Of a stretch of 64,000 bases of DNA, positions 1-64,000 are shown piece by piece (position 1 is the stretch's first letter; each line of letters starts with the position of its first letter). The position numbers and the translations under genes are program-made. This stretch comes from Bacteroidia bacterium. GTDB lineage: Bacteria; Bacteroidota; Bacteroidia; CAIKAF01. A model generated the notes under the pieces. The model was not told the DNA's origin and did not search any database. It saw only the letters and a list, made by a program, of their open reading frames with translations. The stretch spans positions 23,776-87,775 of the forward strand of contig JAUHWY010000005.1 in assembly GCA_030427255.1 (NCBI GenBank), in the 5' to 3' direction.

Positions 1-417
1 TGGGCTCCTGACTTAATACACTGCCACGGTTGGATGACCTCACTGGTTGGAGTGTATCTTAAGAACCTTTACCAAAACGAGCCGGTATTCCAAAACACCA
101 AAGTCGTGCAAAGCCTTTATGCAACCGATGCATTTAGCAAGCCACTTAGGGAAAGTTTTCCGGAAAAGGTGCGCATGGAAGATATGACCGAGGAAACCTT
201 TAACCCTGAGGACACCAGTTATGCATCTGTACTAAAAGAGACGCTTAAATATGCCGACGCTCTAGTTGTAGGAGCAGAGCCTTTGGATTCAGAAATGCAA
301 AAACACATTGAGCAATTGAATATTCCTACGGCTACCATAAATCCCGAGGAGGATATTGTTGGTCCGGTGTTGGATTTGTATGAGCAGCTCATAGAAGACT
401 CGGTCCTTGCCGACTGA
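1..417 (+). CDS. glycogen synthase-like glycosyltransferase, C-terminal part (5' end lies outside window)
   Basis: ORF enters from window edge (WAPDLIHCHGWMTSLVGVYLKNLY...). HCH(D/G)W motif and ~270-aa short-form architecture typical of Bacteroidota glycogen synthase family. Followed by DUF4270-like gene as in many Bacteroidota. Confidence 0.45.
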   Translation, partial: WAPDLIHCHGWMTSLVGVYLKNLYQNEPVFQNTKVVQSLYATDAFSKPLRESFPEKVRMEDMTEETFNPEDTSYASVLKETLKYADALVVGAEPLDSEMQKHIEQLNIPTATINPEEDIVGPVLDLYEQLIEDSVLAD

Positions 418-557
418 GTTCATCCTTTGATTTTTTTATGCATCCCCGGGCAAGAAGTCCGGGGATGTTTCGTTTGGTAGCGGAGGCTTGCCTAATTTTG
501 CGTTGATTTGTGCAAAAGAGGCAACCCCTACAAAAGAATTACCCTCTTGTATAACAG

Positions 558-1910
558 ATGATTATTTTTGTGCCCATGCGGCAAAGCCTTATTTCTATTC
601 ATACCATCGTTTGCCTCTCCCTATTGGCACTGTTTTCGTGTAGTGCCGACCAGGACTACGGCACGGGTTTAGTGCCGGCAGACCAATTTTTAAATGGAAC
701 TTTAGTCGACACCTTTGAGATAAAAGCCCGTGTCGTATCTGATGATACCATTCGCATGGATGAAGCCGGTGTGGGTATCCTAGGACAGTCTTACGACCCC
801 GTTTTTGGAAAGTGTAATGCCAGTTTTTACACCAATTTCTCGGTAGCCTCTCCGGTGCTCAGCTATGGGCCTAACCCACAAATAGACTCTGTAGTCTTGG
901 TTTTGCAATACGAAGATTTGTATGGCAACCGTACCAAGTTGTTTGGTTACCAAACCGTGAAAGTATATGAGCTTTTGGACCCTATTCCCGATCCTCCGGC
1001 TGAAGGCTTTACCAATTTTAATACCAATTTTGCTTTAAGCAACCTACCTGTAGGAGAACGGGGGTTTGCCCCGATATTCCCTTTGCAAGGAACAGACGGC
1101 CGCCTTTTCCGAATTCGGCTGGACAATGCGCTTGGCCAACGATTTTTGGACGCAGACAGCCTGAACAACAGCAATGTAGAGGATATTCTCAAGGGGCTTT
1201 ACCTGACCTGTGAAGCTCCGGGGCAGCAGCCGGGCGAAGGTGCCCTCATTAAATTCAATACCAAAGCGGCCGTTTCGGGAGTTTACGTTTACTACAGAAC
1301 AGACAACCAAGCCAATCAATTGGTTCGTACAACCAGCTCCGGCAATGGAAACGTAACCATTAATCAATCGGAATACGATAGAAGTACAGCGCAAGCAGAC
1401 CTACAAAGCAAAATAGACCAAACCGATTTTAATTATCAAAATCAACCGGACCTGTACATTCAACCTTTGCAAGGCCTGAGAATTTTTGTAGAAATTCCCC
1501 ACTTGTTGGAGCTGCAAAAATTGGGGAATATTGTGATAAATCGGGCCGAACTAATGGTTCCAATAAAGTTGGATGCTGCCGAGGACTATCCTTTACCGGC
1601 CACCTTAATTACCTACTATCCAAAACCCAACGGAGACTATGGTTTATTTTCGGACATCAACGGCATTGGAAATACCGGGGTCGATTTATTTTACGACGGA
1701 ATATACCGATCGTCTTTAGGAGGTTACCGCTTTAGGATTACCCAACACGTACAAGACTTACTGTCGGGTGACATTAGTCCGGACCCCGGTTTTTATATTG
1801 ATCACTCCATAACCGGAAAAGACGAAAGCTTTAGCCGGTTGGTGGTTCGAGGGCCATATGACCCGGAAACCCCCATGAAACTTTCCATTATTTACACCCT
1901 AGTAGATTAA
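558..1910 (+). CDS. DUF4270-like lipoprotein
   Basis: 450 aa. N-terminal signal peptide with lipobox-like LALFSCS. Family normally encoded next to glycogen synthase in Bacteroidota. Alternative start M at 576. Confidence 0.5.
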   Translation: MIIFVPMRQSLISIHTIVCLSLLALFSCSADQDYGTGLVPADQFLNGTLVDTFEIKARVVSDDTIRMDEAGVGILGQSYDPVFGKCNASFYTNFSVASPVLSYGPNPQIDSVVLVLQYEDLYGNRTKLFGYQTVKVYELLDPIPDPPAEGFTNFNTNFALSNLPVGERGFAPIFPLQGTDGRLFRIRLDNALGQRFLDADSLNNSNVEDILKGLYLTCEAPGQQPGEGALIKFNTKAAVSGVYVYYRTDNQANQLVRTTSSGNGNVTINQSEYDRSTAQADLQSKIDQTDFNYQNQPDLYIQPLQGLRIFVEIPHLLELQKLGNIVINRAELMVPIKLDAAEDYPLPATLITYYPKPNGDYGLFSDINGIGNTGVDLFYDGIYRSSLGGYRFRITQHVQDLLSGDISPDPGFYIDHSITGKDESFSRLVVRGPYDPETPMKLSIIYTLVD

Positions 1911-1914
1911 GCTT

Positions 1915-3756
1915 ATGTGTGGTATTGTTGGATATGTAGGAAAGCGTGAAGCATTTCCCATTTTAATTAAAGGGCTTCAACGCTTAGAGTATCGAGGGTA
2001 CGACAGTGCAGGTGTTGCCTTGCTTGAGGATAAAACCATCAATTTATACAAGTGCAAAGGAAAGGTTGCCGATTTGCAAGCCTTTACAGAAGGGAAGCCA
2101 ACAAAAGGCAGTCAAGGAATTGGACACACCCGTTGGGCCACCCATGGAGTACCCAACGACACCAATGCTCACCCGCATTATAGTGCCTCAGAAGAGCTAG
2201 TAATTATTCATAATGGCATTATAGAGAACTATAATGTCTTGAAAAAAGGCTTGGAAAAGAGGGGCTATGTTTTTCGGTCGGATACAGACACCGAAGTTCT
2301 GATTTTCCTTATCGAAGACATTCAAAAGCAATTAAAAACCAGCTTGGAAGAGTCGGTTCGATTGGCATTGAATGAAATTGTAGGGGCTTATGCTATTGTG
2401 CTCATGTCCAAACATGAGCCGGGCAAACTTATTGCGGCCAAAAAGGGAAGTCCCTTGGTGATAGGACTAGGAGAGGATGAATACTTTTTGGCCTCGGACG
2501 CCACCCCAATTGTGGAGTATACAAGGGAGGTGGTGTATCTTGAGGATGAAGAAATTGCTGTAGTGGAGCTGGGCAAGGATTTGCGGATGCGTACCATAGC
2601 CGACAAAGAGATTCAGCCTTATATCCAAGAGCTTCAGATTGAGTTGGAGCAATTGGAAAAAGGTGGCTTTGATCACTTCATGCTTAAGGAAATTTACGAG
2701 CAGCCGCGTTCGGTGCGTGACAGCATGCGTGGTCGATTGGATGTGCATACGGGGCGTGTTTCTTTAGGCGGTATTTTGGATTATGAAGCCCGTTTCGCTC
2801 AAGCCAAGCGGGTAATTATTGTAGCTTGTGGCACCAGTTGGCATGCCGGTTTGGTAGGCGAGTACCTTTTTGAAGACTTGGCTCGTATTCCTGTGGAGGT
2901 GGAGTATGCCTCTGAATTCAGGTACCGAAACCCTATTATTCAAGAAGGGGATATTGTAATCGCTATTTCGCAATCGGGAGAAACGGCAGACACTTTGGCG
3001 GCCATACAGCTTGCCCGACAAAAGGGTGCCACCATTATTGGCATCTGCAACGTGGTAGGATCTTCTATTGCAAGAGCCACTCATGCAGGGTCCTATACAC
3101 ACGCAGGACCGGAAATCGGGGTGGCTTCTACCAAAGCCTTTACGGCGCAAGTAACCGTTTTGACCCTAATGGCATTAATGGTAGGCCGTAAAAAAGGAGC
3201 TATTCAGGAAAGCAAGTACCGCGCTTTGCTGAACGAATTGGAAAACATTCCTGAATTGATCGCCCGTGTACTGAAGCAAGATGCAAACGTTCAAGCCATC
3301 AGTCACATTTATCAAAACGCCCGCAACTTTTTGTATTTGGGTAGAGGATATAATTTTCCTGTAGCCTTAGAAGGAGCGCTAAAGCTTAAAGAGATCAGCT
3401 ACATTCACGCGGAAGGCTATCCCGCAGCGGAAATGAAGCATGGTCCCATTGCATTAATTGACGAGGAAATGCCGGTGGTAGTAATTGCCACAAAAGGAGA
3501 CTCGTACGAAAAAATTGTGTCTAATGTGCAGGAGGTAAAGGCACGTGGGGGAAAGATTATTTCCATAGTAACGGAGGGCGATGTAGAAGTAGCGGCAATT
3601 TCAGATCATATCATTGAAATTCCGGAAACTCCTGATCCTATTTCGCCTTTGATTTCGGTGATTCCCTTGCAATTGCTTAGCTACCATATAGCCGTAATGC
3701 GTGGTTGCAATGTAGACCAGCCAAGGAATTTAGCAAAATCGGTTACCGTAGAATAA
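1915..3756 (+). CDS. glmS: glutamine--fructose-6-phosphate aminotransferase (isomerizing)
   Basis: 613 aa. N-terminal MCGIVGY class-II amidotransferase nucleophile. Two SIS domains. C-terminal ...SVTVE. Confidence 0.95.
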   Translation: MCGIVGYVGKREAFPILIKGLQRLEYRGYDSAGVALLEDKTINLYKCKGKVADLQAFTEGKPTKGSQGIGHTRWATHGVPNDTNAHPHYSASEELVIIHNGIIENYNVLKKGLEKRGYVFRSDTDTEVLIFLIEDIQKQLKTSLEESVRLALNEIVGAYAIVLMSKHEPGKLIAAKKGSPLVIGLGEDEYFLASDATPIVEYTREVVYLEDEEIAVVELGKDLRMRTIADKEIQPYIQELQIELEQLEKGGFDHFMLKEIYEQPRSVRDSMRGRLDVHTGRVSLGGILDYEARFAQAKRVIIVACGTSWHAGLVGEYLFEDLARIPVEVEYASEFRYRNPIIQEGDIVIAISQSGETADTLAAIQLARQKGATIIGICNVVGSSIARATHAGSYTHAGPEIGVASTKAFTAQVTVLTLMALMVGRKKGAIQESKYRALLNELENIPELIARVLKQDANVQAISHIYQNARNFLYLGRGYNFPVALEGALKLKEISYIHAEGYPAAEMKHGPIALIDEEMPVVVIATKGDSYEKIVSNVQEVKARGGKIISIVTEGDVEVAAISDHIIEIPETPDPISPLISVIPLQLLSYHIAVMRGCNVDQPRNLAKSVTVE

Positions 3757-3758
3757 AA

Positions 3759-4796
3759 CTAGAGCGATCCTGCCCAAAGCGAAAAGGCTTCCAGTTTTTC
3801 TGAGTTTCGCGACAACCAAGCGGCTGCGTTTTTATTGACCGATTGTAGGATAAAATAGCAAAATGTCTCCATATGGCCGGCCTTTTCCATTTGGGTAAAA
3901 AAGGGCAAATACAAGCCATACCAAGGGTCTTTTTTGTTTTTAGATGCCTTTTCTTGAAGATAGCCATACAGAGATTCGGAGACTTTCACGAACTGCTCTT
4001 CGGAGCTAACCTGCTCCTTTTCTAGGGCCTGAGCGAATCCGAAATGTATACTGAGGTACGGGCCTACTTTTTGGAACTCATTGTCGTGAAAGAGATTTTC
4101 CCTTAAAACTATGGTGATGCTTTTTCCGTCGTTCTCTCTTTTGGGCTGAATAGGGGCGTTTTTCAGGAACAAGGCCCATAGTGCTTCTGCTCCCTGTTTG
4201 GCTCGTGGGCCGGTAGGTTCCAAAAGCAAAAAGTATTGCAGAGCCATAAAGGCTTTTACCTGATTGTTTTTTTGCAGTTCTTGCAGTCCAAGCAGCAAAT
4301 GACCGGAGGGATGGGCGCTGTTGACCATTATTCCCTTTTGCAAATAGTCTATGGATTTATCTATTTCCTCCATTCGAGCGTAGGTCACGCCTAAGTTGAA
4401 GTAGAATAAATAGTTTTCCCCTTTTTTTCGGAGGGCCTTTTTGAGTAATTTGATGGATTCTTGGGCTTTACCGCTATAATCGAGGCAGGAGCTAACGGAT
4501 AGGTATGCTTCGGTATGGTATTCCCCCTTCTTGTTTTGCAACACCCGATTACCGGAAGCAATGCAGCAAGGATAATCGTTCATAGCGGCACAAGTGAGCG
4601 ACTTTTCGTAGTGGAGCAAAGAAGACTCAGGAAACTCTACCAAGAGGCTGTTGTAACGTTCTAAGGCTTCGGTATAGCGGCCTTGATCGTGCCATTCTAT
4701 GGCTTCATAGACTTTAGAAGAGTCTAAGGTTTGAGCCAAGGAATCAGAAATAGAGAAGATTGTTGTAAGAAAGGGAAAGAGAAAAAATAGACGCAT
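3759..4796 (-). CDS. secreted TPR-like repeat protein, function unknown
   Basis: 345 aa. N-terminal signal peptide (MRLFFLFPFLTTIFSISDSLAQ). Helical repeat content (YEKSL..., YFNLGVTYARMEE...). Confidence 0.5.
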   Translation of the reverse strand: MRLFFLFPFLTTIFSISDSLAQTLDSSKVYEAIEWHDQGRYTEALERYNSLLVEFPESSLLHYEKSLTCAAMNDYPCCIASGNRVLQNKKGEYHTEAYLSVSSCLDYSGKAQESIKLLKKALRKKGENYLFYFNLGVTYARMEEIDKSIDYLQKGIMVNSAHPSGHLLLGLQELQKNNQVKAFMALQYFLLLEPTGPRAKQGAEALWALFLKNAPIQPKRENDGKSITIVLRENLFHDNEFQKVGPYLSIHFGFAQALEKEQVSSEEQFVKVSESLYGYLQEKASKNKKDPWYGLYLPFFTQMEKAGHMETFCYFILQSVNKNAAAWLSRNSEKLEAFSLWAGSL

Positions 4797-4859
4797 GGAT
4801 GGTACATTAAAGGTGTGATTGATTCAAATATAAAAAAAATACCACACGGAGCTTAAGGG

Positions 4860-5005
4860 CCAGGGATGGAGGCGGCACCCCGCAACAGGAGGGGGTTTGC
4901 TGTAAGGAGCTTAGGCGCGGCGGAGCGCAGCAAGCCCCGTCTAAGCCCGCCACAGCACCCCCTTCTGTTGTGGAGTATAGCCGAGAGCCCGTTTGGCCCC
5001 CAAAT
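4860..5005. repeat. GC-rich hairpin-forming intergenic element, copy A
   Basis: Nested inverted repeats caacaggagggggt/acccccttctgttg and gcttaggcg/cgtctaagc enclose the conserved loop GGCGGAGCGCAGCAAGCCCC. That loop is shared with copies at 35.2 kb and 42.7 kb. Confidence 0.7.
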
Positions 5006-5115
5006 TAACCCTTATTAAAACCCTAGAAAAGGGATAGCTTGACAGAATCATTACCTTTGTAAGTGAACCCTTTGTGAAAACAGAGGTTGTGTAACTAAAT
5101 AAAAACAACAGAGAT

Positions 5116-5718
5116 ATGGCCTTTGAACTAGCCCCTTTACCTTATGCTTTTGACGCCCTGGAACCGCACATGGATGCGCGTACTATGGAAATTCACCACG
5201 ACAAGCACCATGCGGGATATACCAACAATTTGAATGCTGCGATTGAAGGTACCGCACTGGCTTCTGCCGGTATTGAAGACATTTTGGCGCAGGTTTCTAA
5301 ACATCCTGCCGGCTTGCGTAATAATGCAGGAGGTTATTGGAACCACAATTTATTTTGGAATGTAATGAGTCCCAAAGGCGGTGGTACGCCGGGTGGCGAA
5401 GTTGGCGATGCCATTAAAAAGACTTGGGGAAGCTTTGATGCCTTTAAGGAGGAGTTTTCGACGGCGGCTAAAACCCGCTTTGGGTCCGGGTGGGCTTGGC
5501 TAGTAAAGCAAGACGGAAACTTGGTGGTAACTTCCAGCCCAAACCAAGACAACCCCTTGATGGATGATGCGCCCGTGAAAGGAACGCCTATTTTGGGTCT
5601 TGATGTGTGGGAACATGCTTACTATTTGCATTACCAAAACCGTCGTCCTGATTATGTGGCCGCGTTTTGGAATGTAATTAACTGGGATTATGTAAACGAG
5701 CTTTACAAGAACGCCTAA
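5116..5718 (+). CDS. sod: Fe/Mn-family superoxide dismutase
   Basis: 200 aa. Opens [32 protein letters not shown]. Has DVWEHAYYL metal-binding region. Confidence 0.92.
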
Positions 5719-5741
5719 TTTTTAGTTGGGATAATTGAAGA

Positions 5742-5769
5742 AACGCCGGTCTACCGGCGTTTTTTTTTG
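5742..5769 (+). terminator. rho-independent terminator of sod
   Basis: Stem aacgccggt/accggcgtt followed by a 9-nt T run. Confidence 0.8.
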
Positions 5770-5802
5770 CCTTAGGGAGAGGTATTTTAAGATATTTGTG
5801 GC

Positions 5803-6561
5803 ATGAAATCGGTGTTTCGGCAAGTTCAAACCCTATTTCCGGGCTTGCACAATGTCCGGTTTGACCTGAAGTTTTGGCGTATGGGGCTAAATGGCAAGCC
5901 ACATGAGCCGGACTTTGCTGCACTTGCAGATTTTGAATTTTCTGCCGAGGAGGTAGCCTTGGATGTAGGCGCAAACCGGGGAGAAGCCCATTGGTCGATG
6001 CGATTGTTTTTGCCCAAAAGCATGGCAATCCATTCCTTTGAGCCCAATCCGCTGGTGGCCAAGCTGCTACAAGACCGTGTAGGTAGGTGGCCGGGAGCTC
6101 TGGTGCACCCTTACGGCTTAGGAGCAACAGTTGGTGAGCGTAATTTGTATGTGCCGTATTACCGCAAATGGATGTTTGACGGACTAGCCTCTTTTGATCA
6201 GGAAGAGGCCGGGAGCTGGCTGCAAAGCAGACTTTGGGGCTACAAGAGCCGTCTCTTTCGGATGGAGGTTGTAAGCTGTCGACAAGAAATGTTGGATGCC
6301 TTGGAACTTCCGGCCGGAATAATAAAGCTAGACGTGCAAGGCTGGGAGCATGAAGTATTGAAAGGTGGCTGGGAAACACTAAAAAAGCACTTGCCTGTAT
6401 TGATGGTTGAAGATTTGCCACGTGCGCTTATTCCTGACCTTGAAGCATTGGGATATGTCTTGTGGTACTGGGAAAAAGGCCTTTGGAAGTCAGGCAGATC
6501 GGAAATAAACACCTTTGCTGTGCCTAAGCATCGTTGGAAAAAGGGGAAGGCTCCCTTTTGA
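5803..6561 (+). CDS. FkbM-family methyltransferase
   Basis: 252 aa. DVGANRGE SAM-binding motif. FEPNP motif typical of FkbM family. Confidence 0.7.
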   Translation: MKSVFRQVQTLFPGLHNVRFDLKFWRMGLNGKPHEPDFAALADFEFSAEEVALDVGANRGEAHWSMRLFLPKSMAIHSFEPNPLVAKLLQDRVGRWPGALVHPYGLGATVGERNLYVPYYRKWMFDGLASFDQEEAGSWLQSRLWGYKSRLFRMEVVSCRQEMLDALELPAGIIKLDVQGWEHEVLKGGWETLKKHLPVLMVEDLPRALIPDLEALGYVLWYWEKGLWKSGRSEINTFAVPKHRWKKGKAPF

Positions 6562-7039
6562 GCCAAATGAGCTTGCCTTCTTTTCGATGCAGGCTTAATC
6601 CTGCTTTTTGAGCCAATTTAAGGGAGGCGGGATTTCCCTGTAACACACAAGCGCAAAGTTCCAATTGCTTGGGCAAAATAGCTCCAACGGTAGTGAGCAA
6701 AAGGCTACCTATGCCTTTTCCCCGAAACTTTGGTGCAACGGTCCAGCTAAGTTCAATAGAGCCATCCGGTCTTTGATCTAAGCGAAAAGAAGCAAGGTCT
6801 TCATTTGCCATGGAGGCAATAAGTAAAAGTCGCGAAGGGTTGTTCAAGGTGTTTTTGAGCCATTGGTGGTGCTTGTCGGGGGCTATTTCTTCTGGGGAGA
6901 TAGACTGTTTTCGGGTTTCGGGGTCGTTGCGCAGGGAAAGAAGCCATGCGGCATCTTTCATTTCTGCTTTTCTAAAAGAAAGTTTTGTGTTGGATCGAGA
7001 GAAAAAAAGCTCTTCTAAATGCTTAGGCAGTGGGTTCAT
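6524..7039 (-). CDS. GNAT N-acetyltransferase, PseH-like
   Basis: 171 aa acetyltransferase fold (RGKGIGSLLL motif). Translationally coupled (17-bp overlap) to the upstream PseG-like gene. Confidence 0.55.
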   Translation of the reverse strand: MNPLPKHLEELFFSRSNTKLSFRKAEMKDAAWLLSLRNDPETRKQSISPEEIAPDKHHQWLKNTLNNPSRLLLIASMANEDLASFRLDQRPDGSIELSWTVAPKFRGKGIGSLLLTTVGAILPKQLELCACVLQGNPASLKLAQKAGLSLHRKEGKLIWLKREPSPFSNDA

Positions 7040-8021
7040 AAGGTATTTTTAACCAGTTTGGGAAGGCTTGCCAAGGTTTAGGCAAAGGGCGAGGAGGGGG
7101 AGAAGACCAATGGTCTAGGCGAGCTAAGGCGCCCAGAAAGTCTTGTGCGGACACCTTTTCCCATGAACCTAACTGTTGCACCCCGGGGAAGTCCTGTAGG
7201 CGTTGTGCGAGCAGGCTTTGGTTTTGAGCCGTGATGCCGGTGAGAAGAGGTACTCCGGCTGCCAAGGCCTCAAGAGCCAAGGTACTGGATGGTACAATAG
7301 CCACGGCAGATGCGCGCATTAAAGAAGCCATGGCATGGGCTGTTTGCTGTGCAAATGCAGCTATTTTGAGGTTAGGAAATCGCTTTGCCACAAAAGCAGC
7401 TTCAGCGGGGTTAGGACAAATTACACGCACAGGCTTTGCATATTCGGATTCGTGCAGCCATTGCAAGCATTTTTGGAGCTGTCCACCGGATGCGGTGCCT
7501 CCGAAACAAAGAAACAGTCCTTCTCCAAATTCGGGAGGGTTGGCAATGAGGGAAGGAAAGGGAGACCTGAGCAGGAGCCACTCTAGGCCCAAAAGCCAAT
7601 GCTTAGGTTTAGGCGTTTCGGCAGGGAAGTCTTTGGGCGTTAAGTTTGGGCAATGGTTTAGCAGGGCAAATGGAGCGAGAGCTTGGTCAGGCAAGTCGTT
7701 GATTTGAATTGTACCCATATCAGCCGCCTTAAGGGCATCAAGGTAGGGCTGATTAAGCCCATAATGATCTATAATGACCCAATCTCCCGGGCTCAACTGG
7801 GGAACCAGAGATCGGGCTGAGTCGAAGCTAAAAGCTTCCGGGACCAGAAGTTGCTGGCTTAGGCCTAGTTTTAAGGCGGCTTCGGCCGAAGAGGCACTTA
7901 GTAAGAAGTGAACTTGCCCATAAGTACCCAAACGGTCTGCAAGTGCCATGCAACGGGCTAGGTGTCCCAACCCAATATGGGCATTGCCGTCTGTCCTCAA
8001 AAAAAACCTTGGTTTTTGCAT
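7023..8021 (-). CDS. UDP-2,4-diacetamido-2,4,6-trideoxy-beta-L-altropyranose hydrolase-like (PseG family, GT28-like)
   Basis: 332 aa. N-terminus FFLRTDGNAHIGLGHLARCMALA is the hallmark of PseG-type proteins of pseudaminic-acid-like pathways. Confidence 0.6.
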   Translation of the reverse strand: MQKPRFFLRTDGNAHIGLGHLARCMALADRLGTYGQVHFLLSASSAEAALKLGLSQQLLVPEAFSFDSARSLVPQLSPGDWVIIDHYGLNQPYLDALKAADMGTIQINDLPDQALAPFALLNHCPNLTPKDFPAETPKPKHWLLGLEWLLLRSPFPSLIANPPEFGEGLFLCFGGTASGGQLQKCLQWLHESEYAKPVRVICPNPAEAAFVAKRFPNLKIAAFAQQTAHAMASLMRASAVAIVPSSTLALEALAAGVPLLTGITAQNQSLLAQRLQDFPGVQQLGSWEKVSAQDFLGALARLDHWSSPPPRPLPKPWQAFPNWLKIPYEPTA

Positions 8022-8063
8022 AAGGCTTAAAAATAGCGAATCCCGTGCATCAAATACAATTGG

Positions 8064-9197
8064 TTAGCGGGCTTTGTCCCACAGCGCCGACTGCTTTCCT
8101 TTGAGGTGCCTAAAGAATCCGACAGGAATGGCAGCATGCATGAGCACAAAATAGAAGGGGGTTTTGAACAGAGCAGGCAAGGCGCGGCTTTTATGGCCCA
8201 GGAATCCAACAAGGGCCAATCCATAAAATGCCATTTGGAGGCAAGCTAAAAGCCCCCAAAAAAAGTGGGAGGTCATAAGGAGTAAGCATAGGGCAAAAAA
8301 GAGCAGGAGTGCCCAAGGGGCAAAAAGCCATCTAAGCAATCGTCTGGAGAAAAACTGGAACCAGGGCAGCGGGTAACGGAAGGGTTTATAAAATAAACGA
8401 AGGCGCGGCATGGATTGAAACGCACCGGCTGCAATTCTGATTTTTCGTTTCCATTCTGCCGCAATGGAAGGGCTAGGGTCTTCGGAAGCCTTGGCTTCTG
8501 CGGCATAGTCAACCCGAAAGCCTTGTTCAATGATTCTAACGGACAGCACAAAATCGTCGAGAATGGCATCTATTTCCAAGTTACGGAACAGGCTTGCCCT
8601 AAAAGCAAAAAGCTCTCCGGCTGCGCCCACTAAGGTATACAATCCGGCGTCCTTGCGTTTTAGCCAGCTTTCGTATTTCCAATAAAGCCCCTCTTGGGCT
8701 TGGGCTTTTCCGGGTTGATTGCGTACCAGTTTTTCTCCTGACACACCACCGACTTTAGGGTTTGAAAAAGGGCGAGCTAGGGCTTTTAAGGCTTGGGGGT
8801 TTAAAGAAGTGTTTGCATCGGTTATTACAAGAATAGGGAATTGAGCAAAAGGAACGGCCCGGTTTATGGCAGCCGCTTTTCCTGCTCTTTGGGGCTTGTG
8901 AAGCACCTGTACTTTTTTGGGCCAGGGCATTGATTCTGACCCATCGTTAGAACCATCCGTTACAAGGAGAATTTGAAGTTTATTGGGAGGGTATTCTAAG
9001 TCAAGGCAGTTTTGAAGTTTTTCATGGAGCCAATTGGCTTCATTGAAGGCGGGGACGATAAGGGTAATGCCCGGCCACTCTTTAGGGTCGGCTATAGGAC
9101 TTTTTTGTTTAAAAAATGAAACACTCCAAGCCAAAAGCCCGTAACCAAGATAGGTGTAGAACAGTAAAACCAACAAAACAATGGCCAGAAGCTCCAT
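8064..9197 (-). CDS. family-2 glycosyltransferase, membrane-bound, probably processive
   Basis: 377 aa. LIVPAFNE, DGSNDGS, DAN and RRLLRW (QxxRW-like) motifs. C-terminal TM helices. Confidence 0.75.
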   Translation of the reverse strand: MELLAIVLLVLLFYTYLGYGLLAWSVSFFKQKSPIADPKEWPGITLIVPAFNEANWLHEKLQNCLDLEYPPNKLQILLVTDGSNDGSESMPWPKKVQVLHKPQRAGKAAAINRAVPFAQFPILVITDANTSLNPQALKALARPFSNPKVGGVSGEKLVRNQPGKAQAQEGLYWKYESWLKRKDAGLYTLVGAAGELFAFRASLFRNLEIDAILDDFVLSVRIIEQGFRVDYAAEAKASEDPSPSIAAEWKRKIRIAAGAFQSMPRLRLFYKPFRYPLPWFQFFSRRLLRWLFAPWALLLFFALCLLLMTSHFFWGLLACLQMAFYGLALVGFLGHKSRALPALFKTPFYFVLMHAAIPVGFFRHLKGKQSALWDKAR

Positions 9198-9255
9198 GGG
9201 TCAAAGGTACGAGTTCGGAGCAAAGGCGGGATATTAGGTTGGTCTGTGTACTTTA

Positions 9256-10011
9256 GTGCAAATTATTGCTTTGAACTACCTGGAAAATTTCGGACGATAT
9301 TGTTTGTTGATGTTCCGTGCCTTTAGGCAACCCGGCCGTAACAGGTTTTTTAGGGAGCAGTTGGTTCGGGAAATAGACAGCTTAGGCGTTGGCTCGGTAG
9401 GCATTATTGCCATCATATCCCTGTTTATGGGAGCTGTAATTGCCATTCAAATGGCGGCCAATATAGAGAGCCCGCTTATTCCTATGTATACGGTGGGCTA
9501 CGCAACAAGGGAGTCGGTAATTTTGGAATTTTCGTCTACGGTAATTGCCTTAATATTGGCAGGGAAAGTAGGCTCAAATATAGCCTCTGAGATTGGCACC
9601 ATGCGGGTTTCTGAGCAAATCGATGCTTTAGAGATTATGGGGGTAAACTCTGCCGGCTATTTGATTTTGCCCAAAATTACGGCGGCTTTACTCATTAACC
9701 CTATTTTGACATTAATGAGTATGTTTTTGGGTGTTTGGGGAGGTTTTTTTGCTTGCACTTTGACCGGATTGCTTGACAGCCCCACTTACATTCAGGGTAT
9801 AACCTTGGACTTTAGGCCCTATCATTTGGTATACTCGCTAATCAAAAGCTTGGTATTTGCCTTTATAATTACCTCTGTTGCCTCTTTTAGAGGGTACTAT
9901 GTGCGAGGAGGAAGTAGAGAAGTAGGCCAAACCAGCACGCGTGCGGTTGTGAACTCGAGTATTAGCATTTTGCTTTGGAACCTCATTTTAACTCGACTGC
10001 TGCTGTTATGA
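9256..10011 (+). CDS. MlaE-like ABC transporter permease
   Basis: 251 aa polytopic membrane protein of the MlaE/Ttg2B family. Overlaps downstream ATPase gene. Confidence 0.8.
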   Translation: MQIIALNYLENFGRYCLLMFRAFRQPGRNRFFREQLVREIDSLGVGSVGIIAIISLFMGAVIAIQMAANIESPLIPMYTVGYATRESVILEFSSTVIALILAGKVGSNIASEIGTMRVSEQIDALEIMGVNSAGYLILPKITAALLINPILTLMSMFLGVWGGFFACTLTGLLDSPTYIQGITLDFRPYHLVYSLIKSLVFAFIITSVASFRGYYVRGGSREVGQTSTRAVVNSSISILLWNLILTRLLLL

Positions 10012-10769
10012 TAGAAATCAAACATTTAAGCAAATCGTTTGGGGAGAATCAAGTATTGCATCAAATTGATGCAGAGTTTGAGGAGGGGAAAACCAATTTG
10101 ATTATTGGGCAATCGGGGAGCGGCAAAACGGTGTTAATGAAATGCGTTGTTGGCTTATTTGAACCGAGCGAAGGCGATGTCCTGTATTCAGGAAGGTCCT
10201 TTACCCAAGCCAGTTTGAATGAAAAGCGAAACATTCGCAAGGAGATTGGAATGGTATTTCAAGGAGGTGCCTTGTTTGATTCAATGACGGTAGAAGAAAA
10301 TGTGGCGTTTCCTTTACGCATGTTTACCCAAGAAAGCCGCAGCGAAATTATGGACCGTGCGAATCTTTGCCTTAAACGGGTAAACCTTCCAAACGCCCAC
10401 AAATTATTTCCCTCCGAAATTAGTGGAGGCATGAAAAAACGGGTGGCGATTGCAAGAGCTATTGCCCTAAATCCAAAGTATTTATTTTTTGACGAACCAA
10501 ACTCAGGCTTAGACCCACGCACGTCAATTCTAATTGACAACCTTATTCAAGAAATTACCCAAGAATACCAAACCGTTACCGTAATCAACACCCACGATAT
10601 GAACTCGGTAATGGAGATTGGAGATAAGATTTTTTATATTCACAAGGGGCACAAACATTGGCAAGGAGACCGCGTTGGAATTTGGGAAAGTCCAAATAAG
10701 GAGTTGACCGATTTTGTTTTTGCCACACGTCTTATGCGAGATATTCGAAGCAAAAATTTTAAGCCTTGA
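9975..10769 (+). CDS. ABC transporter ATP-binding protein, MlaF-like
   Basis: Walker A GQSGSGKT. Signature LSGGMKKRVAIARA. Walker B FFDEP. Confidence 0.85.
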   Translation: MEPHFNSTAAVMIEIKHLSKSFGENQVLHQIDAEFEEGKTNLIIGQSGSGKTVLMKCVVGLFEPSEGDVLYSGRSFTQASLNEKRNIRKEIGMVFQGGALFDSMTVEENVAFPLRMFTQESRSEIMDRANLCLKRVNLPNAHKLFPSEISGGMKKRVAIARAIALNPKYLFFDEPNSGLDPRTSILIDNLIQEITQEYQTVTVINTHDMNSVMEIGDKIFYIHKGHKHWQGDRVGIWESPNKELTDFVFATRLMRDIRSKNFKP

Positions 10770-10835
10770 AAGGTTTAATCTAATTTTAAACTTTCTTTTT
10801 TATGGCTTGGCCATAGGGATTACTAACTTGCTCCT

Positions 10836-13800
10836 ATGAGATTTCTGATTGCCGCTTTACTTCTTCCTTTGGTTACCCTTTATGGCCAAAGCAGCTATAC
10901 CTTTACCAACTGTGGAGCATCGGGTCGTTTTGGGCCGAGTCAAACCAATGTAAACAACAGCTATACCTCGGGAAACTCCTTGCACAATCAGGTAAGTATT
11001 AACACTCAAGGGTTTCAGGAATGGACGGTGCCCACAACGGGCACGTATCGCATTCAAGCCTTTGGAGCGCAAGGTGGGGAAGGTGCAAACTCTCCAAGCT
11101 CCAGAGGAGGAGGTGGGCCCGGTGGCTTAGGTGCGCGCGTAGAAGGAGATTTTTCCTTAAATGCCGGTGATGTATTGGTGGTTGTGGTAGGACAAGAAGG
11201 TCAGGATGGTATTGGAAACGGCAATTGCGGTGGTGGCGGTGGCGGCGGCTCTTTTGTTTGGCTAAAGCAAAACAACACACTCTTACTTGCCGCAGGCGGC
11301 GGCGGAGGAGGCCCCGGTAACTCATGGCAAGCCAATACTACCATTCATGGCACAAGCTCTACTTCCGGGCAAACACCTCCGGCGGCCGTAAGTTATGTGA
11401 GTGGTCAAGGAGGTACTAATGGTCAAGGCGGTGGAGCCGGCAGCCAAGGAGGGAATAGCAATTGCGGTTATTGTGGAGCCGGAGGCGCCGGCTGGCTGAG
11501 CAATGGTGCAGCAGGTGGTCAATATGGCGACAATTTTGGAAGAACCAGAACCTTCGGCTTTATTGGCGGCAGAGCCAACAACAACCTTACCCATGGAGGT
11601 TTTGGTGGTGGTGCTGCCACAGGCGATGATGGAAGAAGCGATTACAGCCATGGAAACGCCGGTGGAGGCGGATACTCCGGTGGCGGAGGGACAGGTTACC
11701 CCTACTTTGGAGGTGGCGGAGGATCCTTCAACAGCGGAGCCAACACGAACGATGCAGGAGCCGTGCGGAGTGGGCATGGGCAGGTACTCATAACGGAACA
11801 GGTGTGTCAAGGAATTCCCAATGCAGGTACCGTTGATGTGAATGGGCAAGACACCTTGTTCTTTTGCAGTCCAAGTCAAGTAACCTTATCTGTGCAAGGC
11901 GCAGCATCAGGCTCGGGGATTTCTTATCAATGGCAAAGCAGCGGAGGCCCCTTTGGCCCTTGGCAAAATATACCGGGCGCTACCAATTTGACCCATGTTG
12001 CCAATGTGCAAGGTTTTGGAAGCTTTTTTCGCTTGCGGGTTAGTTGCTCCGGTTCGGGTCAATTTGCCTTTAGCAATCGAATTGCCGCCTTGGGAGACCA
12101 AACTCCTCCCACCATTTCGGCGCCGGCAGACCTTTTGCAACAACCTACAGACTCAGGAAACTGCAGTCGCGCCAATCTAAATTTAGGGCAGGCCAATGCT
12201 AACGACAATTGCCAAGTTGCTTCCGTTTCCAATAATGCCCCGGCATCCTTTCCTTTAGGAATTACTCAGGTGGTATGGACCGTTACGGATGGTTTTGGTT
12301 TAACGGCCACTGATACCCAAACAGTGGAGATTTTAGACCTTGAAGCTCCAATAATGGCTCAGGCCTCTCCATTAAATCTGCAAGCAGACCCCGGAGGCTG
12401 CAGCGCAACCAATACCGGACTTACCCCGCCCTCTACCACAGAAAACTGTCAGTTGGCTTCCGTAAACAACAATGCGCCTGCAAGCTTTCCGGCCGGTGTT
12501 ACGCAAGTGGAGTGGGTTGCCTTAGATGCGGCGGGAAATGCAGACACCATTTATCAAACGGTGGTGGTGACGGATGGAGAAGCCCCCCAAATGGGACCGG
12601 CGCCCACTGACACCTTATTCACGGATCCGGGCCAATGCACGGCCAGTCAGTTTAGCTTAAATAGCCCAAGTGCCACAGACAACTGTGGAGCGCTTAGCCT
12701 TACCAATAATGCTCCCTCCATTTTGGCAGAAGGAGTTCACGCAATTGTTTGGACTGCTACCGACAGCTCCGGAAACAGCAGTCAAACCACCCAATTGGTG
12801 GTGGTAATAGACAATGAAGCGCCACAATTGCAAGCGCCCAACGATATTTCAATAGCAGCAGACCCTGGGGCATGTACGGCTTCCAACGTAAACTTGGGCC
12901 AAGCCCTAACTTCGGACAATTGCGGTATTGGGCAAGTAGTGAATAATGCGCCCGTTCAGTTTGCTTTAGGGCAAACCATGGTGGTTTGGACCTTAGCGGA
13001 TCAATCCGGAAATGTGGTTACCGATACCCAATACGTTACCGTTAGTGACCAAAGCCCCCCTAGCCTAAGTGCCCCTCAAGCAGTACAATTCACTGTAGAC
13101 TCTGCCAGTTGCCTACTAAGTCAACCGGCATTAGGCCAAGCCGTGGCAAACGATGCATGCAGTCCTGTTGCAATAAGCAATGACGCACAAGGCAGCTATG
13201 GCCCGGGAGTGTACACCATAACCTGGACGGCCAGCGACACCAGCGGAAATACGACAACTGCACAACAAACCCTTACGGTTACGGATAATTTTGCCCCAAT
13301 AATTAATTTTTGTGCTCCGGATACCTTCGTTTGCTTTGGTGTAGAAACAACTTTGCCTTTACCTTCCGGGACAGACAATTGCAGTTCTGCTTTGAGCACG
13401 GAACAGGTTAGTGGACCCATAAATGGCACCATTTTTCCTATGGGTCAGCATCAATTGGTGTTTGCATTAAAAGATGCTGCACAAAATGCTGCCTACTGCA
13501 CTACCATGGTAGATGTAAGGCCATTGCCCAACACCTCTACCAACCAGCAGGGAACGGTATTGTCCGCAGTACAAAGTGGTGCGCTATACCAATGGCTTGA
13601 CTGCCTGGATAATTACAATGCCCTTGCGGGAGAGACCGCACAACAGTATACCCCATCATCTAGCGGAAGCTATGCTGTCCGGGTTGACTTAAATGGGTGT
13701 CCGGACACCAGCTTATGTTTGGAAGTAAACCTAACTGGGCTGTTTGAAGCGAATACTCAAGATTTTAAAATTTGGCCTGTTCCCGCCACGAAGGTCTTGA

Positions 13801-13985
13801 ATATTGAAGTGATGGAAGCAGGTCTTTTTAAGGTTTTTGATTTGAGGGGCGCCTTGGTTATGGAGCAGAAACTTCAAAAGGGAACCCAGCAAATATCCTT
13901 GCAAGGTCCAGCACCGGGGGTATATCTTATCCGCTTTACCGGAAGCGAGACCTCTCATCAGCAACGTTTGGTTATTCAACCATAG
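10836..13985 (+). CDS. large secreted protein: N-terminal glycine-rich (ALK-like Gly_rich) domain + ~7 HYR repeats + T9SS type-A C-terminal sorting domain
   Basis: 1049 aa with signal peptide. N-terminal domain TVPTTGTYRIQAFGAQGG...VVVVGQEG...LLLAAGGGGGG...GHGQVLI is paralogous to the C-terminal domains of the proteins at 22134, 45818, 47106 and 48698. Repeated DNC/TDxxGN HYR-like modules. C-terminal KIWPVPATKVLNIEV...GVYLIRF sorting domain. Confidence 0.8.
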   Translation: MRFLIAALLLPLVTLYGQSSYTFTNCGASGRFGPSQTNVNNSYTSGNSLHNQVSINTQGFQEWTVPTTGTYRIQAFGAQGGEGANSPSSRGGGGPGGLGARVEGDFSLNAGDVLVVVVGQEGQDGIGNGNCGGGGGGGSFVWLKQNNTLLLAAGGGGGGPGNSWQANTTIHGTSSTSGQTPPAAVSYVSGQGGTNGQGGGAGSQGGNSNCGYCGAGGAGWLSNGAAGGQYGDNFGRTRTFGFIGGRANNNLTHGGFGGGAATGDDGRSDYSHGNAGGGGYSGGGGTGYPYFGGGGGSFNSGANTNDAGAVRSGHGQVLITEQVCQGIPNAGTVDVNGQDTLFFCSPSQVTLSVQGAASGSGISYQWQSSGGPFGPWQNIPGATNLTHVANVQGFGSFFRLRVSCSGSGQFAFSNRIAALGDQTPPTISAPADLLQQPTDSGNCSRANLNLGQANANDNCQVASVSNNAPASFPLGITQVVWTVTDGFGLTATDTQTVEILDLEAPIMAQASPLNLQADPGGCSATNTGLTPPSTTENCQLASVNNNAPASFPAGVTQVEWVALDAAGNADTIYQTVVVTDGEAPQMGPAPTDTLFTDPGQCTASQFSLNSPSATDNCGALSLTNNAPSILAEGVHAIVWTATDSSGNSSQTTQLVVVIDNEAPQLQAPNDISIAADPGACTASNVNLGQALTSDNCGIGQVVNNAPVQFALGQTMVVWTLADQSGNVVTDTQYVTVSDQSPPSLSAPQAVQFTVDSASCLLSQPALGQAVANDACSPVAISNDAQGSYGPGVYTITWTASDTSGNTTTAQQTLTVTDNFAPIINFCAPDTFVCFGVETTLPLPSGTDNCSSALSTEQVSGPINGTIFPMGQHQLVFALKDAAQNAAYCTTMVDVRPLPNTSTNQQGTVLSAVQSGALYQWLDCLDNYNALAGETAQQYTPSSSGSYAVRVDLNGCPDTSLCLEVNLTGLFEANTQDFKIWPVPATKVLNIEVMEAGLFKVFDLRGALVMEQKLQKGTQQISLQGPAPGVYLIRFTGSETSHQQRLVIQP

Positions 13986-14415
13986 GGGTCAAAAATATAG
14001 CCTTGGGAATCTGTTGAGGAGCTTCCAATGGGCAGGTATTTCGTAAAGGCACAATGCTTAGCGACAAAAGCCTGAGGCCTTAGCGCATGCTTAGCTTAGA
14101 TATATCGGTTTTACTTATTGGCCTTTTCAATTGGCCATATGCCACGGTTTTAACCAAAGGAGACCGTTGACGGGTTGCGTTTTCAAGGCGAATTAAGGCG
14201 CGTACAAATCGAAAGGCCGCTGACGCTTCGGTCAGGACAGGCCGGAGTTTACCATATGTAAATGAGCACCTTGAGATTTGGACGCAACGCCCAGACGCCG
14301 CCAGAATAGCAATTCGTCAACGATCTCCAAAGATAGAAAGTAATAAGCCCTTTAGGGTTAAGTGTTACACCAAAGCGAGACTGATGGTTCGACGCTATTC
14401 CGGTAGTATTTTGGT

Positions 14416-14511
14416 CCTGACGCTTCGGTCAGGATTAGAAACCTGACGCTTCGGTCAGGATTAGAAACCTGACGCTTCGGTCAGGATTAGAAACCTGACG
14501 CTTCGGTCAGA
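14416..14511. repeat. tandem array of four 26-bp units, each a perfect hairpin (CCTGAC-GCTTCG-GTCAGG) plus ATTAGAAA spacer
   Basis: Three identical units plus a truncated fourth are seen directly. A solitary related hairpin lies at 14215-14236. Sits in a ~900-bp gene-free region between convergent genes. Confidence 0.9.
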
Positions 14512-14799
14512 AGCCAAGGCTTGAAAACACAAGGCATAAACAGCCTTAAAGCGTAATTCTGACATAGTTTCACTAGAAAAGCAACGCATCAACGGTCTGG
14601 TAATAATAATCGCTGGTCTGGTGCAATCGCTTAGAAAAGGCTGCAGGGCCGGGTATTGATTACGGATGGGCCAATGCAAAAACCGAAAGGCGGTGGATAG
14701 GTTTTGGCAGGGATCAAGAATAGGCCAAGAGAAATTTTATTTTTATTAGCTCTCTAAGCTAGCTATTTCCATTTGATGGAATCCATTCCATAAAAAAGA

Positions 14800-14841
14800 A
14801 AAACATGTACACCTGTGGAATAGTAGGCATACATGTTTTTT
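14800..14841. terminator. bidirectional rho-independent terminator
   Basis: Stem aaaacatgta/tacatgtttt with T runs on both strands (ttttttc on plus, ttcttttttat on minus). Lies 56 bp downstream of the minus-strand 81-aa gene. Confidence 0.6.
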
Positions 14842-14896
14842 CTAGAACCCAAGTTAGAATGTAGAAAGGAAGATTTTGATTAATTGTAAAACAAAT

Positions 14897-15142
14897 TTAA
14901 TGAACAAATTCTAAAGTTTCCATTATTTGGCTGAAATTTTTTCGTGCTTGTTCCCACCAAAGCCATTGGGCCATTTTTTCATCGGACAAATCGATCTCCG
15001 TGGAAAAAAAACGGTGTTCGATAATAGCACTCACTTCATCTAGGAGTTCGTCCATAGATTCGGTGTTTTGAGTTAGCAAAGCCAATTCATCGGAGGGGCT
15101 CATTGAGCCGTCTAAAAAACTATAGGTAGGTACTGCTTGCAC
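14897..15142 (-). CDS. small acidic hypothetical protein, 81 aa
   Basis: ORF with no recognisable domains. Last gene of the minus-strand peptide array. Followed by a terminator. Confidence 0.4.
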   Translation of the reverse strand: MQAVPTYSFLDGSMSPSDELALLTQNTESMDELLDEVSAIIEHRFFSTEIDLSDEKMAQWLWWEQARKNFSQIMETLEFVH

Positions 15143-15379
15143 GATTCCAATGTTTAATGTATTTTAGTTCTCTGATTTATTGGTGGCAGTCCTTCCTTTG
15201 TTTGCTCATCCCTACGTTTCCCCAAAATGAGTTAGGAAGGTCTGCCATTTTTTATGTCTTTTATTTGTACGCCTACTTTTGGCGTTGAGTTAGAAGGGAA
15301 CAATTGATGGTTATTGACGAACGATTAAGAAGCCTAGGCAAATAAAAGAACGGTCTTGGCAGAGAATGAATTGAATCGG

Positions 15380-15547
15380 TTAGTGCTGTAATTCGTCGAC
15401 GATTATTTGCACCTGAGCTTCCTCTCCGGAGCGTATGGCATCGTTAGAACGTTGCTCCAAGGCACGGTATTCGTCCGGAGACATGGTTGGCTTAGCTGCG
15501 ATCAGCAAGTTCAACATCAAGGCGACTAAAATCCAAAAGCTGTCCAT
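15380..15547 (-). CDS. small membrane/secreted peptide paralogue 1, 55 aa (MDSFWILVALMLNLLIAAKPTMSPDEYRALEQRSNDAIRSGEEAQVQIIVDELQH)
   Basis: Translated by hand (shorter than the ORF-track cut-off). N-terminal hydrophobic segment. C-terminal tail conserved with the two neighbouring paralogues. Confidence 0.6.
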   Translation of the reverse strand: MDSFWILVALMLNLLIAAKPTMSPDEYRALEQRSNDAIRSGEEAQVQIIVDELQH

Positions 15548-15570
15548 GGTATGGTATTTTTAAAAGTTGG

Positions 15571-15738
15571 TTAATGCTGTAATTCGTCTACAATGATTTG
15601 CACCTGGGCTTCCTCTCCGGAGCGTATGGCATCGTTAGAACGCTGTTGTAGCGAGCGATACTCGTCGGGAGACATGGTTGGCTTGGCTGCGATTAGCAAG
15701 TTCAACATCAAGGCTACTAGAATCCAAAAGCTGTCCAT
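15571..15738 (-). CDS. small membrane/secreted peptide paralogue 2, 55 aa (MDSFWILVALMLNLLIAAKPTMSPDEYRSLQQRSNDAIRSGEEAQVQIIVDELQH)
   Basis: Translated by hand. About 90% identical to paralogue 1, including its upstream CTTTTAAAA(A)TAATACC region. Confidence 0.6.
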   Translation of the reverse strand: MDSFWILVALMLNLLIAAKPTMSPDEYRSLQQRSNDAIRSGEEAQVQIIVDELQH

Positions 15739-15758
15739 GAGGTATTATTTTAAAAGGA

Positions 15759-15965
15759 TTAGTGTTGAAGTTCGTCTACAATAATTTCCAACGCAACGGC
15801 GTCTTTTGCAGCAATGGCATGAGAGGCCTCAATCCTAGTAGATTGGAGACTATCGTTTCCGGATGTGCTTTGGCTGCCCGCAAGTAAATTGGACACCAAT
15901 ACGATTAATAGCGTTAAGGTTTGCATTGCGATTTGTTGAATTATTATTGATAAATTCTTGAGCAA
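15759..15965 (-). CDS. small membrane/secreted peptide paralogue 3, 68 aa (possibly 55 aa from internal M at 15926)
   Basis: ORF track. Hydrophobic N-terminus. Diverged middle. C-terminal ...AVALEIIVDELQH shares the IIVDELQH tail with paralogues 1 and 2. Confidence 0.55.
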   Translation of the reverse strand: MLKNLSIIIQQIAMQTLTLLIVLVSNLLAGSQSTSGNDSLQSTRIEASHAIAAKDAVALEIIVDELQH

Positions 15966-16038
15966 AGTTGAACCAAACTCAAATCTGCCGCAAAACCACT
16001 TTTTAAAAATTTGACATTACGAGAAAAAGGCCCTAAAT

Positions 16039-17631
16039 TTGACATCTAGATTTGTCCAAAAACGGGTAGTTATGAAAAAAAATAGCCCTGATGCTTTAAG
16101 ACCGCTTGTAAAAAGCATGTCTCCTCAAGAACAGGAGGTTGCCAAGCAAGTGATTGTTGGCTTTAACCGAAAGTTCGGTGATTACGAGCCAAAAACTTTA
16201 AAGCTTTTTCAATTTATTTCTGACAATACGGACCTAGGAAATTTTGATGATGAGCAGGTGAAAAACCTGCTTTTCCCCGAAATGGACGAAGCAACTTTCG
16301 GAAAACTGACATCACGTTTAAGGGAAAAAATCTTCGAATCGCTCATTTTGGACGTAAATCTTGACCGAAAAGGCACCTATCAGCCCTCTTGGTTGGTGCG
16401 TCAAAAGGCAAGAAAGAATCTCATTACCGCCGAAATTCTCAGTATCCGAAATCAACGCGATAAAGCCGAAAAGCTTATTCGAAAAACCATACGAGAGTGC
16501 CAAAAGCATGAGCTATACGATCTTCTTATTGGTCTCAATCATATTTCGTTCATCAATACCTGCAACACCAAAGGAGGCGAATACACTTCGCAAAACTTTG
16601 AAGACTTTCAATCGTATCTTGAAAAAGAACGACTTAAAAAAACCGCTGAAATGCATATGTACAAATATGCATTTTATGGTGTCAATAAGTCTTCGGCAAA
16701 GCCAAAACCCAAAGATGTTCTAAAGGATATTCAAAAAATAGAACAGGCTTTGGAACATGGACCTGAAGTCCCTTCTGCCAAGTATTTTCTCCTACAGCTT
16801 AAAACCGTGTATTGGGAATTAAAAGGTAATTTTAATAACCAAGTGCGCTTCGCCCGTCAATTGCGCGACCTTTTTGCCCAACATCCCCACCTTGGCTCGG
16901 ACATTAGAAATATTAATGCCTACTTACAAGAGTTTACAGCCCTCCTAAATCTAAACGAGCACAAAGAAGCGCTTGTAGCAGTACGAGAGGCACAAAAACT
17001 TGCTGTACCCGGCACATCAAGCTATTTCGAAATCACCAAAAACCAAGTGTATCCGCTTATTCATTTAGGTAGGTTGCACGAAGCCCGTAGAATAGTAGAA
17101 GACTTACTTGACGACGAACGAGTGCAAGGTCTAATGCAAGAGAAATTGCGCTATTTACTCTGCGTTATTCTTCGCGAAAACGGACAATACGGCTTGGTAA
17201 GCAGAACTCTTTTGGAGCTTAATGAGCTGCCTTCCGCTCAGCGCAATGGATGGAACGTAGGCGTGCGCTTCATGGAAATCCAAAACCGCTTGGAAAATGA
17301 GCTGTTCGATTTGGCCGAAACCCAAATCCAAAACCTCAAACGTTTTATGGAACGCCATAGCACTGCTATGAAAGACCGGAAACGCGATGTGATTATCCTT
17401 CGTATCCTGCTTCAACTGTCCAAGCTTGATTTCAACTTTGTCGAATTCATGAGCAAACATGCACCACTTGTAGATTTGCTTCAAGATGCTAGACCCGATT
17501 ACCGTTGGGATCCATTCGGCGCAGAAACCATTCCTTTTGATCAATGGCTACGCAAAATGGCAGGCATGCCAATGCTCAGTCCAAATTCAGATGAGAACTC
17601 TGAAAACGAACTGGTCTACATCGAAAAATAA
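16039..17631 (+). CDS. large all-helical hypothetical protein (TPR-like?), divergent from the peptide array
   Basis: 530 aa, no signal peptide, no recognisable catalytic motifs. Alternative start at 16072 (MKKNS). Confidence 0.5.
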   Translation: MTSRFVQKRVVMKKNSPDALRPLVKSMSPQEQEVAKQVIVGFNRKFGDYEPKTLKLFQFISDNTDLGNFDDEQVKNLLFPEMDEATFGKLTSRLREKIFESLILDVNLDRKGTYQPSWLVRQKARKNLITAEILSIRNQRDKAEKLIRKTIRECQKHELYDLLIGLNHISFINTCNTKGGEYTSQNFEDFQSYLEKERLKKTAEMHMYKYAFYGVNKSSAKPKPKDVLKDIQKIEQALEHGPEVPSAKYFLLQLKTVYWELKGNFNNQVRFARQLRDLFAQHPHLGSDIRNINAYLQEFTALLNLNEHKEALVAVREAQKLAVPGTSSYFEITKNQVYPLIHLGRLHEARRIVEDLLDDERVQGLMQEKLRYLLCVILRENGQYGLVSRTLLELNELPSAQRNGWNVGVRFMEIQNRLENELFDLAETQIQNLKRFMERHSTAMKDRKRDVIILRILLQLSKLDFNFVEFMSKHAPLVDLLQDARPDYRWDPFGAETIPFDQWLRKMAGMPMLSPNSDENSENELVYIEK

Positions 17632-17650
17632 AAAGTTCCTTATTCCATTA

Positions 17651-17678
17651 AAGGCCCTTTAACTAAGGGCCTTTTTTA
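17651..17678. terminator. bidirectional terminator between the 530-aa gene and purF
   Basis: Stem aaggccct/agggcctt followed by T run. Overlaps the purF stop codon. Confidence 0.6.
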
Positions 17679-19538
17679 TTGGTAACTCCTTGAGTCGCTC
17701 CCTTCCATGAAGTGCACAAAAGCCCGGTTTACAAATCGGTTCCCCCCTTGCGTAGGATAATTTCCGCTGAAGTACCAGTCTCCACTATGCTCCGGACAGG
17801 CCAAATGCAAATGCGCTACCCGTTGAAAAACAAAACGGAGTGGACAATCCAGCTCCTCCGGTTTCAACATTTCGGCCATCTCTTCCAAAATATTGGCGTC
17901 AGGAACGGCTGCATATAAGGCTTGTACGTAATTCTTTTCTCCGTCACGATCTTCTGCAATAGCAGCAAGCACCTCTTCGTAAAGTGTTTCCATCAACCCA
18001 ACCTTTCCCTGCTTAACCAAGCAAGAAACCGCTGCCCTAAAGGCTGCTAGGTCGTTGAGTCGGGCCATATCAATGCCGTAGCAATCAGGATAACGAATCT
18101 GTGGAGCCGAAGACACCACCACTAAGGCTTTGGGACGCAGCCGACTTAGCATTTTTAATATGGACTCTTTTAAGGTAGTGCCACGTACAATGCTATCGTC
18201 CAAGACCACCAAGTTGTCTTCCCCGGCTCGAATGCTCCCATAAGTAATGTCGTACACATGCTGTACCATATCGCTGCGGTGCGCATCATTGGTAATAAAG
18301 GTTCTAGCCTTTACGTCCTTTACGGCCACCTTCTCCACTCTAGGCTTTTGCCTAAACAACTGCTCTACAGCCTGCGCATCCCATAGGGCATTTTTGCTTA
18401 AAGCTTCCAAGGCCTTTTTCTCCATGTACTCCTCCACCCCTTTTATCAAACCATAAAAGGCCAATTCAGCCGTGTTCGGAATAAAAGAAAATACGGTATG
18501 CTCCAGATCTCCCTCAATGGCCTCCAACACATCTTGAGTTAACAATGCCCCAAGGGCTTTTCGTTCGTGATAAATATCTTTATCGGTGCCCCGACTAAAG
18601 TAAATGCGTTCAAAAGAACAACTCTTTTTAGGCTGTGGAGCGAGCACTTCTACCCGCCGGGATGCTTTTCCGGGGCTAAGCAAAAGACCTTCCCCAGGAT
18701 TCAACTCCTGCACTTCATCTATGGGTGCATCAAAAACAGTTTGAATTACCGCACGCTCCGAGGCTACCACTACTAAGTGCTGGTTTTCATACATCCATGC
18801 AGGCCGAATACCGGCCGGGTCACGTACCACAAAGGCATGACCTTGACCATTAAAACCGCCCATCACATAGCCTCCATCAAACTTTTTAAAGGCTTGGCGC
18901 AGCACAGGAGTCAAATCCAACACTTCTTCCATGGCCTTTGAAATGGCAGCTTTATCGTTCTCTCCAGCTCCTTTCAACGCCTCATAACAACGCTCCACTT
19001 CCTCATCTAAAAAATGGCCAATGCGCTCCATCACGGTAACTGTATCTGCCATTTGTTTGGGGTGCTGTCCCAACTCTAACAATTGCTGAAAAAGCTCAGG
19101 GGTATTGGTTAAATTAAAGTTACCCGCCACAGCAAGCATACGCGATGGCCAGTTGTTGTCACGCAAAAATGGGTGGCAGGCTTCCACGCCATAGCGCCCA
19201 AAAGTACCGTAGCGCACATGGCCCAAAAACAATTGCCCGTCGAAGGGTTTTACTAAACCCGATCCTTTCTCTTGCGCTTGTTCAATTTGCCGAAAAAGGT
19301 CTAAAATCGGTTGCCTGGCATCACTTCTTACCCGGTCCAAACGCGGGTAGCCTGGGGGAGCATTGAGGTTTAAACTGGCCAAACCGGCGCCGTCTTGGCC
19401 CCGGTTGTGCATTTTCTCCAACAAAAGATACATTTTGCGCAAGCCGAACTTACTCCCAAACTCTTGTTCTACCTGATTTGGAGGGGCTTTAAGCTGCAGA
19501 AGTGCTATCCCGCATTCGTGTTTTAGCGCATCGCTCAT
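17676..19538 (-). CDS. purF: amidophosphoribosyltransferase (long Bacteroidota form)
   Basis: 620 aa. N-terminal HECGIA class-II amidotransferase nucleophile. PRPP-binding VVLDDSIVRGTT. Confidence 0.8.
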   Translation of the reverse strand: MSDALKHECGIALLQLKAPPNQVEQEFGSKFGLRKMYLLLEKMHNRGQDGAGLASLNLNAPPGYPRLDRVRSDARQPILDLFRQIEQAQEKGSGLVKPFDGQLFLGHVRYGTFGRYGVEACHPFLRDNNWPSRMLAVAGNFNLTNTPELFQQLLELGQHPKQMADTVTVMERIGHFLDEEVERCYEALKGAGENDKAAISKAMEEVLDLTPVLRQAFKKFDGGYVMGGFNGQGHAFVVRDPAGIRPAWMYENQHLVVVASERAVIQTVFDAPIDEVQELNPGEGLLLSPGKASRRVEVLAPQPKKSCSFERIYFSRGTDKDIYHERKALGALLTQDVLEAIEGDLEHTVFSFIPNTAELAFYGLIKGVEEYMEKKALEALSKNALWDAQAVEQLFRQKPRVEKVAVKDVKARTFITNDAHRSDMVQHVYDITYGSIRAGEDNLVVLDDSIVRGTTLKESILKMLSRLRPKALVVVSSAPQIRYPDCYGIDMARLNDLAAFRAAVSCLVKQGKVGLMETLYEEVLAAIAEDRDGEKNYVQALYAAVPDANILEEMAEMLKPEELDCPLRFVFQRVAHLHLACPEHSGDWYFSGNYPTQGGNRFVNRAFVHFMEGSDSRSYQ

Positions 19539-19648
19539 GGAGCTATATGCCTTGCCGGTTTGATGTCCTGCAAGGACTATTCTACAAAATTAGCGCATTC
19601 GCCTTGGCTTTGCTCTATGGAAACAATTATTTAACACTGGCATCAAGC

Positions 19649-20551
19649 TTAGGCACTTTCCAAAGCCGCCACCTCTGCTTCCCTATGTATTTTGCGCACC
19701 AAACCTTGCAGCACATTGCCCGGTCCAATCTCTGTAAAGGACTGAACCCCATCTGCTACCATTTGTTCCACCGACTGCGTCCACCGAACTGCTCCGGTTA
19801 GCTGCCTTGCCAAGTTCTCTTGAATTTCTTTGGGGTCCTTGCTCGGTTTTCCGGTAAAGTTTTGATAAATGGCCCAACGGGGAGTCGCAAAAGAGCTTTG
19901 GTCAATGGCCTTTTCTAATTCGGCACGTGCCGGCTCCATTAAGGGGGAGTGGAAAGCTCCTGCCACCTTTAGCACCAAAGCCCGGCGGGCACCGGCCTCA
20001 CGCAACAGGGCACAGGCTTTTTCTACACCAGCCAAACTTCCCGAAATCACCAATTGTCCGGGGCAATTGTAATTGGCAGGAACCACAAGCTCATCGGTAA
20101 TGGAAGCACAAATTTCCTCTACCAACTGAGCATCCAAACCTAGGACTGCAGCCATGGTTCCGGGATTGGCTTCGCAGGCCTTTTGCATGGCTCTTGCCCT
20201 GCGGGCCACCAAATCCAAGCCGGATTCAAAACTCAAACAACCATTGGCCACAAGTGCTGAAAACTCTCCCAGAGAGTGGCCTGCCACCGCATCGGCTTGC
20301 AAATTTTCCTGAACCAAGGCAGCAACAACCGAATGTAAAAAAATAGCAGGTTGTGCCACCTTTGTTTGGGTTAAATCGTCTTCATTCCCCTCAAACATGA
20401 CATCGGTAATCCTAAACCCCAGCTGCTCGTTGGCCTGTTCAAACAAAGCTTTGGCCTTGGTGTGGCTTTCGTAGAGGGATTTACCCATTCCTACAAATTG
20501 GGCACCTTGCCCGGGAAACATCAGTGCTTTCATATAAGGCTGTGTTTGCAA
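19649..20551 (-). CDS. fabD: malonyl CoA-ACP transacylase
   Basis: GQGAQFVGMGK and GHSLGEFSAL active-site motifs. Confidence 0.92.
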   Translation of the reverse strand: MQTQPYMKALMFPGQGAQFVGMGKSLYESHTKAKALFEQANEQLGFRITDVMFEGNEDDLTQTKVAQPAIFLHSVVAALVQENLQADAVAGHSLGEFSALVANGCLSFESGLDLVARRARAMQKACEANPGTMAAVLGLDAQLVEEICASITDELVVPANYNCPGQLVISGSLAGVEKACALLREAGARRALVLKVAGAFHSPLMEPARAELEKAIDQSSFATPRWAIYQNFTGKPSKDPKEIQENLARQLTGAVRWTQSVEQMVADGVQSFTEIGPGNVLQGLVRKIHREAEVAALESA

Positions 20552-20638
20552 CGAAGATAGGGCATTCCGCCCAACCCTCCGCCTAAAAATTGAGGAAGCA
20601 GCATGGGCCTTTTGGCTTGAGGCTTGCTGCCATTTATT

Positions 20639-21250
20639 TTACCAGCGCGCCGGCGAAATAAGCTGAAAAAACTCCTGCCTGGTGGCAGCTTGCTCAAACA
20701 CCCCGGTAAATGAGCTGGTGGTTGTAAAGGAGTGTTGTTTTTCCACACCCCGCATTTGCATGCATAAATGCCTAGCTTCAATAACCACGGCTACCCCTTG
20801 TGGATTCAAAGCATTTTGTAAGCAATCCCTAATTTGGGTGGTAAGTCGTTCTTGCACTTGCAATCTGCGGCTAAACGCATCCACCACGCGCGGAATTTTG
20901 CTAAGTCCGCAAATGGTACCTTGGGGAATGTAGGCAATATGGGCTTTACCAAAAAAGGGCAGCATGTGGTGCTCGCACATAGAAAACACTTCTATGTCGC
21001 GCACCAACACCATTTCGTTGTGGTCTTCTTGAAACAGGGCTTCCCTCAAAATCCCAGCCGGATCTTGTTGGTAGCCTTGGGTTAAAAATTGCATGGCTTT
21101 AGCCATACGCTCCGGGGTCTTTTGCAAACCCTCTCGTTGTACATCCTCGCCTAAAAGACCTATGGCCTCGGCATATAGCTTGGCCAAGGCTTGGGTCTTT
21201 TGGTCGGGATAGCGCTCTTCGCGCTCGTATGCATTGGGATTATTCCCCAT
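20639..21250 (-). CDS. folE: GTP cyclohydrolase I
   Basis: [18 protein letters not shown] zinc-site motif. Start placed at MGNNPNAY. The longer ORF to 21358 would overlap queD by 119 bp. Confidence 0.85.
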
Positions 21251-21662
21251 AATAAGTGACAGAATTGCGTTCGGTTTCGAACAGTTCAATTTTATGCAAG
21301 CGGCATGGACCCAAGTCCTGCACGGCAGGATCCAATATCTTCCAAATTTCCACCGCAAGCACCTCCGTAGAAGTCATTTTCCCCTCCAAAAAGGGCACAT
21401 CCAAGTTCAGGTTTTTGTGGTCCAACTTGTCGATTACCAGACTGCGAATGACCGTCGACAACTTTTTCAAATCCACAATAAAACCGGTATCGGCTTGAGG
21501 CTCACCCTTTACGGTGACCAGCAAATCGTAATTGTGTCCATGCCAGTTTTTATTGGCGCAAGGACCGAACACGGCGGCATTTTGCTCTTCCGACCAATTG
21601 GGGTTGAAGAGCTTATGCGCAGCATTGAAATGTTCTTTTCGAGTGAGGTATACCAAAGGCAT
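21240..21662 (-). CDS. queD: 6-carboxy-5,6,7,8-tetrahydropterin synthase / 6-pyruvoyl-tetrahydropterin synthase family
   Basis: 140 aa. FNAAHKL ... [11 protein letters not shown] motifs. Confidence 0.85.
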
Positions 21663-21689
21663 GGCCTAATTTTCTGCAAAGGTACGTTT

Positions 21690-22075
21690 TTTGGTATTTG
21701 GGCGCCATTTCCGGCTGTCGCTGCAAGTCCTCGTCAAAAGCCCTGTGCCGCATGGGGCTGCGGTAGCTCCCCCGAAGCATCGGGTCCGCTTCCTCGCTCC
21801 CTGCGGCACATGGGCTTTTGCCTCCGGGCTTTCCGCATCCATCCGGGGCGCGGAATCCCGCTCCGCCATAAAAACCCATTTACCCTTTGGGTTTCCAATG
21901 TTATTTTTGGAAGAACAAGCGGCAGGGACAGAACGGAAAGCCCACAGCAGCCGAGCTTAGGGAGGCAGGGCCACGGAGGCGACCTTGGGAGCCCCCGTAG
22001 GCACTAGCCTCCCTTAGCTCGGATGCGAGGACTTGCAGAGATGGCCCGCCCGGCCGCCCAAAACGATAAATCCAC
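21690..22075. repeat. GC-rich hairpin-forming intergenic element, copy B (two sub-elements)
   Basis: Sub-element 1 (gctgcaagtcctcg...ttcctcgct...) matches 34665-34800. Sub-element 2 has stem cgagcttagggaggc/gcctcccttagctcg and tail GAGGACTTGcAG...GCCCGcccGGCCGCC, the same architecture as 35200-35360. Confidence 0.65.
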
Positions 22076-22133
22076 CCCAATGTTTTTGAGGTTATAAATT
22101 TGATTGTACATTTAAAGGATATATTCCAATCCT

Positions 22134-23618
22134 ATGCAAGTGCGCTTTTTCTTTTTGGTTCTTCTTTTTCCTTTTTTGGCGGCTCAGGCTCAATCGGTGG
22201 GCGTAAATACGCAAAACCCGGACCCGTCGGCTGCTTTAGAAGTGCAGTCTACCCAGCAGGGCTTTTTGCCGCCGCGCATGACTTCAAGCCAACGCGACAA
22301 TATTTCGAATCCGGCCACAGGGCTCATGATTTATAATACCGACAACGGTTGCCTTAACTTGTTTAACGGCAACTTGTGGGAGCAGCTTTGTCCTACGTGT
22401 ATTGCGCCGGTGGTGCAAATTCAAAACGTTCCGGATACCTTGTGCGCCGGTCAAAACCTGAGCTTCAATTTGCCGTCTATTTCCGGGGTTAGCTACCATT
22501 GGAGCGGCCCCAACGGTTTTAGTTCCAATTTGCCCAACCCCACGGTTAGCAGCGTTAGCGCCCAAGACGCTGGTGCCTATGCTGTGTTTGCCGTTCAAAA
22601 CAACTGTACTTCTGCCGTGGTTACGCATAACTTAACCGTGCTGAACCAAGCCGATGCCAATTTTACAGTGAACCCAAGCACTCCTTCGGTGAATGTGGCG
22701 GCCGCCTTTACGGCCCAAGCCGGCATGGGCAGCTACGCCTGGACTTTTCAGAGCGGAACACCCGGATCGTCCATTCAGCAGAACCCTCAAGTTACCTGGT
22801 CTCAAGCGGGTACCTACAACGTGCAATTGATTGTAGATAACGGCAATTGCAGCGATACGGTGATTCAACAAGTTACGGTGGTGACTTGCCCTCCTCAGCC
22901 TCAGGGCCAAAGCGTTACCTTCAATTATACGGGTGGGGTTCAGTCCTTTACGGTTCCTGCTTGTGTCAATTATATTGATGTCGACGCTTCGGGTGCACAG
23001 GGCTTTGCAAACGGAAGTCCAAGTTTTGGCCGTGGTGGCCGCGTTCAAGCCAGGCTTACGGTTACGCCGGGAGAGGTTTTGTCCATCTACGTAGGAGGTC
23101 AAGGAACCTCCACCTCCGGAGGTTACAACGGTGGTGGAAATGTGGGATCCGGAGGTAATTACGGCGGTGGCGGCGGAGCTTCGGACATTCGGCGCAATGG
23201 TACCACCTTAAACGATAGAATTATTGTAGCCGGTGGCGGCGGTGGTACGGGTTCCAATTGCGGCACCAACTCTGCTCCGGGCGGTCATGGAGGTGGCTTA
23301 ACCGGACAAAGCGGTTGTTTGTACAGCTGCAGCAGCTGCCAGTATACCGGCGGTGGCGGGACACAATCATCCGGTGGAGTAGCCGGCCCTACCAGCCATA
23401 GCGCATGTGGAAACAACAGCAACGGCAGCTTTGGTCAAGGTGGCTCCAATACCGGAAACTCAGGCACCGGCGGCGGTGGCGGCTGGTATGGCGGAGGTTC
23501 AGGTTGTTATGAAGGTGCCGGAGGAGGTAGTTCTTACGTCACCAGCAATGGCTCAAGCAATATCACTCATACGCAAGGACATCGTCCGGGCCATGGTCAA
23601 ATCATTATCAGTTATTGA
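22134..23618 (+). CDS. secreted protein: conserved N-terminal module + PKD-like domain + C-terminal glycine-rich (ALK-like Gly_rich) domain
   Basis: 494 aa with signal peptide. N-terminal module ...ALEVQSTQQGFLPPRMTSSQRDNISNPATGLMIYNTD.GC. C-terminal FTVPACVNYIDVDASGAQG...IYVGGQG...IIVAGGGGG...GHGQIIISY. Confidence 0.75.
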   Translation: MQVRFFFLVLLFPFLAAQAQSVGVNTQNPDPSAALEVQSTQQGFLPPRMTSSQRDNISNPATGLMIYNTDNGCLNLFNGNLWEQLCPTCIAPVVQIQNVPDTLCAGQNLSFNLPSISGVSYHWSGPNGFSSNLPNPTVSSVSAQDAGAYAVFAVQNNCTSAVVTHNLTVLNQADANFTVNPSTPSVNVAAAFTAQAGMGSYAWTFQSGTPGSSIQQNPQVTWSQAGTYNVQLIVDNGNCSDTVIQQVTVVTCPPQPQGQSVTFNYTGGVQSFTVPACVNYIDVDASGAQGFANGSPSFGRGGRVQARLTVTPGEVLSIYVGGQGTSTSGGYNGGGNVGSGGNYGGGGGASDIRRNGTTLNDRIIVAGGGGGTGSNCGTNSAPGGHGGGLTGQSGCLYSCSSCQYTGGGGTQSSGGVAGPTSHSACGNNSNGSFGQGGSNTGNSGTGGGGGWYGGGSGCYEGAGGGSSYVTSNGSSNITHTQGHRPGHGQIIISY

Positions 23619-23808
23619 TGGCGTTTGATTCTTGAGGGTGCGAACTACCCTCGGTCTCTTGTCTCTTTGCATGAATAACCAAGGGCCTGTTAAGGTATGC
23701 TTATTCTGGCGGAAATGGATTCCAATAAGCCCCCACAAGCCTTCGGTCAAAAAGGTTCGAATACTGTTTGATGATTGTTGCCCTAAGGTTTGCGGGTGAG
23801 GCAATTCC

Positions 23809-25233
23809 TTATTCTACGTAATGCAGTTTCATCATATTGGTTTGGCCTTTTTCGTGGATGGGAATGCTGGCGGTGTGCACTACCAAATCGCCTTCCAACA
23901 AGTGGCCTCCTTTTTTAAGCACATAGGTAGTTTCGGCAATGCTATGGTCGGTACTTACGAACTTGTCGAAATAGAAGCCTTTGACTCCCCAAACCAAGCT
24001 AAGTTGGTTCAAAATGGCACGATTGCCGGTAAACACGAAGATAGCGGCTCTGGGGCGGTAGCTGCTCATTTCGTAGGCAGTGTAGCCCGAAAATGACATA
24101 GTAATGATGCCCTGCACACGTGCTTTATCGGCCATTTCCACGGCGGCGCGACATACTGCATCGGTAATGAAACGTTCGCGAGAGATGTGTGTGCTGTCCA
24201 AGTTATAAATGCCCGGGTGGCTTTCGACTTCTTTTATGATTTTTTGGACGGATTCCACCACACGAACAGGGAATTTGCCCACCGAAGTTTCGGCGCTAAG
24301 CATAACGGCATCGGCACCATCCATAATGGCATTAGCCACATCGTTAACCTCGGCCCGGGTGGGGTTATAATTGGTAATCATAGACTCCATCATTTGTGTG
24401 GCAATAATTACCGGCTTGGAGCTACGAAGGCAGCGTTTTACGATATCTTTTTGGATCAAAGGCACCTGCTGCATAGGAATTTCCACACCCAGGTCGCCGC
24501 GAGCTACCATAATAGCATCGCTTTCGCGAATGATATGGTTTATATCCTCAATGGCCTCGGGCTTTTCAATTTTGGCAATCACTTTGGTACTCACCTTTTT
24601 TTGAGCAATCAAATGTTTGAGTTCAATAACATCAGCTGCTGAACGAACAAAGGAAAGTCCAATCCATTCCAGTTCATGTTCAAGCGCAAACTCCAAGTCC
24701 TCGCGGTCTTTAGGCGTTAAACAAGGCAAAGAAATTTTAGTATTGGGGAGGTTTACGCCCTTTTTGGAGGTGAGCAAACCACCACTAATAACCTTAACCT
24801 TTACTTCGTCTTTGGCGTTGGTTTCCAAGACCTCCAGCACAATTTTACCATCGTCCACCAGCACCCTTTCGCCGGGACGCACATCTTTTGCAAAGTTTTG
24901 GTATTGAATGTACAGAAGTTCGGCTGTGCCTGTTCCTTGTGCCGAGGAGATGCGCACTTCGGCGCCATCTTCCAGCATAACTCCGCCTTCTGCAACATTT
25001 CGAATACGGATTTTTGGGCCCTGCAAGTCTCCTAAAATGGCCAAGTTATAGCCTCGCTCCTCATTTATTCTTCGAATGTTTTGGATAATGATTTTTTGGG
25101 CTTCTCGGTCGCCATGAGAGAAATTGAGTCGGCATACATCCACTCCTGCTTCTACCAAGGCACTTAAAGTTTCATAATCTGCGGTTGCCGGACCAATGGT
25201 GGCAATCAGTTTTGTTTTGCTTTGGACTTTCAT
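23809..25233 (-). CDS. pyk: pyruvate kinase
   Basis: KTKLIATIGPA ... NFSHGD ... MVARGDLGVEIP motifs. Start placed at MKVQSKTK. The longer ORF extends to 25290. Confidence 0.9.
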   Translation of the reverse strand: MKVQSKTKLIATIGPATADYETLSALVEAGVDVCRLNFSHGDREAQKIIIQNIRRINEERGYNLAILGDLQGPKIRIRNVAEGGVMLEDGAEVRISSAQGTGTAELLYIQYQNFAKDVRPGERVLVDDGKIVLEVLETNAKDEVKVKVISGGLLTSKKGVNLPNTKISLPCLTPKDREDLEFALEHELEWIGLSFVRSAADVIELKHLIAQKKVSTKVIAKIEKPEAIEDINHIIRESDAIMVARGDLGVEIPMQQVPLIQKDIVKRCLRSSKPVIIATQMMESMITNYNPTRAEVNDVANAIMDGADAVMLSAETSVGKFPVRVVESVQKIIKEVESHPGIYNLDSTHISRERFITDAVCRAAVEMADKARVQGIITMSFSGYTAYEMSSYRPRAAIFVFTGNRAILNQLSLVWGVKGFYFDKFVSTDHSIAETTYVLKKGGHLLEGDLVVHTASIPIHEKGQTNMMKLHYVE

Positions 25234-25234
25234 G

Positions 25235-25669
25235 TTATTGGTAAATAAGTTTGGCTTTTGCTTTATCGGACAGTTTTTGAAGCTTGCCACACCATTGCAC
25301 TTCGGGAATGTTGCGGATATTTTGTGCGGCTTCGTTAAGGAAGGCTTCTGAGTTTCCGGTCAATTGTATTAAATAGTCCATTCCTGCGGCTTCCTGAATC
25401 CAGATTTTGGGTGCTTTTGGTAACTGCAAGATGCGAATACTAATGTACAAGTCGGGCAATTCTCCAAAAAAGACGCTAACAGGTCCGGGTGCCCGTTGTT
25501 GAGACTCTTGTTCAGACTCCTGCACCAGGCGCCAATCCAGATGTTTGTGAAGCAACCAACAAAACCGGTAATCCTTTTCTTGGCAACTAATACCAAGCAC
25601 ATCAAAGTCGGTTGGACTTCCGGGTAAGGTATCAAGCACAATGGTTTGGCTCATTGCTGTGCAGCCCAT
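25235..25669 (-). CDS. hypothetical small protein immediately upstream of pyk
   Basis: 144-aa ORF abutting the pyk start. Contains IPEVQW. Position resembles the IPExxxVDY-family gene found upstream of pyk in Bacteroidota, but the signature is not matched. Confidence 0.35.
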   Translation of the reverse strand: MGCTAMSQTIVLDTLPGSPTDFDVLGISCQEKDYRFCWLLHKHLDWRLVQESEQESQQRAPGPVSVFFGELPDLYISIRILQLPKAPKIWIQEAAGMDYLIQLTGNSEAFLNEAAQNIRNIPEVQWCGKLQKLSDKAKAKLIYQ

Positions 25670-26199
25670 CTATTATACAATTCAAACACCTTACGGCTAT
25701 GTTCGGGCTCATACAGTTTATCCTCTATTTGCTTCACCAAATCTTTATGGTCTTGCATAAGCTCTTCCAATTGTTTTCGCCAAGCCCTTGGGGAGGTAGA
25801 GAGGGGTTGAAACTCCGTAGAGCCTTCCTTTACGAAATACAAATCATAGGCTTTGGTATATTGGCCTTGAAAGTCTCTAAGGTACTCGTACTCATAGAGC
25901 GAAACTTTGCCTTTAGTCAGCAACCTTAAAAACACGATTTCTTTGTCCGGTTTGGCCTTTATGTACAGGTTGGAGTCTACATGAATCTCTCGTACCTCCT
26001 CTGCCTTAAAATAGGACCTCTCTTCTTCCTTATCTTTAAGAACAAACCGGTCTTTGATGCCATCTTTGGATTTATAATAAATTTCGCCGGCAATGGTATC
26101 TCCGGTTTCCAGCACCAGCTTACCCGGAACAAAGCCCTGGGCATGAATCCATTGAAGACTAGAAATACAAAAAACAAGAAAGTACGAGAAAAAACGCAT
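25651..26199 (-). CDS. secreted hypothetical protein
   Basis: 182 aa. Signal peptide MRFFSYFLVFCISSLQWIHAQ. Confidence 0.4.
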   Translation of the reverse strand: MRFFSYFLVFCISSLQWIHAQGFVPGKLVLETGDTIAGEIYYKSKDGIKDRFVLKDKEEERSYFKAEEVREIHVDSNLYIKAKPDKEIVFLRLLTKGKVSLYEYEYLRDFQGQYTKAYDLYFVKEGSTEFQPLSTSPRAWRKQLEELMQDHKDLVKQIEDKLYEPEHSRKVFELYNRWAAQQ

Positions 26200-26203
26200 G
26201 CGC

Positions 26204-27223
26204 TTAGTTTATTTCAGGTTCGCGATACAAAACTTCTAAAACAGTGGTTCCCACGGCTCCAAGGGTTTCCTTAGAGATGATGTCTATATTGTCTTTCTGT
26301 GTGTGCCAATGCGCCGGGAAACCCGAAGGTCGGCTGGGGTCGTAATTAATGATGTCTATGGAAGGAATCCGCATTAATTTGTTAATGAAGTAGTGGTCGT
26401 CGGTTATGGGGCCGGGCAAAGCGGCCATTCTAAAATAGGAGGCATAACCCACCTGATGAGCGGTTTCCCAAACCTTTTGGGTTATGTGCGGTGCATATTC
26501 TAAAGACCAGCCCTCCTGGTAAAACACGGCACCTTTAGCTCCAACCAAGTCCAACAGGATGCCATACCTGGCTCGGTAACCGGGCACCATTGGATTCTTG
26601 GCAAAATACTGGGAGCCCAAACAAAAGGTTTCGGGAGCACCACCTGCATCTCCGAAATCCTCGCCATCAAATAAAACAATATCTATTCCCGGCGAAGGGC
26701 CTCCACTGCTATCTGCCGCCAATAAGCGGGCAATTTCCATTAATACACCTACTCCTGAGCCTCCATCGTCAGCTCCAGGAACAGGCAAGTGGCCAAGTGT
26801 TGCATCTTTGTCGGAAATATGTCGGGTATCCCAATGTGCAAACAGCATGATTCGGTCCGACTTTTCCGGGTCAAAACGAGCCATAATGTTTCGAATCTTT
26901 AGCCCTTCTCCGGTGTAAGCCACCACATTTGCCTCTTGCACCAACACGGTATCGGCCCAAGAGCTGAGCCGCTCTACCAAATAATCTCCCGCCTTTTGGT
27001 GGCCTTTGCTGTTGGGGACTCGAGGTCCAAACGCCAGTTGCGCTTCAATAAAAGCATAAGCGGAATCCGCCGAAAATTGCGGAGCTTTTTTTACCGGAGC
27101 AGGAGGTGGACTCAGGGTTCCATTTCCTTGTATGGGTTTGGGCTCATCACCACAAGCGGTGAACATAAGGGCGAAAACACCTATCCAAACCAAAGGTTGA
27201 TATTTTGAAATGCTTCGTTTCAT
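26204..27223 (-). CDS. M28-family peptidase / glutaminyl-peptide cyclotransferase-like
   Basis: Lipoprotein signal (LMFTACGDE). FAHWDTRH ... DDGGSGVGVLMEIARLL metal-binding motifs of M28 family. Confidence 0.7.
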   Translation of the reverse strand: MKRSISKYQPLVWIGVFALMFTACGDEPKPIQGNGTLSPPPAPVKKAPQFSADSAYAFIEAQLAFGPRVPNSKGHQKAGDYLVERLSSWADTVLVQEANVVAYTGEGLKIRNIMARFDPEKSDRIMLFAHWDTRHISDKDATLGHLPVPGADDGGSGVGVLMEIARLLAADSSGGPSPGIDIVLFDGEDFGDAGGAPETFCLGSQYFAKNPMVPGYRARYGILLDLVGAKGAVFYQEGWSLEYAPHITQKVWETAHQVGYASYFRMAALPGPITDDHYFINKLMRIPSIDIINYDPSRPSGFPAHWHTQKDNIDIISKETLGAVGTTVLEVLYREPEIN

Positions 27224-28695
27224 GATTTCAAGGTCCAGGTACTCTCGCTTTTTCCGTCTTTAATTTCTATGCCGGCTTGAGCCAGTCGGTCGCGAATTAA
27301 GTCACTCATGGCCCAATCTTTCTTTTGCCTCACTTCCTTTCTCAATTCCAGCACCATTTCCATTACGGTTTGTAGTATTTCTCCTTTGGACTCTCCGGCC
27401 TCCGGTTCTAAACCCAATACCTCATTAAAGAACCGACAAAAAGAGGTAGAAAGCCTGTGCCAAGCTTCAGGAAGCAACTTCAGTTCTCCTGAGGCCACCG
27501 CTTGCAGCCATTTTGCAGCCTCAAACAACTGAGCTATAAGTACAGGACTGTTGAAGTCGTCGTCCATGGCTGCTTCAGAAACTGTTAACCAGGCATCTAC
27601 TCCCGGATCGTCTTGCCCGGCTTGTGGTTGACTAGAAGAGGCTATGGCAAACGCGGCACTTAATCTTTTGTATCCTTTTTGAGCAGCTTGCAAGGCATCG
27701 TCGCTCAAGTCGAGGGTGGAGCCGTAGTGCGCCTGCATAAAGAAAAAGCGAATGGCCATTGGCGCATAGGCTCGGCTCAGCATATCGTGGTTTCCACTAA
27801 GCAGGTCACCCGGCAGCAGAAAATTCCCGTCCGACTTACTCATCTTTTTACCATTGAGGGTAAGCATATTGCCATGCAACCAATACTGAACCGGTTTAGA
27901 TTCGCCTGAAGCGGCTACGTTCTGAGCAATTTCGCATTCGTGGTGTGGAAATTTCAAGTCCATGCCTCCGCCGTGAATATCGAACCGGTTGCCAAGATAT
28001 TTGGAGCTCATAACGGAACACTCCAAATGCCAACCCGGAAAACCGTCTCCCCAAGGCGATGGCCAGCGCATAATGTGCTCCGGCGAGGCTTTTTTCCACA
28101 AAGCAAAATCTAGCGCATCTCTCTTTTCGTCTTGCCCATCTAAATTTCTGGTTCCTGCCACCAAGTCGTCGATTTGCCGACCGCTCAAAGAGCCGTAAGG
28201 GTAAATTTCACTAAACTTCCGCACATCGAAATACACGGAACCGTTCACCTCATAGGCCAAGCCCTTGTCGAGGATGGTTTGCACGGTTTGTATTTGCTCT
28301 ACAATATGTCCCGTAGCCGTAGGCTCAATAGAGGGGGGGATATTTCCAAATATGGACATTACCTCATGGAAGCCATTGGTATATTTCTGCACAATTTCCA
28401 TGGGTTCTAATTGCTCGAGCCGTGCTTTTTTGGCGATTTTATCCTCGCCTTCATCGGCATCGTTTTCCAAATGTCCTACATCCGTTATGTTTCGCACGTA
28501 GCGCACCTTGTAGCCACGGTAACGCAACCAACGATAAATCAAGTCAAAAGAAGTGAAGGTCCGTAAATTGCCCAAGTGCACGTTGTTGTATACGGTTGGC
28601 CCACATACATACATGCCCACAAAAGGAGGGTTGAGAGGTTCAAAGACTTCTTTTTGCCTACTGAGTGAATTGTACAACTTCAATTGTCCTGCCAT
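27220..28695 (-). CDS. cysS: cysteine--tRNA ligase
   Basis: 491 aa. HIGH-region equivalent (CGPTVYNNVHLGN). KMSKS loop (KKMSKSDGN). Confidence 0.95.
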   Translation of the reverse strand: MAGQLKLYNSLSRQKEVFEPLNPPFVGMYVCGPTVYNNVHLGNLRTFTSFDLIYRWLRYRGYKVRYVRNITDVGHLENDADEGEDKIAKKARLEQLEPMEIVQKYTNGFHEVMSIFGNIPPSIEPTATGHIVEQIQTVQTILDKGLAYEVNGSVYFDVRKFSEIYPYGSLSGRQIDDLVAGTRNLDGQDEKRDALDFALWKKASPEHIMRWPSPWGDGFPGWHLECSVMSSKYLGNRFDIHGGGMDLKFPHHECEIAQNVAASGESKPVQYWLHGNMLTLNGKKMSKSDGNFLLPGDLLSGNHDMLSRAYAPMAIRFFFMQAHYGSTLDLSDDALQAAQKGYKRLSAAFAIASSSQPQAGQDDPGVDAWLTVSEAAMDDDFNSPVLIAQLFEAAKWLQAVASGELKLLPEAWHRLSTSFCRFFNEVLGLEPEAGESKGEILQTVMEMVLELRKEVRQKKDWAMSDLIRDRLAQAGIEIKDGKSESTWTLKS

Positions 28696-28837
28696 TTTCC
28701 TTCTTTAAGCTACGAAGATAACCAATCGCCGTGTGGGTACACAAACCAAGCAAGGAATCCAGCCTATTTTTAAAGAAAAGAAAATACGATTTTTAGATGT
28801 GCAAGAGCCTACTAATAGAAAGACTTCCCGACTATTT

Positions 28838-29010
28838 GACCCAAACCTGTGGTGCATCTGTGTCTATCTGTGCTAATCTATGACCACCTGTGGTACATCT
28901 GTGCGAATCTGTGACCATCTGTGTATATCTGTGTGTATCTGTGCGAATCCGTGGTGCATCCGTGGTGCATCCGTGGTGCATCCGTGGTGCATCTGTGGCG
29001 CACACGTGAC
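28838..29010. repeat. tandem/degenerate repeat tract (ATCTGTG-type heptamer variants; 4 x CCGTGGTGCAT)
   Basis: Directly visible: ...catctgtgcgaatctgtgaccatctgtg... followed by ccgtggtgcat x4. Confidence 0.85.
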
Positions 29011-29151
29011 CATCTGTGATAAAAAAAATCACCCTACCCCATTATCGAAGTACAACTCTTGAAAAGAAAACAAACGCATAAAAAATATCTACACGCAAAC
29101 CACGTTACTTTCACTCAATTTTATTAACTTAAAACAGCAAATTTAGCACTT

Positions 29152-29523
29152 ATGGAACTAAATGATTTAACCTACAAGATTATTGGATGTGCCTACAAGG
29201 TGCACTCCAAATTAGGCCCCGGTCTACTGGAGTCAACCTATGAAGTTTGCTTAGCGTATGAGCTTATAAAAGGTGGCTTGGTCGTAGAACGGCAAAAAAC
29301 GCTGCCGGTGGTCTATGACAACATTCAACTAGAAGCCGGATACCGGATCGATCTGTTGGTAGATCACACCGTAATTCTAGAGCTCAAATCTGTAGCCGAA
29401 ATTGCACCCATTCATCAAGCGCAATTAATGACCTACCTAAAACTATCCGGATTAAAGCTGGGGCTGTTGCTTAACTTTAATGTACAGGATATGAAAAGGG
29501 GTATAAAGCGGATAATCCTTTAA
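29152..29523 (+). CDS. GxxExxY family protein (PD-(D/E)XK-like)
   Basis: 123 aa. KIIGCAYKVHSKLGPGLLESTYEVCLAYEL carries the GxxExxY signature (G-L-L-E-S-T-Y). Confidence 0.8.
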   Translation: MELNDLTYKIIGCAYKVHSKLGPGLLESTYEVCLAYELIKGGLVVERQKTLPVVYDNIQLEAGYRIDLLVDHTVILELKSVAEIAPIHQAQLMTYLKLSGLKLGLLLNFNVQDMKRGIKRIIL

Positions 29524-29600
29524 CAATAATCTGTGCGAATCCGTGCAAATCTGTGGTGCACCTGTCGTGCACCCCTGCAAATCTGTGGTGAAAACCTAAG
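29521..29600. repeat. repeat tract downstream of the GxxExxY gene
   Basis: aatctgtgcgaatccgtgcaaatctgtggtgcacc repeats the atctgtgcgaatccgtg(gtgca) sequence found at 28937-28960 upstream of the gene. Confidence 0.8.
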
Positions 29601-29626
29601 CTAACCTAAACCCCCACCCAATTCAT

Positions 29627-32605
29627 CTACAGCTTACGCTTAACCTCTACCTCTTCAAAAGATTCAATGATATCACCCAACTGTATATCGTTAAACTTCT
29701 CCAAAGTCAAACCGCACTCGTAGCCCGTAGCCACTTCTTTTACGTCGTCTTTGAAGCGTTTTAGGCTACTCAGTTTGCCCGTGTGTACCACAATACCATC
29801 GCGAATAACCCGCACTTTGTTGTTGCGCTGAATCTTTCCATCCAACACATAACATCCCGCTACAGTGCCCACTTTAGTAATGCTAAACACATCGCGCACT
29901 TCCACGTTGGCGGTCACTTGCTCTTCTAAAGTAGGTGCAAGCATGCCTTCCATGGCCGCTTTTACCTCTTCGATGGCTTGGTAAATCACCGAATAGGTTC
30001 GGATATCGATTTCTTCTGCATCGGCAAGCTTGCGCACACTCGCAGATGGCCGCACCTGGAAGCCAATAATGATGGCATCGGATGCAGAGGCCAACATTAC
30101 GTCGCTTTCCGAAATGGCTCCTACAGATTTGTGTATAATGTTCACCTGAATGCTCTCCGTACTCAACTTCAACAAAGAGTCGGTCAAAGCCTCGGCTGAA
30201 CCATCGGTATCGGCCTTGATAATAACGTTCAATTGCTGGAAGTCGCCAATAGCAATACGGCGGCCAATTTCGTCCAAAGTAATGTGCTTGCGGCTGCGGA
30301 TGCCTTGTTCGCGTTGCAACTGCTGACGCTTGGTAGCAATTTCACGGGCCTCGCGTTCGTCATCCATTACATGGAATTTGTCTCCTGCTTGTGGTGCACC
30401 GCTAAGTCCCAACATACGCACCGGCATGGCCGGACCCGCAGTTTTCACAGGAACGCCACGCTCATTATACAAAGCTTTGACCCTACCGCTGTAAGGACCC
30501 GCAAGGACAACATCACCAATAGACAAGCTACCGTTTTGCACCAACAAGGTACACACGTAACCACGTCCTTTATCAAGCTGGGCCTCTATAGTTACCCCTG
30601 TAGCTCTGCGCTTAGGATTGGCTTTTAGTTCAAGCATTTCGGACTCCAACAGCACCTTGTCGAGCAAATCGGTAATGTTCAAGCCCTTTTTGGCTGAAAT
30701 CTCTTGGCACTGGTACTTTCCGCCCCACTCTTCTACCAAGTAGTTCATATTGGCCAATGCTTCCCGAATCTTATCAGGATTGGCTCCGTCTTTATCGATT
30801 TTGTTAATGGCAAAAACGATAGGTACTCCGGCAGCCTTAGCGTGATTAATAGCCTCAACAGTTTGGGGCATCACCGAGTCGTCTGCGGCAATCACAATAA
30901 TGGCTACATCCGTAATTTGTGCACCACGGGCCCGCATAGCGGTAAAGGCTTCGTGACCAGGAGTATCGATAAAAGTAATTTGCTTACCATTCTCGAGTTG
31001 CACACCATAAGCACCAATATGCTGGGTAATGCCTCCGGCTTCACCGGCAATTACATTGGCTTTACGAACGTAGTCGAGCAAAGAGGTTTTACCGTGGTCA
31101 ACGTGACCCATAACGGTTACAATAGGAGGTCTAAACTCAAGGTCTTCCTCATTGTCTACCTCTTCTTCGTCAATAGCTTCTTGAATATCGGCAGAGACAA
31201 AATTCACCTCATAGCCAAACTCCTCAGAAATGATGGAAATGGTTTCGGCGTCGAGGCGTTGGTTGATAGAGACAAACAATCCTAGGCTCATGCAGGCCGA
31301 AATAATATCGGTAACAGGCACTTCCATCATTTGAGAAAGTTCGTTAGCCGACACAAACTCGGTCACCTTGAGCACTTTCTTTTCGCGTTCTACCTCTTCG
31401 GCCTCAGATTGCAACTTTTCGCGGATACCCTCGCGCTTTTGGCGGCGGAATTTAACGGCTTTGGATTTTCCGCGTTCGCTTAACCGCGCCAGCGTCTCCT
31501 TAATTTGCTTCTGGATTTCCTCCTCGGTGAGCTCCACTTTTACGTCGGGACGCACATCGCGGCGACGTCCGCGCCCTCCTTTTTTGGCACCGCCTTGGCT
31601 TTGATTCTGGCCACCGGCGGGTGGTACGCGTTTATTAAGCTCTTTGGGTATGCGCTTTCGCTTTTTGCGCTCGCCTGAATCCTTTTTAGGAGCTTCTTTA
31701 GGCAATTCAATTTTTCCAACCACGGTTGGTCCTTCCAAGCGGTTTACTTTGGCTCGGATAACCTCTTCGGGCGTTTTCTTTTCTTCTGAATCCCCAGCAG
31801 GAGCCGGGCTTTCTTCTTCGGAAGTCTTTTCCTCTGCGGGTGCTTTTTCAGTAGCCTCCGTTTTGGCGGGAGTTTCTGCTTCGACTTCCGGGGCTTTTTC
31901 TTTTGCGGGCTCTTCGGCTTGGACGCTCGGCTTTTCTACTTCAGGTGCCGGGCTTTCTTTAGCCTTTGGCTCTGAAGCTTCTTCTTTGGCCTTAGCCTTT
32001 GCTTTCTCCGGTTTTTCTGCAGCTTTGGATTCGGCCTTTTTCGCCCCTTTTCCTTTGGCTTGGCGTTCGGGAAGTTCTATTTTCCCAAGCACTTTAAGAC
32101 CACCTGAGGGCTTGGGGCTCTCTTCCTTGGGAGATTCTTCTTTGGGAGACTCTTCTTTGGGAGCTTCGGCTATGGGCGCCTCCTCTTTTGGGGCTTCTTT
32201 GGCCGGCTCTTCGGGAGCTTTAGGCGCGGGAGCTTTAGCTTCAGGCTGTCGTGCCTGTGTTTCGGCAGAACCGGCTTCTTCTTCAGCGGCTAAGGAAGTA
32301 TCCTTAATCAGAATTTCGGCACCACCATCGTCGGAGGGCTCGTCTTCCTCTTCCTTTTTCTTGTCTTGAATGGTAACGCTGGATTTAGGCACCGAAATGG
32401 AACCCATTTGTCTGGACTTTTCCTTAACCTGTTGATCGGTTTGGTGTTCCTTGAGCAAGAGCACATACAGGTCTTGCCCAATTTTGGTATTGGGGCTGGG
32501 TTTTACATCATGGCCGTTTTTGGCCAAGGTTTCCACCAGCGTGGACATACCAACGTTGAGTTCTTTTGCAACTTTATTTAGTCTCAGCGTTTTTTCTTCT
32601 GACAT
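29627..32605 (-). CDS. infB: translation initiation factor IF-2
   Basis: 992 aa. Low-complexity A/E/K/P-rich N-terminal region. GTPase G1 [13 protein letters not shown] motif. Confidence 0.95.
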
Positions 32606-32681
32606 ACGTTGTTTTGATCAGGTCTTTTCCGCGGTTTGCCCTTTCTACGGGGCAAAGGTAGGGATAAATCAACTAAATGCT

Positions 32682-33920
32682 TCATTCTTCGAATTCAGCA
32701 CGCAGTACACCCAGCACCTCATTTACGGTTTCTATTTCTAAATCTGTGCGCGAAGCCAAGTCTTCGGCGCCTATTTCAAGGACTGATTTGGCAGTATCGC
32801 AACCGATGCCTTTGAGGGCGTCAATGATCCAATCTTCGATTTCGTCGCGGAAATCATCCAAGGCTACATCTTCAACGTCCGGCTCATCGTCGCGGTACAC
32901 ATCAATCTCATATTCGGTTAATCTGCTGGCCAACTTAATGTTTAAGCCTCCTTTGCCAATGGCCAAGCTCACCTGGTCCGGCTTTAAGTACACCCGTGCA
33001 CGGTGGTTTTCTTCATCCAAATCAATGCTAACCACCTTTGCAGGGCTCAAAGCCCGCTGAATAAACAGCTGGGTATTATTGGTATAATTGATTACGTCTA
33101 TGTTTTCGTTTCTCAACTCCCGAACAATCCCATGAATTCGGCTGCCTTTCATACCCACACAAGCGCCTACGGGGTCAATCCGGTCGTCAAAAGACTCTAC
33201 CGCAACCTTGGCGCGTTCGCCGGGAATGCGCACAATCTTATGAATCGTGATTAGCCCATCAAACACTTCAGGCACTTCTTGCTCAAACAGCTTTTCTAAA
33301 AATTCAGGAGCGGTACGACTCAAAATAATGGCCGGGTTGTTGTTGCGCATATCCACCTTCAACACCACAGCGCGCAGCGCTTCGCCCTTTTTGTAGAAGT
33401 CCGATGGAATCATTTCTTGTTTTGGAAGCACCAGCTCATTGCCTTCGTCGTCAAGCACCAAAAGCTCTTTACGCCATATTTGGTATACCTCGCCCGAAAT
33501 TATTTCGCCAACCCTGTCTTTGTACTTCTTATATACCGCATCTTTTTCCAAATCGTTGATGCGCGAATTAAGGTTTTGCTTCATGGCCATAATGGCACGG
33601 CGGCCAAAATCCATGAATTTCACCTCGGTGGCTACCTCTTCGCCTATTTCAAAGTCTGGCTCAATCTTTATGGCCTCTGAGTACGCAATTTGAGCGATGG
33701 GGTCTTCCACCTCTCCATCTTCTACAATTTCCCGGTTTTGCCAAATTTCCAAGTCGCCCTTATCCACATTAATAATGATGTCGAAATTGTCGACCTCGCC
33801 GTACTTTTTGACAATCATATTCCGAATCACCTCTTCCAGGATGTTCATCATGGTCACCCGGTCGATGTTCTTCTGCTCTTTAAAGTCAGCAAAGGAGTCT
33901 ATGAGAGATATGCTGTCCAT
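32682..33920 (-). CDS. nusA: transcription termination/antitermination factor NusA
   Basis: 412 aa. S1 and tandem KH domains. Located between rimP and infB. Confidence 0.95.
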   Translation of the reverse strand: MDSISLIDSFADFKEQKNIDRVTMMNILEEVIRNMIVKKYGEVDNFDIIINVDKGDLEIWQNREIVEDGEVEDPIAQIAYSEAIKIEPDFEIGEEVATEVKFMDFGRRAIMAMKQNLNSRINDLEKDAVYKKYKDRVGEIISGEVYQIWRKELLVLDDEGNELVLPKQEMIPSDFYKKGEALRAVVLKVDMRNNNPAIILSRTAPEFLEKLFEQEVPEVFDGLITIHKIVRIPGERAKVAVESFDDRIDPVGACVGMKGSRIHGIVRELRNENIDVINYTNNTQLFIQRALSPAKVVSIDLDEENHRARVYLKPDQVSLAIGKGGLNIKLASRLTEYEIDVYRDDEPDVEDVALDDFRDEIEDWIIDALKGIGCDTAKSVLEIGAEDLASRTDLEIETVNEVLGVLRAEFEE

Positions 33921-33942
33921 GGCTTATAGAATGATGTTCATA

Positions 33943-34410
33943 TTATGAAAAATATATCGCTTTCTTAACGGATTTCACTTCATTAAGGGCTAAACGCCTT
34001 TGCTCACCGGCAAGAGGCGGCTTAGCGCCTGACTTGGCTTTTGCCTTAGCAAACAGGTCTAAAGTAATGCTCTCTTGATCCCAAGCCAAAAGCACACCTT
34101 CCAGCTTTTGCCCTTCGAGCAGCACTACTTCCACGGATTTGCCCACGTTTTTTTCAAACTGCACCGGATGCCTAAAAGGCCGATCTAAACCGGGAGAACT
34201 GACGGTGATTTGCCAAGCGTCAAGGGCCTCCCCGCTCTTTTCACGCAAAGCACGGGTCAGGGCAGCACAGGTCTCCACAGACACGTTCTCGGCACCATCT
34301 ACATACACCTCAGCCCTATGCTCCGCCGGCAAATTCAATTCCACCAACACTAAACTGTGCCTCTCCAACAGAGGATCCAAAATTTCTTTGATGAGATGTT
34401 CTACCGACAT
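33943..34410 (-). CDS. rimP: ribosome maturation factor RimP
   Basis: Start placed at MSVEHLIKEIL. The ORF extends to 34542. Conserved rimP-nusA-infB order. Confidence 0.8.
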   Translation of the reverse strand: MSVEHLIKEILDPLLERHSLVLVELNLPAEHRAEVYVDGAENVSVETCAALTRALREKSGEALDAWQITVSSPGLDRPFRHPVQFEKNVGKSVEVVLLEGQKLEGVLLAWDQESITLDLFAKAKAKSGAKPPLAGEQRRLALNEVKSVKKAIYFS

Positions 34411-34544
34411 ATTTGGCAAAAAAGAAAGGGGCACTTGGCCCCTTTTCCGATGTTTCGAAAAATGTTCTGCAAATATAACACTAGATTTTGACAAATCAAA
34501 GTTTTGAATACAACCGAGGTCGTTCAACGGTTGGTTTTTCAAGT

Positions 34545-34575
34545 GTAAATCCCAAATCCTAGCGCTAGGATTTAC
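34545..34575. promoter_or_regulatory. perfect 20-bp palindrome AAATCCTAGCGCTAGGATTT (plus flanking gtaaatcc/ggatttac) upstream of the rimP-nusA-infB operon
   Basis: Perfect palindrome at 34554-34573. No T run on either strand, so more operator-like than terminator-like. Confidence 0.4.
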
Positions 34576-34664
34576 GATTCGGACTGAAGCAGCTGAAAAA
34601 AATAGGCTCTAAATCCATCACTTCAAAAGAGAACCTCAAAAAGCTAAATAAAAAGGTTTTGGGC

Positions 34665-34800
34665 GTGCCCCTAAAGGGTCGGGCTATCCGCTGCAAGTCC
34701 TCGCTCGTTCCTCGCTGTGGGCTTTCCGCTGCTATCCCTCACGCGGAAATCTTCTTAAATAAGAAAGTTTGGCGCCCAAAAGGAGGTGGGGATTTCAAGA
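34665..34800. repeat. GC-rich intergenic element, sub-element 1 (copy C)
   Basis: gggctatccgctgcaagtcctcgctcgttcctcgctgtgggctttccgctgc is related to 21700-21850. Confidence 0.6.
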
Positions 34801-34869
34801 GAGGCGGGGAATCGAGAAGGAGACCCGAGATCTCCCATCTAAACGGATGACCCTTTTTCATTTATCATT

Positions 34870-35011
34870 CAGAGAGCGGGGCACCCCGTCTTTACCCCAT
34901 CATTGAGAGACGGGAGGCATCCCGTCTTTACCGCGTTATGGAGAGACGGGAGGTATCCCGTCTTTAACGCGTCATGGAGAGACGGGAGGCATCCCGTCTT
35001 TACCACGTTAT
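34870..35011. repeat. tandem array of about 3.5 x 36-bp units, each a hairpin AGACGGGA-GGCA-TCCCGTCT
   Basis: gagagacgggaggcatcccgtctttacc(g/a)cgttatg repeated three times, plus a degenerate first unit (cggggcaccccg). Confidence 0.85.
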
Positions 35012-35014
35012 CTA

Positions 35015-35200
35015 TCATTCATCATTCATCATCCATCATTCATCATTCATCATCCATCATTCATCATCCATCATTCATCATCCATCATTCATCATCCATC
35101 ATTCATCATCCATCATTCATCATCCATCATTCATCATCCATCATTCATCATCCATCATTCATCATCCATCATTCATCATTCACCATTTATCATTATCATT
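35015..35200. repeat. 14-bp minisatellite (CATCATTCATCATC)n, about 12 copies
   Basis: Period-14 repeat directly visible. Gives spurious ORFs encoding IIHHSSS repeats in two frames. Confidence 0.9.
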
Positions 35201-35360
35201 CACCTATTCTCCCTTCCGGCCCGGATGCTGTGGAAAGCCCGGAAAACCAAGCCTTAGGGCAGTGTGGGAAGCGGAGGCGGAGCGCAGCAAGCCCCCGCAA
35301 GCCCCACTGCCTTTAGGCTTGGTTTGAGGACTTGAAGCAAGCAGCCGGAATTGCCGGCCC
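35200..35360. repeat. GC-rich hairpin-forming intergenic element, copy C (archetype)
   Basis: ttccggcccggatgctgtggaaagcccggaaaaccaagccttagggcagtg[GGGAAGCGGAGGCGGAGCGCAGCAAGCCCCCGCAAGCCC]cactgcctttaggcttggtttgaggacttgaagcaagcagccggaattgccggcc. 18-bp stem with a conserved loop. Near-identical to the copy at 42665-42810. Confidence 0.8.
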
Positions 35361-35440
35361 ATAAATCCCATTAACCTTTTTTACCGTGCTTTAGTTCTAG
35401 GCCTCGCTTGGCTTAGCTAATTTTATCCAAAATTTAGTCC

Positions 35441-37489
35441 ATGCGACCACCGCTACCTTATCTTTTGTTTCCCGCCCTTGGTTTGATTATTTCGGCCTGT
35501 GGCAATCCAAATTCTGCATCTATGCAACAAGCTCAGGCCCTTGCGGCCATTGATGTTTCTCTTTTGGACAGCAACTACGCCCCACAAGACTCCTTTTTTG
35601 AATTTGTAAACCAAAAGTGGATCGAAAACAATCCCATTCCGGCCTCCAAAAGTTCTTGGGGCGCCTTTTATGAGTTGCGTGAGCAAAGTTTAGCGGCCTT
35701 AAAGGACATCCACGAAGAGGCGGCTGCTACCAAGGCGGCTGAGGGCTCTCCGGCGCACATGCTGGGCCTGTTTTGGAATTCGGCCATGGATTCCGCCGGC
35801 ATTGCACAAGCTGCTTGGACTCCGCTCCAAACCTTGTTTGCTGAAATGACTTGGACCAGTGAGCCGCGCAACCGTGCTCAACGCATAGCAACCCTTATTC
35901 GAAATGGGGGGTCTGCTCCCATTTCCATGTATGTTTACCAAGACCTTAAAAAAGCAGACCGCTATGTACTGTATTTAAATCAAGCCGGTTTGGGCTTGCC
36001 CGACCGCGACTATTATTTTAGAGAAGGGGAGCGCGCAGAAAAAATACGTGCCGCATATAAAAAATACCAGGTTGATTTGCTGTTATCCACAGGTATGTCC
36101 CCGGAAAAAGCTCTGTTGGCCGGCAAAAACATTTATGAACTAGAGAGGACTTTGGCCAAGGCCAGCATGACCCTAGAGGAATTGCGTGACCCCTATGCCA
36201 GCTACCACCCAAAATCCTTACAGGACCTTAACCAAGACTATCCACAGTTGGACTGGACCACTTTATTTAGGCGGCTGCATCTTAATACCGACAGCCTAGT
36301 GTTGGGTCAGCCTAAGTTCATGGAGCAGCTCAATAAGCTTATGGAAGAGCTTCCGGCAGAAACTTGGACCCATTATTTAAGGTTTCATACCGCCAATAGC
36401 TTTGCCAAGTACATGCATCCTGAAGCCGAGTCGCTTCGTTTTGCCTTTTATGGCACAGAGTTGAGCGGCAAAACAGAAATGGAGCCACGGTGGCAGCGAA
36501 TGGTAAGTGTGTCTGATGAATTGCTGCGGGACTTGCTAGGCCAAGAATACGTTAAAAAACACTTTGACGAGCAAGCCAAAAGCCGAGCCTTAGCCTTGGT
36601 AGAAAACCTAAAAAAGGCCCTTGGCAGCCGGCTGAGCAACTTAGATTGGATGGGAGACACCACCCGTGCAGCGGCCTTGGAAAAGCTGGACAAAATGATG
36701 GTTAAAATCGGTTATCCTGACCAGTGGAGAAGCTATGAAGGGCTGGATTTGAAAGAACAACATTTGGTCTTAAATTATCAAACAGCTCATGCCTTTGAAT
36801 TTGACCGGATGGCCAAAAAGTTGGGACAAGAAGTGGATCGCAGTGAGTGGTTTATGGGACCACAAACCGTGAATGCCTATTACAACCCAACGCTTAACGA
36901 AATTGTGTTCCCGGCCGCCATTTTGCAACCACCCTTCTTTTTTGCCGATGGAGACGATGCGGTGAATTATGGGGGTATAGGCATGGTAATTGGTCATGAA
37001 TTAACCCATGGTTTTGACGACCAAGGCCGCCAATTTGATGCCGAAGGCAACTTAAGGTCTTGGTGGACCAAGGCCGATGAGCAAAGGTTCAATACCAAAG
37101 CCTCTAGGTTTGTGCAACACTACAACGGGTACGAGCCTTTGCCCGGAGTATTCATCAATGGAGAGCTGACCCAAGGCGAAAACATTGCCGACTTAGGAGG
37201 AATGCTTATTGCTTGGGACGCCTTTAAAATCAGCAGCAAAGGTCAATCCGGCGAACCTATAGATGGATTTAGCCCGGAGCAACGTTTCTTTTTAAGCTTT
37301 GCTCAAATTTGGCGAGGCCACGACAAAGACGCCTATTTAGAGCAGAAATTGTACACAGACCCACACTCTCCTGGGAAATATAGGGTAATTGGTGTGCTTT
37401 CTAATTTCCCTGCCTTTTACGAAGCCTTTAAAGTAAAAGAAGGGCATAAACTTTGGTTGCCCGACAGTGCCCGTTGCACTATGTGGTAA
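35441..37489 (+). CDS. pepO: M13-family zinc metallopeptidase (neprilysin/PepO-like), lipoprotein
   Basis: 682 aa. Lipobox LIISACG. HELTHGFDD zinc motif. ENIADLGG. Confidence 0.85.
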   Translation: MRPPLPYLLFPALGLIISACGNPNSASMQQAQALAAIDVSLLDSNYAPQDSFFEFVNQKWIENNPIPASKSSWGAFYELREQSLAALKDIHEEAAATKAAEGSPAHMLGLFWNSAMDSAGIAQAAWTPLQTLFAEMTWTSEPRNRAQRIATLIRNGGSAPISMYVYQDLKKADRYVLYLNQAGLGLPDRDYYFREGERAEKIRAAYKKYQVDLLLSTGMSPEKALLAGKNIYELERTLAKASMTLEELRDPYASYHPKSLQDLNQDYPQLDWTTLFRRLHLNTDSLVLGQPKFMEQLNKLMEELPAETWTHYLRFHTANSFAKYMHPEAESLRFAFYGTELSGKTEMEPRWQRMVSVSDELLRDLLGQEYVKKHFDEQAKSRALALVENLKKALGSRLSNLDWMGDTTRAAALEKLDKMMVKIGYPDQWRSYEGLDLKEQHLVLNYQTAHAFEFDRMAKKLGQEVDRSEWFMGPQTVNAYYNPTLNEIVFPAAILQPPFFFADGDDAVNYGGIGMVIGHELTHGFDDQGRQFDAEGNLRSWWTKADEQRFNTKASRFVQHYNGYEPLPGVFINGELTQGENIADLGGMLIAWDAFKISSKGQSGEPIDGFSPEQRFFLSFAQIWRGHDKDAYLEQKLYTDPHSPGKYRVIGVLSNFPAFYEAFKVKEGHKLWLPDSARCTMW

Positions 37490-37517
37490 GATTCAGGGAT
37501 TCCTTACATTTGCAGCA

Positions 37518-38039
37518 ATGTTTCCTCATTTCGCTCAAGTGCCGACACCCATTTTGGAGAAAGCCGGCCGAATAAAACTCCTCATTACCGATTGCGACGG
37601 CGTACTCACCGATACCGGTGTGTATGTTGGTTCGGAAGGAGAGCTAATGAAGCGTTTCTCTATACGCGACGGCATGGGTGTGGAGCGTTTAAGAGAGCTG
37701 GTGGGAGTGGCATCGGGCATTATGACCGGAGAACAATCTCAAGCAGTGGCTCAAAGGGCAAAAAAACTTCAAATGCCGCATTTGTTTTTGGGTGCCAAAA
37801 ACAAGGGTGCATTGCTCAAAACCTTGCTGGAGCAAGAACAGCTGTCCCCTGAAGAGTTAGCCTACATTGGCGACGACACCAACGATTTAGAGGCCCTTAG
37901 CTTGGCAGGGCTCAGCTGCTGCCCCGGCGATGCCATGCCTATTGCCGCTGAAATTTCCGACTATCAATGCCTAACTCCCGGAGGGCAGGGAGCCTTTAGA
38001 GAGGTGGCAGAACTCATTATTTTCGCAAAACAACGTTGA
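37518..38039 (+). CDS. HAD-IIIA (KdsC-type) sugar-acid phosphate phosphatase
   Basis: LLITDCDGVLTD (DxDGVLTD) motif I. GDDTND motif. Start placed at MFPHFAQ. ORF overlaps the pepO end. Confidence 0.65.
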   Translation: MFPHFAQVPTPILEKAGRIKLLITDCDGVLTDTGVYVGSEGELMKRFSIRDGMGVERLRELVGVASGIMTGEQSQAVAQRAKKLQMPHLFLGAKNKGALLKTLLEQEQLSPEELAYIGDDTNDLEALSLAGLSCCPGDAMPIAAEISDYQCLTPGGQGAFREVAELIIFAKQR

Positions 38040-38944
38040 ATCAAAAACTTATGAAACCACGCGTGGTAAAAATTTCTAAAGATCGGTCCATAGGAGATGG
38101 GCAACCGTCCTACGTTATTGCCGAAATCGGCATCAATCATAATGGCGAAGTATCCATTGCCAAAAAACTCATTGATGCTGCCGTTGATGCCGGATGCGAT
38201 GCCGTTAAGTTTCAAAAGCGAACACCGGAAATTTGCGTTCCAAGAGACCAATGGGAAAAAGAAAGAGATACTCCTTGGGGCAAAATGACCTATATAGATT
38301 ATAAAAAGCGCATTGAATTCGAACGGGATGAATTTTCCGAAATCGACGCTTACTGTAAATCCAAAGGCATCGATTGGTTTGCTTCTTGTTGGGACGAGCC
38401 CTCAGTAGATTTCATGGAGCAATTTGAGCCGGTGATGTACAAAATGGCAAGTGCAAGCCTTACGGACCTGCCACTGTTGAGCAAGGTGCGGAGTACCGGT
38501 AGACCTTTAATGCTCAGCACGGGCATGAGTACCACCCACGAAATTGAGGTGGCAGTAAAGCATGTGGGTTTGGATAATCTAATGATTGCGCATTCTACCT
38601 CTGCCTATCCTTGCCCTCCTGAGGAGTTAAACCTACGCATGATCCACACCCTTATGGAGAAATACCCCGGTATTCCCATCGGGTATTCAGGACATGAAAC
38701 CGGCTTGGCTACCACCCAGGCTGCTGTGGCAATGGGCGCTTCGTTTGTAGAGCGTCACTTTACTTTAGATCGCGCCATGTGGGGCACCGACCATGCCGCA
38801 TCGGTAGAGCCTGCCGGAATGGCTCGTTTGGTACGCAACATTCGCGATATTGAACTTGCCATGGGAGATGGCGTTAAGAAGGTATACGATAGCGAAATTG
38901 AGCCAAGAAAGCGCTTACGTCGCGTGAGTCTCGACAACGAATAA
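38036..38944 (+). CDS. NeuB-family sialic/nonulosonic acid synthase-like protein (short, no C-terminal SAF domain)
   Basis: 302 aa. SYVIAEIGINHNG...AVKFQKR TIM-barrel N-terminal motifs of the NeuB/PseI/LegI family. Ends before the usual antifreeze-like SAF domain. Confidence 0.65.
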   Translation: MNQKLMKPRVVKISKDRSIGDGQPSYVIAEIGINHNGEVSIAKKLIDAAVDAGCDAVKFQKRTPEICVPRDQWEKERDTPWGKMTYIDYKKRIEFERDEFSEIDAYCKSKGIDWFASCWDEPSVDFMEQFEPVMYKMASASLTDLPLLSKVRSTGRPLMLSTGMSTTHEIEVAVKHVGLDNLMIAHSTSAYPCPPEELNLRMIHTLMEKYPGIPIGYSGHETGLATTQAAVAMGASFVERHFTLDRAMWGTDHAASVEPAGMARLVRNIRDIELAMGDGVKKVYDSEIEPRKRLRRVSLDNE

Positions 38945-38975
38945 ACTTATATAGCCATAGCGGCGTTACTAAGGC

Positions 38976-40010
38976 ATGTTGGAGAGCTTAAAGTCCATTG
39001 AGTGGAGCTTGGAACTCGTTGGCACCTTAATTATTATGGGTGCGGCCGTATTGTTTGTGGTATTGGAGCGCTTGTTTCCTTATACCAAAGGCATCAGTGT
39101 TTTTAGACGTGGAGCGTGGATTGATTTTGTTTGGTACACGCTTATTCAAAGTTTCTTTCTCAAGATTCTGATATTTGACTGGATTATTGCTCCTCTGGAG
39201 CATGCTACTGGCGTGGCTGAGAGCGGCTATATAAGCCATTGGCCGCTTTGGGCCATTGTGCTGTTTTTTGTGGTTACCCATGACTTTTATATTTATTGGT
39301 TTCACCGATTTCAACACAGCAACAAGTGGTTTTGGCGCACGCACGAAGCACACCATTCGGTAGAACACGTAGATTGGTTGGCCGGGTCCAGGTCTCATAT
39401 GGTAGAAATTCTCATCAATCAAACCATTGAGTTTTTGCCCATCTTTTTCCTTTTGGATGTGGAAACGGCAGCCATAGTGGTACCCATTAAAGCACTTATT
39501 GATGCGCTTTGGGGTCAGTTTATTCACGCCAATATTCGGGTAAAGCTGGGGACCTTGGGCTACTTAATCAATGGTCCTGAATTGCATCAATGGCACCATG
39601 CCGATCACCCGGAAGTGTACCATAAAAACTTTGGGACGAAGCTGGCCATTTGGGATTGGGTGTTTGGGACGGCTTATTTACCAAACCACCGGCCCCAACG
39701 CTTTGGGGTGTGGTACCGTTTTCCCAGAGGCTGGTTCGAGCAACACGTTTTTTCGGTGTACCGATTTCATGTAGGACAGTTTGAAAGCTCCCCTTTTGGC
39801 CATGCCCTAGTCAATTTACGCAACCGCATATTGAATGGTTTGGGTCGCCTATTTCCAAAAGCTGTGCGCAACTTTTTATTCCCTCATGGTCCTTTGGGCA
39901 GTGAAGAAGCTTTTGGTCCTAAACCGGAGCTTTTTGACCGAAAAGCCGGAGTAAAGCCTAATCGGGTTTCGTCGGTTGCCAAGGACAATACCTACCTTAG
40001 TCCCCAGTGA
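38976..40010 (+). CDS. sterol desaturase / fatty-acid hydroxylase family membrane protein
   Basis: Histidine boxes HDFYIYWFHRFQH and HEAHHS. Multiple TM helices. Confidence 0.7.
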   Translation: MLESLKSIEWSLELVGTLIIMGAAVLFVVLERLFPYTKGISVFRRGAWIDFVWYTLIQSFFLKILIFDWIIAPLEHATGVAESGYISHWPLWAIVLFFVVTHDFYIYWFHRFQHSNKWFWRTHEAHHSVEHVDWLAGSRSHMVEILINQTIEFLPIFFLLDVETAAIVVPIKALIDALWGQFIHANIRVKLGTLGYLINGPELHQWHHADHPEVYHKNFGTKLAIWDWVFGTAYLPNHRPQRFGVWYRFPRGWFEQHVFSVYRFHVGQFESSPFGHALVNLRNRILNGLGRLFPKAVRNFLFPHGPLGSEEAFGPKPELFDRKAGVKPNRVSSVAKDNTYLSPQ

Positions 40011-40441
40011 CTTTATCGGCGTTTTATATTGTAGTTGCTGCTTTGTTTCAAACCGGTTGGCTCTTGGCAACCAAAGCCTTAAACAAAGATGCGTTAAAGA
40101 ATGCCTTCCGATCCGGAACGCACCTTAAAGCACGTTGGCGCGGAATATGGCCCCCCTTGGCCTACTTAGGCACAGGCATTGGCAATATCGCCTTTTTGAC
40201 TTTATCTATGGAACATTTGCCGTCTTCGGTGGTATATGCCATGTGGACAGGGGTCGTTATGTTATTTGCAGCAGGAACAGACCGGTTATTATTCAACAAA
40301 CGGTTCAACCGCAAACAGTACATCTATTTAGCTATGGTATTGGCAGGAGCTGCCGGATTAAACTTTTTAAGCAAAAGCAATGGCGAAGAGGGTGTCAAAA
40401 AATTCCCTCAAGAAACTTCGCAATCCAACGTGCAACAGTAA
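40007..40441 (+). CDS. SMR/DMT-family small membrane transporter subunit A
   Basis: 4 TM helices. LPSSVVYAMWTGVVM resembles the SMR signature. 4-bp overlap with the preceding gene. Confidence 0.5.
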   Translation: MTLSAFYIVVAALFQTGWLLATKALNKDALKNAFRSGTHLKARWRGIWPPLAYLGTGIGNIAFLTLSMEHLPSSVVYAMWTGVVMLFAAGTDRLLFNKRFNRKQYIYLAMVLAGAAGLNFLSKSNGEEGVKKFPQETSQSNVQQ

Positions 40442-40442
40442 A

Positions 40443-40826
40443 ATGGCTTGGCTCTACCTTATATTGGCTTCGGTAATGGAAACGGCTTGGTTTATGTGCA
40501 TCCGAGCCTTGAGGGAGGTGGATTTTGGAGCCCTCAAGCAAGGGCGTATTGAAGATTTTGTAGGGGATGGTTGGGCCTTGGTGGCTTTGGTAGGATATGG
40601 AGTATTTGGTGTTTTGAATGCCTGGTTTTTATTTAAAGCCATGAAACACATTCCCTCTTCAACGGCTTTTGGGGTTTGGACCGGACTGGCACTAGCAGAA
40701 ATAACCTTGGTGGATGCATGGTGGCTAAATTTGCCACTTAGCCTTGGCCACTATGCTTGCATGGGCTTGCTCCTTTGGGGTGTTTTGGGGTTAAAACAAC
40801 AAGATAAAGCCGGCTCAGGTAACTAA
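40443..40826 (+). CDS. SMR/DMT-family small membrane transporter subunit B
   Basis: Start placed at MAWLYLILASVMETAWF (Glu at position 13, like EmrE E14). IPSSTAFGVWTGLAL motif. Paired with the preceding gene. Confidence 0.5.
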   Translation: MAWLYLILASVMETAWFMCIRALREVDFGALKQGRIEDFVGDGWALVALVGYGVFGVLNAWFLFKAMKHIPSSTAFGVWTGLALAEITLVDAWWLNLPLSLGHYACMGLLLWGVLGLKQQDKAGSGN

Positions 40827-40886
40827 AGTCACAGGGAGGCCGGGAAGTCGGCCAAAGCCCTTACATTTGTAAAAACCGCTTAGATT

Positions 40887-42515
40887 ATGTCTCTAGGATT
40901 TAGTCGGGTATATCCCGCATACAACGAACCCATTCATAGTTACGGCCCCGGAAGTGAGGAGCGTGCCAAACTGCAAGCCAAGTTAGAAGAGATGCGGCAG
41001 CAGCAGGTAGACGTTCCCATGTATATTGGGGGAAAGGAAATCCGCACAGGAAACAAAAAAGTACTTAGCTGTCCACACGACCACCAGCATGTGTTGGGTC
41101 ATTTCCATGAAGGAGATGCCGGCCATGTGCAACAGGCCATTGATGCAGCACTGGAAGCTCGTGAAAAATGGTCCAAGTTGCCTTGGGAAGACCGTGCATC
41201 GGTATTCCTAAAAGCAGCAGATCTGTTGGCCGGTCCCTACCGGGACGTGCTCAATGCTGCTACCATGTTAGGACAGTCCAAAAATGCCTTTCAAGCGGAA
41301 ATAGACAGCGCTTGCGAGCTTATTGATTTTTGGAGGTTTAATGTTTCCTACATGGAGGAAATATACAGCCAGCAGCCCAACAGCTCCAAAGGGGTTTGGA
41401 ATAGACTGGAGCAAAGGCCACTGGAAGGCTTTGTATTTGCACTTACTCCCTTTAATTTCACCGCAATTGCCGGAAATTTACCCACAGCTCCTGCCATGAT
41501 GGGTAATGTGGCTGTTTGGAAGCCCGCCAACAGCCAAATTTATGCCGCAAGAGTTATCATGGAAATCCTCATGGAGGCCGGCTTGCCTGACGGTGTAATT
41601 AATTTGATTTACGTTAGCGGTCCTGTGGCAGGCGATGTAATTTTTAACCACCGAGACTTTGCAGGTATCCACTTCACTGGCTCCACCGGAACCTTTCAAC
41701 ACATTTGGAAGACCATTGGCGCCAATATTGAAAAATACAGGAGCTATCCACGCATCGTAGGCGAAACCGGTGGAAAAGACTTTGTTTTTGCACACCCTTC
41801 GGCCAATGCCGATATCCTAATCACCGGTTTATCGCGTGGAGCTTTTGAATTCCAAGGACAAAAATGTTCCGCTGCATCGCGCGCATACATCCCCGAAAGC
41901 CTTTGGCCAACGGTAAAAGCCGGTTTGCTTCGCGATTTAGCAAGCTTTAAAATGGGGGGCACCGAAGACTTTAGCAATTTTATAAATGCGGTAATAGACG
42001 AAAAAGCATTTGATAGCATTACCGGATACATTGAGAAAGCGCGAGGTCTGTCTTCTAACGAAATCATTGCCGGAGGAGGTTACGACAAATCCAAAGGATA
42101 TTTTGTGGAGCCTACGGTTATCCTAACCAAAGACCCGCAGAGCATAACCATGGAAGAAGAGATTTTTGGTCCGGTGCTCACCGTATACGTATATCCGGAC
42201 CAAGAGGTAGAATCCACGCTTGACTTGGTCAATAGCACATCGCCCTATGCTTTAACAGGTGCTATTTTTGCCAAGGATAGGCATACCATTCAACACTTAA
42301 CCGAGCGCTTAAGAGATGCGGCCGGGAACTTCTATATCAACGACAAACCCACCGGTGCCGTGGTAGGACAACAGCCTTTTGGTGGAGCCAGAGCTTCCGG
42401 AACCAACGATAAGGCCGGTTCTATGATAAACCTTCTTCGCTGGGTAAGTCCAAGAACTATTAAAGAAACCTTTGTAGCACCCACAGACTACAGATATCCT
42501 TTCTTAGAAGAGTAA
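40887..42515 (+). CDS. pruA: L-glutamate gamma-semialdehyde (1-pyrroline-5-carboxylate) dehydrogenase
   Basis: 542 aa aldehyde dehydrogenase. VGETGGKDF. Catalytic FEFQGQKCSAASR. Confidence 0.88.
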   Translation: MSLGFSRVYPAYNEPIHSYGPGSEERAKLQAKLEEMRQQQVDVPMYIGGKEIRTGNKKVLSCPHDHQHVLGHFHEGDAGHVQQAIDAALEAREKWSKLPWEDRASVFLKAADLLAGPYRDVLNAATMLGQSKNAFQAEIDSACELIDFWRFNVSYMEEIYSQQPNSSKGVWNRLEQRPLEGFVFALTPFNFTAIAGNLPTAPAMMGNVAVWKPANSQIYAARVIMEILMEAGLPDGVINLIYVSGPVAGDVIFNHRDFAGIHFTGSTGTFQHIWKTIGANIEKYRSYPRIVGETGGKDFVFAHPSANADILITGLSRGAFEFQGQKCSAASRAYIPESLWPTVKAGLLRDLASFKMGGTEDFSNFINAVIDEKAFDSITGYIEKARGLSSNEIIAGGGYDKSKGYFVEPTVILTKDPQSITMEEEIFGPVLTVYVYPDQEVESTLDLVNSTSPYALTGAIFAKDRHTIQHLTERLRDAAGNFYINDKPTGAVVGQQPFGGARASGTNDKAGSMINLLRWVSPRTIKETFVAPTDYRYPFLEE

Positions 42516-42574
42516 TGCTGTTTATTTGAACAATGAAAAAGACCTACCTAGTGTGGGTCTTTTTTTTTTGCACA

Positions 42575-42890
42575 ACAATGCTCATTCACCATTCATCATT
42601 TACCACTCATCATTCATCACTTTCCATTCATCATTCATCATTCACCATTTATCATTCATCATTCCGGCCCGGATGCTGTGAAAAGCCCGGAAAACCAAGC
42701 CTTAGGGCAGTGTGGGAAGCGGAGGCGGAGCGCAGCAAGCCCCCGCAAGCCCCACTGCCCTTAGGCTTGGTTTGAGGACTTGAAGCAAGCAGCCGGAAAT
42801 GCCGGCCAAAAACCATTCTTCACCATCCCTCCCTTCATCATTTATCATTCATCATTTATCATTCATCATTCACCATTCATTTTTCCCGCT
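42575..42890. repeat. composite repeat: CATCATT-type minisatellite fragments flanking GC-rich hairpin element copy D
   Basis: 42665-42810 is near-identical to 35200-35350 and has a perfect 18-bp stem (ccaagccttagggcagtg/cactgcccttaggcttgg). Flanked on both sides by tcatcattcaccatttatcattcatcatt-type repeats. Confidence 0.85.
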
Positions 42891-42962
42891 TTCCAACCCT
42901 AGCTGTTAACAACAATATGGAAGCATTATTCATAAAAAAGCTGCTATGCGTATTTTTATGGG

Positions 42963-43274
42963 GTGAAAAAGATGGCATGGATAAAGCACCCTTGGCTAAG
43001 GAACCGATATGTTTGGACCGGTTTGGCCTTTGTTGTGTACATGTTGTTTTTTGACAGCAACCATTTACTTAGTCTCTACGATCTTAAATCCAGGCAAGAG
43101 GCCTTGAAAAAGGATGAACTTTGGTACAGGGAAAAAATTGAGGATATTCAGCGCAAGCTTAAAGAACTCAACAGCAACGAAGATCAATTAGAAAAGTTTG
43201 CGCGAGAAAGCTACCAAATGAAACGCGACGACGAAGAGGTTTTTGTTTTGGTAGACAGAAGCACCTTGGAGTAA
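42963..43274 (+). CDS. septum formation initiator (FtsB/DivIC-like) family protein
   Basis: 103 aa. Single N-terminal TM helix followed by a coiled-coil (LKSRQEALKKDELWYREKIEDIQRKLKELN). Confidence 0.65.
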   Translation: MKKMAWIKHPWLRNRYVWTGLAFVVYMLFFDSNHLLSLYDLKSRQEALKKDELWYREKIEDIQRKLKELNSNEDQLEKFARESYQMKRDDEEVFVLVDRSTLE

Positions 43275-44078
43275 TCAGCGTATGATTTGAGCATTTTCGA
43301 AGTGGTACTTTCCGTTTGAGCTTGACCAAACAACGGCAATAAAGCGAAGGCTTCCGGAAGCCCATTTCGAGTCTTTTGCAATGGTTAGGTCAAGTTTAAA
43401 GCTTTGTCCCCTATTGCCATTATCGGGACTAACTTCAAAGCCAAACGCATTACTTCCTCCGGCAGCACGCAACACATAAAGGTGCGTATGATTGGGTCCA
43501 ATTCCTTCTTGAGGTGAGGACACCTGATCTTGAACAACCCAAACATTAGCTAAAAGTGTCCCCTCCACTTCTTCATGTAAATATCCTCGCAGGGTAAACG
43601 AAAGCTCTTCTCCTTCGTCTTGGTTTCGAACTCCCTGCATGCCAATTCTGGCGGTTCGGTCAGATTCGGTACTTATGGCTTCCGAAAGCTCTGCTGCGGT
43701 ATTTAGACCGGAGGAGTTGGCTACAGCAAATGAGGGAATGGATTGCACGTTGAGGCCGGACTGCAAATTAACCCCTGCAGCACTAAACAAACTATCTTGG
43801 CTTAAAGCATATACGGCTACAGGAATATATCCGTCAGCTTGGTTGGCATAAGATTGAAAAATGGGAAAAGAAAAGGTGCCGCAAGAAGCACAATTAGAAG
43901 CAGTAAAGAAGAAAAGGGGGAACATACGGCTTTGGTCAGGATAACTGCAGCTTCCATCGTCTTCTCCTGCGTTTGGGTCATAGCTTATGGAGTTCGGGTC
44001 AGTGCAGCCCTTTTCCTCTCCACAGCCGGGAGCTAGCATACTTAATCCAAAAACAAACCAAACCAAGTATTTCACCAT
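43275..44078 (-). CDS. hypothetical lipoprotein
   Basis: Start placed at MVKYLVWFVFGLSMLAPGCGE (lipobox). The longer ORF extends to 44162. Confidence 0.4.
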   Translation of the reverse strand: MVKYLVWFVFGLSMLAPGCGEEKGCTDPNSISYDPNAGEDDGSCSYPDQSRMFPLFFFTASNCASCGTFSFPIFQSYANQADGYIPVAVYALSQDSLFSAAGVNLQSGLNVQSIPSFAVANSSGLNTAAELSEAISTESDRTARIGMQGVRNQDEGEELSFTLRGYLHEEVEGTLLANVWVVQDQVSSPQEGIGPNHTHLYVLRAAGGSNAFGFEVSPDNGNRGQSFKLDLTIAKDSKWASGSLRFIAVVWSSSNGKYHFENAQIIR

Positions 44079-44197
44079 TATTACAATATACAATTTCCAT
44101 TCAAAATATAAGGCTCTATAAAGGATTTTTCTTTTCAAAAAAACCTGCAAAGGGGAGCTCATTATGCCCGCATCTAATAAAACCTGTATATTCGCTT

Positions 44198-45754
44198 ATG
44201 CCTCCTAAGCAACGTATGCCGTGGCCCAAGCTTTTGGTTGGAACGCTTTACTTGTTGGCCATTGGCTTTGCTGCGCTTCATTTTGAGCCCGGCATATATG
44301 CCTCCAATCTATTGGCCGGTTTATCCGATGGGCTTCCTTTAGGTGACCTTATCAAAAAGTCCGGAGAAGAAGGTACCGGCTTTTTGTGGGTCTTGCTTCT
44401 TTTTCTGCTTAAAAGCTTGGGACTAACCATTCATGGCATCCTTTATGTTCAGGCTTTTCTTGCACTTATTTTTGGTTGGGTAATTCTAAAGAAACAAAAA
44501 CCGGGACTTTTTCAGCAAACCCTACTTCTATGCAGCCCGGGTGTTTTGATTTACTGGGCTTGGCTCAGCCCCTTACCCTTATTGGGCTTGGCTTGGACTG
44601 CCGGTTTTTACTTTTGGCGCAAATCGCCGGGCTTGAGCATTCTTGCTTTAGCCTTTGCCGCCGGCCTTTCGTTTATAGGCGCTTTGGCCTCGGGAATGGT
44701 TATGCTCTTGCTCATGGCAGATTACTTTATTGGACTAAGTGCTGGTAAAACCAAGCCCTTTACCTATGGCCTAGGTTTTCTTTCCATAGCGGCTTTTGTT
44801 TGGGTTAGTGTTTCTGTAATTCTTTTGAGTCCAAATTACAACCACGAGCAGCTAAGTGCTATGAATCAAGGGCATTTAATCTATGGCCTTAAGCAATTGG
44901 CCAACGGCATATACCCAATGGCCATGCCCGAAGTAGGTTTCGATATTGTATGGATGCAACCCAACCTAAACCTTTTTTTCATTCTCTCTTTAATTCTTCT
45001 TATTCCCCTAAGCATTATTGAGTGTAAAGGAAAGATATTTGCCCTTTTGGCTGTTGGTGGCACGCTACTTCTTTCTCTTTTTCTGTCTCCCTATATTGCT
45101 TACAGTCAAATGCCTGAACGCGCATCTGCCTTATCTGTTTTTTGGATTTGTGCTATACTTTGGCAAGATTCTGCCCAACCCTTGTTGGGAAAAACAAAAG
45201 CTTGGTGGCAATGGCTCGAAAACAAAAGCCGGATTTTTCGCTATGCACTTTTAGCTCCACTCGCATTTTCAGGAATTTGGTTAAGCTATAATGCCGCTAA
45301 AACAACGTATAGCCCAGCCAAGGAATTATCGGCTTGGGTGCAAGACAGGTCCAATGCAAAACAAACCGTAATGGTTTGGCCTCAGCAGCATGCCTCCTTG
45401 TTAGCCGTAAGGTTGAATCGACCGGTTTGGTCACCCGGACGAGGCAATCTTATTTGGCACCGAGACCCACATCGACAACCTGCGGACATACCAGAAGAAG
45501 AACTCTTGAAGCGGCTTAATGCCGATCCTAAAATTCAAGAAGAGGAGGGCTGCCTCTTAATTACCCAAGTTTTACTTAACGAGCATCAGGTAGACGCAGG
45601 TGGCATCGTCTATGCCGACCAAAGCATTTACATACGGTATTTGAGGAATTGGGCCTATGGAAAAGGTCTCCAAGAAACGCTCTATGCGGCCTATTCGGTG
45701 CAACCCAATCCAGGAGGCTACATTAAATACAGAGAGCCTGCCTCCGGTCGTTAA
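44198..45754 (+). CDS. polytopic membrane protein of unknown function (possible glycan/polymerase-type)
   Basis: At least 10 predicted TM helices. Start placed at MPPKQRMPWPKLL. The upstream part of the ORF overlaps the preceding gene. Confidence 0.45.
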   Translation: MPPKQRMPWPKLLVGTLYLLAIGFAALHFEPGIYASNLLAGLSDGLPLGDLIKKSGEEGTGFLWVLLLFLLKSLGLTIHGILYVQAFLALIFGWVILKKQKPGLFQQTLLLCSPGVLIYWAWLSPLPLLGLAWTAGFYFWRKSPGLSILALAFAAGLSFIGALASGMVMLLLMADYFIGLSAGKTKPFTYGLGFLSIAAFVWVSVSVILLSPNYNHEQLSAMNQGHLIYGLKQLANGIYPMAMPEVGFDIVWMQPNLNLFFILSLILLIPLSIIECKGKIFALLAVGGTLLLSLFLSPYIAYSQMPERASALSVFWICAILWQDSAQPLLGKTKAWWQWLENKSRIFRYALLAPLAFSGIWLSYNAAKTTYSPAKELSAWVQDRSNAKQTVMVWPQQHASLLAVRLNRPVWSPGRGNLIWHRDPHRQPADIPEEELLKRLNADPKIQEEEGCLLITQVLLNEHQVDAGGIVYADQSIYIRYLRNWAYGKGLQETLYAAYSVQPNPGGYIKYREPASGR

Positions 45755-45817
45755 CGACAGGTAAAGCCCGATTAAGGCATATACCTAAACCGAATCAAGG
45801 CCTGCACCTATTTTTGG

Positions 45818-47104
45818 CTACCAAGAAATAATGACCTGCCCGTGTCCGGTTTGAAAGCCGGGGGTATTGGTTTGGTTGGTGCCGCTGTTGTAGGAACCGC
45901 CCCCACCACCACCGTAATAATAAGTGGTACCGCCGGCGCCACCACCTGAGTATCCTCCTCCGGCACCTGCCGCATGACCTGCGTTACCGCAGCAATTGGC
46001 ACCGCCGCCGCCACCGCCGCCATAGCCGCCATTTCCTCCATAGTTTGTTGCATTCTTCCCGCCCGGGTTTTGGACAATAGAAAGCCAGCCCTTACCACCT
46101 GCACTTCCTCCGAATCCGTCTTGGCCGTTTGACCCTCCAGGGGCATCATTGAACTGATCATGGCTACGTGAACCGCCGCCGGTATTGGTAGTAACTCCAT
46201 CTTTGCCATAATAATGTGGCGCTCCATTATTGGTTAGTGAAGAGGCTCCACCTCCTCCGGCTGCAATCAGCGGCTGTGCCGTTTGCCCCTGCACCCAAAC
46301 AAAGCTGCCGCCGCCGCCGCCGCCACCGCCATTGGCTGTGTTTCCGCTTGTAGCATCGTTGCCCTTTTGACCCACAATAATTTGCAAGACTTGGCCGCCC
46401 TGGACATTAAAGGTTCCCTGCATGCGGGCACCTTGGCCACCCAAATCTTGAGAAACCAAGCCAAAATTATCGCCTCCTTGTGCTCCACGGCAATCTATAG
46501 AAATGCTACTGACACAGGCAGGAACAGTCCAATTTTGGATACTCCCTGTGTAATTGAAGGTTTGACTTCCCGAGGGGCAATTGATTATCGTAAAGCTCAA
46601 GCTGGAGGAGTCACTACAGCCTTGGGAATCAGTTACCACTAGACTTACTTGATAGGTTCCGGTTTGGGTCCAAGTAACCGAAGGGTTGGCCGAAGAAGAG
46701 GATGCCGGCGTTCCCGAAGCAAAAGTCCAGGCATAGGAAGCCGCTCCGGGAACGGATTGAAAACTTACCGAACTATTGACACTGCCTTGACTAACTCCGG
46801 GAGTAATCGTGGGGTCTGGTGTGGTGTTGCAATTGCAGGCTACGGCTCTCCATCCTGTAGGGAAATAGGTTTCTTGGCACTCCGTGTCGGTATTGTAAAT
46901 TTGCAAGCCCCGAGTTGGGTTGGCAATGGCATTGCGCTGTGCACTGGTAAGCCGCGGTAAAAGCAGTCCTCCTTGTGTACTTCTAACTTCCAACATAGCA
47001 TCTGAACTGGGTTGTCCGGGCGTATCACTAATTAATACCCCTTGAGCAAACCCTTGGCTTGCAAACAGCAAAAGAGCAATCCCTAAAAATCTGTCAATCA
47101 ACAT
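45818..47104 (-). CDS. secreted protein: conserved N-terminal module + PKD-like domain + C-terminal glycine-rich (ALK-like Gly_rich) domain
   Basis: 428 aa. AQGVLISDTPGQPSSDAMLEVRSTQGGLLLPRLTSAQRNAIANPTRGLQIYN...AVACNC. ...WTVPACVSSISIDCRGAQGG...IIVGQKG...LIAAGGGG...GHGQVIISW. Confidence 0.75.
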   Translation of the reverse strand: MLIDRFLGIALLLFASQGFAQGVLISDTPGQPSSDAMLEVRSTQGGLLLPRLTSAQRNAIANPTRGLQIYNTDTECQETYFPTGWRAVACNCNTTPDPTITPGVSQGSVNSSVSFQSVPGAASYAWTFASGTPASSSSANPSVTWTQTGTYQVSLVVTDSQGCSDSSSLSFTIINCPSGSQTFNYTGSIQNWTVPACVSSISIDCRGAQGGDNFGLVSQDLGGQGARMQGTFNVQGGQVLQIIVGQKGNDATSGNTANGGGGGGGGSFVWVQGQTAQPLIAAGGGGASSLTNNGAPHYYGKDGVTTNTGGGSRSHDQFNDAPGGSNGQDGFGGSAGGKGWLSIVQNPGGKNATNYGGNGGYGGGGGGGANCCGNAGHAAGAGGGYSGGGAGGTTYYYGGGGGGSYNSGTNQTNTPGFQTGHGQVIISW

Positions 47105-47105
47105 A

Positions 47106-48443
47106 TTACCAGCTTATTATCACTTCTCCATTTCCCTGACGATTGCCAGGGCTTACTTGTCCGTTACTTACGCCTCCAATATAGGCTGAGCCGCCACCGC
47201 CGCCGCCGCCGTTACCTTCGGAACTTCCTCCGGCACCGCCGTACCAGCCGCCTCCGCCTCCGCCGCCATCGCCATAGGAGCTGTGGTTGCCACCGTTTCC
47301 TCCTTGACCAAAGGTGCCGGCTGTCCCAGGGTTTGTGGCCCCGGTGGCAGGTTGACCGCCGCCGCTATTACCTCCTGCACTTCCACCACCCCCGCAAAAT
47401 CCGGGAGTAGTCCAACAGTTATGGCTTTGGCCGGGTCTGCCGCCACCCAAACTCCAAGCAGCATTTCCGGGGGTTCCTCCACAACAAGATCCGGAATTAG
47501 CACCACCGGCAGTTCCCTGGCCTCCTCCGTGTCCGCCATCTCCTCCATAGGAGTTTACGTCGTTGTAGGTGTCTCCACCACCGCCGCCGCCGCCGCCGGC
47601 CACAATAACTCTATCGTTTAAGCTTTGTCCCCCTTGACGTACATCAGAAGCGCCGCCGCCGTTTCCGGAATTGGAAGTACCGTTCCCTCCACCATTCCAC
47701 CCGTTTTGACCACCCACATAAACATGGAGGGTTTCTCCCGGAGTTACCGACAGGTCACCAATGGAAGTCCCTCCCGGACCTCCGACACCAAAGTCCTGTC
47801 CTACTCCGTTTGCTCCCTGGGCACCTCGGGCCGTTATTTGTATAGAAGTAACGCAAGCAGGCACAACAAAGCTTTGGGCGGCACCCGTAAAGCTAAAGGT
47901 TTGACTACCCGAGGGAGGACAGGCACTGACAACCAAAGACTGGCTGCTTGAATCGCTGCAACCTTGGGCGTCAGTAACCACTAGATGCACTTGATACGTT
48001 CCTGCTTGAGCATAGTTTGCAGTTGCATTTTGGCCCGATCCGGTAGCAGGTGTCCCCCCTTGAAAAGTCCATTGGTAGTTTTGCGCTCCGGAGGTGGCCG
48101 CAAAGCTTACCGTACTATTGATGCTTGCCGGAGATGGACTTATAGTAAAAGAAGGGTTTGGATAACTTTGGCAATTGCACTTTACGGCTCTCCAACCACC
48201 GGGAAAATACGTATCGACACAAGAAGAACTAAGATTATAAATTGTAAGTCCGGCTGTTGGATTCACAATAGCATCGCGTTGGGTTTGCGTCAATCTGGGA
48301 AGTAGCAAGCCTCCGTTGGTGCTTCGTACTTCGAGCATGGCATCAGGATTCGGTTGCCCCGGAGTATCACTGATTAACACGCCTTGAGCTAAGCCTAGAG
48401 CATAAAAATTAAACGCTAAAATCAGACAAAATAAAGACTTCAT
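47106..48443 (-). CDS. secreted protein: conserved N-terminal module + PKD-like domain + C-terminal glycine-rich (ALK-like Gly_rich) domain
   Basis: Start placed at MKSLFCLILAFNFYALGLAQG. ...FVVPACVTSIQITARGAQG...VYVGGQNG...VIVAGGGGGGGG...GNGEVIISW. Abuts the 45818 gene with a 1-bp spacer. Confidence 0.75.
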   Translation of the reverse strand: MKSLFCLILAFNFYALGLAQGVLISDTPGQPNPDAMLEVRSTNGGLLLPRLTQTQRDAIVNPTAGLTIYNLSSSCVDTYFPGGWRAVKCNCQSYPNPSFTISPSPASINSTVSFAATSGAQNYQWTFQGGTPATGSGQNATANYAQAGTYQVHLVVTDAQGCSDSSSQSLVVSACPPSGSQTFSFTGAAQSFVVPACVTSIQITARGAQGANGVGQDFGVGGPGGTSIGDLSVTPGETLHVYVGGQNGWNGGGNGTSNSGNGGGASDVRQGGQSLNDRVIVAGGGGGGGGDTYNDVNSYGGDGGHGGGQGTAGGANSGSCCGGTPGNAAWSLGGGRPGQSHNCWTTPGFCGGGGSAGGNSGGGQPATGATNPGTAGTFGQGGNGGNHSSYGDGGGGGGGWYGGAGGSSEGNGGGGGGGSAYIGGVSNGQVSPGNRQGNGEVIISW

Positions 48444-48519
48444 GGGCTGTTGGTTTGGGAGCAAGTTACTGCAGAGCAAGACCAATGGCAAGAATAAATA
48501 TGAAAAATACCAAAGTTTT

Positions 48520-48672
48520 CTTCCGCCCCGGATGGCAGCGATACCCCGGCGCAGCGGTTTGGGTTGCCCTTGCAAAGCTTGCCGCGGCCCAGAGGGACCC
48601 GGCAAGCAATGCTAGGGCCCCAAACCGGAAGCCGTGTAAAGCGAACAGCCGGAATTGGCGGCCAAAAACTTC
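48520..48672. repeat. GC-rich hairpin-forming intergenic element, diverged copy E
   Basis: cttccgccccggatggcagcg ... ccggtttggg/cccaaaccgg and cttgccg/cggcaag stems ... gaacagccggaattggcggccaaaaact. Same start and end architecture as copies C and D. Confidence 0.6.
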
Positions 48673-48697
48673 CTTAACTTCGCTTTAAAATAATCAC

Positions 48698-50203
48698 ATG
48701 CGGTTTCTACCTCTTCTTTTTGTTCTTCTTTTTTCATTTTCTGCATTACACGCTCAGGGTGTTTTAATTAGCGACACGCCGGGTCAGGCGGACCCCTCTG
48801 CCGGGCTGGAAGCGCGTTTTTCGCAAAAGGGATTTTTAATGCCCAGGCTCACCACCGTTCAACGCAATGCCATAGCCAATCCTGCTATTGGTCTACAAAT
48901 TGTGAATTTAACCACCGAATGTGTGGAGGTGTATTTTTCAACAGGATGGACTCCTGTAGCTTGCGCCTGCACGGCCCCTCCCTCGATTCCCAGCTCCATT
49001 CAAGTGCCTACCGCTTGCCCCGGAGATACTCAGGTGGTGTTTCGCGTCAATCCCGTACCCGGAGCCGCTTCGTATCAATGGACAACTCCTCAAGGCCTGC
49101 AAATAGTGGCGGGTCAGGGCAGCGATACCTTAGTGGTGTCGGTATCGGGTAGTGGAGCGACAGGGCAAGTGCAAGTAAGTGCTCAAAACGGTTGCGGGAG
49201 TTCCTCCCCCTTAGCGGTAGCCTTTGCTTTTCAAGGCCCCGGAGCAGGTTTCGGACCTTTATCCGGCGCGATTGGAAATCCTGTGAATTTTAACGCCACC
49301 AGCAATACGGCCATTAGCTATCAGTGGCAATTTCAGAGCGGCACCCCGGCCAATTCCAACCTAGCCGGCCCTAGCGTATTATGGAGCAATACCGGCAACT
49401 ACCAAGTAATTCTTCAAACTACCGACGCCAATGGTTGCAGCTCCATAGACACCCAAAGCGTGAGCATTACCAATTGCCCTCCGGGCAGCCAGACCTTTAG
49501 CTTTACCGGAGGTATACAAAGCTTTACGGTTCCCAATTGTGTGGGCAGCATTACCATTCAAGCATCCGGGGCACAAGGTGGCGCAAATCAAAATGGAGAC
49601 GCGGGAGGCTTAGGTGCCATACTACAAGGAGACTTCATAGTTTCCGGAGGAGAGGTGCTTCAGGTTTTGGTAGGTGGCAAAGGCCAAGATGGAATTAGTC
49701 AATCGTATTTCAGGTCCGGAGGCGGTGGCGGCGGATCCTTTGTTTGGAGGCAAAATGGAAATCAGCTGCTGATTGCGGCAGGAGGTGGAGGTGGAAGAGA
49801 CGTAGGAGGGTCTACCGATCAAATAGATGCAAGCTCAGGCACTACAGGTCAGCCCGGGGCCTTTCCTTCGGCATCGGCAGGAAATGGCGGCACTGGGGGC
49901 AGCAGCTTTAATGGAAATGATGGCGGCGGAGGCGCTGGCTGGAACAGCAATGGCACCGGTACCGGCCCCGGAATACGGCCGCTAAGTGGAGGCCAAGGCG
50001 GCAGCAACAACCGCAATGGCGGTTTTGGCGGTGGCGGGGGCGCTACCAATGCAGGAGGCGGAGGAGGAGGCTACAGCGGTGGCAGTTGTGGACAAAACAG
50101 CTCCTTAAGCGCAGGCGGCGGCGGCTCCTTTAACGGAGGAACCAACCAACAAAATACAGGTGGACAGCACAGCGGAGATGGCCAAATCACCATCAGCTGG
50201 TAA
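48698..50203 (+). CDS. secreted protein: conserved N-terminal module + PKD-like domains + C-terminal glycine-rich (ALK-like Gly_rich) domain
   Basis: 501 aa. AQGVLISDTPGQADPSAGLEARFSQKGFLMPRLTTVQRNAIANPAIGLQIVN. ...FTVPNCVGSITIQASGAQGG...VLVGGKG...LIAAGGGGG...GDGQITISW. Confidence 0.75.
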   Translation: MRFLPLLFVLLFSFSALHAQGVLISDTPGQADPSAGLEARFSQKGFLMPRLTTVQRNAIANPAIGLQIVNLTTECVEVYFSTGWTPVACACTAPPSIPSSIQVPTACPGDTQVVFRVNPVPGAASYQWTTPQGLQIVAGQGSDTLVVSVSGSGATGQVQVSAQNGCGSSSPLAVAFAFQGPGAGFGPLSGAIGNPVNFNATSNTAISYQWQFQSGTPANSNLAGPSVLWSNTGNYQVILQTTDANGCSSIDTQSVSITNCPPGSQTFSFTGGIQSFTVPNCVGSITIQASGAQGGANQNGDAGGLGAILQGDFIVSGGEVLQVLVGGKGQDGISQSYFRSGGGGGGSFVWRQNGNQLLIAAGGGGGRDVGGSTDQIDASSGTTGQPGAFPSASAGNGGTGGSSFNGNDGGGGAGWNSNGTGTGPGIRPLSGGQGGSNNRNGGFGGGGGATNAGGGGGGYSGGSCGQNSSLSAGGGGSFNGGTNQQNTGGQHSGDGQITISW

Positions 50204-51958
50204 TCAGGGACGTATAATTTTTGCCCTTCCCTGATCGGTTTCAATGATGTATACCCCGGGGGCTTCTCCTCCCATTTGAGGCAAAGAAGTTGCTGTATGG
50301 CCCACTTGAACTTGCTGACCCAGTAGGTTGTAAAGCGTCCATCTGCCGGACACACCGGGCAGCTGCAAGGCTCCGGAACAAGGATTGGGCATTGGAGTCC
50401 AATGGCTAGAAACGGAGCTTAGACCTAAGCTTGGAGGTGGAGTGGCCTCCGCATCTGAACAAACGGCTCCAAAGCCTTCGGCAAAACGCCAAGCTGCCGG
50501 AATGTCTAGCTCATCGAGTTCTTGTGGATAACCCTGACTTGGAAAACTTTGTTGGGGAGCCCAATAGGGCGGTGCTCCCGACAAATAGAGTGAGGCTTCA
50601 GGAATCTGCTCCGTTCCCGGCGGCGTACAGTTGCCTAGCACATTGTTTCCTTTAAAAGTATGGCCTTGGCCTTGAATGGACCATTGCCCATAAAACACAT
50701 TGCCATTGGTCACTTCATTGCCAATAAAATGCTGCTGGTCGGTCACCGGAGTTCCATTGGAAACAAAAACCCCAAAGCCGTTCACCCGATTCCTAAAAAA
50801 CACATTGTCGGGCCCACCGGGACCCCAGTAATGGTCCACCATAATCATTTCCACCTCGTTGGATTCAAACAAATTCGCAAAAGGATAATGCCCATGCACA
50901 CTAATGTCTGCGGAATAGTCGCTAATTGGCTCAGCACGAAGCACCTCCACCGAGTGGTTGTAGCCAAACACATTGCCGTTGGCACCGTATTTTACCATCA
51001 TGGCATGCCGCAGGCGTCTAAAGCGGTTGTTTTCTACCAAACAAAGGGTGGAATGGTTATTTATGGTTACTCCATATCCGCGCGTGCCCGAACCGGTAAA
51101 CTCATAGGCATCATGCAAATAACTGTGGCGAATGGTTAAATGAGTGCTTATATCGGCAATGATATGCGAACCAAGGCTCTTTTCGCTTTCCACGCCTTCT
51201 ACCAAACAGTCGGCGGCCATACTAAATCGAATATGGTAGCCGGTGGCAGAGCCGGGTTGATCCACACGCTCCAGCTTTAAGCATTGAATCCGAACCCCCG
51301 TGCGCATACGCAAGGGACGAGCCTCAGGCTGCAAACCGGAGTCGGGTGCGTAACGAAAGCCCTCTTCTAAAAACACGGTATCTCCGGACACTTGAACTAT
51401 CTTACTCACATGTCCTACGGCCTTTTGTGCCCAAGAGGCCGGATTAGAGTCCCATGCACCATTTTCTTGACGAATTTCGGCATACCTGCCGGGCCTAAAA
51501 CCGGTAGTATCGGCCACCAAAAACCAAGCTTGACGGGCCTGAGGCATGGCTGACAAAGGCCTGAAGTTGCCGGCTCCACTTCCTCCAATGGTCAAAAAAG
51601 ACTGCCCACCTCCCTGTGGATCAAACAACAATCGGCTTTGAGGGCCCTTCCCTTCCAAAATCAAACTGTCCGGAAAGCCTATGGAACCCTTGAAACGATA
51701 ATCTCCTGAATCAAGAACTATGCGTAAAGGTCTCCCCTCCAAACTATCCGGAATATTCGCCCAGGCCGTATCGTTAAACGTTTGGCCATCGCCAACGCCT
51801 CCTAAATCAGCAAAGCGAAGGGTAAGGGTGCCGGTTGTATCCCAAAGGCGCGCTCCCGCTAAGTTCCAGTCCCATTGGTGCAAAGGATTTAGGCTTTGTG
51901 CCTGCGCAAATGAACCAAGACTAAGGAGAGCAAGAAAACTGCAAAAGGGTTTAATCAT
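50204..51958 (-). CDS. right-handed beta-helix (pectate-lyase-like) protein with T9SS C-terminal sorting domain
   Basis: 584 aa with signal peptide. Repeated NN/GN beta-helix rungs (VENNRF, GYNHS, FRNRVNG, IGNEVTNGNV). C-terminus ...WTLYNLLGQQV...GVYIIETDQGRAKII. Confidence 0.65.
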   Translation of the reverse strand: MIKPFCSFLALLSLGSFAQAQSLNPLHQWDWNLAGARLWDTTGTLTLRFADLGGVGDGQTFNDTAWANIPDSLEGRPLRIVLDSGDYRFKGSIGFPDSLILEGKGPQSRLLFDPQGGGQSFLTIGGSGAGNFRPLSAMPQARQAWFLVADTTGFRPGRYAEIRQENGAWDSNPASWAQKAVGHVSKIVQVSGDTVFLEEGFRYAPDSGLQPEARPLRMRTGVRIQCLKLERVDQPGSATGYHIRFSMAADCLVEGVESEKSLGSHIIADISTHLTIRHSYLHDAYEFTGSGTRGYGVTINNHSTLCLVENNRFRRLRHAMMVKYGANGNVFGYNHSVEVLRAEPISDYSADISVHGHYPFANLFESNEVEMIMVDHYWGPGGPDNVFFRNRVNGFGVFVSNGTPVTDQQHFIGNEVTNGNVFYGQWSIQGQGHTFKGNNVLGNCTPPGTEQIPEASLYLSGAPPYWAPQQSFPSQGYPQELDELDIPAAWRFAEGFGAVCSDAEATPPPSLGLSSVSSHWTPMPNPCSGALQLPGVSGRWTLYNLLGQQVQVGHTATSLPQMGGEAPGVYIIETDQGRAKIIRP

Positions 51959-52015
51959 GGCTAAAAATTAAAAAAAACAGGAAAATACGGTGGCATTTTT
52001 GCTTAATTTCCCCTC

Positions 52016-53065
52016 ATGAAACATCTTTTTCGGTGGATTTTCCGCTTAATTCTTCTAGTGCTGCTTCTTTTTGCAGGCTTTCTAGGCTATTTGAGCATAA
52101 CCGACTACCGCCCCGAAGCCCGAGAGGCCGCAACCGTCCAAGGCCAAAGCGCCGAACGAACTTTTGCCACCGGCGACACCCTAAGTCTGCTCATTTGGAA
52201 TATTGGCTACGCAGGCCTGGGTGCAGAAATGGACTTTTTCTTTGATGGGGGGAGCCGAGTACGCCCCGAAAAAGAAGAAAATAGCCGATACCTCCAGGGA
52301 ATCACAACCTTTTTAGCCCAACAGAGCTCCACCGACTTTGTGCTCCTCCAAGAAGTGGATAGGAATTCTAAACGCAGCTACCATACCGACCAAGTGGTGC
52401 CCATTAGTCAGGCTTTGCCCAAGCACAATTACAGCTTTGCCCTTAATTACAAAACAGCCTTTGTGCCTCAACCGCTTACCGAGCCCTACGGAAAAGTGGT
52501 AGGCGGCTTGCTCAGTTTGTCGCGCACCCAACCCGTTCAAAGCACACGCTACCGACTCAAAGCCGACGCCGATTGGCCAATGGGACTTTTTATGCTCGAT
52601 CGATGCTTCTTAACTCAGCGGTTCCCCATGGACTCCAGCAAAGAACTTGTGGTGGTTAACTTACACCTTTCCGCTTATGACGACGGCGGCGTAAAGCAAA
52701 ACCAAATGGACAGCCTAGCCGCCTTTCTGCACAAAGAAGAGGAACAAGGAAATGTGGTGCTTTTGGGTGGCGATTGGAACCAAATTGCACCCGACAAACC
52801 CCTACCTAAACCAATGGAAAATGCGCCGGTGACGGTACAACAGGCGCCCAAAGAATTCCCCAACGCCAACTGGCAGTGGGCTGTCCCCGAGCAAAGCACC
52901 AACCGCTGGCTGCTTGGGCCCTATCAGCAAGGAACAACCCAAGAAGCCTGCATCGATTATTTTTTGGTTTCACCGGGAGTTCGGGTGCTGCAAACCAAAC
53001 GCTTGAACTTGAACTTTGCCTATTCAGACCATGAACCGGTTTGGATGCAACTTATTCTTCCTTAG
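52016..53065 (+). CDS. endonuclease/exonuclease/phosphatase (EEP) family protein, membrane-anchored
   Basis: N-terminal TM helix. LLIWNIGYAG ... LLQEVD ... NLHLSAYDDGG ... SDHEPV motifs. Confidence 0.75.
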   Translation: MKHLFRWIFRLILLVLLLFAGFLGYLSITDYRPEAREAATVQGQSAERTFATGDTLSLLIWNIGYAGLGAEMDFFFDGGSRVRPEKEENSRYLQGITTFLAQQSSTDFVLLQEVDRNSKRSYHTDQVVPISQALPKHNYSFALNYKTAFVPQPLTEPYGKVVGGLLSLSRTQPVQSTRYRLKADADWPMGLFMLDRCFLTQRFPMDSSKELVVVNLHLSAYDDGGVKQNQMDSLAAFLHKEEEQGNVVLLGGDWNQIAPDKPLPKPMENAPVTVQQAPKEFPNANWQWAVPEQSTNRWLLGPYQQGTTQEACIDYFLVSPGVRVLQTKRLNLNFAYSDHEPVWMQLILP

Positions 53066-53074
53066 GTTTTTTTG

Positions 53075-53250
53075 GGTGCCGGACGGGCTGCCCGCTTCTA
53101 GGCTGTTTGCAAAAAAACGTCGTGCTAAGGCTTGGTCAGGGCTTCCTCTGTCAGCCTGCCCAAGCCAAGCACGTCTGTTTTTTTGCTGCACAGCGCTAAC
53201 CGCTCGCATCCCTGGCACGGGATTACGTAAAGCTCCTTTTACCCTGCGTA
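53075..53250. repeat. GC-rich hairpin-forming intergenic element, diverged copy F
   Basis: aaacgtcgtgctaaggcttgg ... cccaagccaagcacgtctgttt inverted repeat carrying the CTAAGGCTTGG motif. Confidence 0.5.
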
Positions 53251-53252
53251 GT

Positions 53253-56135
53253 TTACCCTTCTAAAGCTGCATATTCCTCAATAGGTAAGCAACTGCAAAT
53301 GAGGTTTCTGTCTCCGTAGGCATCGTCAACCCTGCTTACCGGAGGCCAAAACTTATTGTCCTCCACAAAACGAAGCGGATACGCTGCTTTTCTGCGGCTG
53401 TAAGGACGTGACCAATCTTCTTCGAGCAAAACCGCAGCGGTGTGAGGCGCATTCTTCACCACATTATTCCCCGGATCGCTCTGACCCAATTCAATTTCCC
53501 GAATTTCTTCCCGAATTTGAATCAAGGCGTCGCAAAAACGACCCATCTCTTCCATAGATTCGCTTTCGGTAGGCTCTATCATTAAGGTTCCTGCCACGGG
53601 AAAACTTACCGTTGGAGCATGGAAACCGTAGTCCATAAGCCGCTTGGCAATGTCTACTACCTCAATTCCCAGTTTTTTAAAGGCACGCATATCCAAAATA
53701 AACTCATGAGCAACCCTACCTTTATTGTTGGTATACAACACAGGGAAATGAGGTTCCAAACGAGCCTTCATAAAGTTGGCGTTCAGAATTGCGGTTTCGG
53801 TAGAACGCTTTAAACCATCCGGGCCCAACAAACGTATGTAGGCATAAGAAATAATCAGAATAAGCGGACTTCCCCATGGGGCTGCAGACACCGATGATAT
53901 TCCTTGTTGCCCGCCGGTTTCCTGATCGCCATGAACCGGCAAGAAGGGTGCCAAATGGGCTTTTACCCCAATGGGCCCCATGCCCGGACCGCCGCCTCCA
54001 TGTGGAATGGCGAAGGTTTTATGCAAATTCAAGTGGCACACATCCGCTCCAATGGCCGCCGGAGAAGTGAGGCCAACTTGTGCATTCATATTTGCTCCGT
54101 CCATGTAAACCTGTCCACCGAATTCATGTGCAATGGAGGTAATTTCAATTACCCGCTCCTCAAAAACTCCGTGGGTAGAAGGGTAGGTAATCATTAAGGC
54201 AGACAGGGCATCCTTATGTTTTTCGGCCTTGGCTCTTAGGTCGTCTACATCAATATTTCCTTGCTCATCGCAGGCAACCACAACCACTTTCATGCCGGCC
54301 ATCACCGCAGAAGCGGGGTTAGTTCCATGCGCCGAAGATGGAATAAGCGCAACATTCCGCTGAGGTTCTCCATTGGCCTGATGAAAGGCTCTGATGACCA
54401 TTAAACCGGTGTATTCGCCTTGTGCACCGCTATTGGGCATAAGAGAAACCGAGTCAAAACCGGTAATCTCGGCTAAATCACGGGCCAATTTGTCAATTAA
54501 AATACGGTACCCCGCCGAATGATGCTCAGGAGCAAAAGGATGAATGGCCTGAAATTCCGGCCAGCTCAGAGGAGCCAATTGGGTGGCAGCGTTCAACTTC
54601 ATGGTGCATGAACCCAAAGGAATCATGCTAAAGTTCAAGGCAATATCCTTTCTTTCCAATTGTTTTATATAACGCATCAGTTCGGTCTCCGACCGGTGGG
54701 TATGGAACACCGGATGCGTAAGGTATGAGGATTGTCTTTGCGCAAATTTGGGGATTCTAATTTGCGTGGCGGCAATGCTTTGCTCGGTAAAAACAGGAGC
54801 AGACTGCCTGGCGGCATCGGCAAAAGCACGAATTAGCTCATTTAAACTGTCTAAGCTGGTGGTTTCGTCAAAAGAAAGACCAATAGATCCGTCTTTATGT
54901 AAATACACATTGATGTCGCGTGCCCGAGCTTTCGCCAAAAACTCTTCCGTATGGTTGTTGGGTAGCACTTTAAGGGTATCAAAGAAATCACCTTCGGGGA
55001 GCGTATAACCCAGCTGCTCCAAAGCTGCGGCAGCCAAACAGGTTTTTTTATGCACGTCCATGGCTATTTCCTTCAACCCATCCGGACCATGGTAGACTGC
55101 GTACATAGAAGCCATAATGGCCAGCAATGCTTGGGCGGTGCAAATATTGGAGGTAGCTTTATCTCGGCGGATGTGCTGTTCTCTGGTTTGCAAAGCCATC
55201 CGAAGGGCCGGTTTATGATCGCGGTCTAAGGTTATACCAATAATTCTGCCGGGGACCTGTCTGGAAAAGTCCTTACGTGTAGCAAAAAATGCGGCATGTG
55301 GTCCACCAAAACCCATGGGCACACCAAAGCGCTGGGTACTGCCTACCACTACATCTGCGCCCCACTCACCGGGAGGAGTTAGAAGTGTAAGGGCCAAAAG
55401 GTCTGTGGCTACCGCTACTTTTAATTCCGCGGCATGGCATTGACTTACAAAGTCGGCCAAATGTCCAACGGTTCCGTTTTTGTCGGGGTATTGCAAGAGC
55501 ACACCAAAGAACCCCTCCTCTTTGGGGTCAAAGTTTGCAGGATTTCCTAAAACCAATTCAATACCTAAAGGCTCAGCTCGGGTAATAAGAACATCCAAGG
55601 TTTGTGCAAACACCGACTCTGCAACAAAGAAACGGTTACACTCTTCTTTAACTTGTTGCCGGCTCCTGAGGGCATGAAGCATGGTCATAGCTTCGGCAGC
55701 AGCCGTAGCCTCGTCGAGCAGCGAAGCGTTCGCCAAGTCCATACCGGTGAGTTCCATCACCATGGTTTGGAAGTTTAGAATGGCTTCCATGCGGCCCTGA
55801 GCTATTTCGGCCTGATAGGGCGTGTAGGCCGTATACCAGCCCGGGTTTTCAAATATATTGCGCAATATGGGAGTGGGCGTAAAGGTCCCATAATAGCCTT
55901 GTCCCATAAAATTGTGGGCCAATGTGTTTTTTGAGGCCAAATCCCAAATGTGTCTCAAAAAATCTTGTTCCGTCATGGCACGATCCAAGTCCAAAGGTTT
56001 AGGCAAGCGAATTGAGGACGGAACTACCTCATTTATAAGCTGCTCCATTGAATCTACACCAATGTACTCAAGCATGTTTTGTACTTCGGTCCGGTCGGGA
56101 CCCAGGTGTCGCTCAGCAAAATTTACGTGATGCAT
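53253..56135 (-). CDS. gcvP: glycine dehydrogenase (decarboxylating), single-chain P-protein
   Basis: About 960 aa. Start placed at MHHVNFAERHLGP. Two PLP-dependent halves. SCTMKLNA motif. Confidence 0.95.
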   Translation of the reverse strand: MHHVNFAERHLGPDRTEVQNMLEYIGVDSMEQLINEVVPSSIRLPKPLDLDRAMTEQDFLRHIWDLASKNTLAHNFMGQGYYGTFTPTPILRNIFENPGWYTAYTPYQAEIAQGRMEAILNFQTMVMELTGMDLANASLLDEATAAAEAMTMLHALRSRQQVKEECNRFFVAESVFAQTLDVLITRAEPLGIELVLGNPANFDPKEEGFFGVLLQYPDKNGTVGHLADFVSQCHAAELKVAVATDLLALTLLTPPGEWGADVVVGSTQRFGVPMGFGGPHAAFFATRKDFSRQVPGRIIGITLDRDHKPALRMALQTREQHIRRDKATSNICTAQALLAIMASMYAVYHGPDGLKEIAMDVHKKTCLAAAALEQLGYTLPEGDFFDTLKVLPNNHTEEFLAKARARDINVYLHKDGSIGLSFDETTSLDSLNELIRAFADAARQSAPVFTEQSIAATQIRIPKFAQRQSSYLTHPVFHTHRSETELMRYIKQLERKDIALNFSMIPLGSCTMKLNAATQLAPLSWPEFQAIHPFAPEHHSAGYRILIDKLARDLAEITGFDSVSLMPNSGAQGEYTGLMVIRAFHQANGEPQRNVALIPSSAHGTNPASAVMAGMKVVVVACDEQGNIDVDDLRAKAEKHKDALSALMITYPSTHGVFEERVIEITSIAHEFGGQVYMDGANMNAQVGLTSPAAIGADVCHLNLHKTFAIPHGGGGPGMGPIGVKAHLAPFLPVHGDQETGGQQGISSVSAAPWGSPLILIISYAYIRLLGPDGLKRSTETAILNANFMKARLEPHFPVLYTNNKGRVAHEFILDMRAFKKLGIEVVDIAKRLMDYGFHAPTVSFPVAGTLMIEPTESESMEEMGRFCDALIQIREEIREIELGQSDPGNNVVKNAPHTAAVLLEEDWSRPYSRRKAAYPLRFVEDNKFWPPVSRVDDAYGDRNLICSCLPIEEYAALEG

Positions 56136-56234
56136 GTGAAAATCAAGGCTAAGAGGGTTTCTCAGTAAACGCAAAATTAAACATATTTGTTGGTGCCCTT
56201 TCAAGCTTTTGATCACATTATTTTTCTGCCTGCT

Positions 56235-57113
56235 ATGAAGTTGTTTTCTGCTGCTATTTCTGTTGTCCTGCTTGCTTTGTCAAGCCTGGCTTTTGGCCAA
56301 GACACCTTGCTGTTTATTAATGGAAAAGAAGTGCCTGCCATGGGGATTCGAACCGATACCGAACAAGATCGGTTGCTTTTTTTCCCCTTGCGGTCCAAAT
56401 CTAAGGTCATTGATACTGCCAAGTGGCAAGTTGTTGAAGGCTTTGGTTTATTAGACAAAGACCAGGTGATTCAGGGAGAACTGATTTCGGCCAACGATTC
56501 TTTGGTTCGCTTTCAAGCCAAGGGACAAGAAAACATCCAAAACTATCCAACAGGTCAAGTGCTTGCTGCTTGGGATACAGGACTTGCCTTACAAGGGGCA
56601 AAGCATCAAAGGGGACATATTCATTTCCCAAAGGGAGCAGGAGGGCAACCCTATCTGCAAAAAGCCAAACGCGAAAAAGACGTGTGGATTTTCAGAGTGT
56701 TTAGCTATTACCAAGGTCCGGAAGAAACGGTAATTTACCGCCAAGACACTGCATCCCGAGATTTTTTCCTTAGCGAAGCCGAAGCCCGGGCCTATATTTT
56801 CGGTCGTAGGTCTGCAAGAAGAAATTACGAGTCTGCCTTTTCTTACATTGGAGGGGGAATTGCCGGAGGTTCCGCTGCCGCCCTTAACTACTTTTGGGCT
56901 CCCGGCCCTGCACTTTTGTTCTTGGTGGTCAACACTTCTATTCCGGTAAAAAAAATCAAAACCGGACCGGAAGATGCCCCATTTAAAGACGACCCCTTGT
57001 TTGTAGACGGCTACAAAGTACAAGCCTCCAAACGAAAACTCCGTAATGGTCTTATTGTGGCTGTTCCGGCAGTTGTTGGAGGCATTTTGGTTAGATATTT
57101 CTTTATTCAATAA
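56235..57113 (+). CDS. hypothetical exported protein with C-terminal TM anchor
   Basis: Signal peptide MKLFSAAISVVLLALSSLAFGQ. Hydrophobic C-terminus. Confidence 0.4.
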   Translation: MKLFSAAISVVLLALSSLAFGQDTLLFINGKEVPAMGIRTDTEQDRLLFFPLRSKSKVIDTAKWQVVEGFGLLDKDQVIQGELISANDSLVRFQAKGQENIQNYPTGQVLAAWDTGLALQGAKHQRGHIHFPKGAGGQPYLQKAKREKDVWIFRVFSYYQGPEETVIYRQDTASRDFFLSEAEARAYIFGRRSARRNYESAFSYIGGGIAGGSAAALNYFWAPGPALLFLVVNTSIPVKKIKTGPEDAPFKDDPLFVDGYKVQASKRKLRNGLIVAVPAVVGGILVRYFFIQ

Positions 57114-57121
57114 CCCACATT

Positions 57122-58399
57122 ATGCCCACCGAAGCGCTTAGGAAAAAAGCCCAACAACTTGATTCAGAAGACACTTTAGCGGACTTCAGAAACCGTTTTG
57201 AGTGGCCTCAACCTAAGGGCGTACCGGTGATTTATTTTACCGGAAACTCTTTGGGCCTAATGCCCAAAGCGGTTCGAAAGGCTATCCAAGAGGAGTTGGA
57301 CTTATGGGCCTCCTTTGGGGTAGAAGGTCATTTTGAAGGCCCACACCCCTGGTACAGCTACCACCTGGATCTCAAACCCGGACTTGCTGAGCTTTGCGGA
57401 GCCTTGGAAGAGGAAGTAACCCCTATGGCTTCCCTTACTCAAAACCTGCACTTCCTTTTGGCCAATTTTTACAGACCCCAAGGCAAGCGCACCAAAATCT
57501 TGTGCGAAGGCAGCTCTTTCCCCTCCGATTTTTATATGCTCGACTCGCAAGTCCGTTGGCACAACCTTAGTCCGGAGCAAGAAATTATAGAACTTCAGCC
57601 TCGAAAAGGAGAAACCTACCTGCGTACCCAAGACATTTTAGATCAGATTGAGGGCCTCGGCGAAGAATTGGCGTTGGTTTTGATGGGCGGAGTAAACTAC
57701 CTGACCGGCCAACGCTTCCAAATGCAAGAAATAACAGAAGCCGGTCATAAGGCAGGGGCTATCGTTGGCTTTGACCTAGCGCATGCCATGGGTAATGTGC
57801 CTCTAATGCTCCACGACTGGAAGGTGGATTTTGCCGCTTGGTGCACCTACAAATACCTAAATAGCGGACCTGGAGCAACAGCCGGATTGTTTGTACATAA
57901 AAAACACCACGGCAACACTCCCTATCGCTTGGAGGGTTGGTGGAGCAACAAAGCCAACAACCGTTTCAAAATGGAACGAATTATAGACCCGGAACCTAGC
58001 GCAGACGGGTGGCAACTGAGCAATGCTCCCGTTATGAATATGGCGGCCCAGCGTGTTTCCTTGGCCTTATTTCAGGAAGCCGGCTTAGATAACTTGCACA
58101 AAAAAAGGGAGGCCCTAAACCTTTTCTTGTTCGAAAACTTAGAAGCGCTAAAGGCTCTTTTTCCTAACGAAGGTCTTGGGTCGCTCACTCCTCATGAGCT
58201 GAGCCAAAGAGGATGCCAAACCTCCCTGGTTTGTGGAGAAAAAGGCCGTGCCCTGTTTGAGTTTTTGGAGTCAAACCATGTGATTGCTGATTGGCGATGG
58301 CCCAACGTTATTCGGGTTGCTCCTGTACCTCTTTACAACTCTTTCTCCGATATATGGTCATTCTTCGACATTACACGACGGTTTTTTGTATCCTCTTAA
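57122..58399 (+). CDS. kynU: kynureninase
   Basis: 425 aa. FTGNSLGLMPK. CTYKYLNSGPG PLP-lysine motif. Confidence 0.85.
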   Translation: MPTEALRKKAQQLDSEDTLADFRNRFEWPQPKGVPVIYFTGNSLGLMPKAVRKAIQEELDLWASFGVEGHFEGPHPWYSYHLDLKPGLAELCGALEEEVTPMASLTQNLHFLLANFYRPQGKRTKILCEGSSFPSDFYMLDSQVRWHNLSPEQEIIELQPRKGETYLRTQDILDQIEGLGEELALVLMGGVNYLTGQRFQMQEITEAGHKAGAIVGFDLAHAMGNVPLMLHDWKVDFAAWCTYKYLNSGPGATAGLFVHKKHHGNTPYRLEGWWSNKANNRFKMERIIDPEPSADGWQLSNAPVMNMAAQRVSLALFQEAGLDNLHKKREALNLFLFENLEALKALFPNEGLGSLTPHELSQRGCQTSLVCGEKGRALFEFLESNHVIADWRWPNVIRVAPVPLYNSFSDIWSFFDITRRFFVSS

Positions 58400-58851
58400 G
58401 CGGCCTTTGCCTTAACGCACAAGAAGTGCCCGAATGGGATTTTGCCGACTTTGAAAGGCAAAGTCAGCAAAGATCAGACACCCTACAGGTGTATAACTTT
58501 TGGGCCACGTGGTGTGCCCCCTGCGTTAAGGAACTCCCTTATTTTGAAGCCCTTGCCAAGGAATGGACACAAAGTCCCATTCGGGTATGGTACCTAAGCC
58601 TGGATTTTCCAAAGGCCTATCCGGAACGACTTATCACCTTTATTAAAGACAAAGGCCTGAAACAAACGGTTGTTTGGCTGAATGCTGCGGGAGAAAACAC
58701 CTGGATTCCCAAAGTTAACCCCGATTGGTCGGGGGCTATACCGGCTACTTTTGTGGTACCACCCGGTAAGGGGAAACCCTTTTTTGCAGAACGCGCTTTC
58801 GATTCCAAAGAGGAATTGATACATTGGATGCAACAGAACATAAATCCATAA
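58354..58851 (+). CDS. TlpA-like thioredoxin-fold thiol-disulfide oxidoreductase
   Basis: WATWCAPC redox motif. N-terminal signal peptide. Start uncertain (ATG at 58354 overlaps the kynU end by 46 bp). Confidence 0.55.
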   Translation: MVILRHYTTVFCILLSGLCLNAQEVPEWDFADFERQSQQRSDTLQVYNFWATWCAPCVKELPYFEALAKEWTQSPIRVWYLSLDFPKAYPERLITFIKDKGLKQTVVWLNAAGENTWIPKVNPDWSGAIPATFVVPPGKGKPFFAERAFDSKEELIHWMQQNINP

Positions 58852-58861
58852 ACATAGTCCT

Positions 58862-59545
58862 ATGCATATTGCCTTAATTCTTTCCGGATCCGGAGTATTC
58901 GACGGTGCTGAAATACACGAAACTGTTCTAAGCTTATTGGCAATTGAAGAAGCTGGCCATACTTGGCAGGCCTATGCTCCCGACACTCCCCAGTTGCATG
59001 TTATAAATCACATTACCGGGGAAGAAATGTCCGAACAGCGAAATGTGCTTATTGAGTCTGCCCGCATAACACGCGGAAAAATAGAACCCTTACACGCCTT
59101 AGATGTAGCTAAGGTGGACGCCCTTTTTCTGCCCGGAGGCTTTGGCGCAGCAAAAAACCTAACCGACTGGGCCATTAAAGGTCCGGAAAGCAACATTCAC
59201 CAAGAACTAAAAACCCATATTCAACAGGCTTGGAAACTTGGCAAACCTTTAGTGGCCTTATGCATGGCTCCGGTGGTTTTGGGAAAAGCCTTAGAAGGTA
59301 TTCCGGAAGCAAAACTTAAGCTTTCCGTAGGAACCCAAAGCGCACCTAGTCCATACGATATTGCCGGAATTCACCAAGGACTCGAAAGCCTAGGCATGGC
59401 TTCGGAAGAGGTAAACAACCCTCAAGTATCTATCGATCGAAAAAATAAAGTAGTAACCGGCCCCTGTTACATGATGGAGGCTGGCATAACCGACATTCTT
59501 GCCACCGCCAGAGCGGCCGTAAAAGCCATGGAAACCCTTAGCTAA
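58862..59545 (+). CDS. elbB: DJ-1/PfpI-family protein ElbB (glyoxalase-like)
   Basis: MHIALILSGSGVFDGAEIHETVLSLLAIEEAG closely parallels E. coli ElbB (GVILSGCGVYDGSEIHEAVLTLLAI). Confidence 0.75.
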   Translation: MHIALILSGSGVFDGAEIHETVLSLLAIEEAGHTWQAYAPDTPQLHVINHITGEEMSEQRNVLIESARITRGKIEPLHALDVAKVDALFLPGGFGAAKNLTDWAIKGPESNIHQELKTHIQQAWKLGKPLVALCMAPVVLGKALEGIPEAKLKLSVGTQSAPSPYDIAGIHQGLESLGMASEEVNNPQVSIDRKNKVVTGPCYMMEAGITDILATARAAVKAMETLS

Positions 59546-60381
59546 TGCAACAAGAAGGCTTTTTTAAAACACCCGACGGAACCTCTTTATATTGGAACTC
59601 CGAAGGTCCCGAAAACCCAAGATTTGTGCTTTGGATGGTGCATGGCATGGGAGAACACTCGGGCCGGTACCAAAACCTTAGAAAGGCATTTATCAGCAGG
59701 GGTGGCCTTTGCGTTGGATTTGACCTACGCGGGCATGGCAAGTCCTCCGGAAAAAGAGGCCATGCCTTAAGTCTGGATCAATTGTGTGGCGACATTCAAG
59801 CGCTTTATGAGCACAAACAAAAAGACTTTGGCGGACTGCCGCTGCTGGGCTTTGGCCACAGCTTAGGAGGACAATTAATCCTTCACTGGCAGCTGAATCA
59901 TGGTGGCGCACTTAACGCCATTATGGTTTCTGCTCCCTACTTGGCTTTAGCCTTTGAACCTCCGGCATGGAAAGTAGCTCTGGGTAAGTGGGCCGCCCGT
60001 GTTTGGCCCTCCTTTAGCCAAGCCACCGGTTTGGAAACTGCCGCGCTTTGTAAAGACCAGAAAGTGGTAGAGGCTTACAAAAGAGACCCTTTGGTGCACG
60101 ACAAAATCTCGGCGTCCATGTTTCTTAGCATTCACTTGGGCGGTGCTTCCCTATTGGAAAAAGCCTCATCTGTGCAGCTGCCCCTACTTTTGGGCCATGG
60201 AACTGCCGACAGGATTACCTCGGAAGCTGCAAGTCGAGACTTTGCAGCCCGTTGCAAAGCAGCAGAGTATTGGACCATGGAAGGTGGCTTTCATGAGCTA
60301 CACCACGAACCGGAGCAGCAAATTTGGTTTGACCGACTGCTTGTATTTACAGAGAATCAATTGGGAAACCCGGCCCACTGA
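59545..60381 (+). CDS. alpha/beta hydrolase (lysophospholipase/monoacylglycerol lipase-like)
   Basis: HGMGEHSGRY ... GHSLGG nucleophile elbow. Confidence 0.75.
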   Translation: MQQEGFFKTPDGTSLYWNSEGPENPRFVLWMVHGMGEHSGRYQNLRKAFISRGGLCVGFDLRGHGKSSGKRGHALSLDQLCGDIQALYEHKQKDFGGLPLLGFGHSLGGQLILHWQLNHGGALNAIMVSAPYLALAFEPPAWKVALGKWAARVWPSFSQATGLETAALCKDQKVVEAYKRDPLVHDKISASMFLSIHLGGASLLEKASSVQLPLLLGHGTADRITSEAASRDFAARCKAAEYWTMEGGFHELHHEPEQQIWFDRLLVFTENQLGNPAH

Positions 60382-60384
60382 CCG

Positions 60385-60530
60385 GTACGGAAAGCCCCCG
60401 GAAAACAAATCCATTGGCGGCAGGAGTTTGGGCGTGGCGCGCAGCAAACGCCCCAAAGGACTATGCCGCCAAAGGATTTGGTGACGGGGCTTGAAGGGAG
60501 GGCAGGTTTTTTCGGCCTTCCATAATTTTT
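60385..60530. repeat. GC-rich intergenic element, diverged copy G
   Basis: ggaaagcccccggaaaacaaa ... gcgcagcaaacgcccc parallels gaaagcccggaaaaccaa ... gcgcagcaagcccc of copies C and D. Confidence 0.45.
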
Positions 60531-60880
60531 AAATATACGAAAACGAGGAGGAGTTGGTACTGGAAAGAGAAAGGCCGAAAAAGGGCCCATAAAAAAACCC
60601 CTTGCTACACTTAACAAGGGGTCGGAATTGGTTTATTTTGACGGGATAAATAAAACCTCAGGTCCGGCGGCTATATTGTAAACAAACCAAGGTTTGCAAA
60701 TCAGGGGTGGTTTAAGAAGATAAGCCACCGGCCCTTAAGGTTTCCTCCCACTATGAAACTTATTCAAAAGAACATTTTGCCTTTACGCATGTCTAAATTA
60801 CGCTATTCCGGCTATGTTCCTACGTGGTTTTATTATGCTCGTTGTTTAAATGAGCATACCTCGACATTCTATTAGAATTG

Positions 60881-61636
60881 CTAAATATTCCCTAGCGCAT
60901 TCAAAAAGTTCTCTTTGTAACTTTTGGACAAAGGCACATTGCTTCCATCGGTCAAGATTACATAGCCTCCGTCGCTTTTTTGGTATTGAGACACCTGTTC
61001 CAAATTAATAACATGCGACTGGTGCACGCGAACAAACCCTTGGTCTGCGAGCATTTCGTCGTATTCCTTAAGGGTTTTTGAAACCAAAATTTCACGGCCC
61101 TGGGTCAAGTAAAAAGTAGTGTAATTGGATTGGGACTGGAGGCGAATAATTTCAGAAAGCAGAAAGTACTGAATGCCGCCTTGGCCCGGAAGTCCAATTT
61201 TCTTCATTTTCCGGTCTTGGCCCGAAAGGTTGTTCATTAGGTTTTCGAGCCGTTGATTGATTTGGCTTTGCTTAATTCTTGCTTCGGCGCGCGAAATGGC
61301 CAGTGCCAGCTCATCGATGTCGATGGGTTTGAGCAGGTAGTCAACGGCCGAGAATTTAAAGGCCTTTACGGCGTAGTGATTAAATGCAGTAGTAAAAATT
61401 ACTTCTGTAGCACCTCCGGAGATTTTTTCCAGCACATCAAAGCCGGAACCTTCCCCAATTTCAATATCCAAAAACAAAATATCGGGCACTTTTTGGCGAA
61501 CCTCCTCCACAGCAGCCGAAACATTGTCGGCTTGCCCAATCACCTCCACGTTAGGGCAATGCTCCGAAAGAAGGATGGAAAGGTTTTCTCTGGCGTTTTG
61601 CTCATCGTCTACAATTACGGCCCGTAGCTTATTCAT
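60881..61636 (-). CDS. LytTR-family two-component response regulator
   Basis: N-terminal receiver (VIVDDEQNAREN...DILFLDIEI). C-terminal LytTR DNA-binding domain. Confidence 0.85.
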   Translation of the reverse strand: MNKLRAVIVDDEQNARENLSILLSEHCPNVEVIGQADNVSAAVEEVRQKVPDILFLDIEIGEGSGFDVLEKISGGATEVIFTTAFNHYAVKAFKFSAVDYLLKPIDIDELALAISRAEARIKQSQINQRLENLMNNLSGQDRKMKKIGLPGQGGIQYFLLSEIIRLQSQSNYTTFYLTQGREILVSKTLKEYDEMLADQGFVRVHQSHVINLEQVSQYQKSDGGYVILTDGSNVPLSKSYKENFLNALGNI

Positions 61637-62295
61637 GAAAATGCATTTTGAGATGGTTGGCCTACAAATGGATTAAATTTCCTTTCCCGCCCAATGGTGG
61701 TGCTGGGTCCATGGCCGGGATATACCTGCATATCGTCGGGGTACGAAAATAACCCTTTTCGAATGCTTTTCAATAAAGTTTCGTGATCTCCACCGGGCAA
61801 ATCTGAACGCCCTATGCTGTCGTAAAACAACAAATCTCCGCTCACCATAAATCCCTGAACCCCATGAATTAAAGCCACATGGTCGGGGGCGTGTCCGGGC
61901 AAATGAGGCACTTCGAAATGCTCGCCTAACCATTGCTCACCGGCGGCATGATCAAAAAAGAAATCAGGCTTTGGACAGTGTACCGGAGGCAGGCCATACA
62001 TGCGGCATATGTCCGGCAAAGACTCAATAAGCGGAAGGGATGCTTTGGAAGCCCGCAGAGGGATTTTATACGTACGGCAAAGCCAATCTACCCCCAGCAC
62101 ATGGTCAATATGGGCATGGGTAAGCCAAACTTCGTTGGGTATTAGTTGGTTCTTATCCAAAAACTGCAGCAAATGTTGCTGCTCTTGAGCATTGGAACAA
62201 CCGGGGTCTACCACCAAGCAGTTCCCTGAACTGTGGCTTATGACCCAAGTATTTTCTTGGAACGGATTAAAAACGTGAACGTCAAGTTTGAGCAT
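61633..62295 (-). CDS. MBL-fold metallo-hydrolase (hydroxyacylglutathione hydrolase-like)
   Basis: THAHIDH metal-binding motif. 4-bp overlap with the downstream response regulator. Confidence 0.8.
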   Translation of the reverse strand: MLKLDVHVFNPFQENTWVISHSSGNCLVVDPGCSNAQEQQHLLQFLDKNQLIPNEVWLTHAHIDHVLGVDWLCRTYKIPLRASKASLPLIESLPDICRMYGLPPVHCPKPDFFFDHAAGEQWLGEHFEVPHLPGHAPDHVALIHGVQGFMVSGDLLFYDSIGRSDLPGGDHETLLKSIRKGLFSYPDDMQVYPGHGPSTTIGRERKFNPFVGQPSQNAFS

Positions 62296-62338
62296 TGTGG
62301 TCTGCCTTAGACTTCGATAAACTTACAAAATAGTCTTG

Positions 62339-64000
62339 TCATTGAAAGGTAACCACCATTTTACGCACTCTTTCTTCCAAAGATTCGTTCGAAAAGCGTT
62401 CCCTTATGCGCTCCACCATTATTGGAAAAGCAAAAGGGCTTGGTTTTTCTAAGGTTATTTGGCACTTTTCCTGACTTTGTATTCGCTCCAAAGCACTTTT
62501 TAGACGCTCTTGCTCCAATTGAAATTCATATACTTCTTCATAGGCTTGCCGCAACAACACATGGTGGGGAGCCTGCTCCCGAAAAACTTCAAAAAACAGT
62601 TTTGAGCTTGACTGCAAGTGCTTGTCGGCTTTAGTCTTTCCCGGGTAGCCTTGAAACACCAAACCACTGACACGAGCTATGTCCCTAAATTTTCGACCGG
62701 CCATTTCGGTGTCGTTTATGCTGGCCTGTATGTCTTGCAGTAAATGTCGCGTGTCAAATACCTGCCATGCATCCAAGGCTTCCCAAGGCAATTCTTGATC
62801 GCTCAGCAGTTCCAAGCCATAATCGTTCATGGCTATGGAAAAGCTGATGTTTTTGTGCCTTCCTATTCTCCAAGCCAAAAGGGATGCCATGCCCTCATGC
62901 ACAAAACGCCCCTCAAAGGGAAACAAAAACAAATGCCAGCCTTCTTTGGTATGCACTTTTTCCATCAAAAACTGATTGGGGCCGGGAATTACTGACCGTT
63001 GCTTTTGGACTGAAAACAAAGGCTTTAATGCTTGAATTTCCGGATGCAGCGCATTGGTCGCCGAAAGTTGTTGCCTTAGCAAGCTGCCCAACTGCGAAGA
63101 CAAGGGCATTCGTCCGCCCTGCCAACTGGGAACCAGCCCCTTAGTGGAAGTACTTCGCCTTACCTGCACTTGCATATCTCGCAAGCGCACAAACTCTAAG
63201 GGTTTTCCTGCCAACCAAAACACATCTCCCGTTTTGAGTTTTGAAACAAACCACTCCTCAGCATGACCAATTTTACCTCCACCCACATAAACCACGGGAA
63301 GCATTTGATCGCTGGTAATGGTACCTATCGACAAGCGGTGGCGCATGGCCACTCTACGGCTTTCTACCACATACTTTCCTTCCTTAACCACCACTTTGTG
63401 GTATTCGTCGTAGGCATGCAGTCCGGGCCCTCCGGTTACTATAAAATCCAAAACCTGATCGTATTCCTCCATACTCATGCTCTCGAAACTAGCGGTACCT
63501 TGCACCTCACGCATGGTTTGCCTAGGCTCAAATCCCTCCGAAACAGCAAGAGTAACCAGGTATTGAATGAGCACATCAAACGAACGGATATATGGAACCC
63601 TACGTTCATGAGCTTGAGCAGATATGGCCTCCCGCAAAGCCGCTCCCTCTAAAATTTCTAAGGAGTGGGTTGGCACAAAATATATTCTACTCAAAGCCCC
63701 GGGGCTGTGTCCCGAGCGTCCGGCCCTTTGAATGAAGCGGCTTACCCCTTTGGGGCCGCCTACCTGAATCACCGTGTCCACCGGCCTAAAATCAACCCCT
63801 AAATCCAAACTCCCTGTGCAAACCACCAACTTTAGCTTGCCTTCGTGTAACGCATCCTCTACCCAATGCCGCAATTCCCGACTAACCGAACCATGATGCA
63901 TAGCCATTCTCCCGGCTAAGTCGGGTGCCACTTCCAACAGTCTTTGGTACCAAATCTCAGACTGAGCTCGGGTATTGGTGAAAACCAAACAGGTATGGGA
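62339..64000 (-). CDS. Lhr-type DEAD/DEAH-box helicase, C-terminal portion (N-terminus beyond window)
   Basis: Helicase motif VI IQRAGRSGH, followed by DEAD/H-associated C-terminal domain. ORF open to the window edge. Confidence 0.7.
   Translation of the reverse strand, partial: SHTCLVFTNTRAQSEIWYQRLLEVAPDLAGRMAMHHGSVSRELRHWVEDALHEGKLKLVVCTGSLDLGVDFRPVDTVIQVGGPKGVSRFIQRAGRSGHSPGALSRIYFVPTHSLEILEGAALREAISAQAHERRVPYIRSFDVLIQYLVTLAVSEGFEPRQTMREVQGTASFESMSMEEYDQVLDFIVTGGPGLHAYDEYHKVVVKEGKYVVESRRVAMRHRLSIGTITSDQMLPVVYVGGGKIGHAEEWFVSKLKTGDVFWLAGKPLEFVRLRDMQVQVRRSTSTKGLVPSWQGGRMPLSSQLGSLLRQQLSATNALHPEIQALKPLFSVQKQRSVIPGPNQFLMEKVHTKEGWHLFLFPFEGRFVHEGMASLLAWRIGRHKNISFSIAMNDYGLELLSDQELPWEALDAWQVFDTRHLLQDIQASINDTEMAGRKFRDIARVSGLVFQGYPGKTKADKHLQSSSKLFFEVFREQAPHHVLLRQAYEEVYEFQLEQERLKSALERIQSQEKCQITLEKPSPFAFPIMVERIRERFSNESLEERVRKMVVTFQ

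Follow-up and report, generated by a model that had tools for sequence, protein, structure and literature searches.

The window analysed here, a stretch of 64,000 nucleotides from a Bacteroidia bacterium, contains a tandem array of small peptide genes, a divergently oriented gene for a large TPR-like protein and, downstream of the array, a gene for a small acidic protein. The features of this cassette are as follows (positions are those of the window).

14799-14840: A-run, hairpin and T-run (inverted repeat I3), terminator-like in both directions
14841-14855, plus strand: 15-nt motif TCTAGAACCCAAGTT following the hairpin
14897-15142, minus strand: 81-aa acidic protein, candidate partner or output of the TPR protein (alignment A3)
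15186-15252: conserved structured element with a 12-bp GC-rich stem and a 36-nt loop, UUGGGGAAACGUAGGGAUGAG (peptide-sense strand)
15380-15547, minus strand: peptide gene 1, type A, 55 aa, ending in IIVDELQH (orthologues P0001-P0003)
15571-15738, minus strand: peptide gene 2, type A, 55 aa, ending in IIVDELQH
15759-15926, minus strand: peptide gene 3, type B, 55 aa, MQTLTLLIVLVSNLLAGSQSTSGNDSLQSTRIEASHAIAAKDAVALEIIVDELQH (identical protein P0004; orthologues P0005 and P0006)
15927-16071: divergent promoter region with blocks conserved in clades A, B and C (alignment A8)
15970-15963, minus strand: -7-like box of the peptide operon, CAACTTTG (consensus scan and alignment A8)
16010-16016 and 16034-16041, plus strand: promoter of the TPR gene, with -33 TTTGACA and -7 TAAATTTG, respectively (consensus scan and alignment A8)
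16072-17631, plus strand: large TPR-like protein, 519 aa, candidate peptide receptor (530 aa if the TTG at 16039 is used)

The promoter consensus of Bacteroidota is -33 TTTG / -7 TAnnTTTG. All open reading frames of the original prediction were recovered in place, among them the three peptide genes on the minus strand, for which sizes of 55-68 aa had been given. The 68-aa length of the third copy did not stand: its TTG start is over-extended, and since both the orthologues and an alignment of the paralogues point to the ATG at position 15926 instead, all three peptides are 55 aa long. The divergent protein is helical and TPR-like as predicted, its length, however, is most likely 519 rather than 530 aa, because the TTG at 16039 sits within the conserved -7 box and most homologues align from the methionine encoded at 16072.

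Peptide genes 1 and 2 differ at 20 nucleotides, 16 of which fall on the third codon position and none on the second, and among the 17 codons changed 15 are synonymous and two non-synonymous. This pattern, proposed beforehand as a test of the small open reading frames, indicates that the small genes encode proteins and are subject to purifying selection. Different synonymous codons are also used for five of the eight residues in the tail common to copies 1 and 3, and the three DIIVDEIAH repeats found inside single precursors are likewise encoded by differing synonymous codons. The identity of copies 1 and 2, put at about 90% before, was measured as 87% over the 191-nt unit and 88% over the coding sequence (96% for the protein). 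A divergence of 12% with a synonymous bias does not fit the recent duplication that had been assumed, nor were complete gene and promoter units duplicated, as the spacers between the peptide genes span only 20-23 nt and the sole conserved promoter-like box precedes the first gene. Based on these short spacers and the single box, the array probably forms one operon. The concern that such small genes would be missed by routine annotation holds only in part, since public MAG records already call the peptides, as unnamed proteins.

The cassette, consisting of an array of one to six peptide genes, a divergent protein of about 520 aa and a downstream acidic protein of 65-81 aa, was recovered from each of the 22 related loci whose upstream DNA can be read, and it persists down to 27-38% identity of the large protein. 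Every one of the 22 loci of the three core clades (A, B and C), in which the large protein is just 36-44% identical, has a peptide array, whose genes, encoding 47-55 aa, are located directly upstream of, and divergent from, the large-protein gene. Neighbouring small peptide genes were also found in three of the five next-closest relatives, and recognisably homologous peptides adjoin relatives more distant than these clades, at 26-27% identity (...QIVIEEVNF, ...QIVYDDLMD and ...RIVYEDIW...). Among the distant relatives sampled (L022 and L026-L033), plausible small open reading frames lie nearby in some and are absent from others, with no obvious adjoining peptide in L022, L029 and L032; at this sample size, the peptide association is not established for the large-protein family as a whole. 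The hosts of all loci are Bacteroidota/Flavobacteriales MAGs or metagenome contigs, and the lineages carrying the cassette are uncultured freshwater Bacteroidota, with MAGs from lake samples of the Erken, La Plata and Tanganyika type.

The genes flanking the cassette vary by clade and include cobS/cobT/DUF6580, MlaEF and a purF-like gene; T9SS-tail proteins also occur among the neighbours. Besides the TPR protein and the small acidic protein the peptides have no conserved partner. Modifying enzymes, transporters and proteases are absent from the cassette, as is a linked Opp gene at the loci inspected. Peptides, large helical protein and 81-aa protein were found together in every related locus with enough sequence and thus form one conserved unit. 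That they match no known family was borne out for all five proteins, with nothing meaningful in Pfam, NCBIfam or PADLOC, and PDB sequence searches with the cassette proteins gave nothing meaningful either.

The 81-aa protein is acidic, as described before (pI 4.1; 16 D+E versus 4 K+R), and is characterised by two conserved motifs, ...EV..I..R(F/Y)F... and W(L/M).WE..R..F. In each of the clades A, B and C a homologue comes after the peptide genes (alignment A3), L024 and L033 likely carry analogues of 65 and 73 aa, respectively, and a search of 5.8e9 proteins yielded just three clusters. The bidirectional terminator proposed downstream of this gene was found again in related loci: the hairpin at 14799-14840 and the 15-nt motif behind it are kept in the window, L007, L001-L006, L010-11, L024/25 and L033. 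The structured element at 15186-15252 occurs as a single copy in every complete locus of clades A-C, and its stem shows compensatory changes between clades. An A-run precedes it on the sense strand, which equals a U-run after it on the opposite strand, and the folding z-scores range from -2.0 to -5.1 for sense and from -4.9 to -6.1 for antisense. An Rfam search of positions 14000-16200 gave no credible match, with one chance snoRNA at E 0.83.

The peptides, of which there are 25 variants, share a core of eight to nine residues with the consensus [D]I[IV]VDE[LI][QAG][HN], natural variants being IIVDELQH, IVVDELQN, IIVDEIAH and IIVDEIGH. Paralogues may be merely 33% identical, yet their final octapeptide is invariant, and the core endings LQH, LQN, IAH, IGH, VNF and LMD follow the clades of the large protein. 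The motif is usually C-terminal, and in some precursors it is internal and repeated; in clade C, precursors consist of little else than the hydrophobic segment and three DIIVDEIAH cores with spacers of four residues. This tripling within single precursors indicates that the core peptide is the functional and selected unit. No obvious conserved cleavage motif flanks the cores. Conservation is strongest in the acidic tail and not in the hydrophobic segment, and the 20-25 residues between the two are variable. By inspection, the N-terminal hydrophobic run is 9-17 residues long, with small residues (AGS, AA or GTS) behind it; K or R never precedes it, and type A begins with MD-. N-termini of this kind are atypical for Sec signal peptides and leave export a putative step. 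The predicted products are acidic with net charges of -2 to -8, and in clade C the part after the hydrophobic run is strongly so (-6 to -8).

Structural modeling of the 519-aa protein yielded a separate five-helix domain at the N-terminus (residues 1-92; pLDDT 81), a disordered linker and a TPR-like superhelix from about residue 105 to 500. Its fold is that of a TPR protein, and it lacks both a signal sequence and an N-terminal hydrophobic segment, so that it is cytoplasmic. Pfam and NCBIfam gave nothing above threshold for it, TPR_MalT at E 0.21 and a faint TPR_14 being the only matches, and a PDB sequence profile search retrieved only TPRs of the generic or designed kind, with Rap, NprR, PlcR and AimR all absent; the TPR of CHIP was among the weak profile matches. 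The fold search, Foldseek against PDB, gave no match at E<1e-3; generic TPR proteins lead its ranking, and the best RRNPP receptor appears at rank 11. No HTH signal was found with Pfam across 47 family members, and the structural similarity of the N-terminal domain to sigma region 4 and LuxR domains is slight.

Our preferred, tentative reading is that the cassette is a self-contained, RRNPP-like peptide-sensing circuit outside the RRNPP family. One promoter would drive an operon of one to six precursor genes, each precursor combining a short uncharged hydrophobic N-terminus for export or membrane targeting with a variable pro-region and one or three acidic cores. Proteolysis would free the core, which might then dock in the groove on the concave face of the cytoplasmic TPR protein, where the near-invariant Asn and Arg of a GWN(I/V)G(I/V)R motif, and R438, are candidate contacts, and binding could shift the contact of the N-terminal helical domain with its target. 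This target may be the co-conserved small acidic protein, in a Rap-like control by protein-protein contact, or DNA at the promoters of the cassette itself. Export, processing, cell re-entry, TPR binding, circuit output and DNA binding of this scheme are what we infer; re-import of a peptide across two membranes is, to our knowledge, without precedent in Bacteroidota. The circuit is in line with the coding character and selection of the small genes, the linkage, the core as unit, the clade-tracking variants, the cytoplasmic TPR protein and the lack of enzymes, transporter and protease, and it is countered by the missing sequence likeness to RRNPP receptors and RRNPP Pfam models, the Foldseek ranking, the atypical N-termini, the lack of a linked oligopeptide importer and the distant members without a peptide. 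Homology to RRNPP receptors is not claimed, because Foldseek against PDB singled none out.

In its layout the cassette resembles circuits of a peptide pheromone and an intracellular receptor, known so far from Gram-positive bacteria alone, a likeness to peptide signalling already noted in the original prediction. RRNPP_detector expects a receptor of 250-500 aa matching HMMs of RRNPP peptide-binding TPR domains (PMC10075063), whereas the cassette protein has 519 aa and no RRNPP HMM match in Pfam or NCBIfam. The small-gene arrays do correspond to the propeptide gene of 10-100 aa beside the receptor. RRNPP propeptides leave the cell by a Sec signal peptide or by SHP-type export, and their mature signal is short and unmodified. 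RRNPP systems have been described only in Firmicutes and their mobile elements (PMC10075063). They rely on re-import by Opp, whereas the cassette belongs to diderm Bacteroidota and has no linked Opp. As in Rap-Phr, a small gene for a propeptide (putative in our case) adjoins that of a cytoplasmic TPR protein. The active unit of Phr is a short peptide derived from the C-terminal portion of its precursor, which is predicted for the cassette as well. The modelled N-terminal domain of the cassette protein is small, helical and without a clear HTH, like the three-helix bundle of Rap, which by analogy suggests control through protein-protein contact. Tandem duplicated pheromones and multi-pheromone propeptides are documented for Rap-Phr as well (PMC11343458). 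In contrast to Rap-Phr, there is no detectable sequence homology, the protein is larger (519 versus about 375 aa), the genes are divergent instead of co-directional, up to six peptide genes and a third conserved gene (acidic, 65-81 aa) are present, and the hydrophobic N-terminus of the peptides has no basic residues. NprR-NprX, PlcR-PapR and AimR-AimP-AimX similarly place a TPR receptor beside a propeptide whose C-terminal five to eight residues are the signal, and the small output gene aimX behind AimR-AimP parallels the small gene behind the peptide array. However, NprR, PlcR and AimR possess an Xre-type HTH, of which the N-terminal domain of the cassette protein shows no signature in its sequence, and the genes are arranged in another order and orientation.

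Alternatively, the peptides may be secreted and act outside the cell, with the TPR protein as their mere regulator or chaperone. Their acidic core with D, E and H could bind metals or minerals, serve as surface-active or matrix peptides or act as interspecies effectors, and multiple genes and triple cores might then raise the dose. This would agree with the high and variable gene number (one to six; in L007, four of the six peptide genes are identical in DNA), with D, E and H (or N) in every core, and with the signal-peptide-like length of the h-region (10-16 residues) and the small residues behind it. A bulk role would, however, leave unexplained the near-invariant order of eight residues and the clade-specific last three, as well as the strict linkage to one cytoplasmic TPR protein and a small cytoplasmic acidic protein (27-90% identity), and we consider an extracellular function rather unlikely.

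It is also conceivable, if unlikely, that the peptides are never released and are anchored in the inner membrane by their hydrophobic N-terminus, their cytoplasmic tail motif docking the TPR protein, and thereby the acidic protein, at the membrane. The missing basic n-region, the acidic position 2 in type A and the K/R after the hydrophobic run in several types are consistent with an anchor, and by the positive-inside rule this charge pattern favours an N-out/C-in orientation. The TPR protein is cytoplasmic, as required, three internal copies could bring in three TPR molecules, and the motif is hydrophobic-acidic and mostly C-terminal (variant IVIEEVNF). In this respect it is reminiscent of the EEVD tails of Hsp70/Hsp90, which are bound by the TPR clamps of Hop and CHIP, where a TPR likewise meets a short hydrophobic-acidic motif near the C-terminus (IIVDELQH and IVIEEVNF here). 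Unlike EEVD tails, the cassette motif can be internal and repeated, and its carriers are dedicated hydrophobic-headed peptides of 47-62 aa and no chaperones. At 9-17 residues, however, the hydrophobic runs fall short of the usual transmembrane helix, the acidic stretch of clade C (net -6 to -8) disfavours a cytoplasmic C-terminus, and the variable stretch of 20-25 residues rather resembles a pro-region.

That the peptides are multi-core RiPP precursors whose core is modified enzymatically, either by the large protein or by the products of other loci, appears very unlikely. Tandem precursor genes and repeated short cores with short spacers are indeed typical of several RiPP classes and recall yeast alpha-factor and cyanobactin-type RiPPs, and both conserved partners are without known function. 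Unlike in those systems, no maturation enzymes are linked and no obvious conserved cleavage motif lies by the cores; nothing recognisable as a modifying enzyme, RiPP recognition element, protease or transporter is conserved near the array, the flanks differing by clade, so that the conserved modifying enzyme of a RiPP cluster is missing at the cassette loci. In addition, the model of the large protein is a pure helical repeat with no catalytic fold, and the N-terminus of the peptides is hydrophobic and signal-like as opposed to a hydrophilic leader. Type I toxin-like membrane peptides checked by a cassette-encoded antisense or small RNA are highly improbable, since, although such toxins also form tandem arrays of open reading frames below 60 aa with a hydrophobic segment and a conserved hairpin with a U-run is found on the strand opposite the peptides, the acidic tail and not the hydrophobic segment is most conserved, clade C peptides are mainly three acidic repeats, the products are acidic overall, and the antisense-oriented hairpin adjoins the 81-aa gene and does not lie over the peptide genes. 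Acidity of all products likewise ruled out a bacteriocin or small toxin as the main reading, making this earlier suggestion unlikely. Control of a downstream gene by leader peptides or ribosome arrest was rejected because the hairpin lies anywhere from about 6 to 135 nt behind the last stop codon, depending on the clade, and also because the motif is repeated internally and across tandem genes.

Signalling between cells by peptides and TPR receptors in the cytoplasm counts as a hallmark of Firmicutes, their phages and plasmids, and we know of no established peptide pheromone system in Bacteroidota. Taking the peptide-sensing circuit further, it might be speculated, with considerable doubt, that the cassette is the founding TPR-receptor/peptide-pheromone system of the Gram-negative Bacteroidota, independent of Firmicute RRNPP systems, and part of a much larger family of TPR proteins of about 510 aa (roughly 1,700 members; more than 1,000 clusters at 50% identity), many with a peptide gene of their own. 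If so, the same signalling logic would have arisen in diderm bacteria, a large unannotated protein family would gain a function, and the social behaviour of abundant uncultured freshwater Flavobacteriales-like lineages would be opened to study. As the predicted ligand is a defined, unmodified octapeptide that is cheap to synthesise, the hypothesis is directly testable. Whether or not the signalling reading is correct, the triple-core precursors and the strict linkage of three genes delimit a new family of small proteins to which a specific TPR partner belongs.

The genes and elements of the cassette lie as follows:

14799-14840: terminator-like A-run/hairpin/T-run, followed by a 15-nt motif
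14841-14855, plus strand: 15-nt motif TCTAGAACCCAAGTT, adjoining this hairpin
14897-15142, minus strand: acidic 81-aa open reading frame (pI 4.1) after the peptide array
15186-15252: long-stem/large-loop element, after the last peptide gene and ahead of the 81-aa gene
15380-15547, minus strand: small open reading frame, copy 1 (type A)
15571-15738, minus strand: small open reading frame, copy 2 (type A)
15759-15965, minus strand, as first read: small open reading frame, copy 3 (type B), with an in-frame ATG at 15926
from ATG 16072, plus strand: all-helical 519-aa open reading frame, divergent from the peptide genes

The three head-to-tail frames stand as originally predicted; the extent of the third does not, since a start at ATG 15926 yields 55 aa, which is the length of its orthologs, and a gapless alignment with copies 1 and 2. 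Thus, all three peptides comprise 55 residues. Of the 168 bases, 20 are different between copies 1 and 2, with 16 differences at the third codon position and none at the second, and the 15 synonymous versus 2 non-synonymous codon changes together with this bias represent a clear coding signature, supporting the reading of these frames as genes. Copy 3 shares just 33% identity with the others but has the identical C-terminal octapeptide, IIVDELQH, encoded by different synonymous codons at 5 of the 8 positions. The identity of copies 1 and 2, first put at about 90%, is 87% across a 191-nt repeat unit. The spacers in the array measure 20-23 nt. Blocks in the divergent intergenic region are conserved across clades, namely TTTGACA at -33 and TAnnTTTG at -7 of the large gene and, on the opposite strand, the -7-like CAACTTTG, which lies 37 nt upstream of the first peptide ATG. 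Short spacers and promoter-like blocks favor one operon over the duplicated gene-plus-promoter units that had been proposed.

The peptides are very rare, forming six clusters among 5.8 billion proteins, compared to eight close clusters of the large protein and three of the 81-aa protein. In related contexts retrieved from genomes and metagenomes via the large protein, the predicted association of small frames, large protein and 81-aa protein recurs wherever the upstream sequence of a locus is long enough, adding up to 22 loci with 25 distinct peptides in arrays of one to six genes. Three clades can be distinguished:

Clade A: comprises the window plus a Flavobacteriales MAG that carries six peptide genes; peptide C-terminus IIVDELQH
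Clade B: large protein 42-44% identical; peptides of 47-48 aa ending in I(I/V)VDELQN
Clade C: large protein 36-38% identical; peptides of 52-53 aa with a triple motif

Clade C peptides take the form MSTLILLVSMLFNSGTSF-DIIVDEIAH-RSGK-DIIVDEIAH-YAGS-DIIVDEIAH, or a version with IIVDEIGH, and thus contain three copies of the motif that ends the peptides of clades A and B, each copy with different synonymous codons. This is the central result: the unit under selection is the 8-9 residues [D]I[IV]VDE[LI][QAG][HN], and the precursors are multi-core. In each of the three clades, the gene after the array encodes a homolog of the 81-aa protein. Three loci with more distant large proteins (26-27% identity) still encode, divergently, a peptide whose tail is related (...QIVIEEVNF, ...QIVYDDLMD or ...RIVYEDIWVG...), and in two of the three a small acidic gene comes after it. 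As flanking genes otherwise vary from clade to clade, the conserved unit consists of the three gene types alone.

In the close relative GCA_018401695.1 (locus L007, 6001-6932), six peptide genes (five of type A, one of type B) are present versus three in the window, and four of the five type A genes are 100% identical across the whole 191-nt unit, indicating that copy number is evolving quickly; such arrays may also be collapsed or expanded in assembly. The Bacteroidota-type cassette also occurs in three MAG records (L009, L010 and L011), in one case with a large protein 88% identical to that of the window, whose title is 'uncultured Candidatus Competibacteraceae'. That name belongs to a gammaproteobacterial family, and its use in these records is probably a placeholder or a taxonomic error.

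The start of the large protein at ATG 16072 (519 aa) follows from homolog alignment and the conserved promoter box, and as it lacks an N-terminal hydrophobic segment the protein is read as cytoplasmic. An AlphaFold2 model from nine sequences (pLDDT 82, pTM 0.71) bears out the suspected TPR-like nature, predicting five helices that form an N-terminal domain (residues 1-92), then a disordered linker and, beyond it, a long TPR-like superhelix. The modeled fold is that of a TPR protein, similar to Rap and NprR in size and shape, a likeness that does not amount to evidence of homology: in structure comparison generic TPR proteins follow close behind (CNOT10 17.2, LGN 16.9), Foldseek returned nothing below E 1e-3 with generic TPRs ranked top, and sequence methods gave no link to RRNPP receptors. 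Scanning all 1.84 billion representatives with HMMER placed the protein in a large family, with 1,726 members at E<=1e-3, of which 1,024 reach E<=1e-10 and 366 E<=1e-30, all of about 500-530 aa and aligning end to end. Sampled members are of metagenomic origin and annotated at best as 'hypothetical protein'; TPR Pfam models match up to 17 of 50. In a sample too small for generalization, a plausible small hydrophobic-headed frame adjoins some distant members and not others. One distant locus (L027, 504-3639) contains two tandem TPR paralogs with a 67-aa hydrophobic-headed frame in between, another (L026, 320-847) lies near a TIR-domain gene, and these arrangements may hint at other roles in the wider family.

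Beyond the 81-aa gene, where a terminator was expected, a terminator-like hairpin lies at 14799-14840. The adjoining TCTAGAACCCAAGTT has the same sequence throughout clades A and B and in the relatives at 27% identity, and is absent from clade C; since the proteins of these loci are 27-44% identical, its conservation exceeds that of the coding sequences. It always lies beside an A-run/hairpin/T-run at the distal cassette end, in L024 and L033 at 330-590 nt from the acidic-protein gene and adjoining an ElbB/DJ-1-like gene. The element at 15186-15252 has a GC-rich stem around a 29-58-nt loop of conserved sequence (at 15186-15245 in the window). Each locus of clades A-C has a single copy, and the stems of different clades are related by compensatory changes; z-scores for folding reach significance on either strand, and Rfam gave no credible match. 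Downstream of the element, a U-run is conserved on one strand only, the one opposite the peptides. The element may belong to the 5'-UTR of the 81-aa gene or form the 3' end of a small antisense RNA.

Three other genes of the window were noted:

10836-13985, plus strand: 1049-aa glycine-rich protein with HYR domains and a T9SS C-terminal sorting domain
17676-19538, minus strand: purF-like GATase_6/7 gene, likewise in L004, L006, L007 and L031
22134-23618, plus strand: PKD protein with an ALK/LTK-type glycine-rich domain

In loci that have diverged widely, the gene for the purF-like glutamine amidotransferase (560-633 aa) meets the TPR gene tail-to-tail, overlapping it in L004 and L006, which may be plain synteny. 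The 1049-aa gene, between MlaE/ABC genes and the cassette, is absent there in L007, marking an insertion or deletion difference. The gap on its cassette side contains a perfect tandem repeat (14416-14510; 3.7 copies of the 26-nt unit CCTGACGCTTCGGTCAGGATTAGAAA, each with a 6-bp hairpin) and a degenerate copy at 14219-14236; all 5 matches in the 64-kb window cluster there (chance expectation 0), and ORF translations suggest related copies in the corresponding region of L007.

The precursors consist of a hydrophobic head, a variable middle and the core(s), their last residues change clade by clade together with the large protein, and no enzyme or transporter gene is linked to the cassette in the fetched loci. 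Multi-copy, multi-core precursors with a dedicated TPR protein and no such linked gene are, by analogy and tentatively, best explained as a peptide ligand and its RRNPP-like receptor. The released core would be bound by the cytoplasmic TPR protein. Rap proteins act on target proteins through an N-terminal helical domain; by analogy, the acidic protein would most simply be the receptor's partner or output. Weak points are export, as no precursor has a basic n-region and those of type A start with MD-, the missing import route for the peptide, and a receptor effector domain that is putative only. It is unlikely that the peptide instead acts extracellularly, and somewhat less likely still that it is a membrane-anchored docking site for the TPR protein. 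RiPP precursors appear improbable, and type I toxin-like peptides even more so.

The ligand-receptor reading would give the cassette the same working logic as Rap-Phr and NprR-NprX pairs, and tandemly duplicated pheromones in one propeptide are known from RRNPP systems (PMC11343458). By sequence and taxonomy, however, the cassette falls outside these systems, which are described as limited to Firmicutes and their mobile elements (PMC10075063). Unlike those pairs, it has divergently oriented genes, peptide genes in arrays, a third conserved gene and a longer putative receptor with another N-terminal domain. The cassette is possibly an independent invention of RRNPP-like logic and may represent a much larger family. 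The hypothesis lends itself to immediate testing, since the ligand it predicts is a simple octapeptide, unmodified, of which natural specificity variants exist.

Follow-up and report, generated by a model that had tools for sequence, protein, structure and literature searches.

Divergent, long-stemmed members of the Flavo-1 (RF01705) family among the GC-rich hairpins of an uncultured member of the Bacteroidota

The GC-rich hairpins dispersed over the 64,000-nucleotide stretch of DNA that we analysed (the window) are divergent, long-stemmed members of Flavo-1 (Rfam RF01705), an assignment that is well supported. Flavo-1, described by Weinberg et al. (2010, Genome Biol 11:R31), is a multi-copy structured repeat of about 90-170 nt with many copies across the phylum Bacteroidota, and its function is not known. 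Rfam classes it as 'Gene; sRNA', and it ranks there among the most abundant 'sRNA' families. The family itself is not new, having been catalogued since 2010 and entered in Rfam, and the window elements are a further example of it; by the terms of an earlier note on this DNA, this match with a described family counts against their novelty. What they add to the Rfam entry is an extended architecture of three modules, GC-rich long-stem variants that score below the Rfam threshold, and a behaviour that casts doubt on the 'sRNA' label. The hairpins of the window should be annotated as Flavo-1-like repeats.

Copies in the window and their assignment to Flavo-1

Nine copies of the family are present in the 64 kb, six on the plus strand and three on the minus strand, as end-to-end hairpins of about 90-160 nt at a density of one per 7 kb. 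The earlier note had counted at least seven; the repeat family that it recognised is real and every sequence string that it quoted is present where it was placed, but the intervals 21690-22075 and 34665-35360 hold two copies each. The GC-rich blocks at 21700-21870, 34665-34750 and 53075-53224, which it had regarded as built in another way, are minus-strand copies of this family: when reverse-complemented, the minus-strand copies read 5' TTCCGYGCC..GGGAUG..GGAAAGCCC and 3' GAGGACUUGCAG..CAGCCGGAAAUGGCGCCC, as do the plus-strand copies. Each claimed copy folds into a single long hairpin of -66 to -88 kcal/mol (z -3.8 to -7.0), and none of 200 shuffled sequences was as stable. Relative to shuffles, the loop 17-mer is found four times (three exact occurrences and one with three mismatches) against 0.32 expected, the 3' end motif four times against 0.10, and the 5' end motif, at three mismatches, 18 times against 6, with three near-exact occurrences among them.

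Five of the copies are recovered with 44.8-58.5 bits (E 6e-13 to 8e-18) by R1, our own covariance model from 66 cores, and two of the five lie outside its training set. Archetype 1 (35214..35360, plus strand) is a long form that scores 55.0 bits (E 1e-16) and folds at -81.7 kcal/mol (z -5.8). Archetype 2 (42662..42813, plus strand; fold z -6.7) scores 50.8 bits from outside the training set and sits within a heptamer tract, between an aldehyde dehydrogenase terminator and a DivIC-like gene. The identity of more than 95% previously reported for the archetypes is borne out, with 143 of 147 positions identical (97%) between 35214-35360 and 42662-42808 and 95% identity over 159 nt. The TCATTCA/TCATCCA heptamer arrays that adjoin the archetypes form a tandem repeat of their own, outside the element; in L131, the orthologous locus of a related strain, the two Flavo-1 copies are in place and the heptamer array is down to three or four units.

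Two pairs of copies are arranged head to head, namely 21697-21855 (minus) with 21919-22063 (plus), 63 nt apart, and 34657-34750 (minus) with 35214-35360 (plus), 463 nt apart. The long-form copy at 21697..21855, with its 5' end toward the next copy, is matched by R1 over its full length (58.5 bits, E 8e-18). Its partner at 21919..22063, copy B, is likewise a long form (R1 44.8 bits, E 6e-13; fold z -3.8), carries the canonical apical module GGCGACCTTGGGAGCC and precedes a PKD/glycine-rich protein gene by 70 nt. The copy at 34657..34750 has a short form, about 90 nt long, without the long stem and with a small CCCUUUAGGG hairpin in place of the 3' bulge. It scores 33.9 bits with RF01705, 51.4 with R1 and 39.5 (E 1e-9) with R2, a basal-core model trained without window sequences that was useful for the short copy alone; R2 and searches with filters off gave 8-15 bits for the long copies, in which the insert of about 100 nt is overpenalised. 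The short copy shares its strand with rimP and precedes that gene by about 120 nt; it is 86% identical to L082:579-669 from a Flavobacteriales MAG, and is also found at the orthologous locus L131.

In the four divergent copies the helices, read by eye, pair with two exceptions: P2 of copy A contains one G.G, and P3 of the copy at 60372 contains an A.G. Copy A (4857..5004, plus strand), upstream of a superoxide dismutase gene, forms a hairpin of -88.2 kcal/mol (z -6.96) and went undetected by RF01705, R1 and R2. Its architecture, aligned by eye, comprises P0 GGGCC/GGCCC, P1 GGG/CCC, P3 GC/GC and P4 AC-C-CC/GG-A-GU, in which the family's C.A mismatch is kept, and its apical loop is identical to that of the archetypes (17-mer exact). 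The copy at 48521..48668 (plus strand; fold z -5.05), between two divergent PKD-protein genes, has the divergent core GAUACCCC / GUGUAAAGCG with P0-P4 all intact and both end motifs present; its R2 match, at 48580-48672 (15.4 bits, E 0.03), is weak, being confined to the 3' part of the copy and having a misplaced 5' block. The copy at 53068..53222 (minus strand; z -4.97), between convergent genes and immediately downstream of gcvP, is matched weakly by R1 (11.4 bits, E 0.5) and R2 (11.6 bits). It has a 'GGUUAGC' P4, with UAG/CUA pairing as in classical Flavo-1 seeds, and the GGUUA form occurs in Weinberg's alignment; its other helices, read from the sequence, are P0 GUGCC/GGCAC, P1 GGG/CCC, P2 UG/CA and P3 GC/GC. 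The copy at 60372..60517 (plus strand; z -5.4) belongs to a 'GGGACCGGYACGGAAAGCCC' subfamily and is 76.7% identical to L075:5768-5899 (blastn E 5e-18), with P1 CUG/CAG where the relative has GGG/CCC; L075:4626-4787 and L025:1531-1688, of the same subfamily, score 47-48 bits with R1. This copy overlaps the last 10 nt, including the stop codon, of a hydrolase gene (59545-60381), so the description of all copies as strictly intergenic fails here. Pfam gave no match for the ORFs called across the hairpin copies, which are probably spurious.

At gathering thresholds, Rfam returned no match for any family over the 64-kb window. The threshold of RF01705 is 42 bits, a curation cut-off and no biological boundary. 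In E-value mode the model is matched over its full length by 34673-34752, with 33.9 bits (E 0.0022), the best score in the window, and by 48521-48659, with 27.2 bits (model positions 1-76, with an insert of 87 nt at the tip of the hairpin); the remaining window copies were not reported, no window copy reached 42 bits, and no other Rfam family came near in score. We file the hairpins under Flavo-1 despite these scores because the cut-off is a curation threshold and the structural features tested were all found. The basal helices P1-P4 are present with the blocks ccGAUuGaAGcGGAAa / UguAgCGgAaAGCgg, and their arms covary. The copies are many, intergenic and on either strand, and the same conserved blocks are contained in the Weinberg seed alignment. 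A Flavobacteriaceae relative found via the shared motifs, L113:783-925, scores 42.3 bits with RF01705, just over the threshold. The source organism, an uncultured member of the Bacteroidota, also fits the host range of Flavo-1 (Bacteroidota and a few Spirochaetota): a type IX secretion sorting domain and DUF4270 are encoded in the window, and the NusA proteins closest to its own (82%) belong to Bacteroidia/Flavobacteriales MAGs that have GldB and GldC among the neighbouring genes.

Architecture and covariation of the hairpin

Each copy is one long hairpin with three conserved modules, a basal stack (P0-P4), a middle stem and an apical mini-hairpin. The basal stack consists of short helices split by purine-purine internal loops, GAU.G.AG.GGAAAG on one arm and CUUG.A..GGA.AGC on the other, and the two arms read alike 5' to 3', which gives the folded form a two-fold pseudo-symmetry. 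From the foot, the outer helix P0 with a bulge of 3-5 nt (AAUU) on the 3' arm is followed by the 4-bp P1, an A opposite a G, the 2-bp P2, a 3x3 purine loop (GNA/GNA), the 2-bp P3, a second 3x3 purine loop (GGA/GAA) and P4, AAG-C-CC/GG-A-CUU, with a conserved C.A mismatch. Above P4 stands the long middle stem, which is free in sequence, always keeps its complementarity and often contains a CUUAG/CUUAG U.U mismatch, and on top of it the apical mini-hairpin, which reads GCGACC...GGAAGC or, in a variant form, GGCGGAGCGCAGCAAGCC. Of 65 non-redundant copies, 33 contain the apical module GCGAC(N3-8)G[GA]AGC, where 0.1 would be expected. Sequence conservation ends exactly at the hairpin foot, which has a short run of T on its 5' side and a run of A on its 3' side.

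Several details of the earlier structural description change accordingly. The 18-bp stem contains the conserved U.U mismatch and, in copy 1, a G.U pair as well. The terminal inverted repeat was given as TTCCGGC/GCCGGAA, and this register is replaced by CCGGC/GCCGG together with CCGG/CCGG around the AAUU bulge. The 39-nt loop is itself structured: it holds GGCGGAGCGCAGCAAGCC, a variant of the family-wide apical module in which the two-pair apical stem changes from CC/GG to GC/GC.

To assess the pairing of the basal helices, we compared an alignment of copies (A1) with shuffles. Paired cells make up 85.6% against 65.2% when shuffled, cells changed on both sides number 360 against 127, and pairing drops to 42-49% when the partner is slid by one column. 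Covariation is strong in P1-P3, all four Watson-Crick types occur at individual pairs (GC 21, AU 15, CG 13 and UA 10 in one example), and the same picture is obtained with an alignment that holds no window sequences (A2). The variable stems of 65 copies are asymmetric between strands: on the motif strand, interior G.U pairs outnumber A.C by 50 to 8, an excess that is partly an effect of fold scoring, and A.G outnumber C.U by 28 to 7. The structural constraint is carried by one strand.

Distribution, persistence and genomic context

The family is not restricted to the window. Nearly all of the 93 copies in 82 loci that R1 recovers, among the matches listed, are labelled Bacteroidota. We scanned 185,579 species genomes with the pattern GGAAAGCCCN{70,100}GAGGACTTG, that is GGAAAGCCC...GAGGACTTG; among the matches listed, from which the source genome is absent, about two thirds are true relatives and about one third are chance matches in coding DNA of other phyla. 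The true relatives among the matches listed come from Flavobacterium, other Flavobacteriales, Bacteroidales, Cytophagales, Chitinophagales and Sphingobacteriales, and from a few Spirochaetota MAGs. A metagenome scan with the apical 20-mer gave three further copies in one JGI sample, from the population to which the window belongs, with the loop as in the window and stems that are wholly different yet complementary; one of the three lies in L131 and is orthologous to archetype 1. Searches of plasmid and phage collections with a Flavobacterium copy, and of plasmid collections with archetype 1, gave no match, and 30 pattern matches in IMG/VR that we considered as viral copies are all chance by R1. 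In the literature on Flavobacterium MITEs or REPs we found nothing specific to this element.

Copies persist at their loci and keep their fold while doing so. In L122 and L123, whose rimP-nusA-infB operons are about 80% identical in nucleotides, elements occupy the same two sites. The first pair, at 85% identity, exceeds the flanking coding DNA in conservation and has a perfectly conserved apical region of 45 nt, two compensatory pairs and none broken; the second pair is 75% identical with seven to nine compensatory pairs and again none broken. Together with the strong basal covariation, these same-locus copies bear out the proposal of the earlier note that pairing is kept by compensatory substitution. 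In a comparison of the window with L131, the one close strain compared, archetype 1 shows 95% identity and the flanking genes 88%, and both copies are in place in L131. The site downstream of infB is filled in L122 and L123 and empty in the window and in L124 and L125, genomes that are only about 80% identical. A 99-nt length difference between L124 and L125 was considered as an insertion and is a run of N.

Amplification within genomes is seen in one Flavobacteriales MAG, which carries at least 14 copies of 88% mean identity with unrelated flanks. Flavo-1-like repeats also break short-read assemblies: a Logan short-read contig of the same organism as the window (L001) breaks off inside archetype 1 and ends in both archetypes.

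The position of the copies shows no relation to the neighbouring genes. Between genes in tandem, 12 copies lie on the strand of the genes and 21 on the opposite strand, which is no orientation preference; 17 copies lie between convergent and 14 between divergent genes, near the background mix, with divergent spacers holding 14 of 64 copies and making up 19% of all spacers. Orientation relative to local GC skew is 47:37, a weak test without signal, which lends no support to a replication-coupled mechanism acting on single-stranded DNA. The Bacteroidota -7 promoter motif TAnnTTTG is found upstream of 4 of 68 copies, not above controls, and a run of five or more T within 25 nt downstream in 7 of 68, A-runs being commoner there (16 of 68). 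In the transcriptome of F. psychrophilum (PMC9723704), Flavo-1 matches are sense, antisense or outside transcribed regions.

Our search for a partner gave no transposase among the roughly 40 ORFs of the window scanned with Pfam, and protein clustering gave no recurrent partner or transposase among 166 ORFs flanking copies elsewhere. Quentin et al. (2018) describe 'atypical' repeats flanking the Bacteroidetes TnpA_REP (RAYT) subclass 2.6. On the data so far, we rejected this subclass as the cognate system: their table holds no GGAAAG-bearing sequence, and the flanking repeats differ from Flavo-1. We also rejected cis-regulation of rimP by the short copy, whose close relative in L082 adjoins unrelated genes, and L122-L125 have no copy upstream of rimP.

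Possible roles and comparison with known systems

The explanation that we favour, at about even odds in our judgement, is that Flavo-1 is a dispersed repeat like REP/REPIN or ERIC that acts as a folded single strand. One particular strand would fold and act, as RNA or as single-stranded DNA, and a candidate protein would recognise it at the conserved loops. The element would multiply within a genome via some insertional process, and copies would then persist at their loci under selection for the fold, tolerated or used by the host as for REP/REPIN or ERIC. Inverted ends are present (P0/P1, plus the 5' T-run with the 3' A-run). On the other side, no mobilising enzyme was found in the ORFs of the window or the 166 flanking ORFs, and no flanking direct repeat or target-site duplication is evident by eye at the window copies and 14 MAG copies, the ends of which are fuzzy. 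A purely selfish MITE is disfavoured because the core is phylum-wide, orthologous copies evolve by compensatory change, and neither target duplication nor enzyme was seen. The phylum-wide core and the selection at orthologous loci fit a host-useful RNA equally well.

The covarying, strand-specific fold, taken together with the indifference to orientation, the lack of promoter and terminator signals and the near-identical bursts of copies, makes a gene for an sRNA or a cis-element less likely, and Flavo-1 is probably neither an sRNA gene with its own promoter nor a cis-regulator tied to a neighbouring gene. That the copies are trans-acting sRNA genes with their own promoters, acting via the conserved loops and the variable stem, seems to us unlikely. 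Strong covariation with strand-specific tolerance of G.U and G.A is typical of functional RNA, the symmetric purine-rich loops and apical mini-hairpin resemble RNA tertiary or protein-binding motifs, compensatory change separates orthologous copies, and random orientation to neighbours is what independent genes would show. However, promoter motifs and T-runs are as rare as given above, conservation stops at the foot, and many copies lie within a few nucleotides of genes or over a stop codon (60372); a density of one per 7 kb and the many F. psychrophilum matches outside transcribed regions also argue against such genes. For some REP and ERIC copies, roles in stabilising or processing mRNA or in termination have been shown, and a similar part for our hairpins, as cis-acting structures of UTRs, is a reading to which we give rather little credence. 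It would suit copies that are tight between genes, often right after a stop codon, a hairpin so stable that it would block 3' exonucleases, and the short copy, which shares its strand with rimP-nusA-infB and probably falls within the 5' leader of these genes. The absence of orientation bias (12 versus 21), with the G.U/G.A pattern on one strand only, speaks against it, as do divergent promoter spacers occupied at the background rate, an A-run rather than a U-run after the hairpin on the motif strand, and the unrelated genes beside the close relative of the rimP-upstream copy in L082.

BIME/REP sites serve IHF and gyrase. The proposal that a nucleoid or topology protein binds the elements in duplex DNA or as cruciforms, with their symmetry due to a dimeric DNA-binding protein, fits a function independent of orientation and transcription and blocks that are alike on both arms, with two-fold symmetry in the extruded hairpin only. 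Against it, the conserved blocks are direct repeats and no palindromes in linear duplex. Conserved mismatches (purine-purine, U.U, C.A) and the excess of G.U over A.C make extrusion costly and point to a single strand, and we judge this proposal improbable. Finally, the hairpins might be chance GC-rich palindromes or low-complexity spacer without common origin, and the copies at 4857, 48521, 53068 and 60372 have diverged too far to reach significance with the models. This reading is refuted, and its probability is close to nil, given fold z-scores of -3.8 to -7, motif counts far over shuffles, model E-values of 1e-13 to 1e-18 and phylum-wide homologues. The folds, motif counts and covariation thus uphold what the earlier note had proposed, a structured RNA or REP/MITE-like palindrome and not a random GC-rich spacer; between the two options that it left side by side, the balance tilts to a dispersed repeat that acts as a folded single strand.

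A bolder form of the dispersed-repeat reading, which we advance as a tentative and rather doubtful proposal, is that Flavo-1 is no sRNA but an ancient, phylum-wide, self-amplifying hairpin replicator of three modules with pseudo-symmetric purine loops, recognised as a folded single strand by a candidate conserved enzyme or host factor of the Bacteroidota and with copies selected for their fold over the long term. If true, it would amount to a REPIN-like partnership of host and element in a phylum where none is known, and a cognate protein, if one exists, would define a new host-repeat system in Bacteroidota. The three modules, the lack of any link to gene, promoter or terminator, the compensatory upkeep and the copy bursts make the function of Flavo-1 testable, and suggest that its 'sRNA' label may be wrong.

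Compared with Flavo-1 as catalogued in RF01705, the window copies share the basal helices, the blocks GAU.G.AG.GGAAA ... UUG.A..GGA.AGC and the phylum, and they are likewise multi-copy, intergenic, on either strand and with a variable insert at the hairpin tip. They differ in being GC-rich, with extra stems of about 60-75 nt, and their best score is 33.9 bits against the required 42. The RF01705 model comprises the basal 76 positions only, without the outer P0 and its AAUU bulge, the U.U mid-stem and the apical GCGACC...GGAAGC module.

Among other systems, an intrinsic terminator differs in its U-run, which does not directly follow the Flavo-1 hairpin (five or more T in 7 of 68 copies). Integron attC sites are similar in that structure is conserved over sequence, one strand folds, unpaired or extrahelical positions lie near the foot and the tip is variable. 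In contrast to attC, Flavo-1 has no GTTRRRY core sites (R''/L''-L'/R'), no cassette array and no integrase in the ORFs scanned, and housekeeping genes surround its copies, which occur on both strands. When co-transcribed, copies of ERIC fold in RNA. With ERIC/IRU, Correia (NEMIS) elements and MITEs, Flavo-1 shares imperfect palindromes of 100-170 bp with inverted ends, an intergenic location in either orientation and the breaking of short-read assemblies. It departs from MITEs in stems that differ almost completely between copies and yet pair, in unpaired loops that are conserved, in a target-site duplication that was not detected by eye, and in a spread far wider than that of any single MITE family; we know of no parent insertion sequence for it. 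The closest analogy is with repeats of the REP/REPIN or ERIC kind. In the comparison with REP/REPIN, the 5' GT[AG]G foot of REP is absent, the feet in the window being TTCCGG, TTCCGCG or TTTGCG, and no RAYT or Y1 (HUH) gene is near (about 40 window ORFs and 166 flanking ORFs elsewhere), but both are dispersed, high-copy intergenic hairpins that form near-identical families per genome and persist long at their loci, for which recognition of a folded single strand is expected, and two inverted doublets occur in the window. Flavo-1 elements, at 90-160 nt, are four to six times longer than the 20-40-nt REP hairpin, and their core is conserved across the phylum, whereas that of REP is conserved across the genus.

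Genes and reading frames beside the Flavo-1 copies

Copies of Flavo-1 (Rfam RF01705), a hairpin repeat found across Bacteroidota, adjoin three of the four paralogous secreted proteins in the window that combine PKD and glycine-rich (ALK/LTK GRD-like) domains (22134-23618, 45818-47104, 47106-48443 and 48698-50203), and a copy also lies next to a gene for a related PKD-domain protein in the relative L123 (14471-15841). An old duplication of a gene together with its spacer may have given rise to the copies upstream of 22134 and 48698. In L123 and a second relative, L122, the gene for a small RRM-domain RNA-binding protein, which is followed by rimP, has an orthologous copy on its own strand about 150 nt upstream (L122:8806-8955 and L123:8805-8944). 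This adjacency may be a coincidence or may point to a binding partner.

The GC-rich repeats are crossed by four ORFs of 77-257 codons (21234-22007, 34903-35327, 53031-53264 and 60143-60484), and none of them has a Pfam match. These ORFs are probably artefacts, which an annotation pipeline could report as genes.

Tandem arrays and a nuclease ORF

Both archetypes, the two near-identical long Flavo-1 copies, are adjoined by tandem arrays (35010-35205, 42577-42660 and 42826-42890) of a 14-nt unit that consists of two heptamers, TCATTCA TCATCCA. The array at 35010-35205 holds about 13 units, whereas the orthologous locus in the related strain L131 has just 3-4 heptamers; the array has therefore expanded in the window genome and is separate from the hairpin element.

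A different tandem repeat, of 36 nt (34880-35011), lies between two head-to-head Flavo-1 copies, each of its units forming a small hairpin (GACGGGAGGCATCCCGTC), and it recurs with 80-90% identity as a far longer array in the Flavobacteriales MAG M30B58 (L075:1731-2402). Small hairpins are also present in each of the three perfect copies of a 26-nt tandem repeat, CCTGACGCTTCGGTCAGGATTAGAAA (14390-14510). A 191-nt unit is repeated in tandem about 2.2 times at 86% identity (15362-15790) inside a 2-kb region that lacks long ORFs (13986-16038).

In the interval between cysS and infB we observed a small PD-(D/E)XK nuclease ORF, the product of which matches PF13366 (E = 1e-44), with arrays of 10-11 nt repeats (ATCTGTG.../ATCCGTGGTGC) at both ends (28856-29008, 29152-29523 and 29529-29577). 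Together they look like a discrete insertion.

Flavo-1 in MAGs labelled outside Bacteroidota

Flavo-1-like copies occur in MAGs assigned to Spirochaetota, with three copies of 36-60 bits in L043, one partial copy of 41 bits in L040 and one of 27 bits in L064. High-scoring copies are carried by MAG contigs with Proteobacteria labels, namely L025, L050 and L077 ('Candidatus Competibacteraceae') and L117 ('Variovorax paradoxus'); all four contigs probably represent Bacteroidota DNA that was placed in the wrong bin. The three Competibacteraceae-labelled contigs have further repeats or short stretches in common with the window, and L025 shares the 26-nt repeat (L025:6510-6718) at 90% identity.
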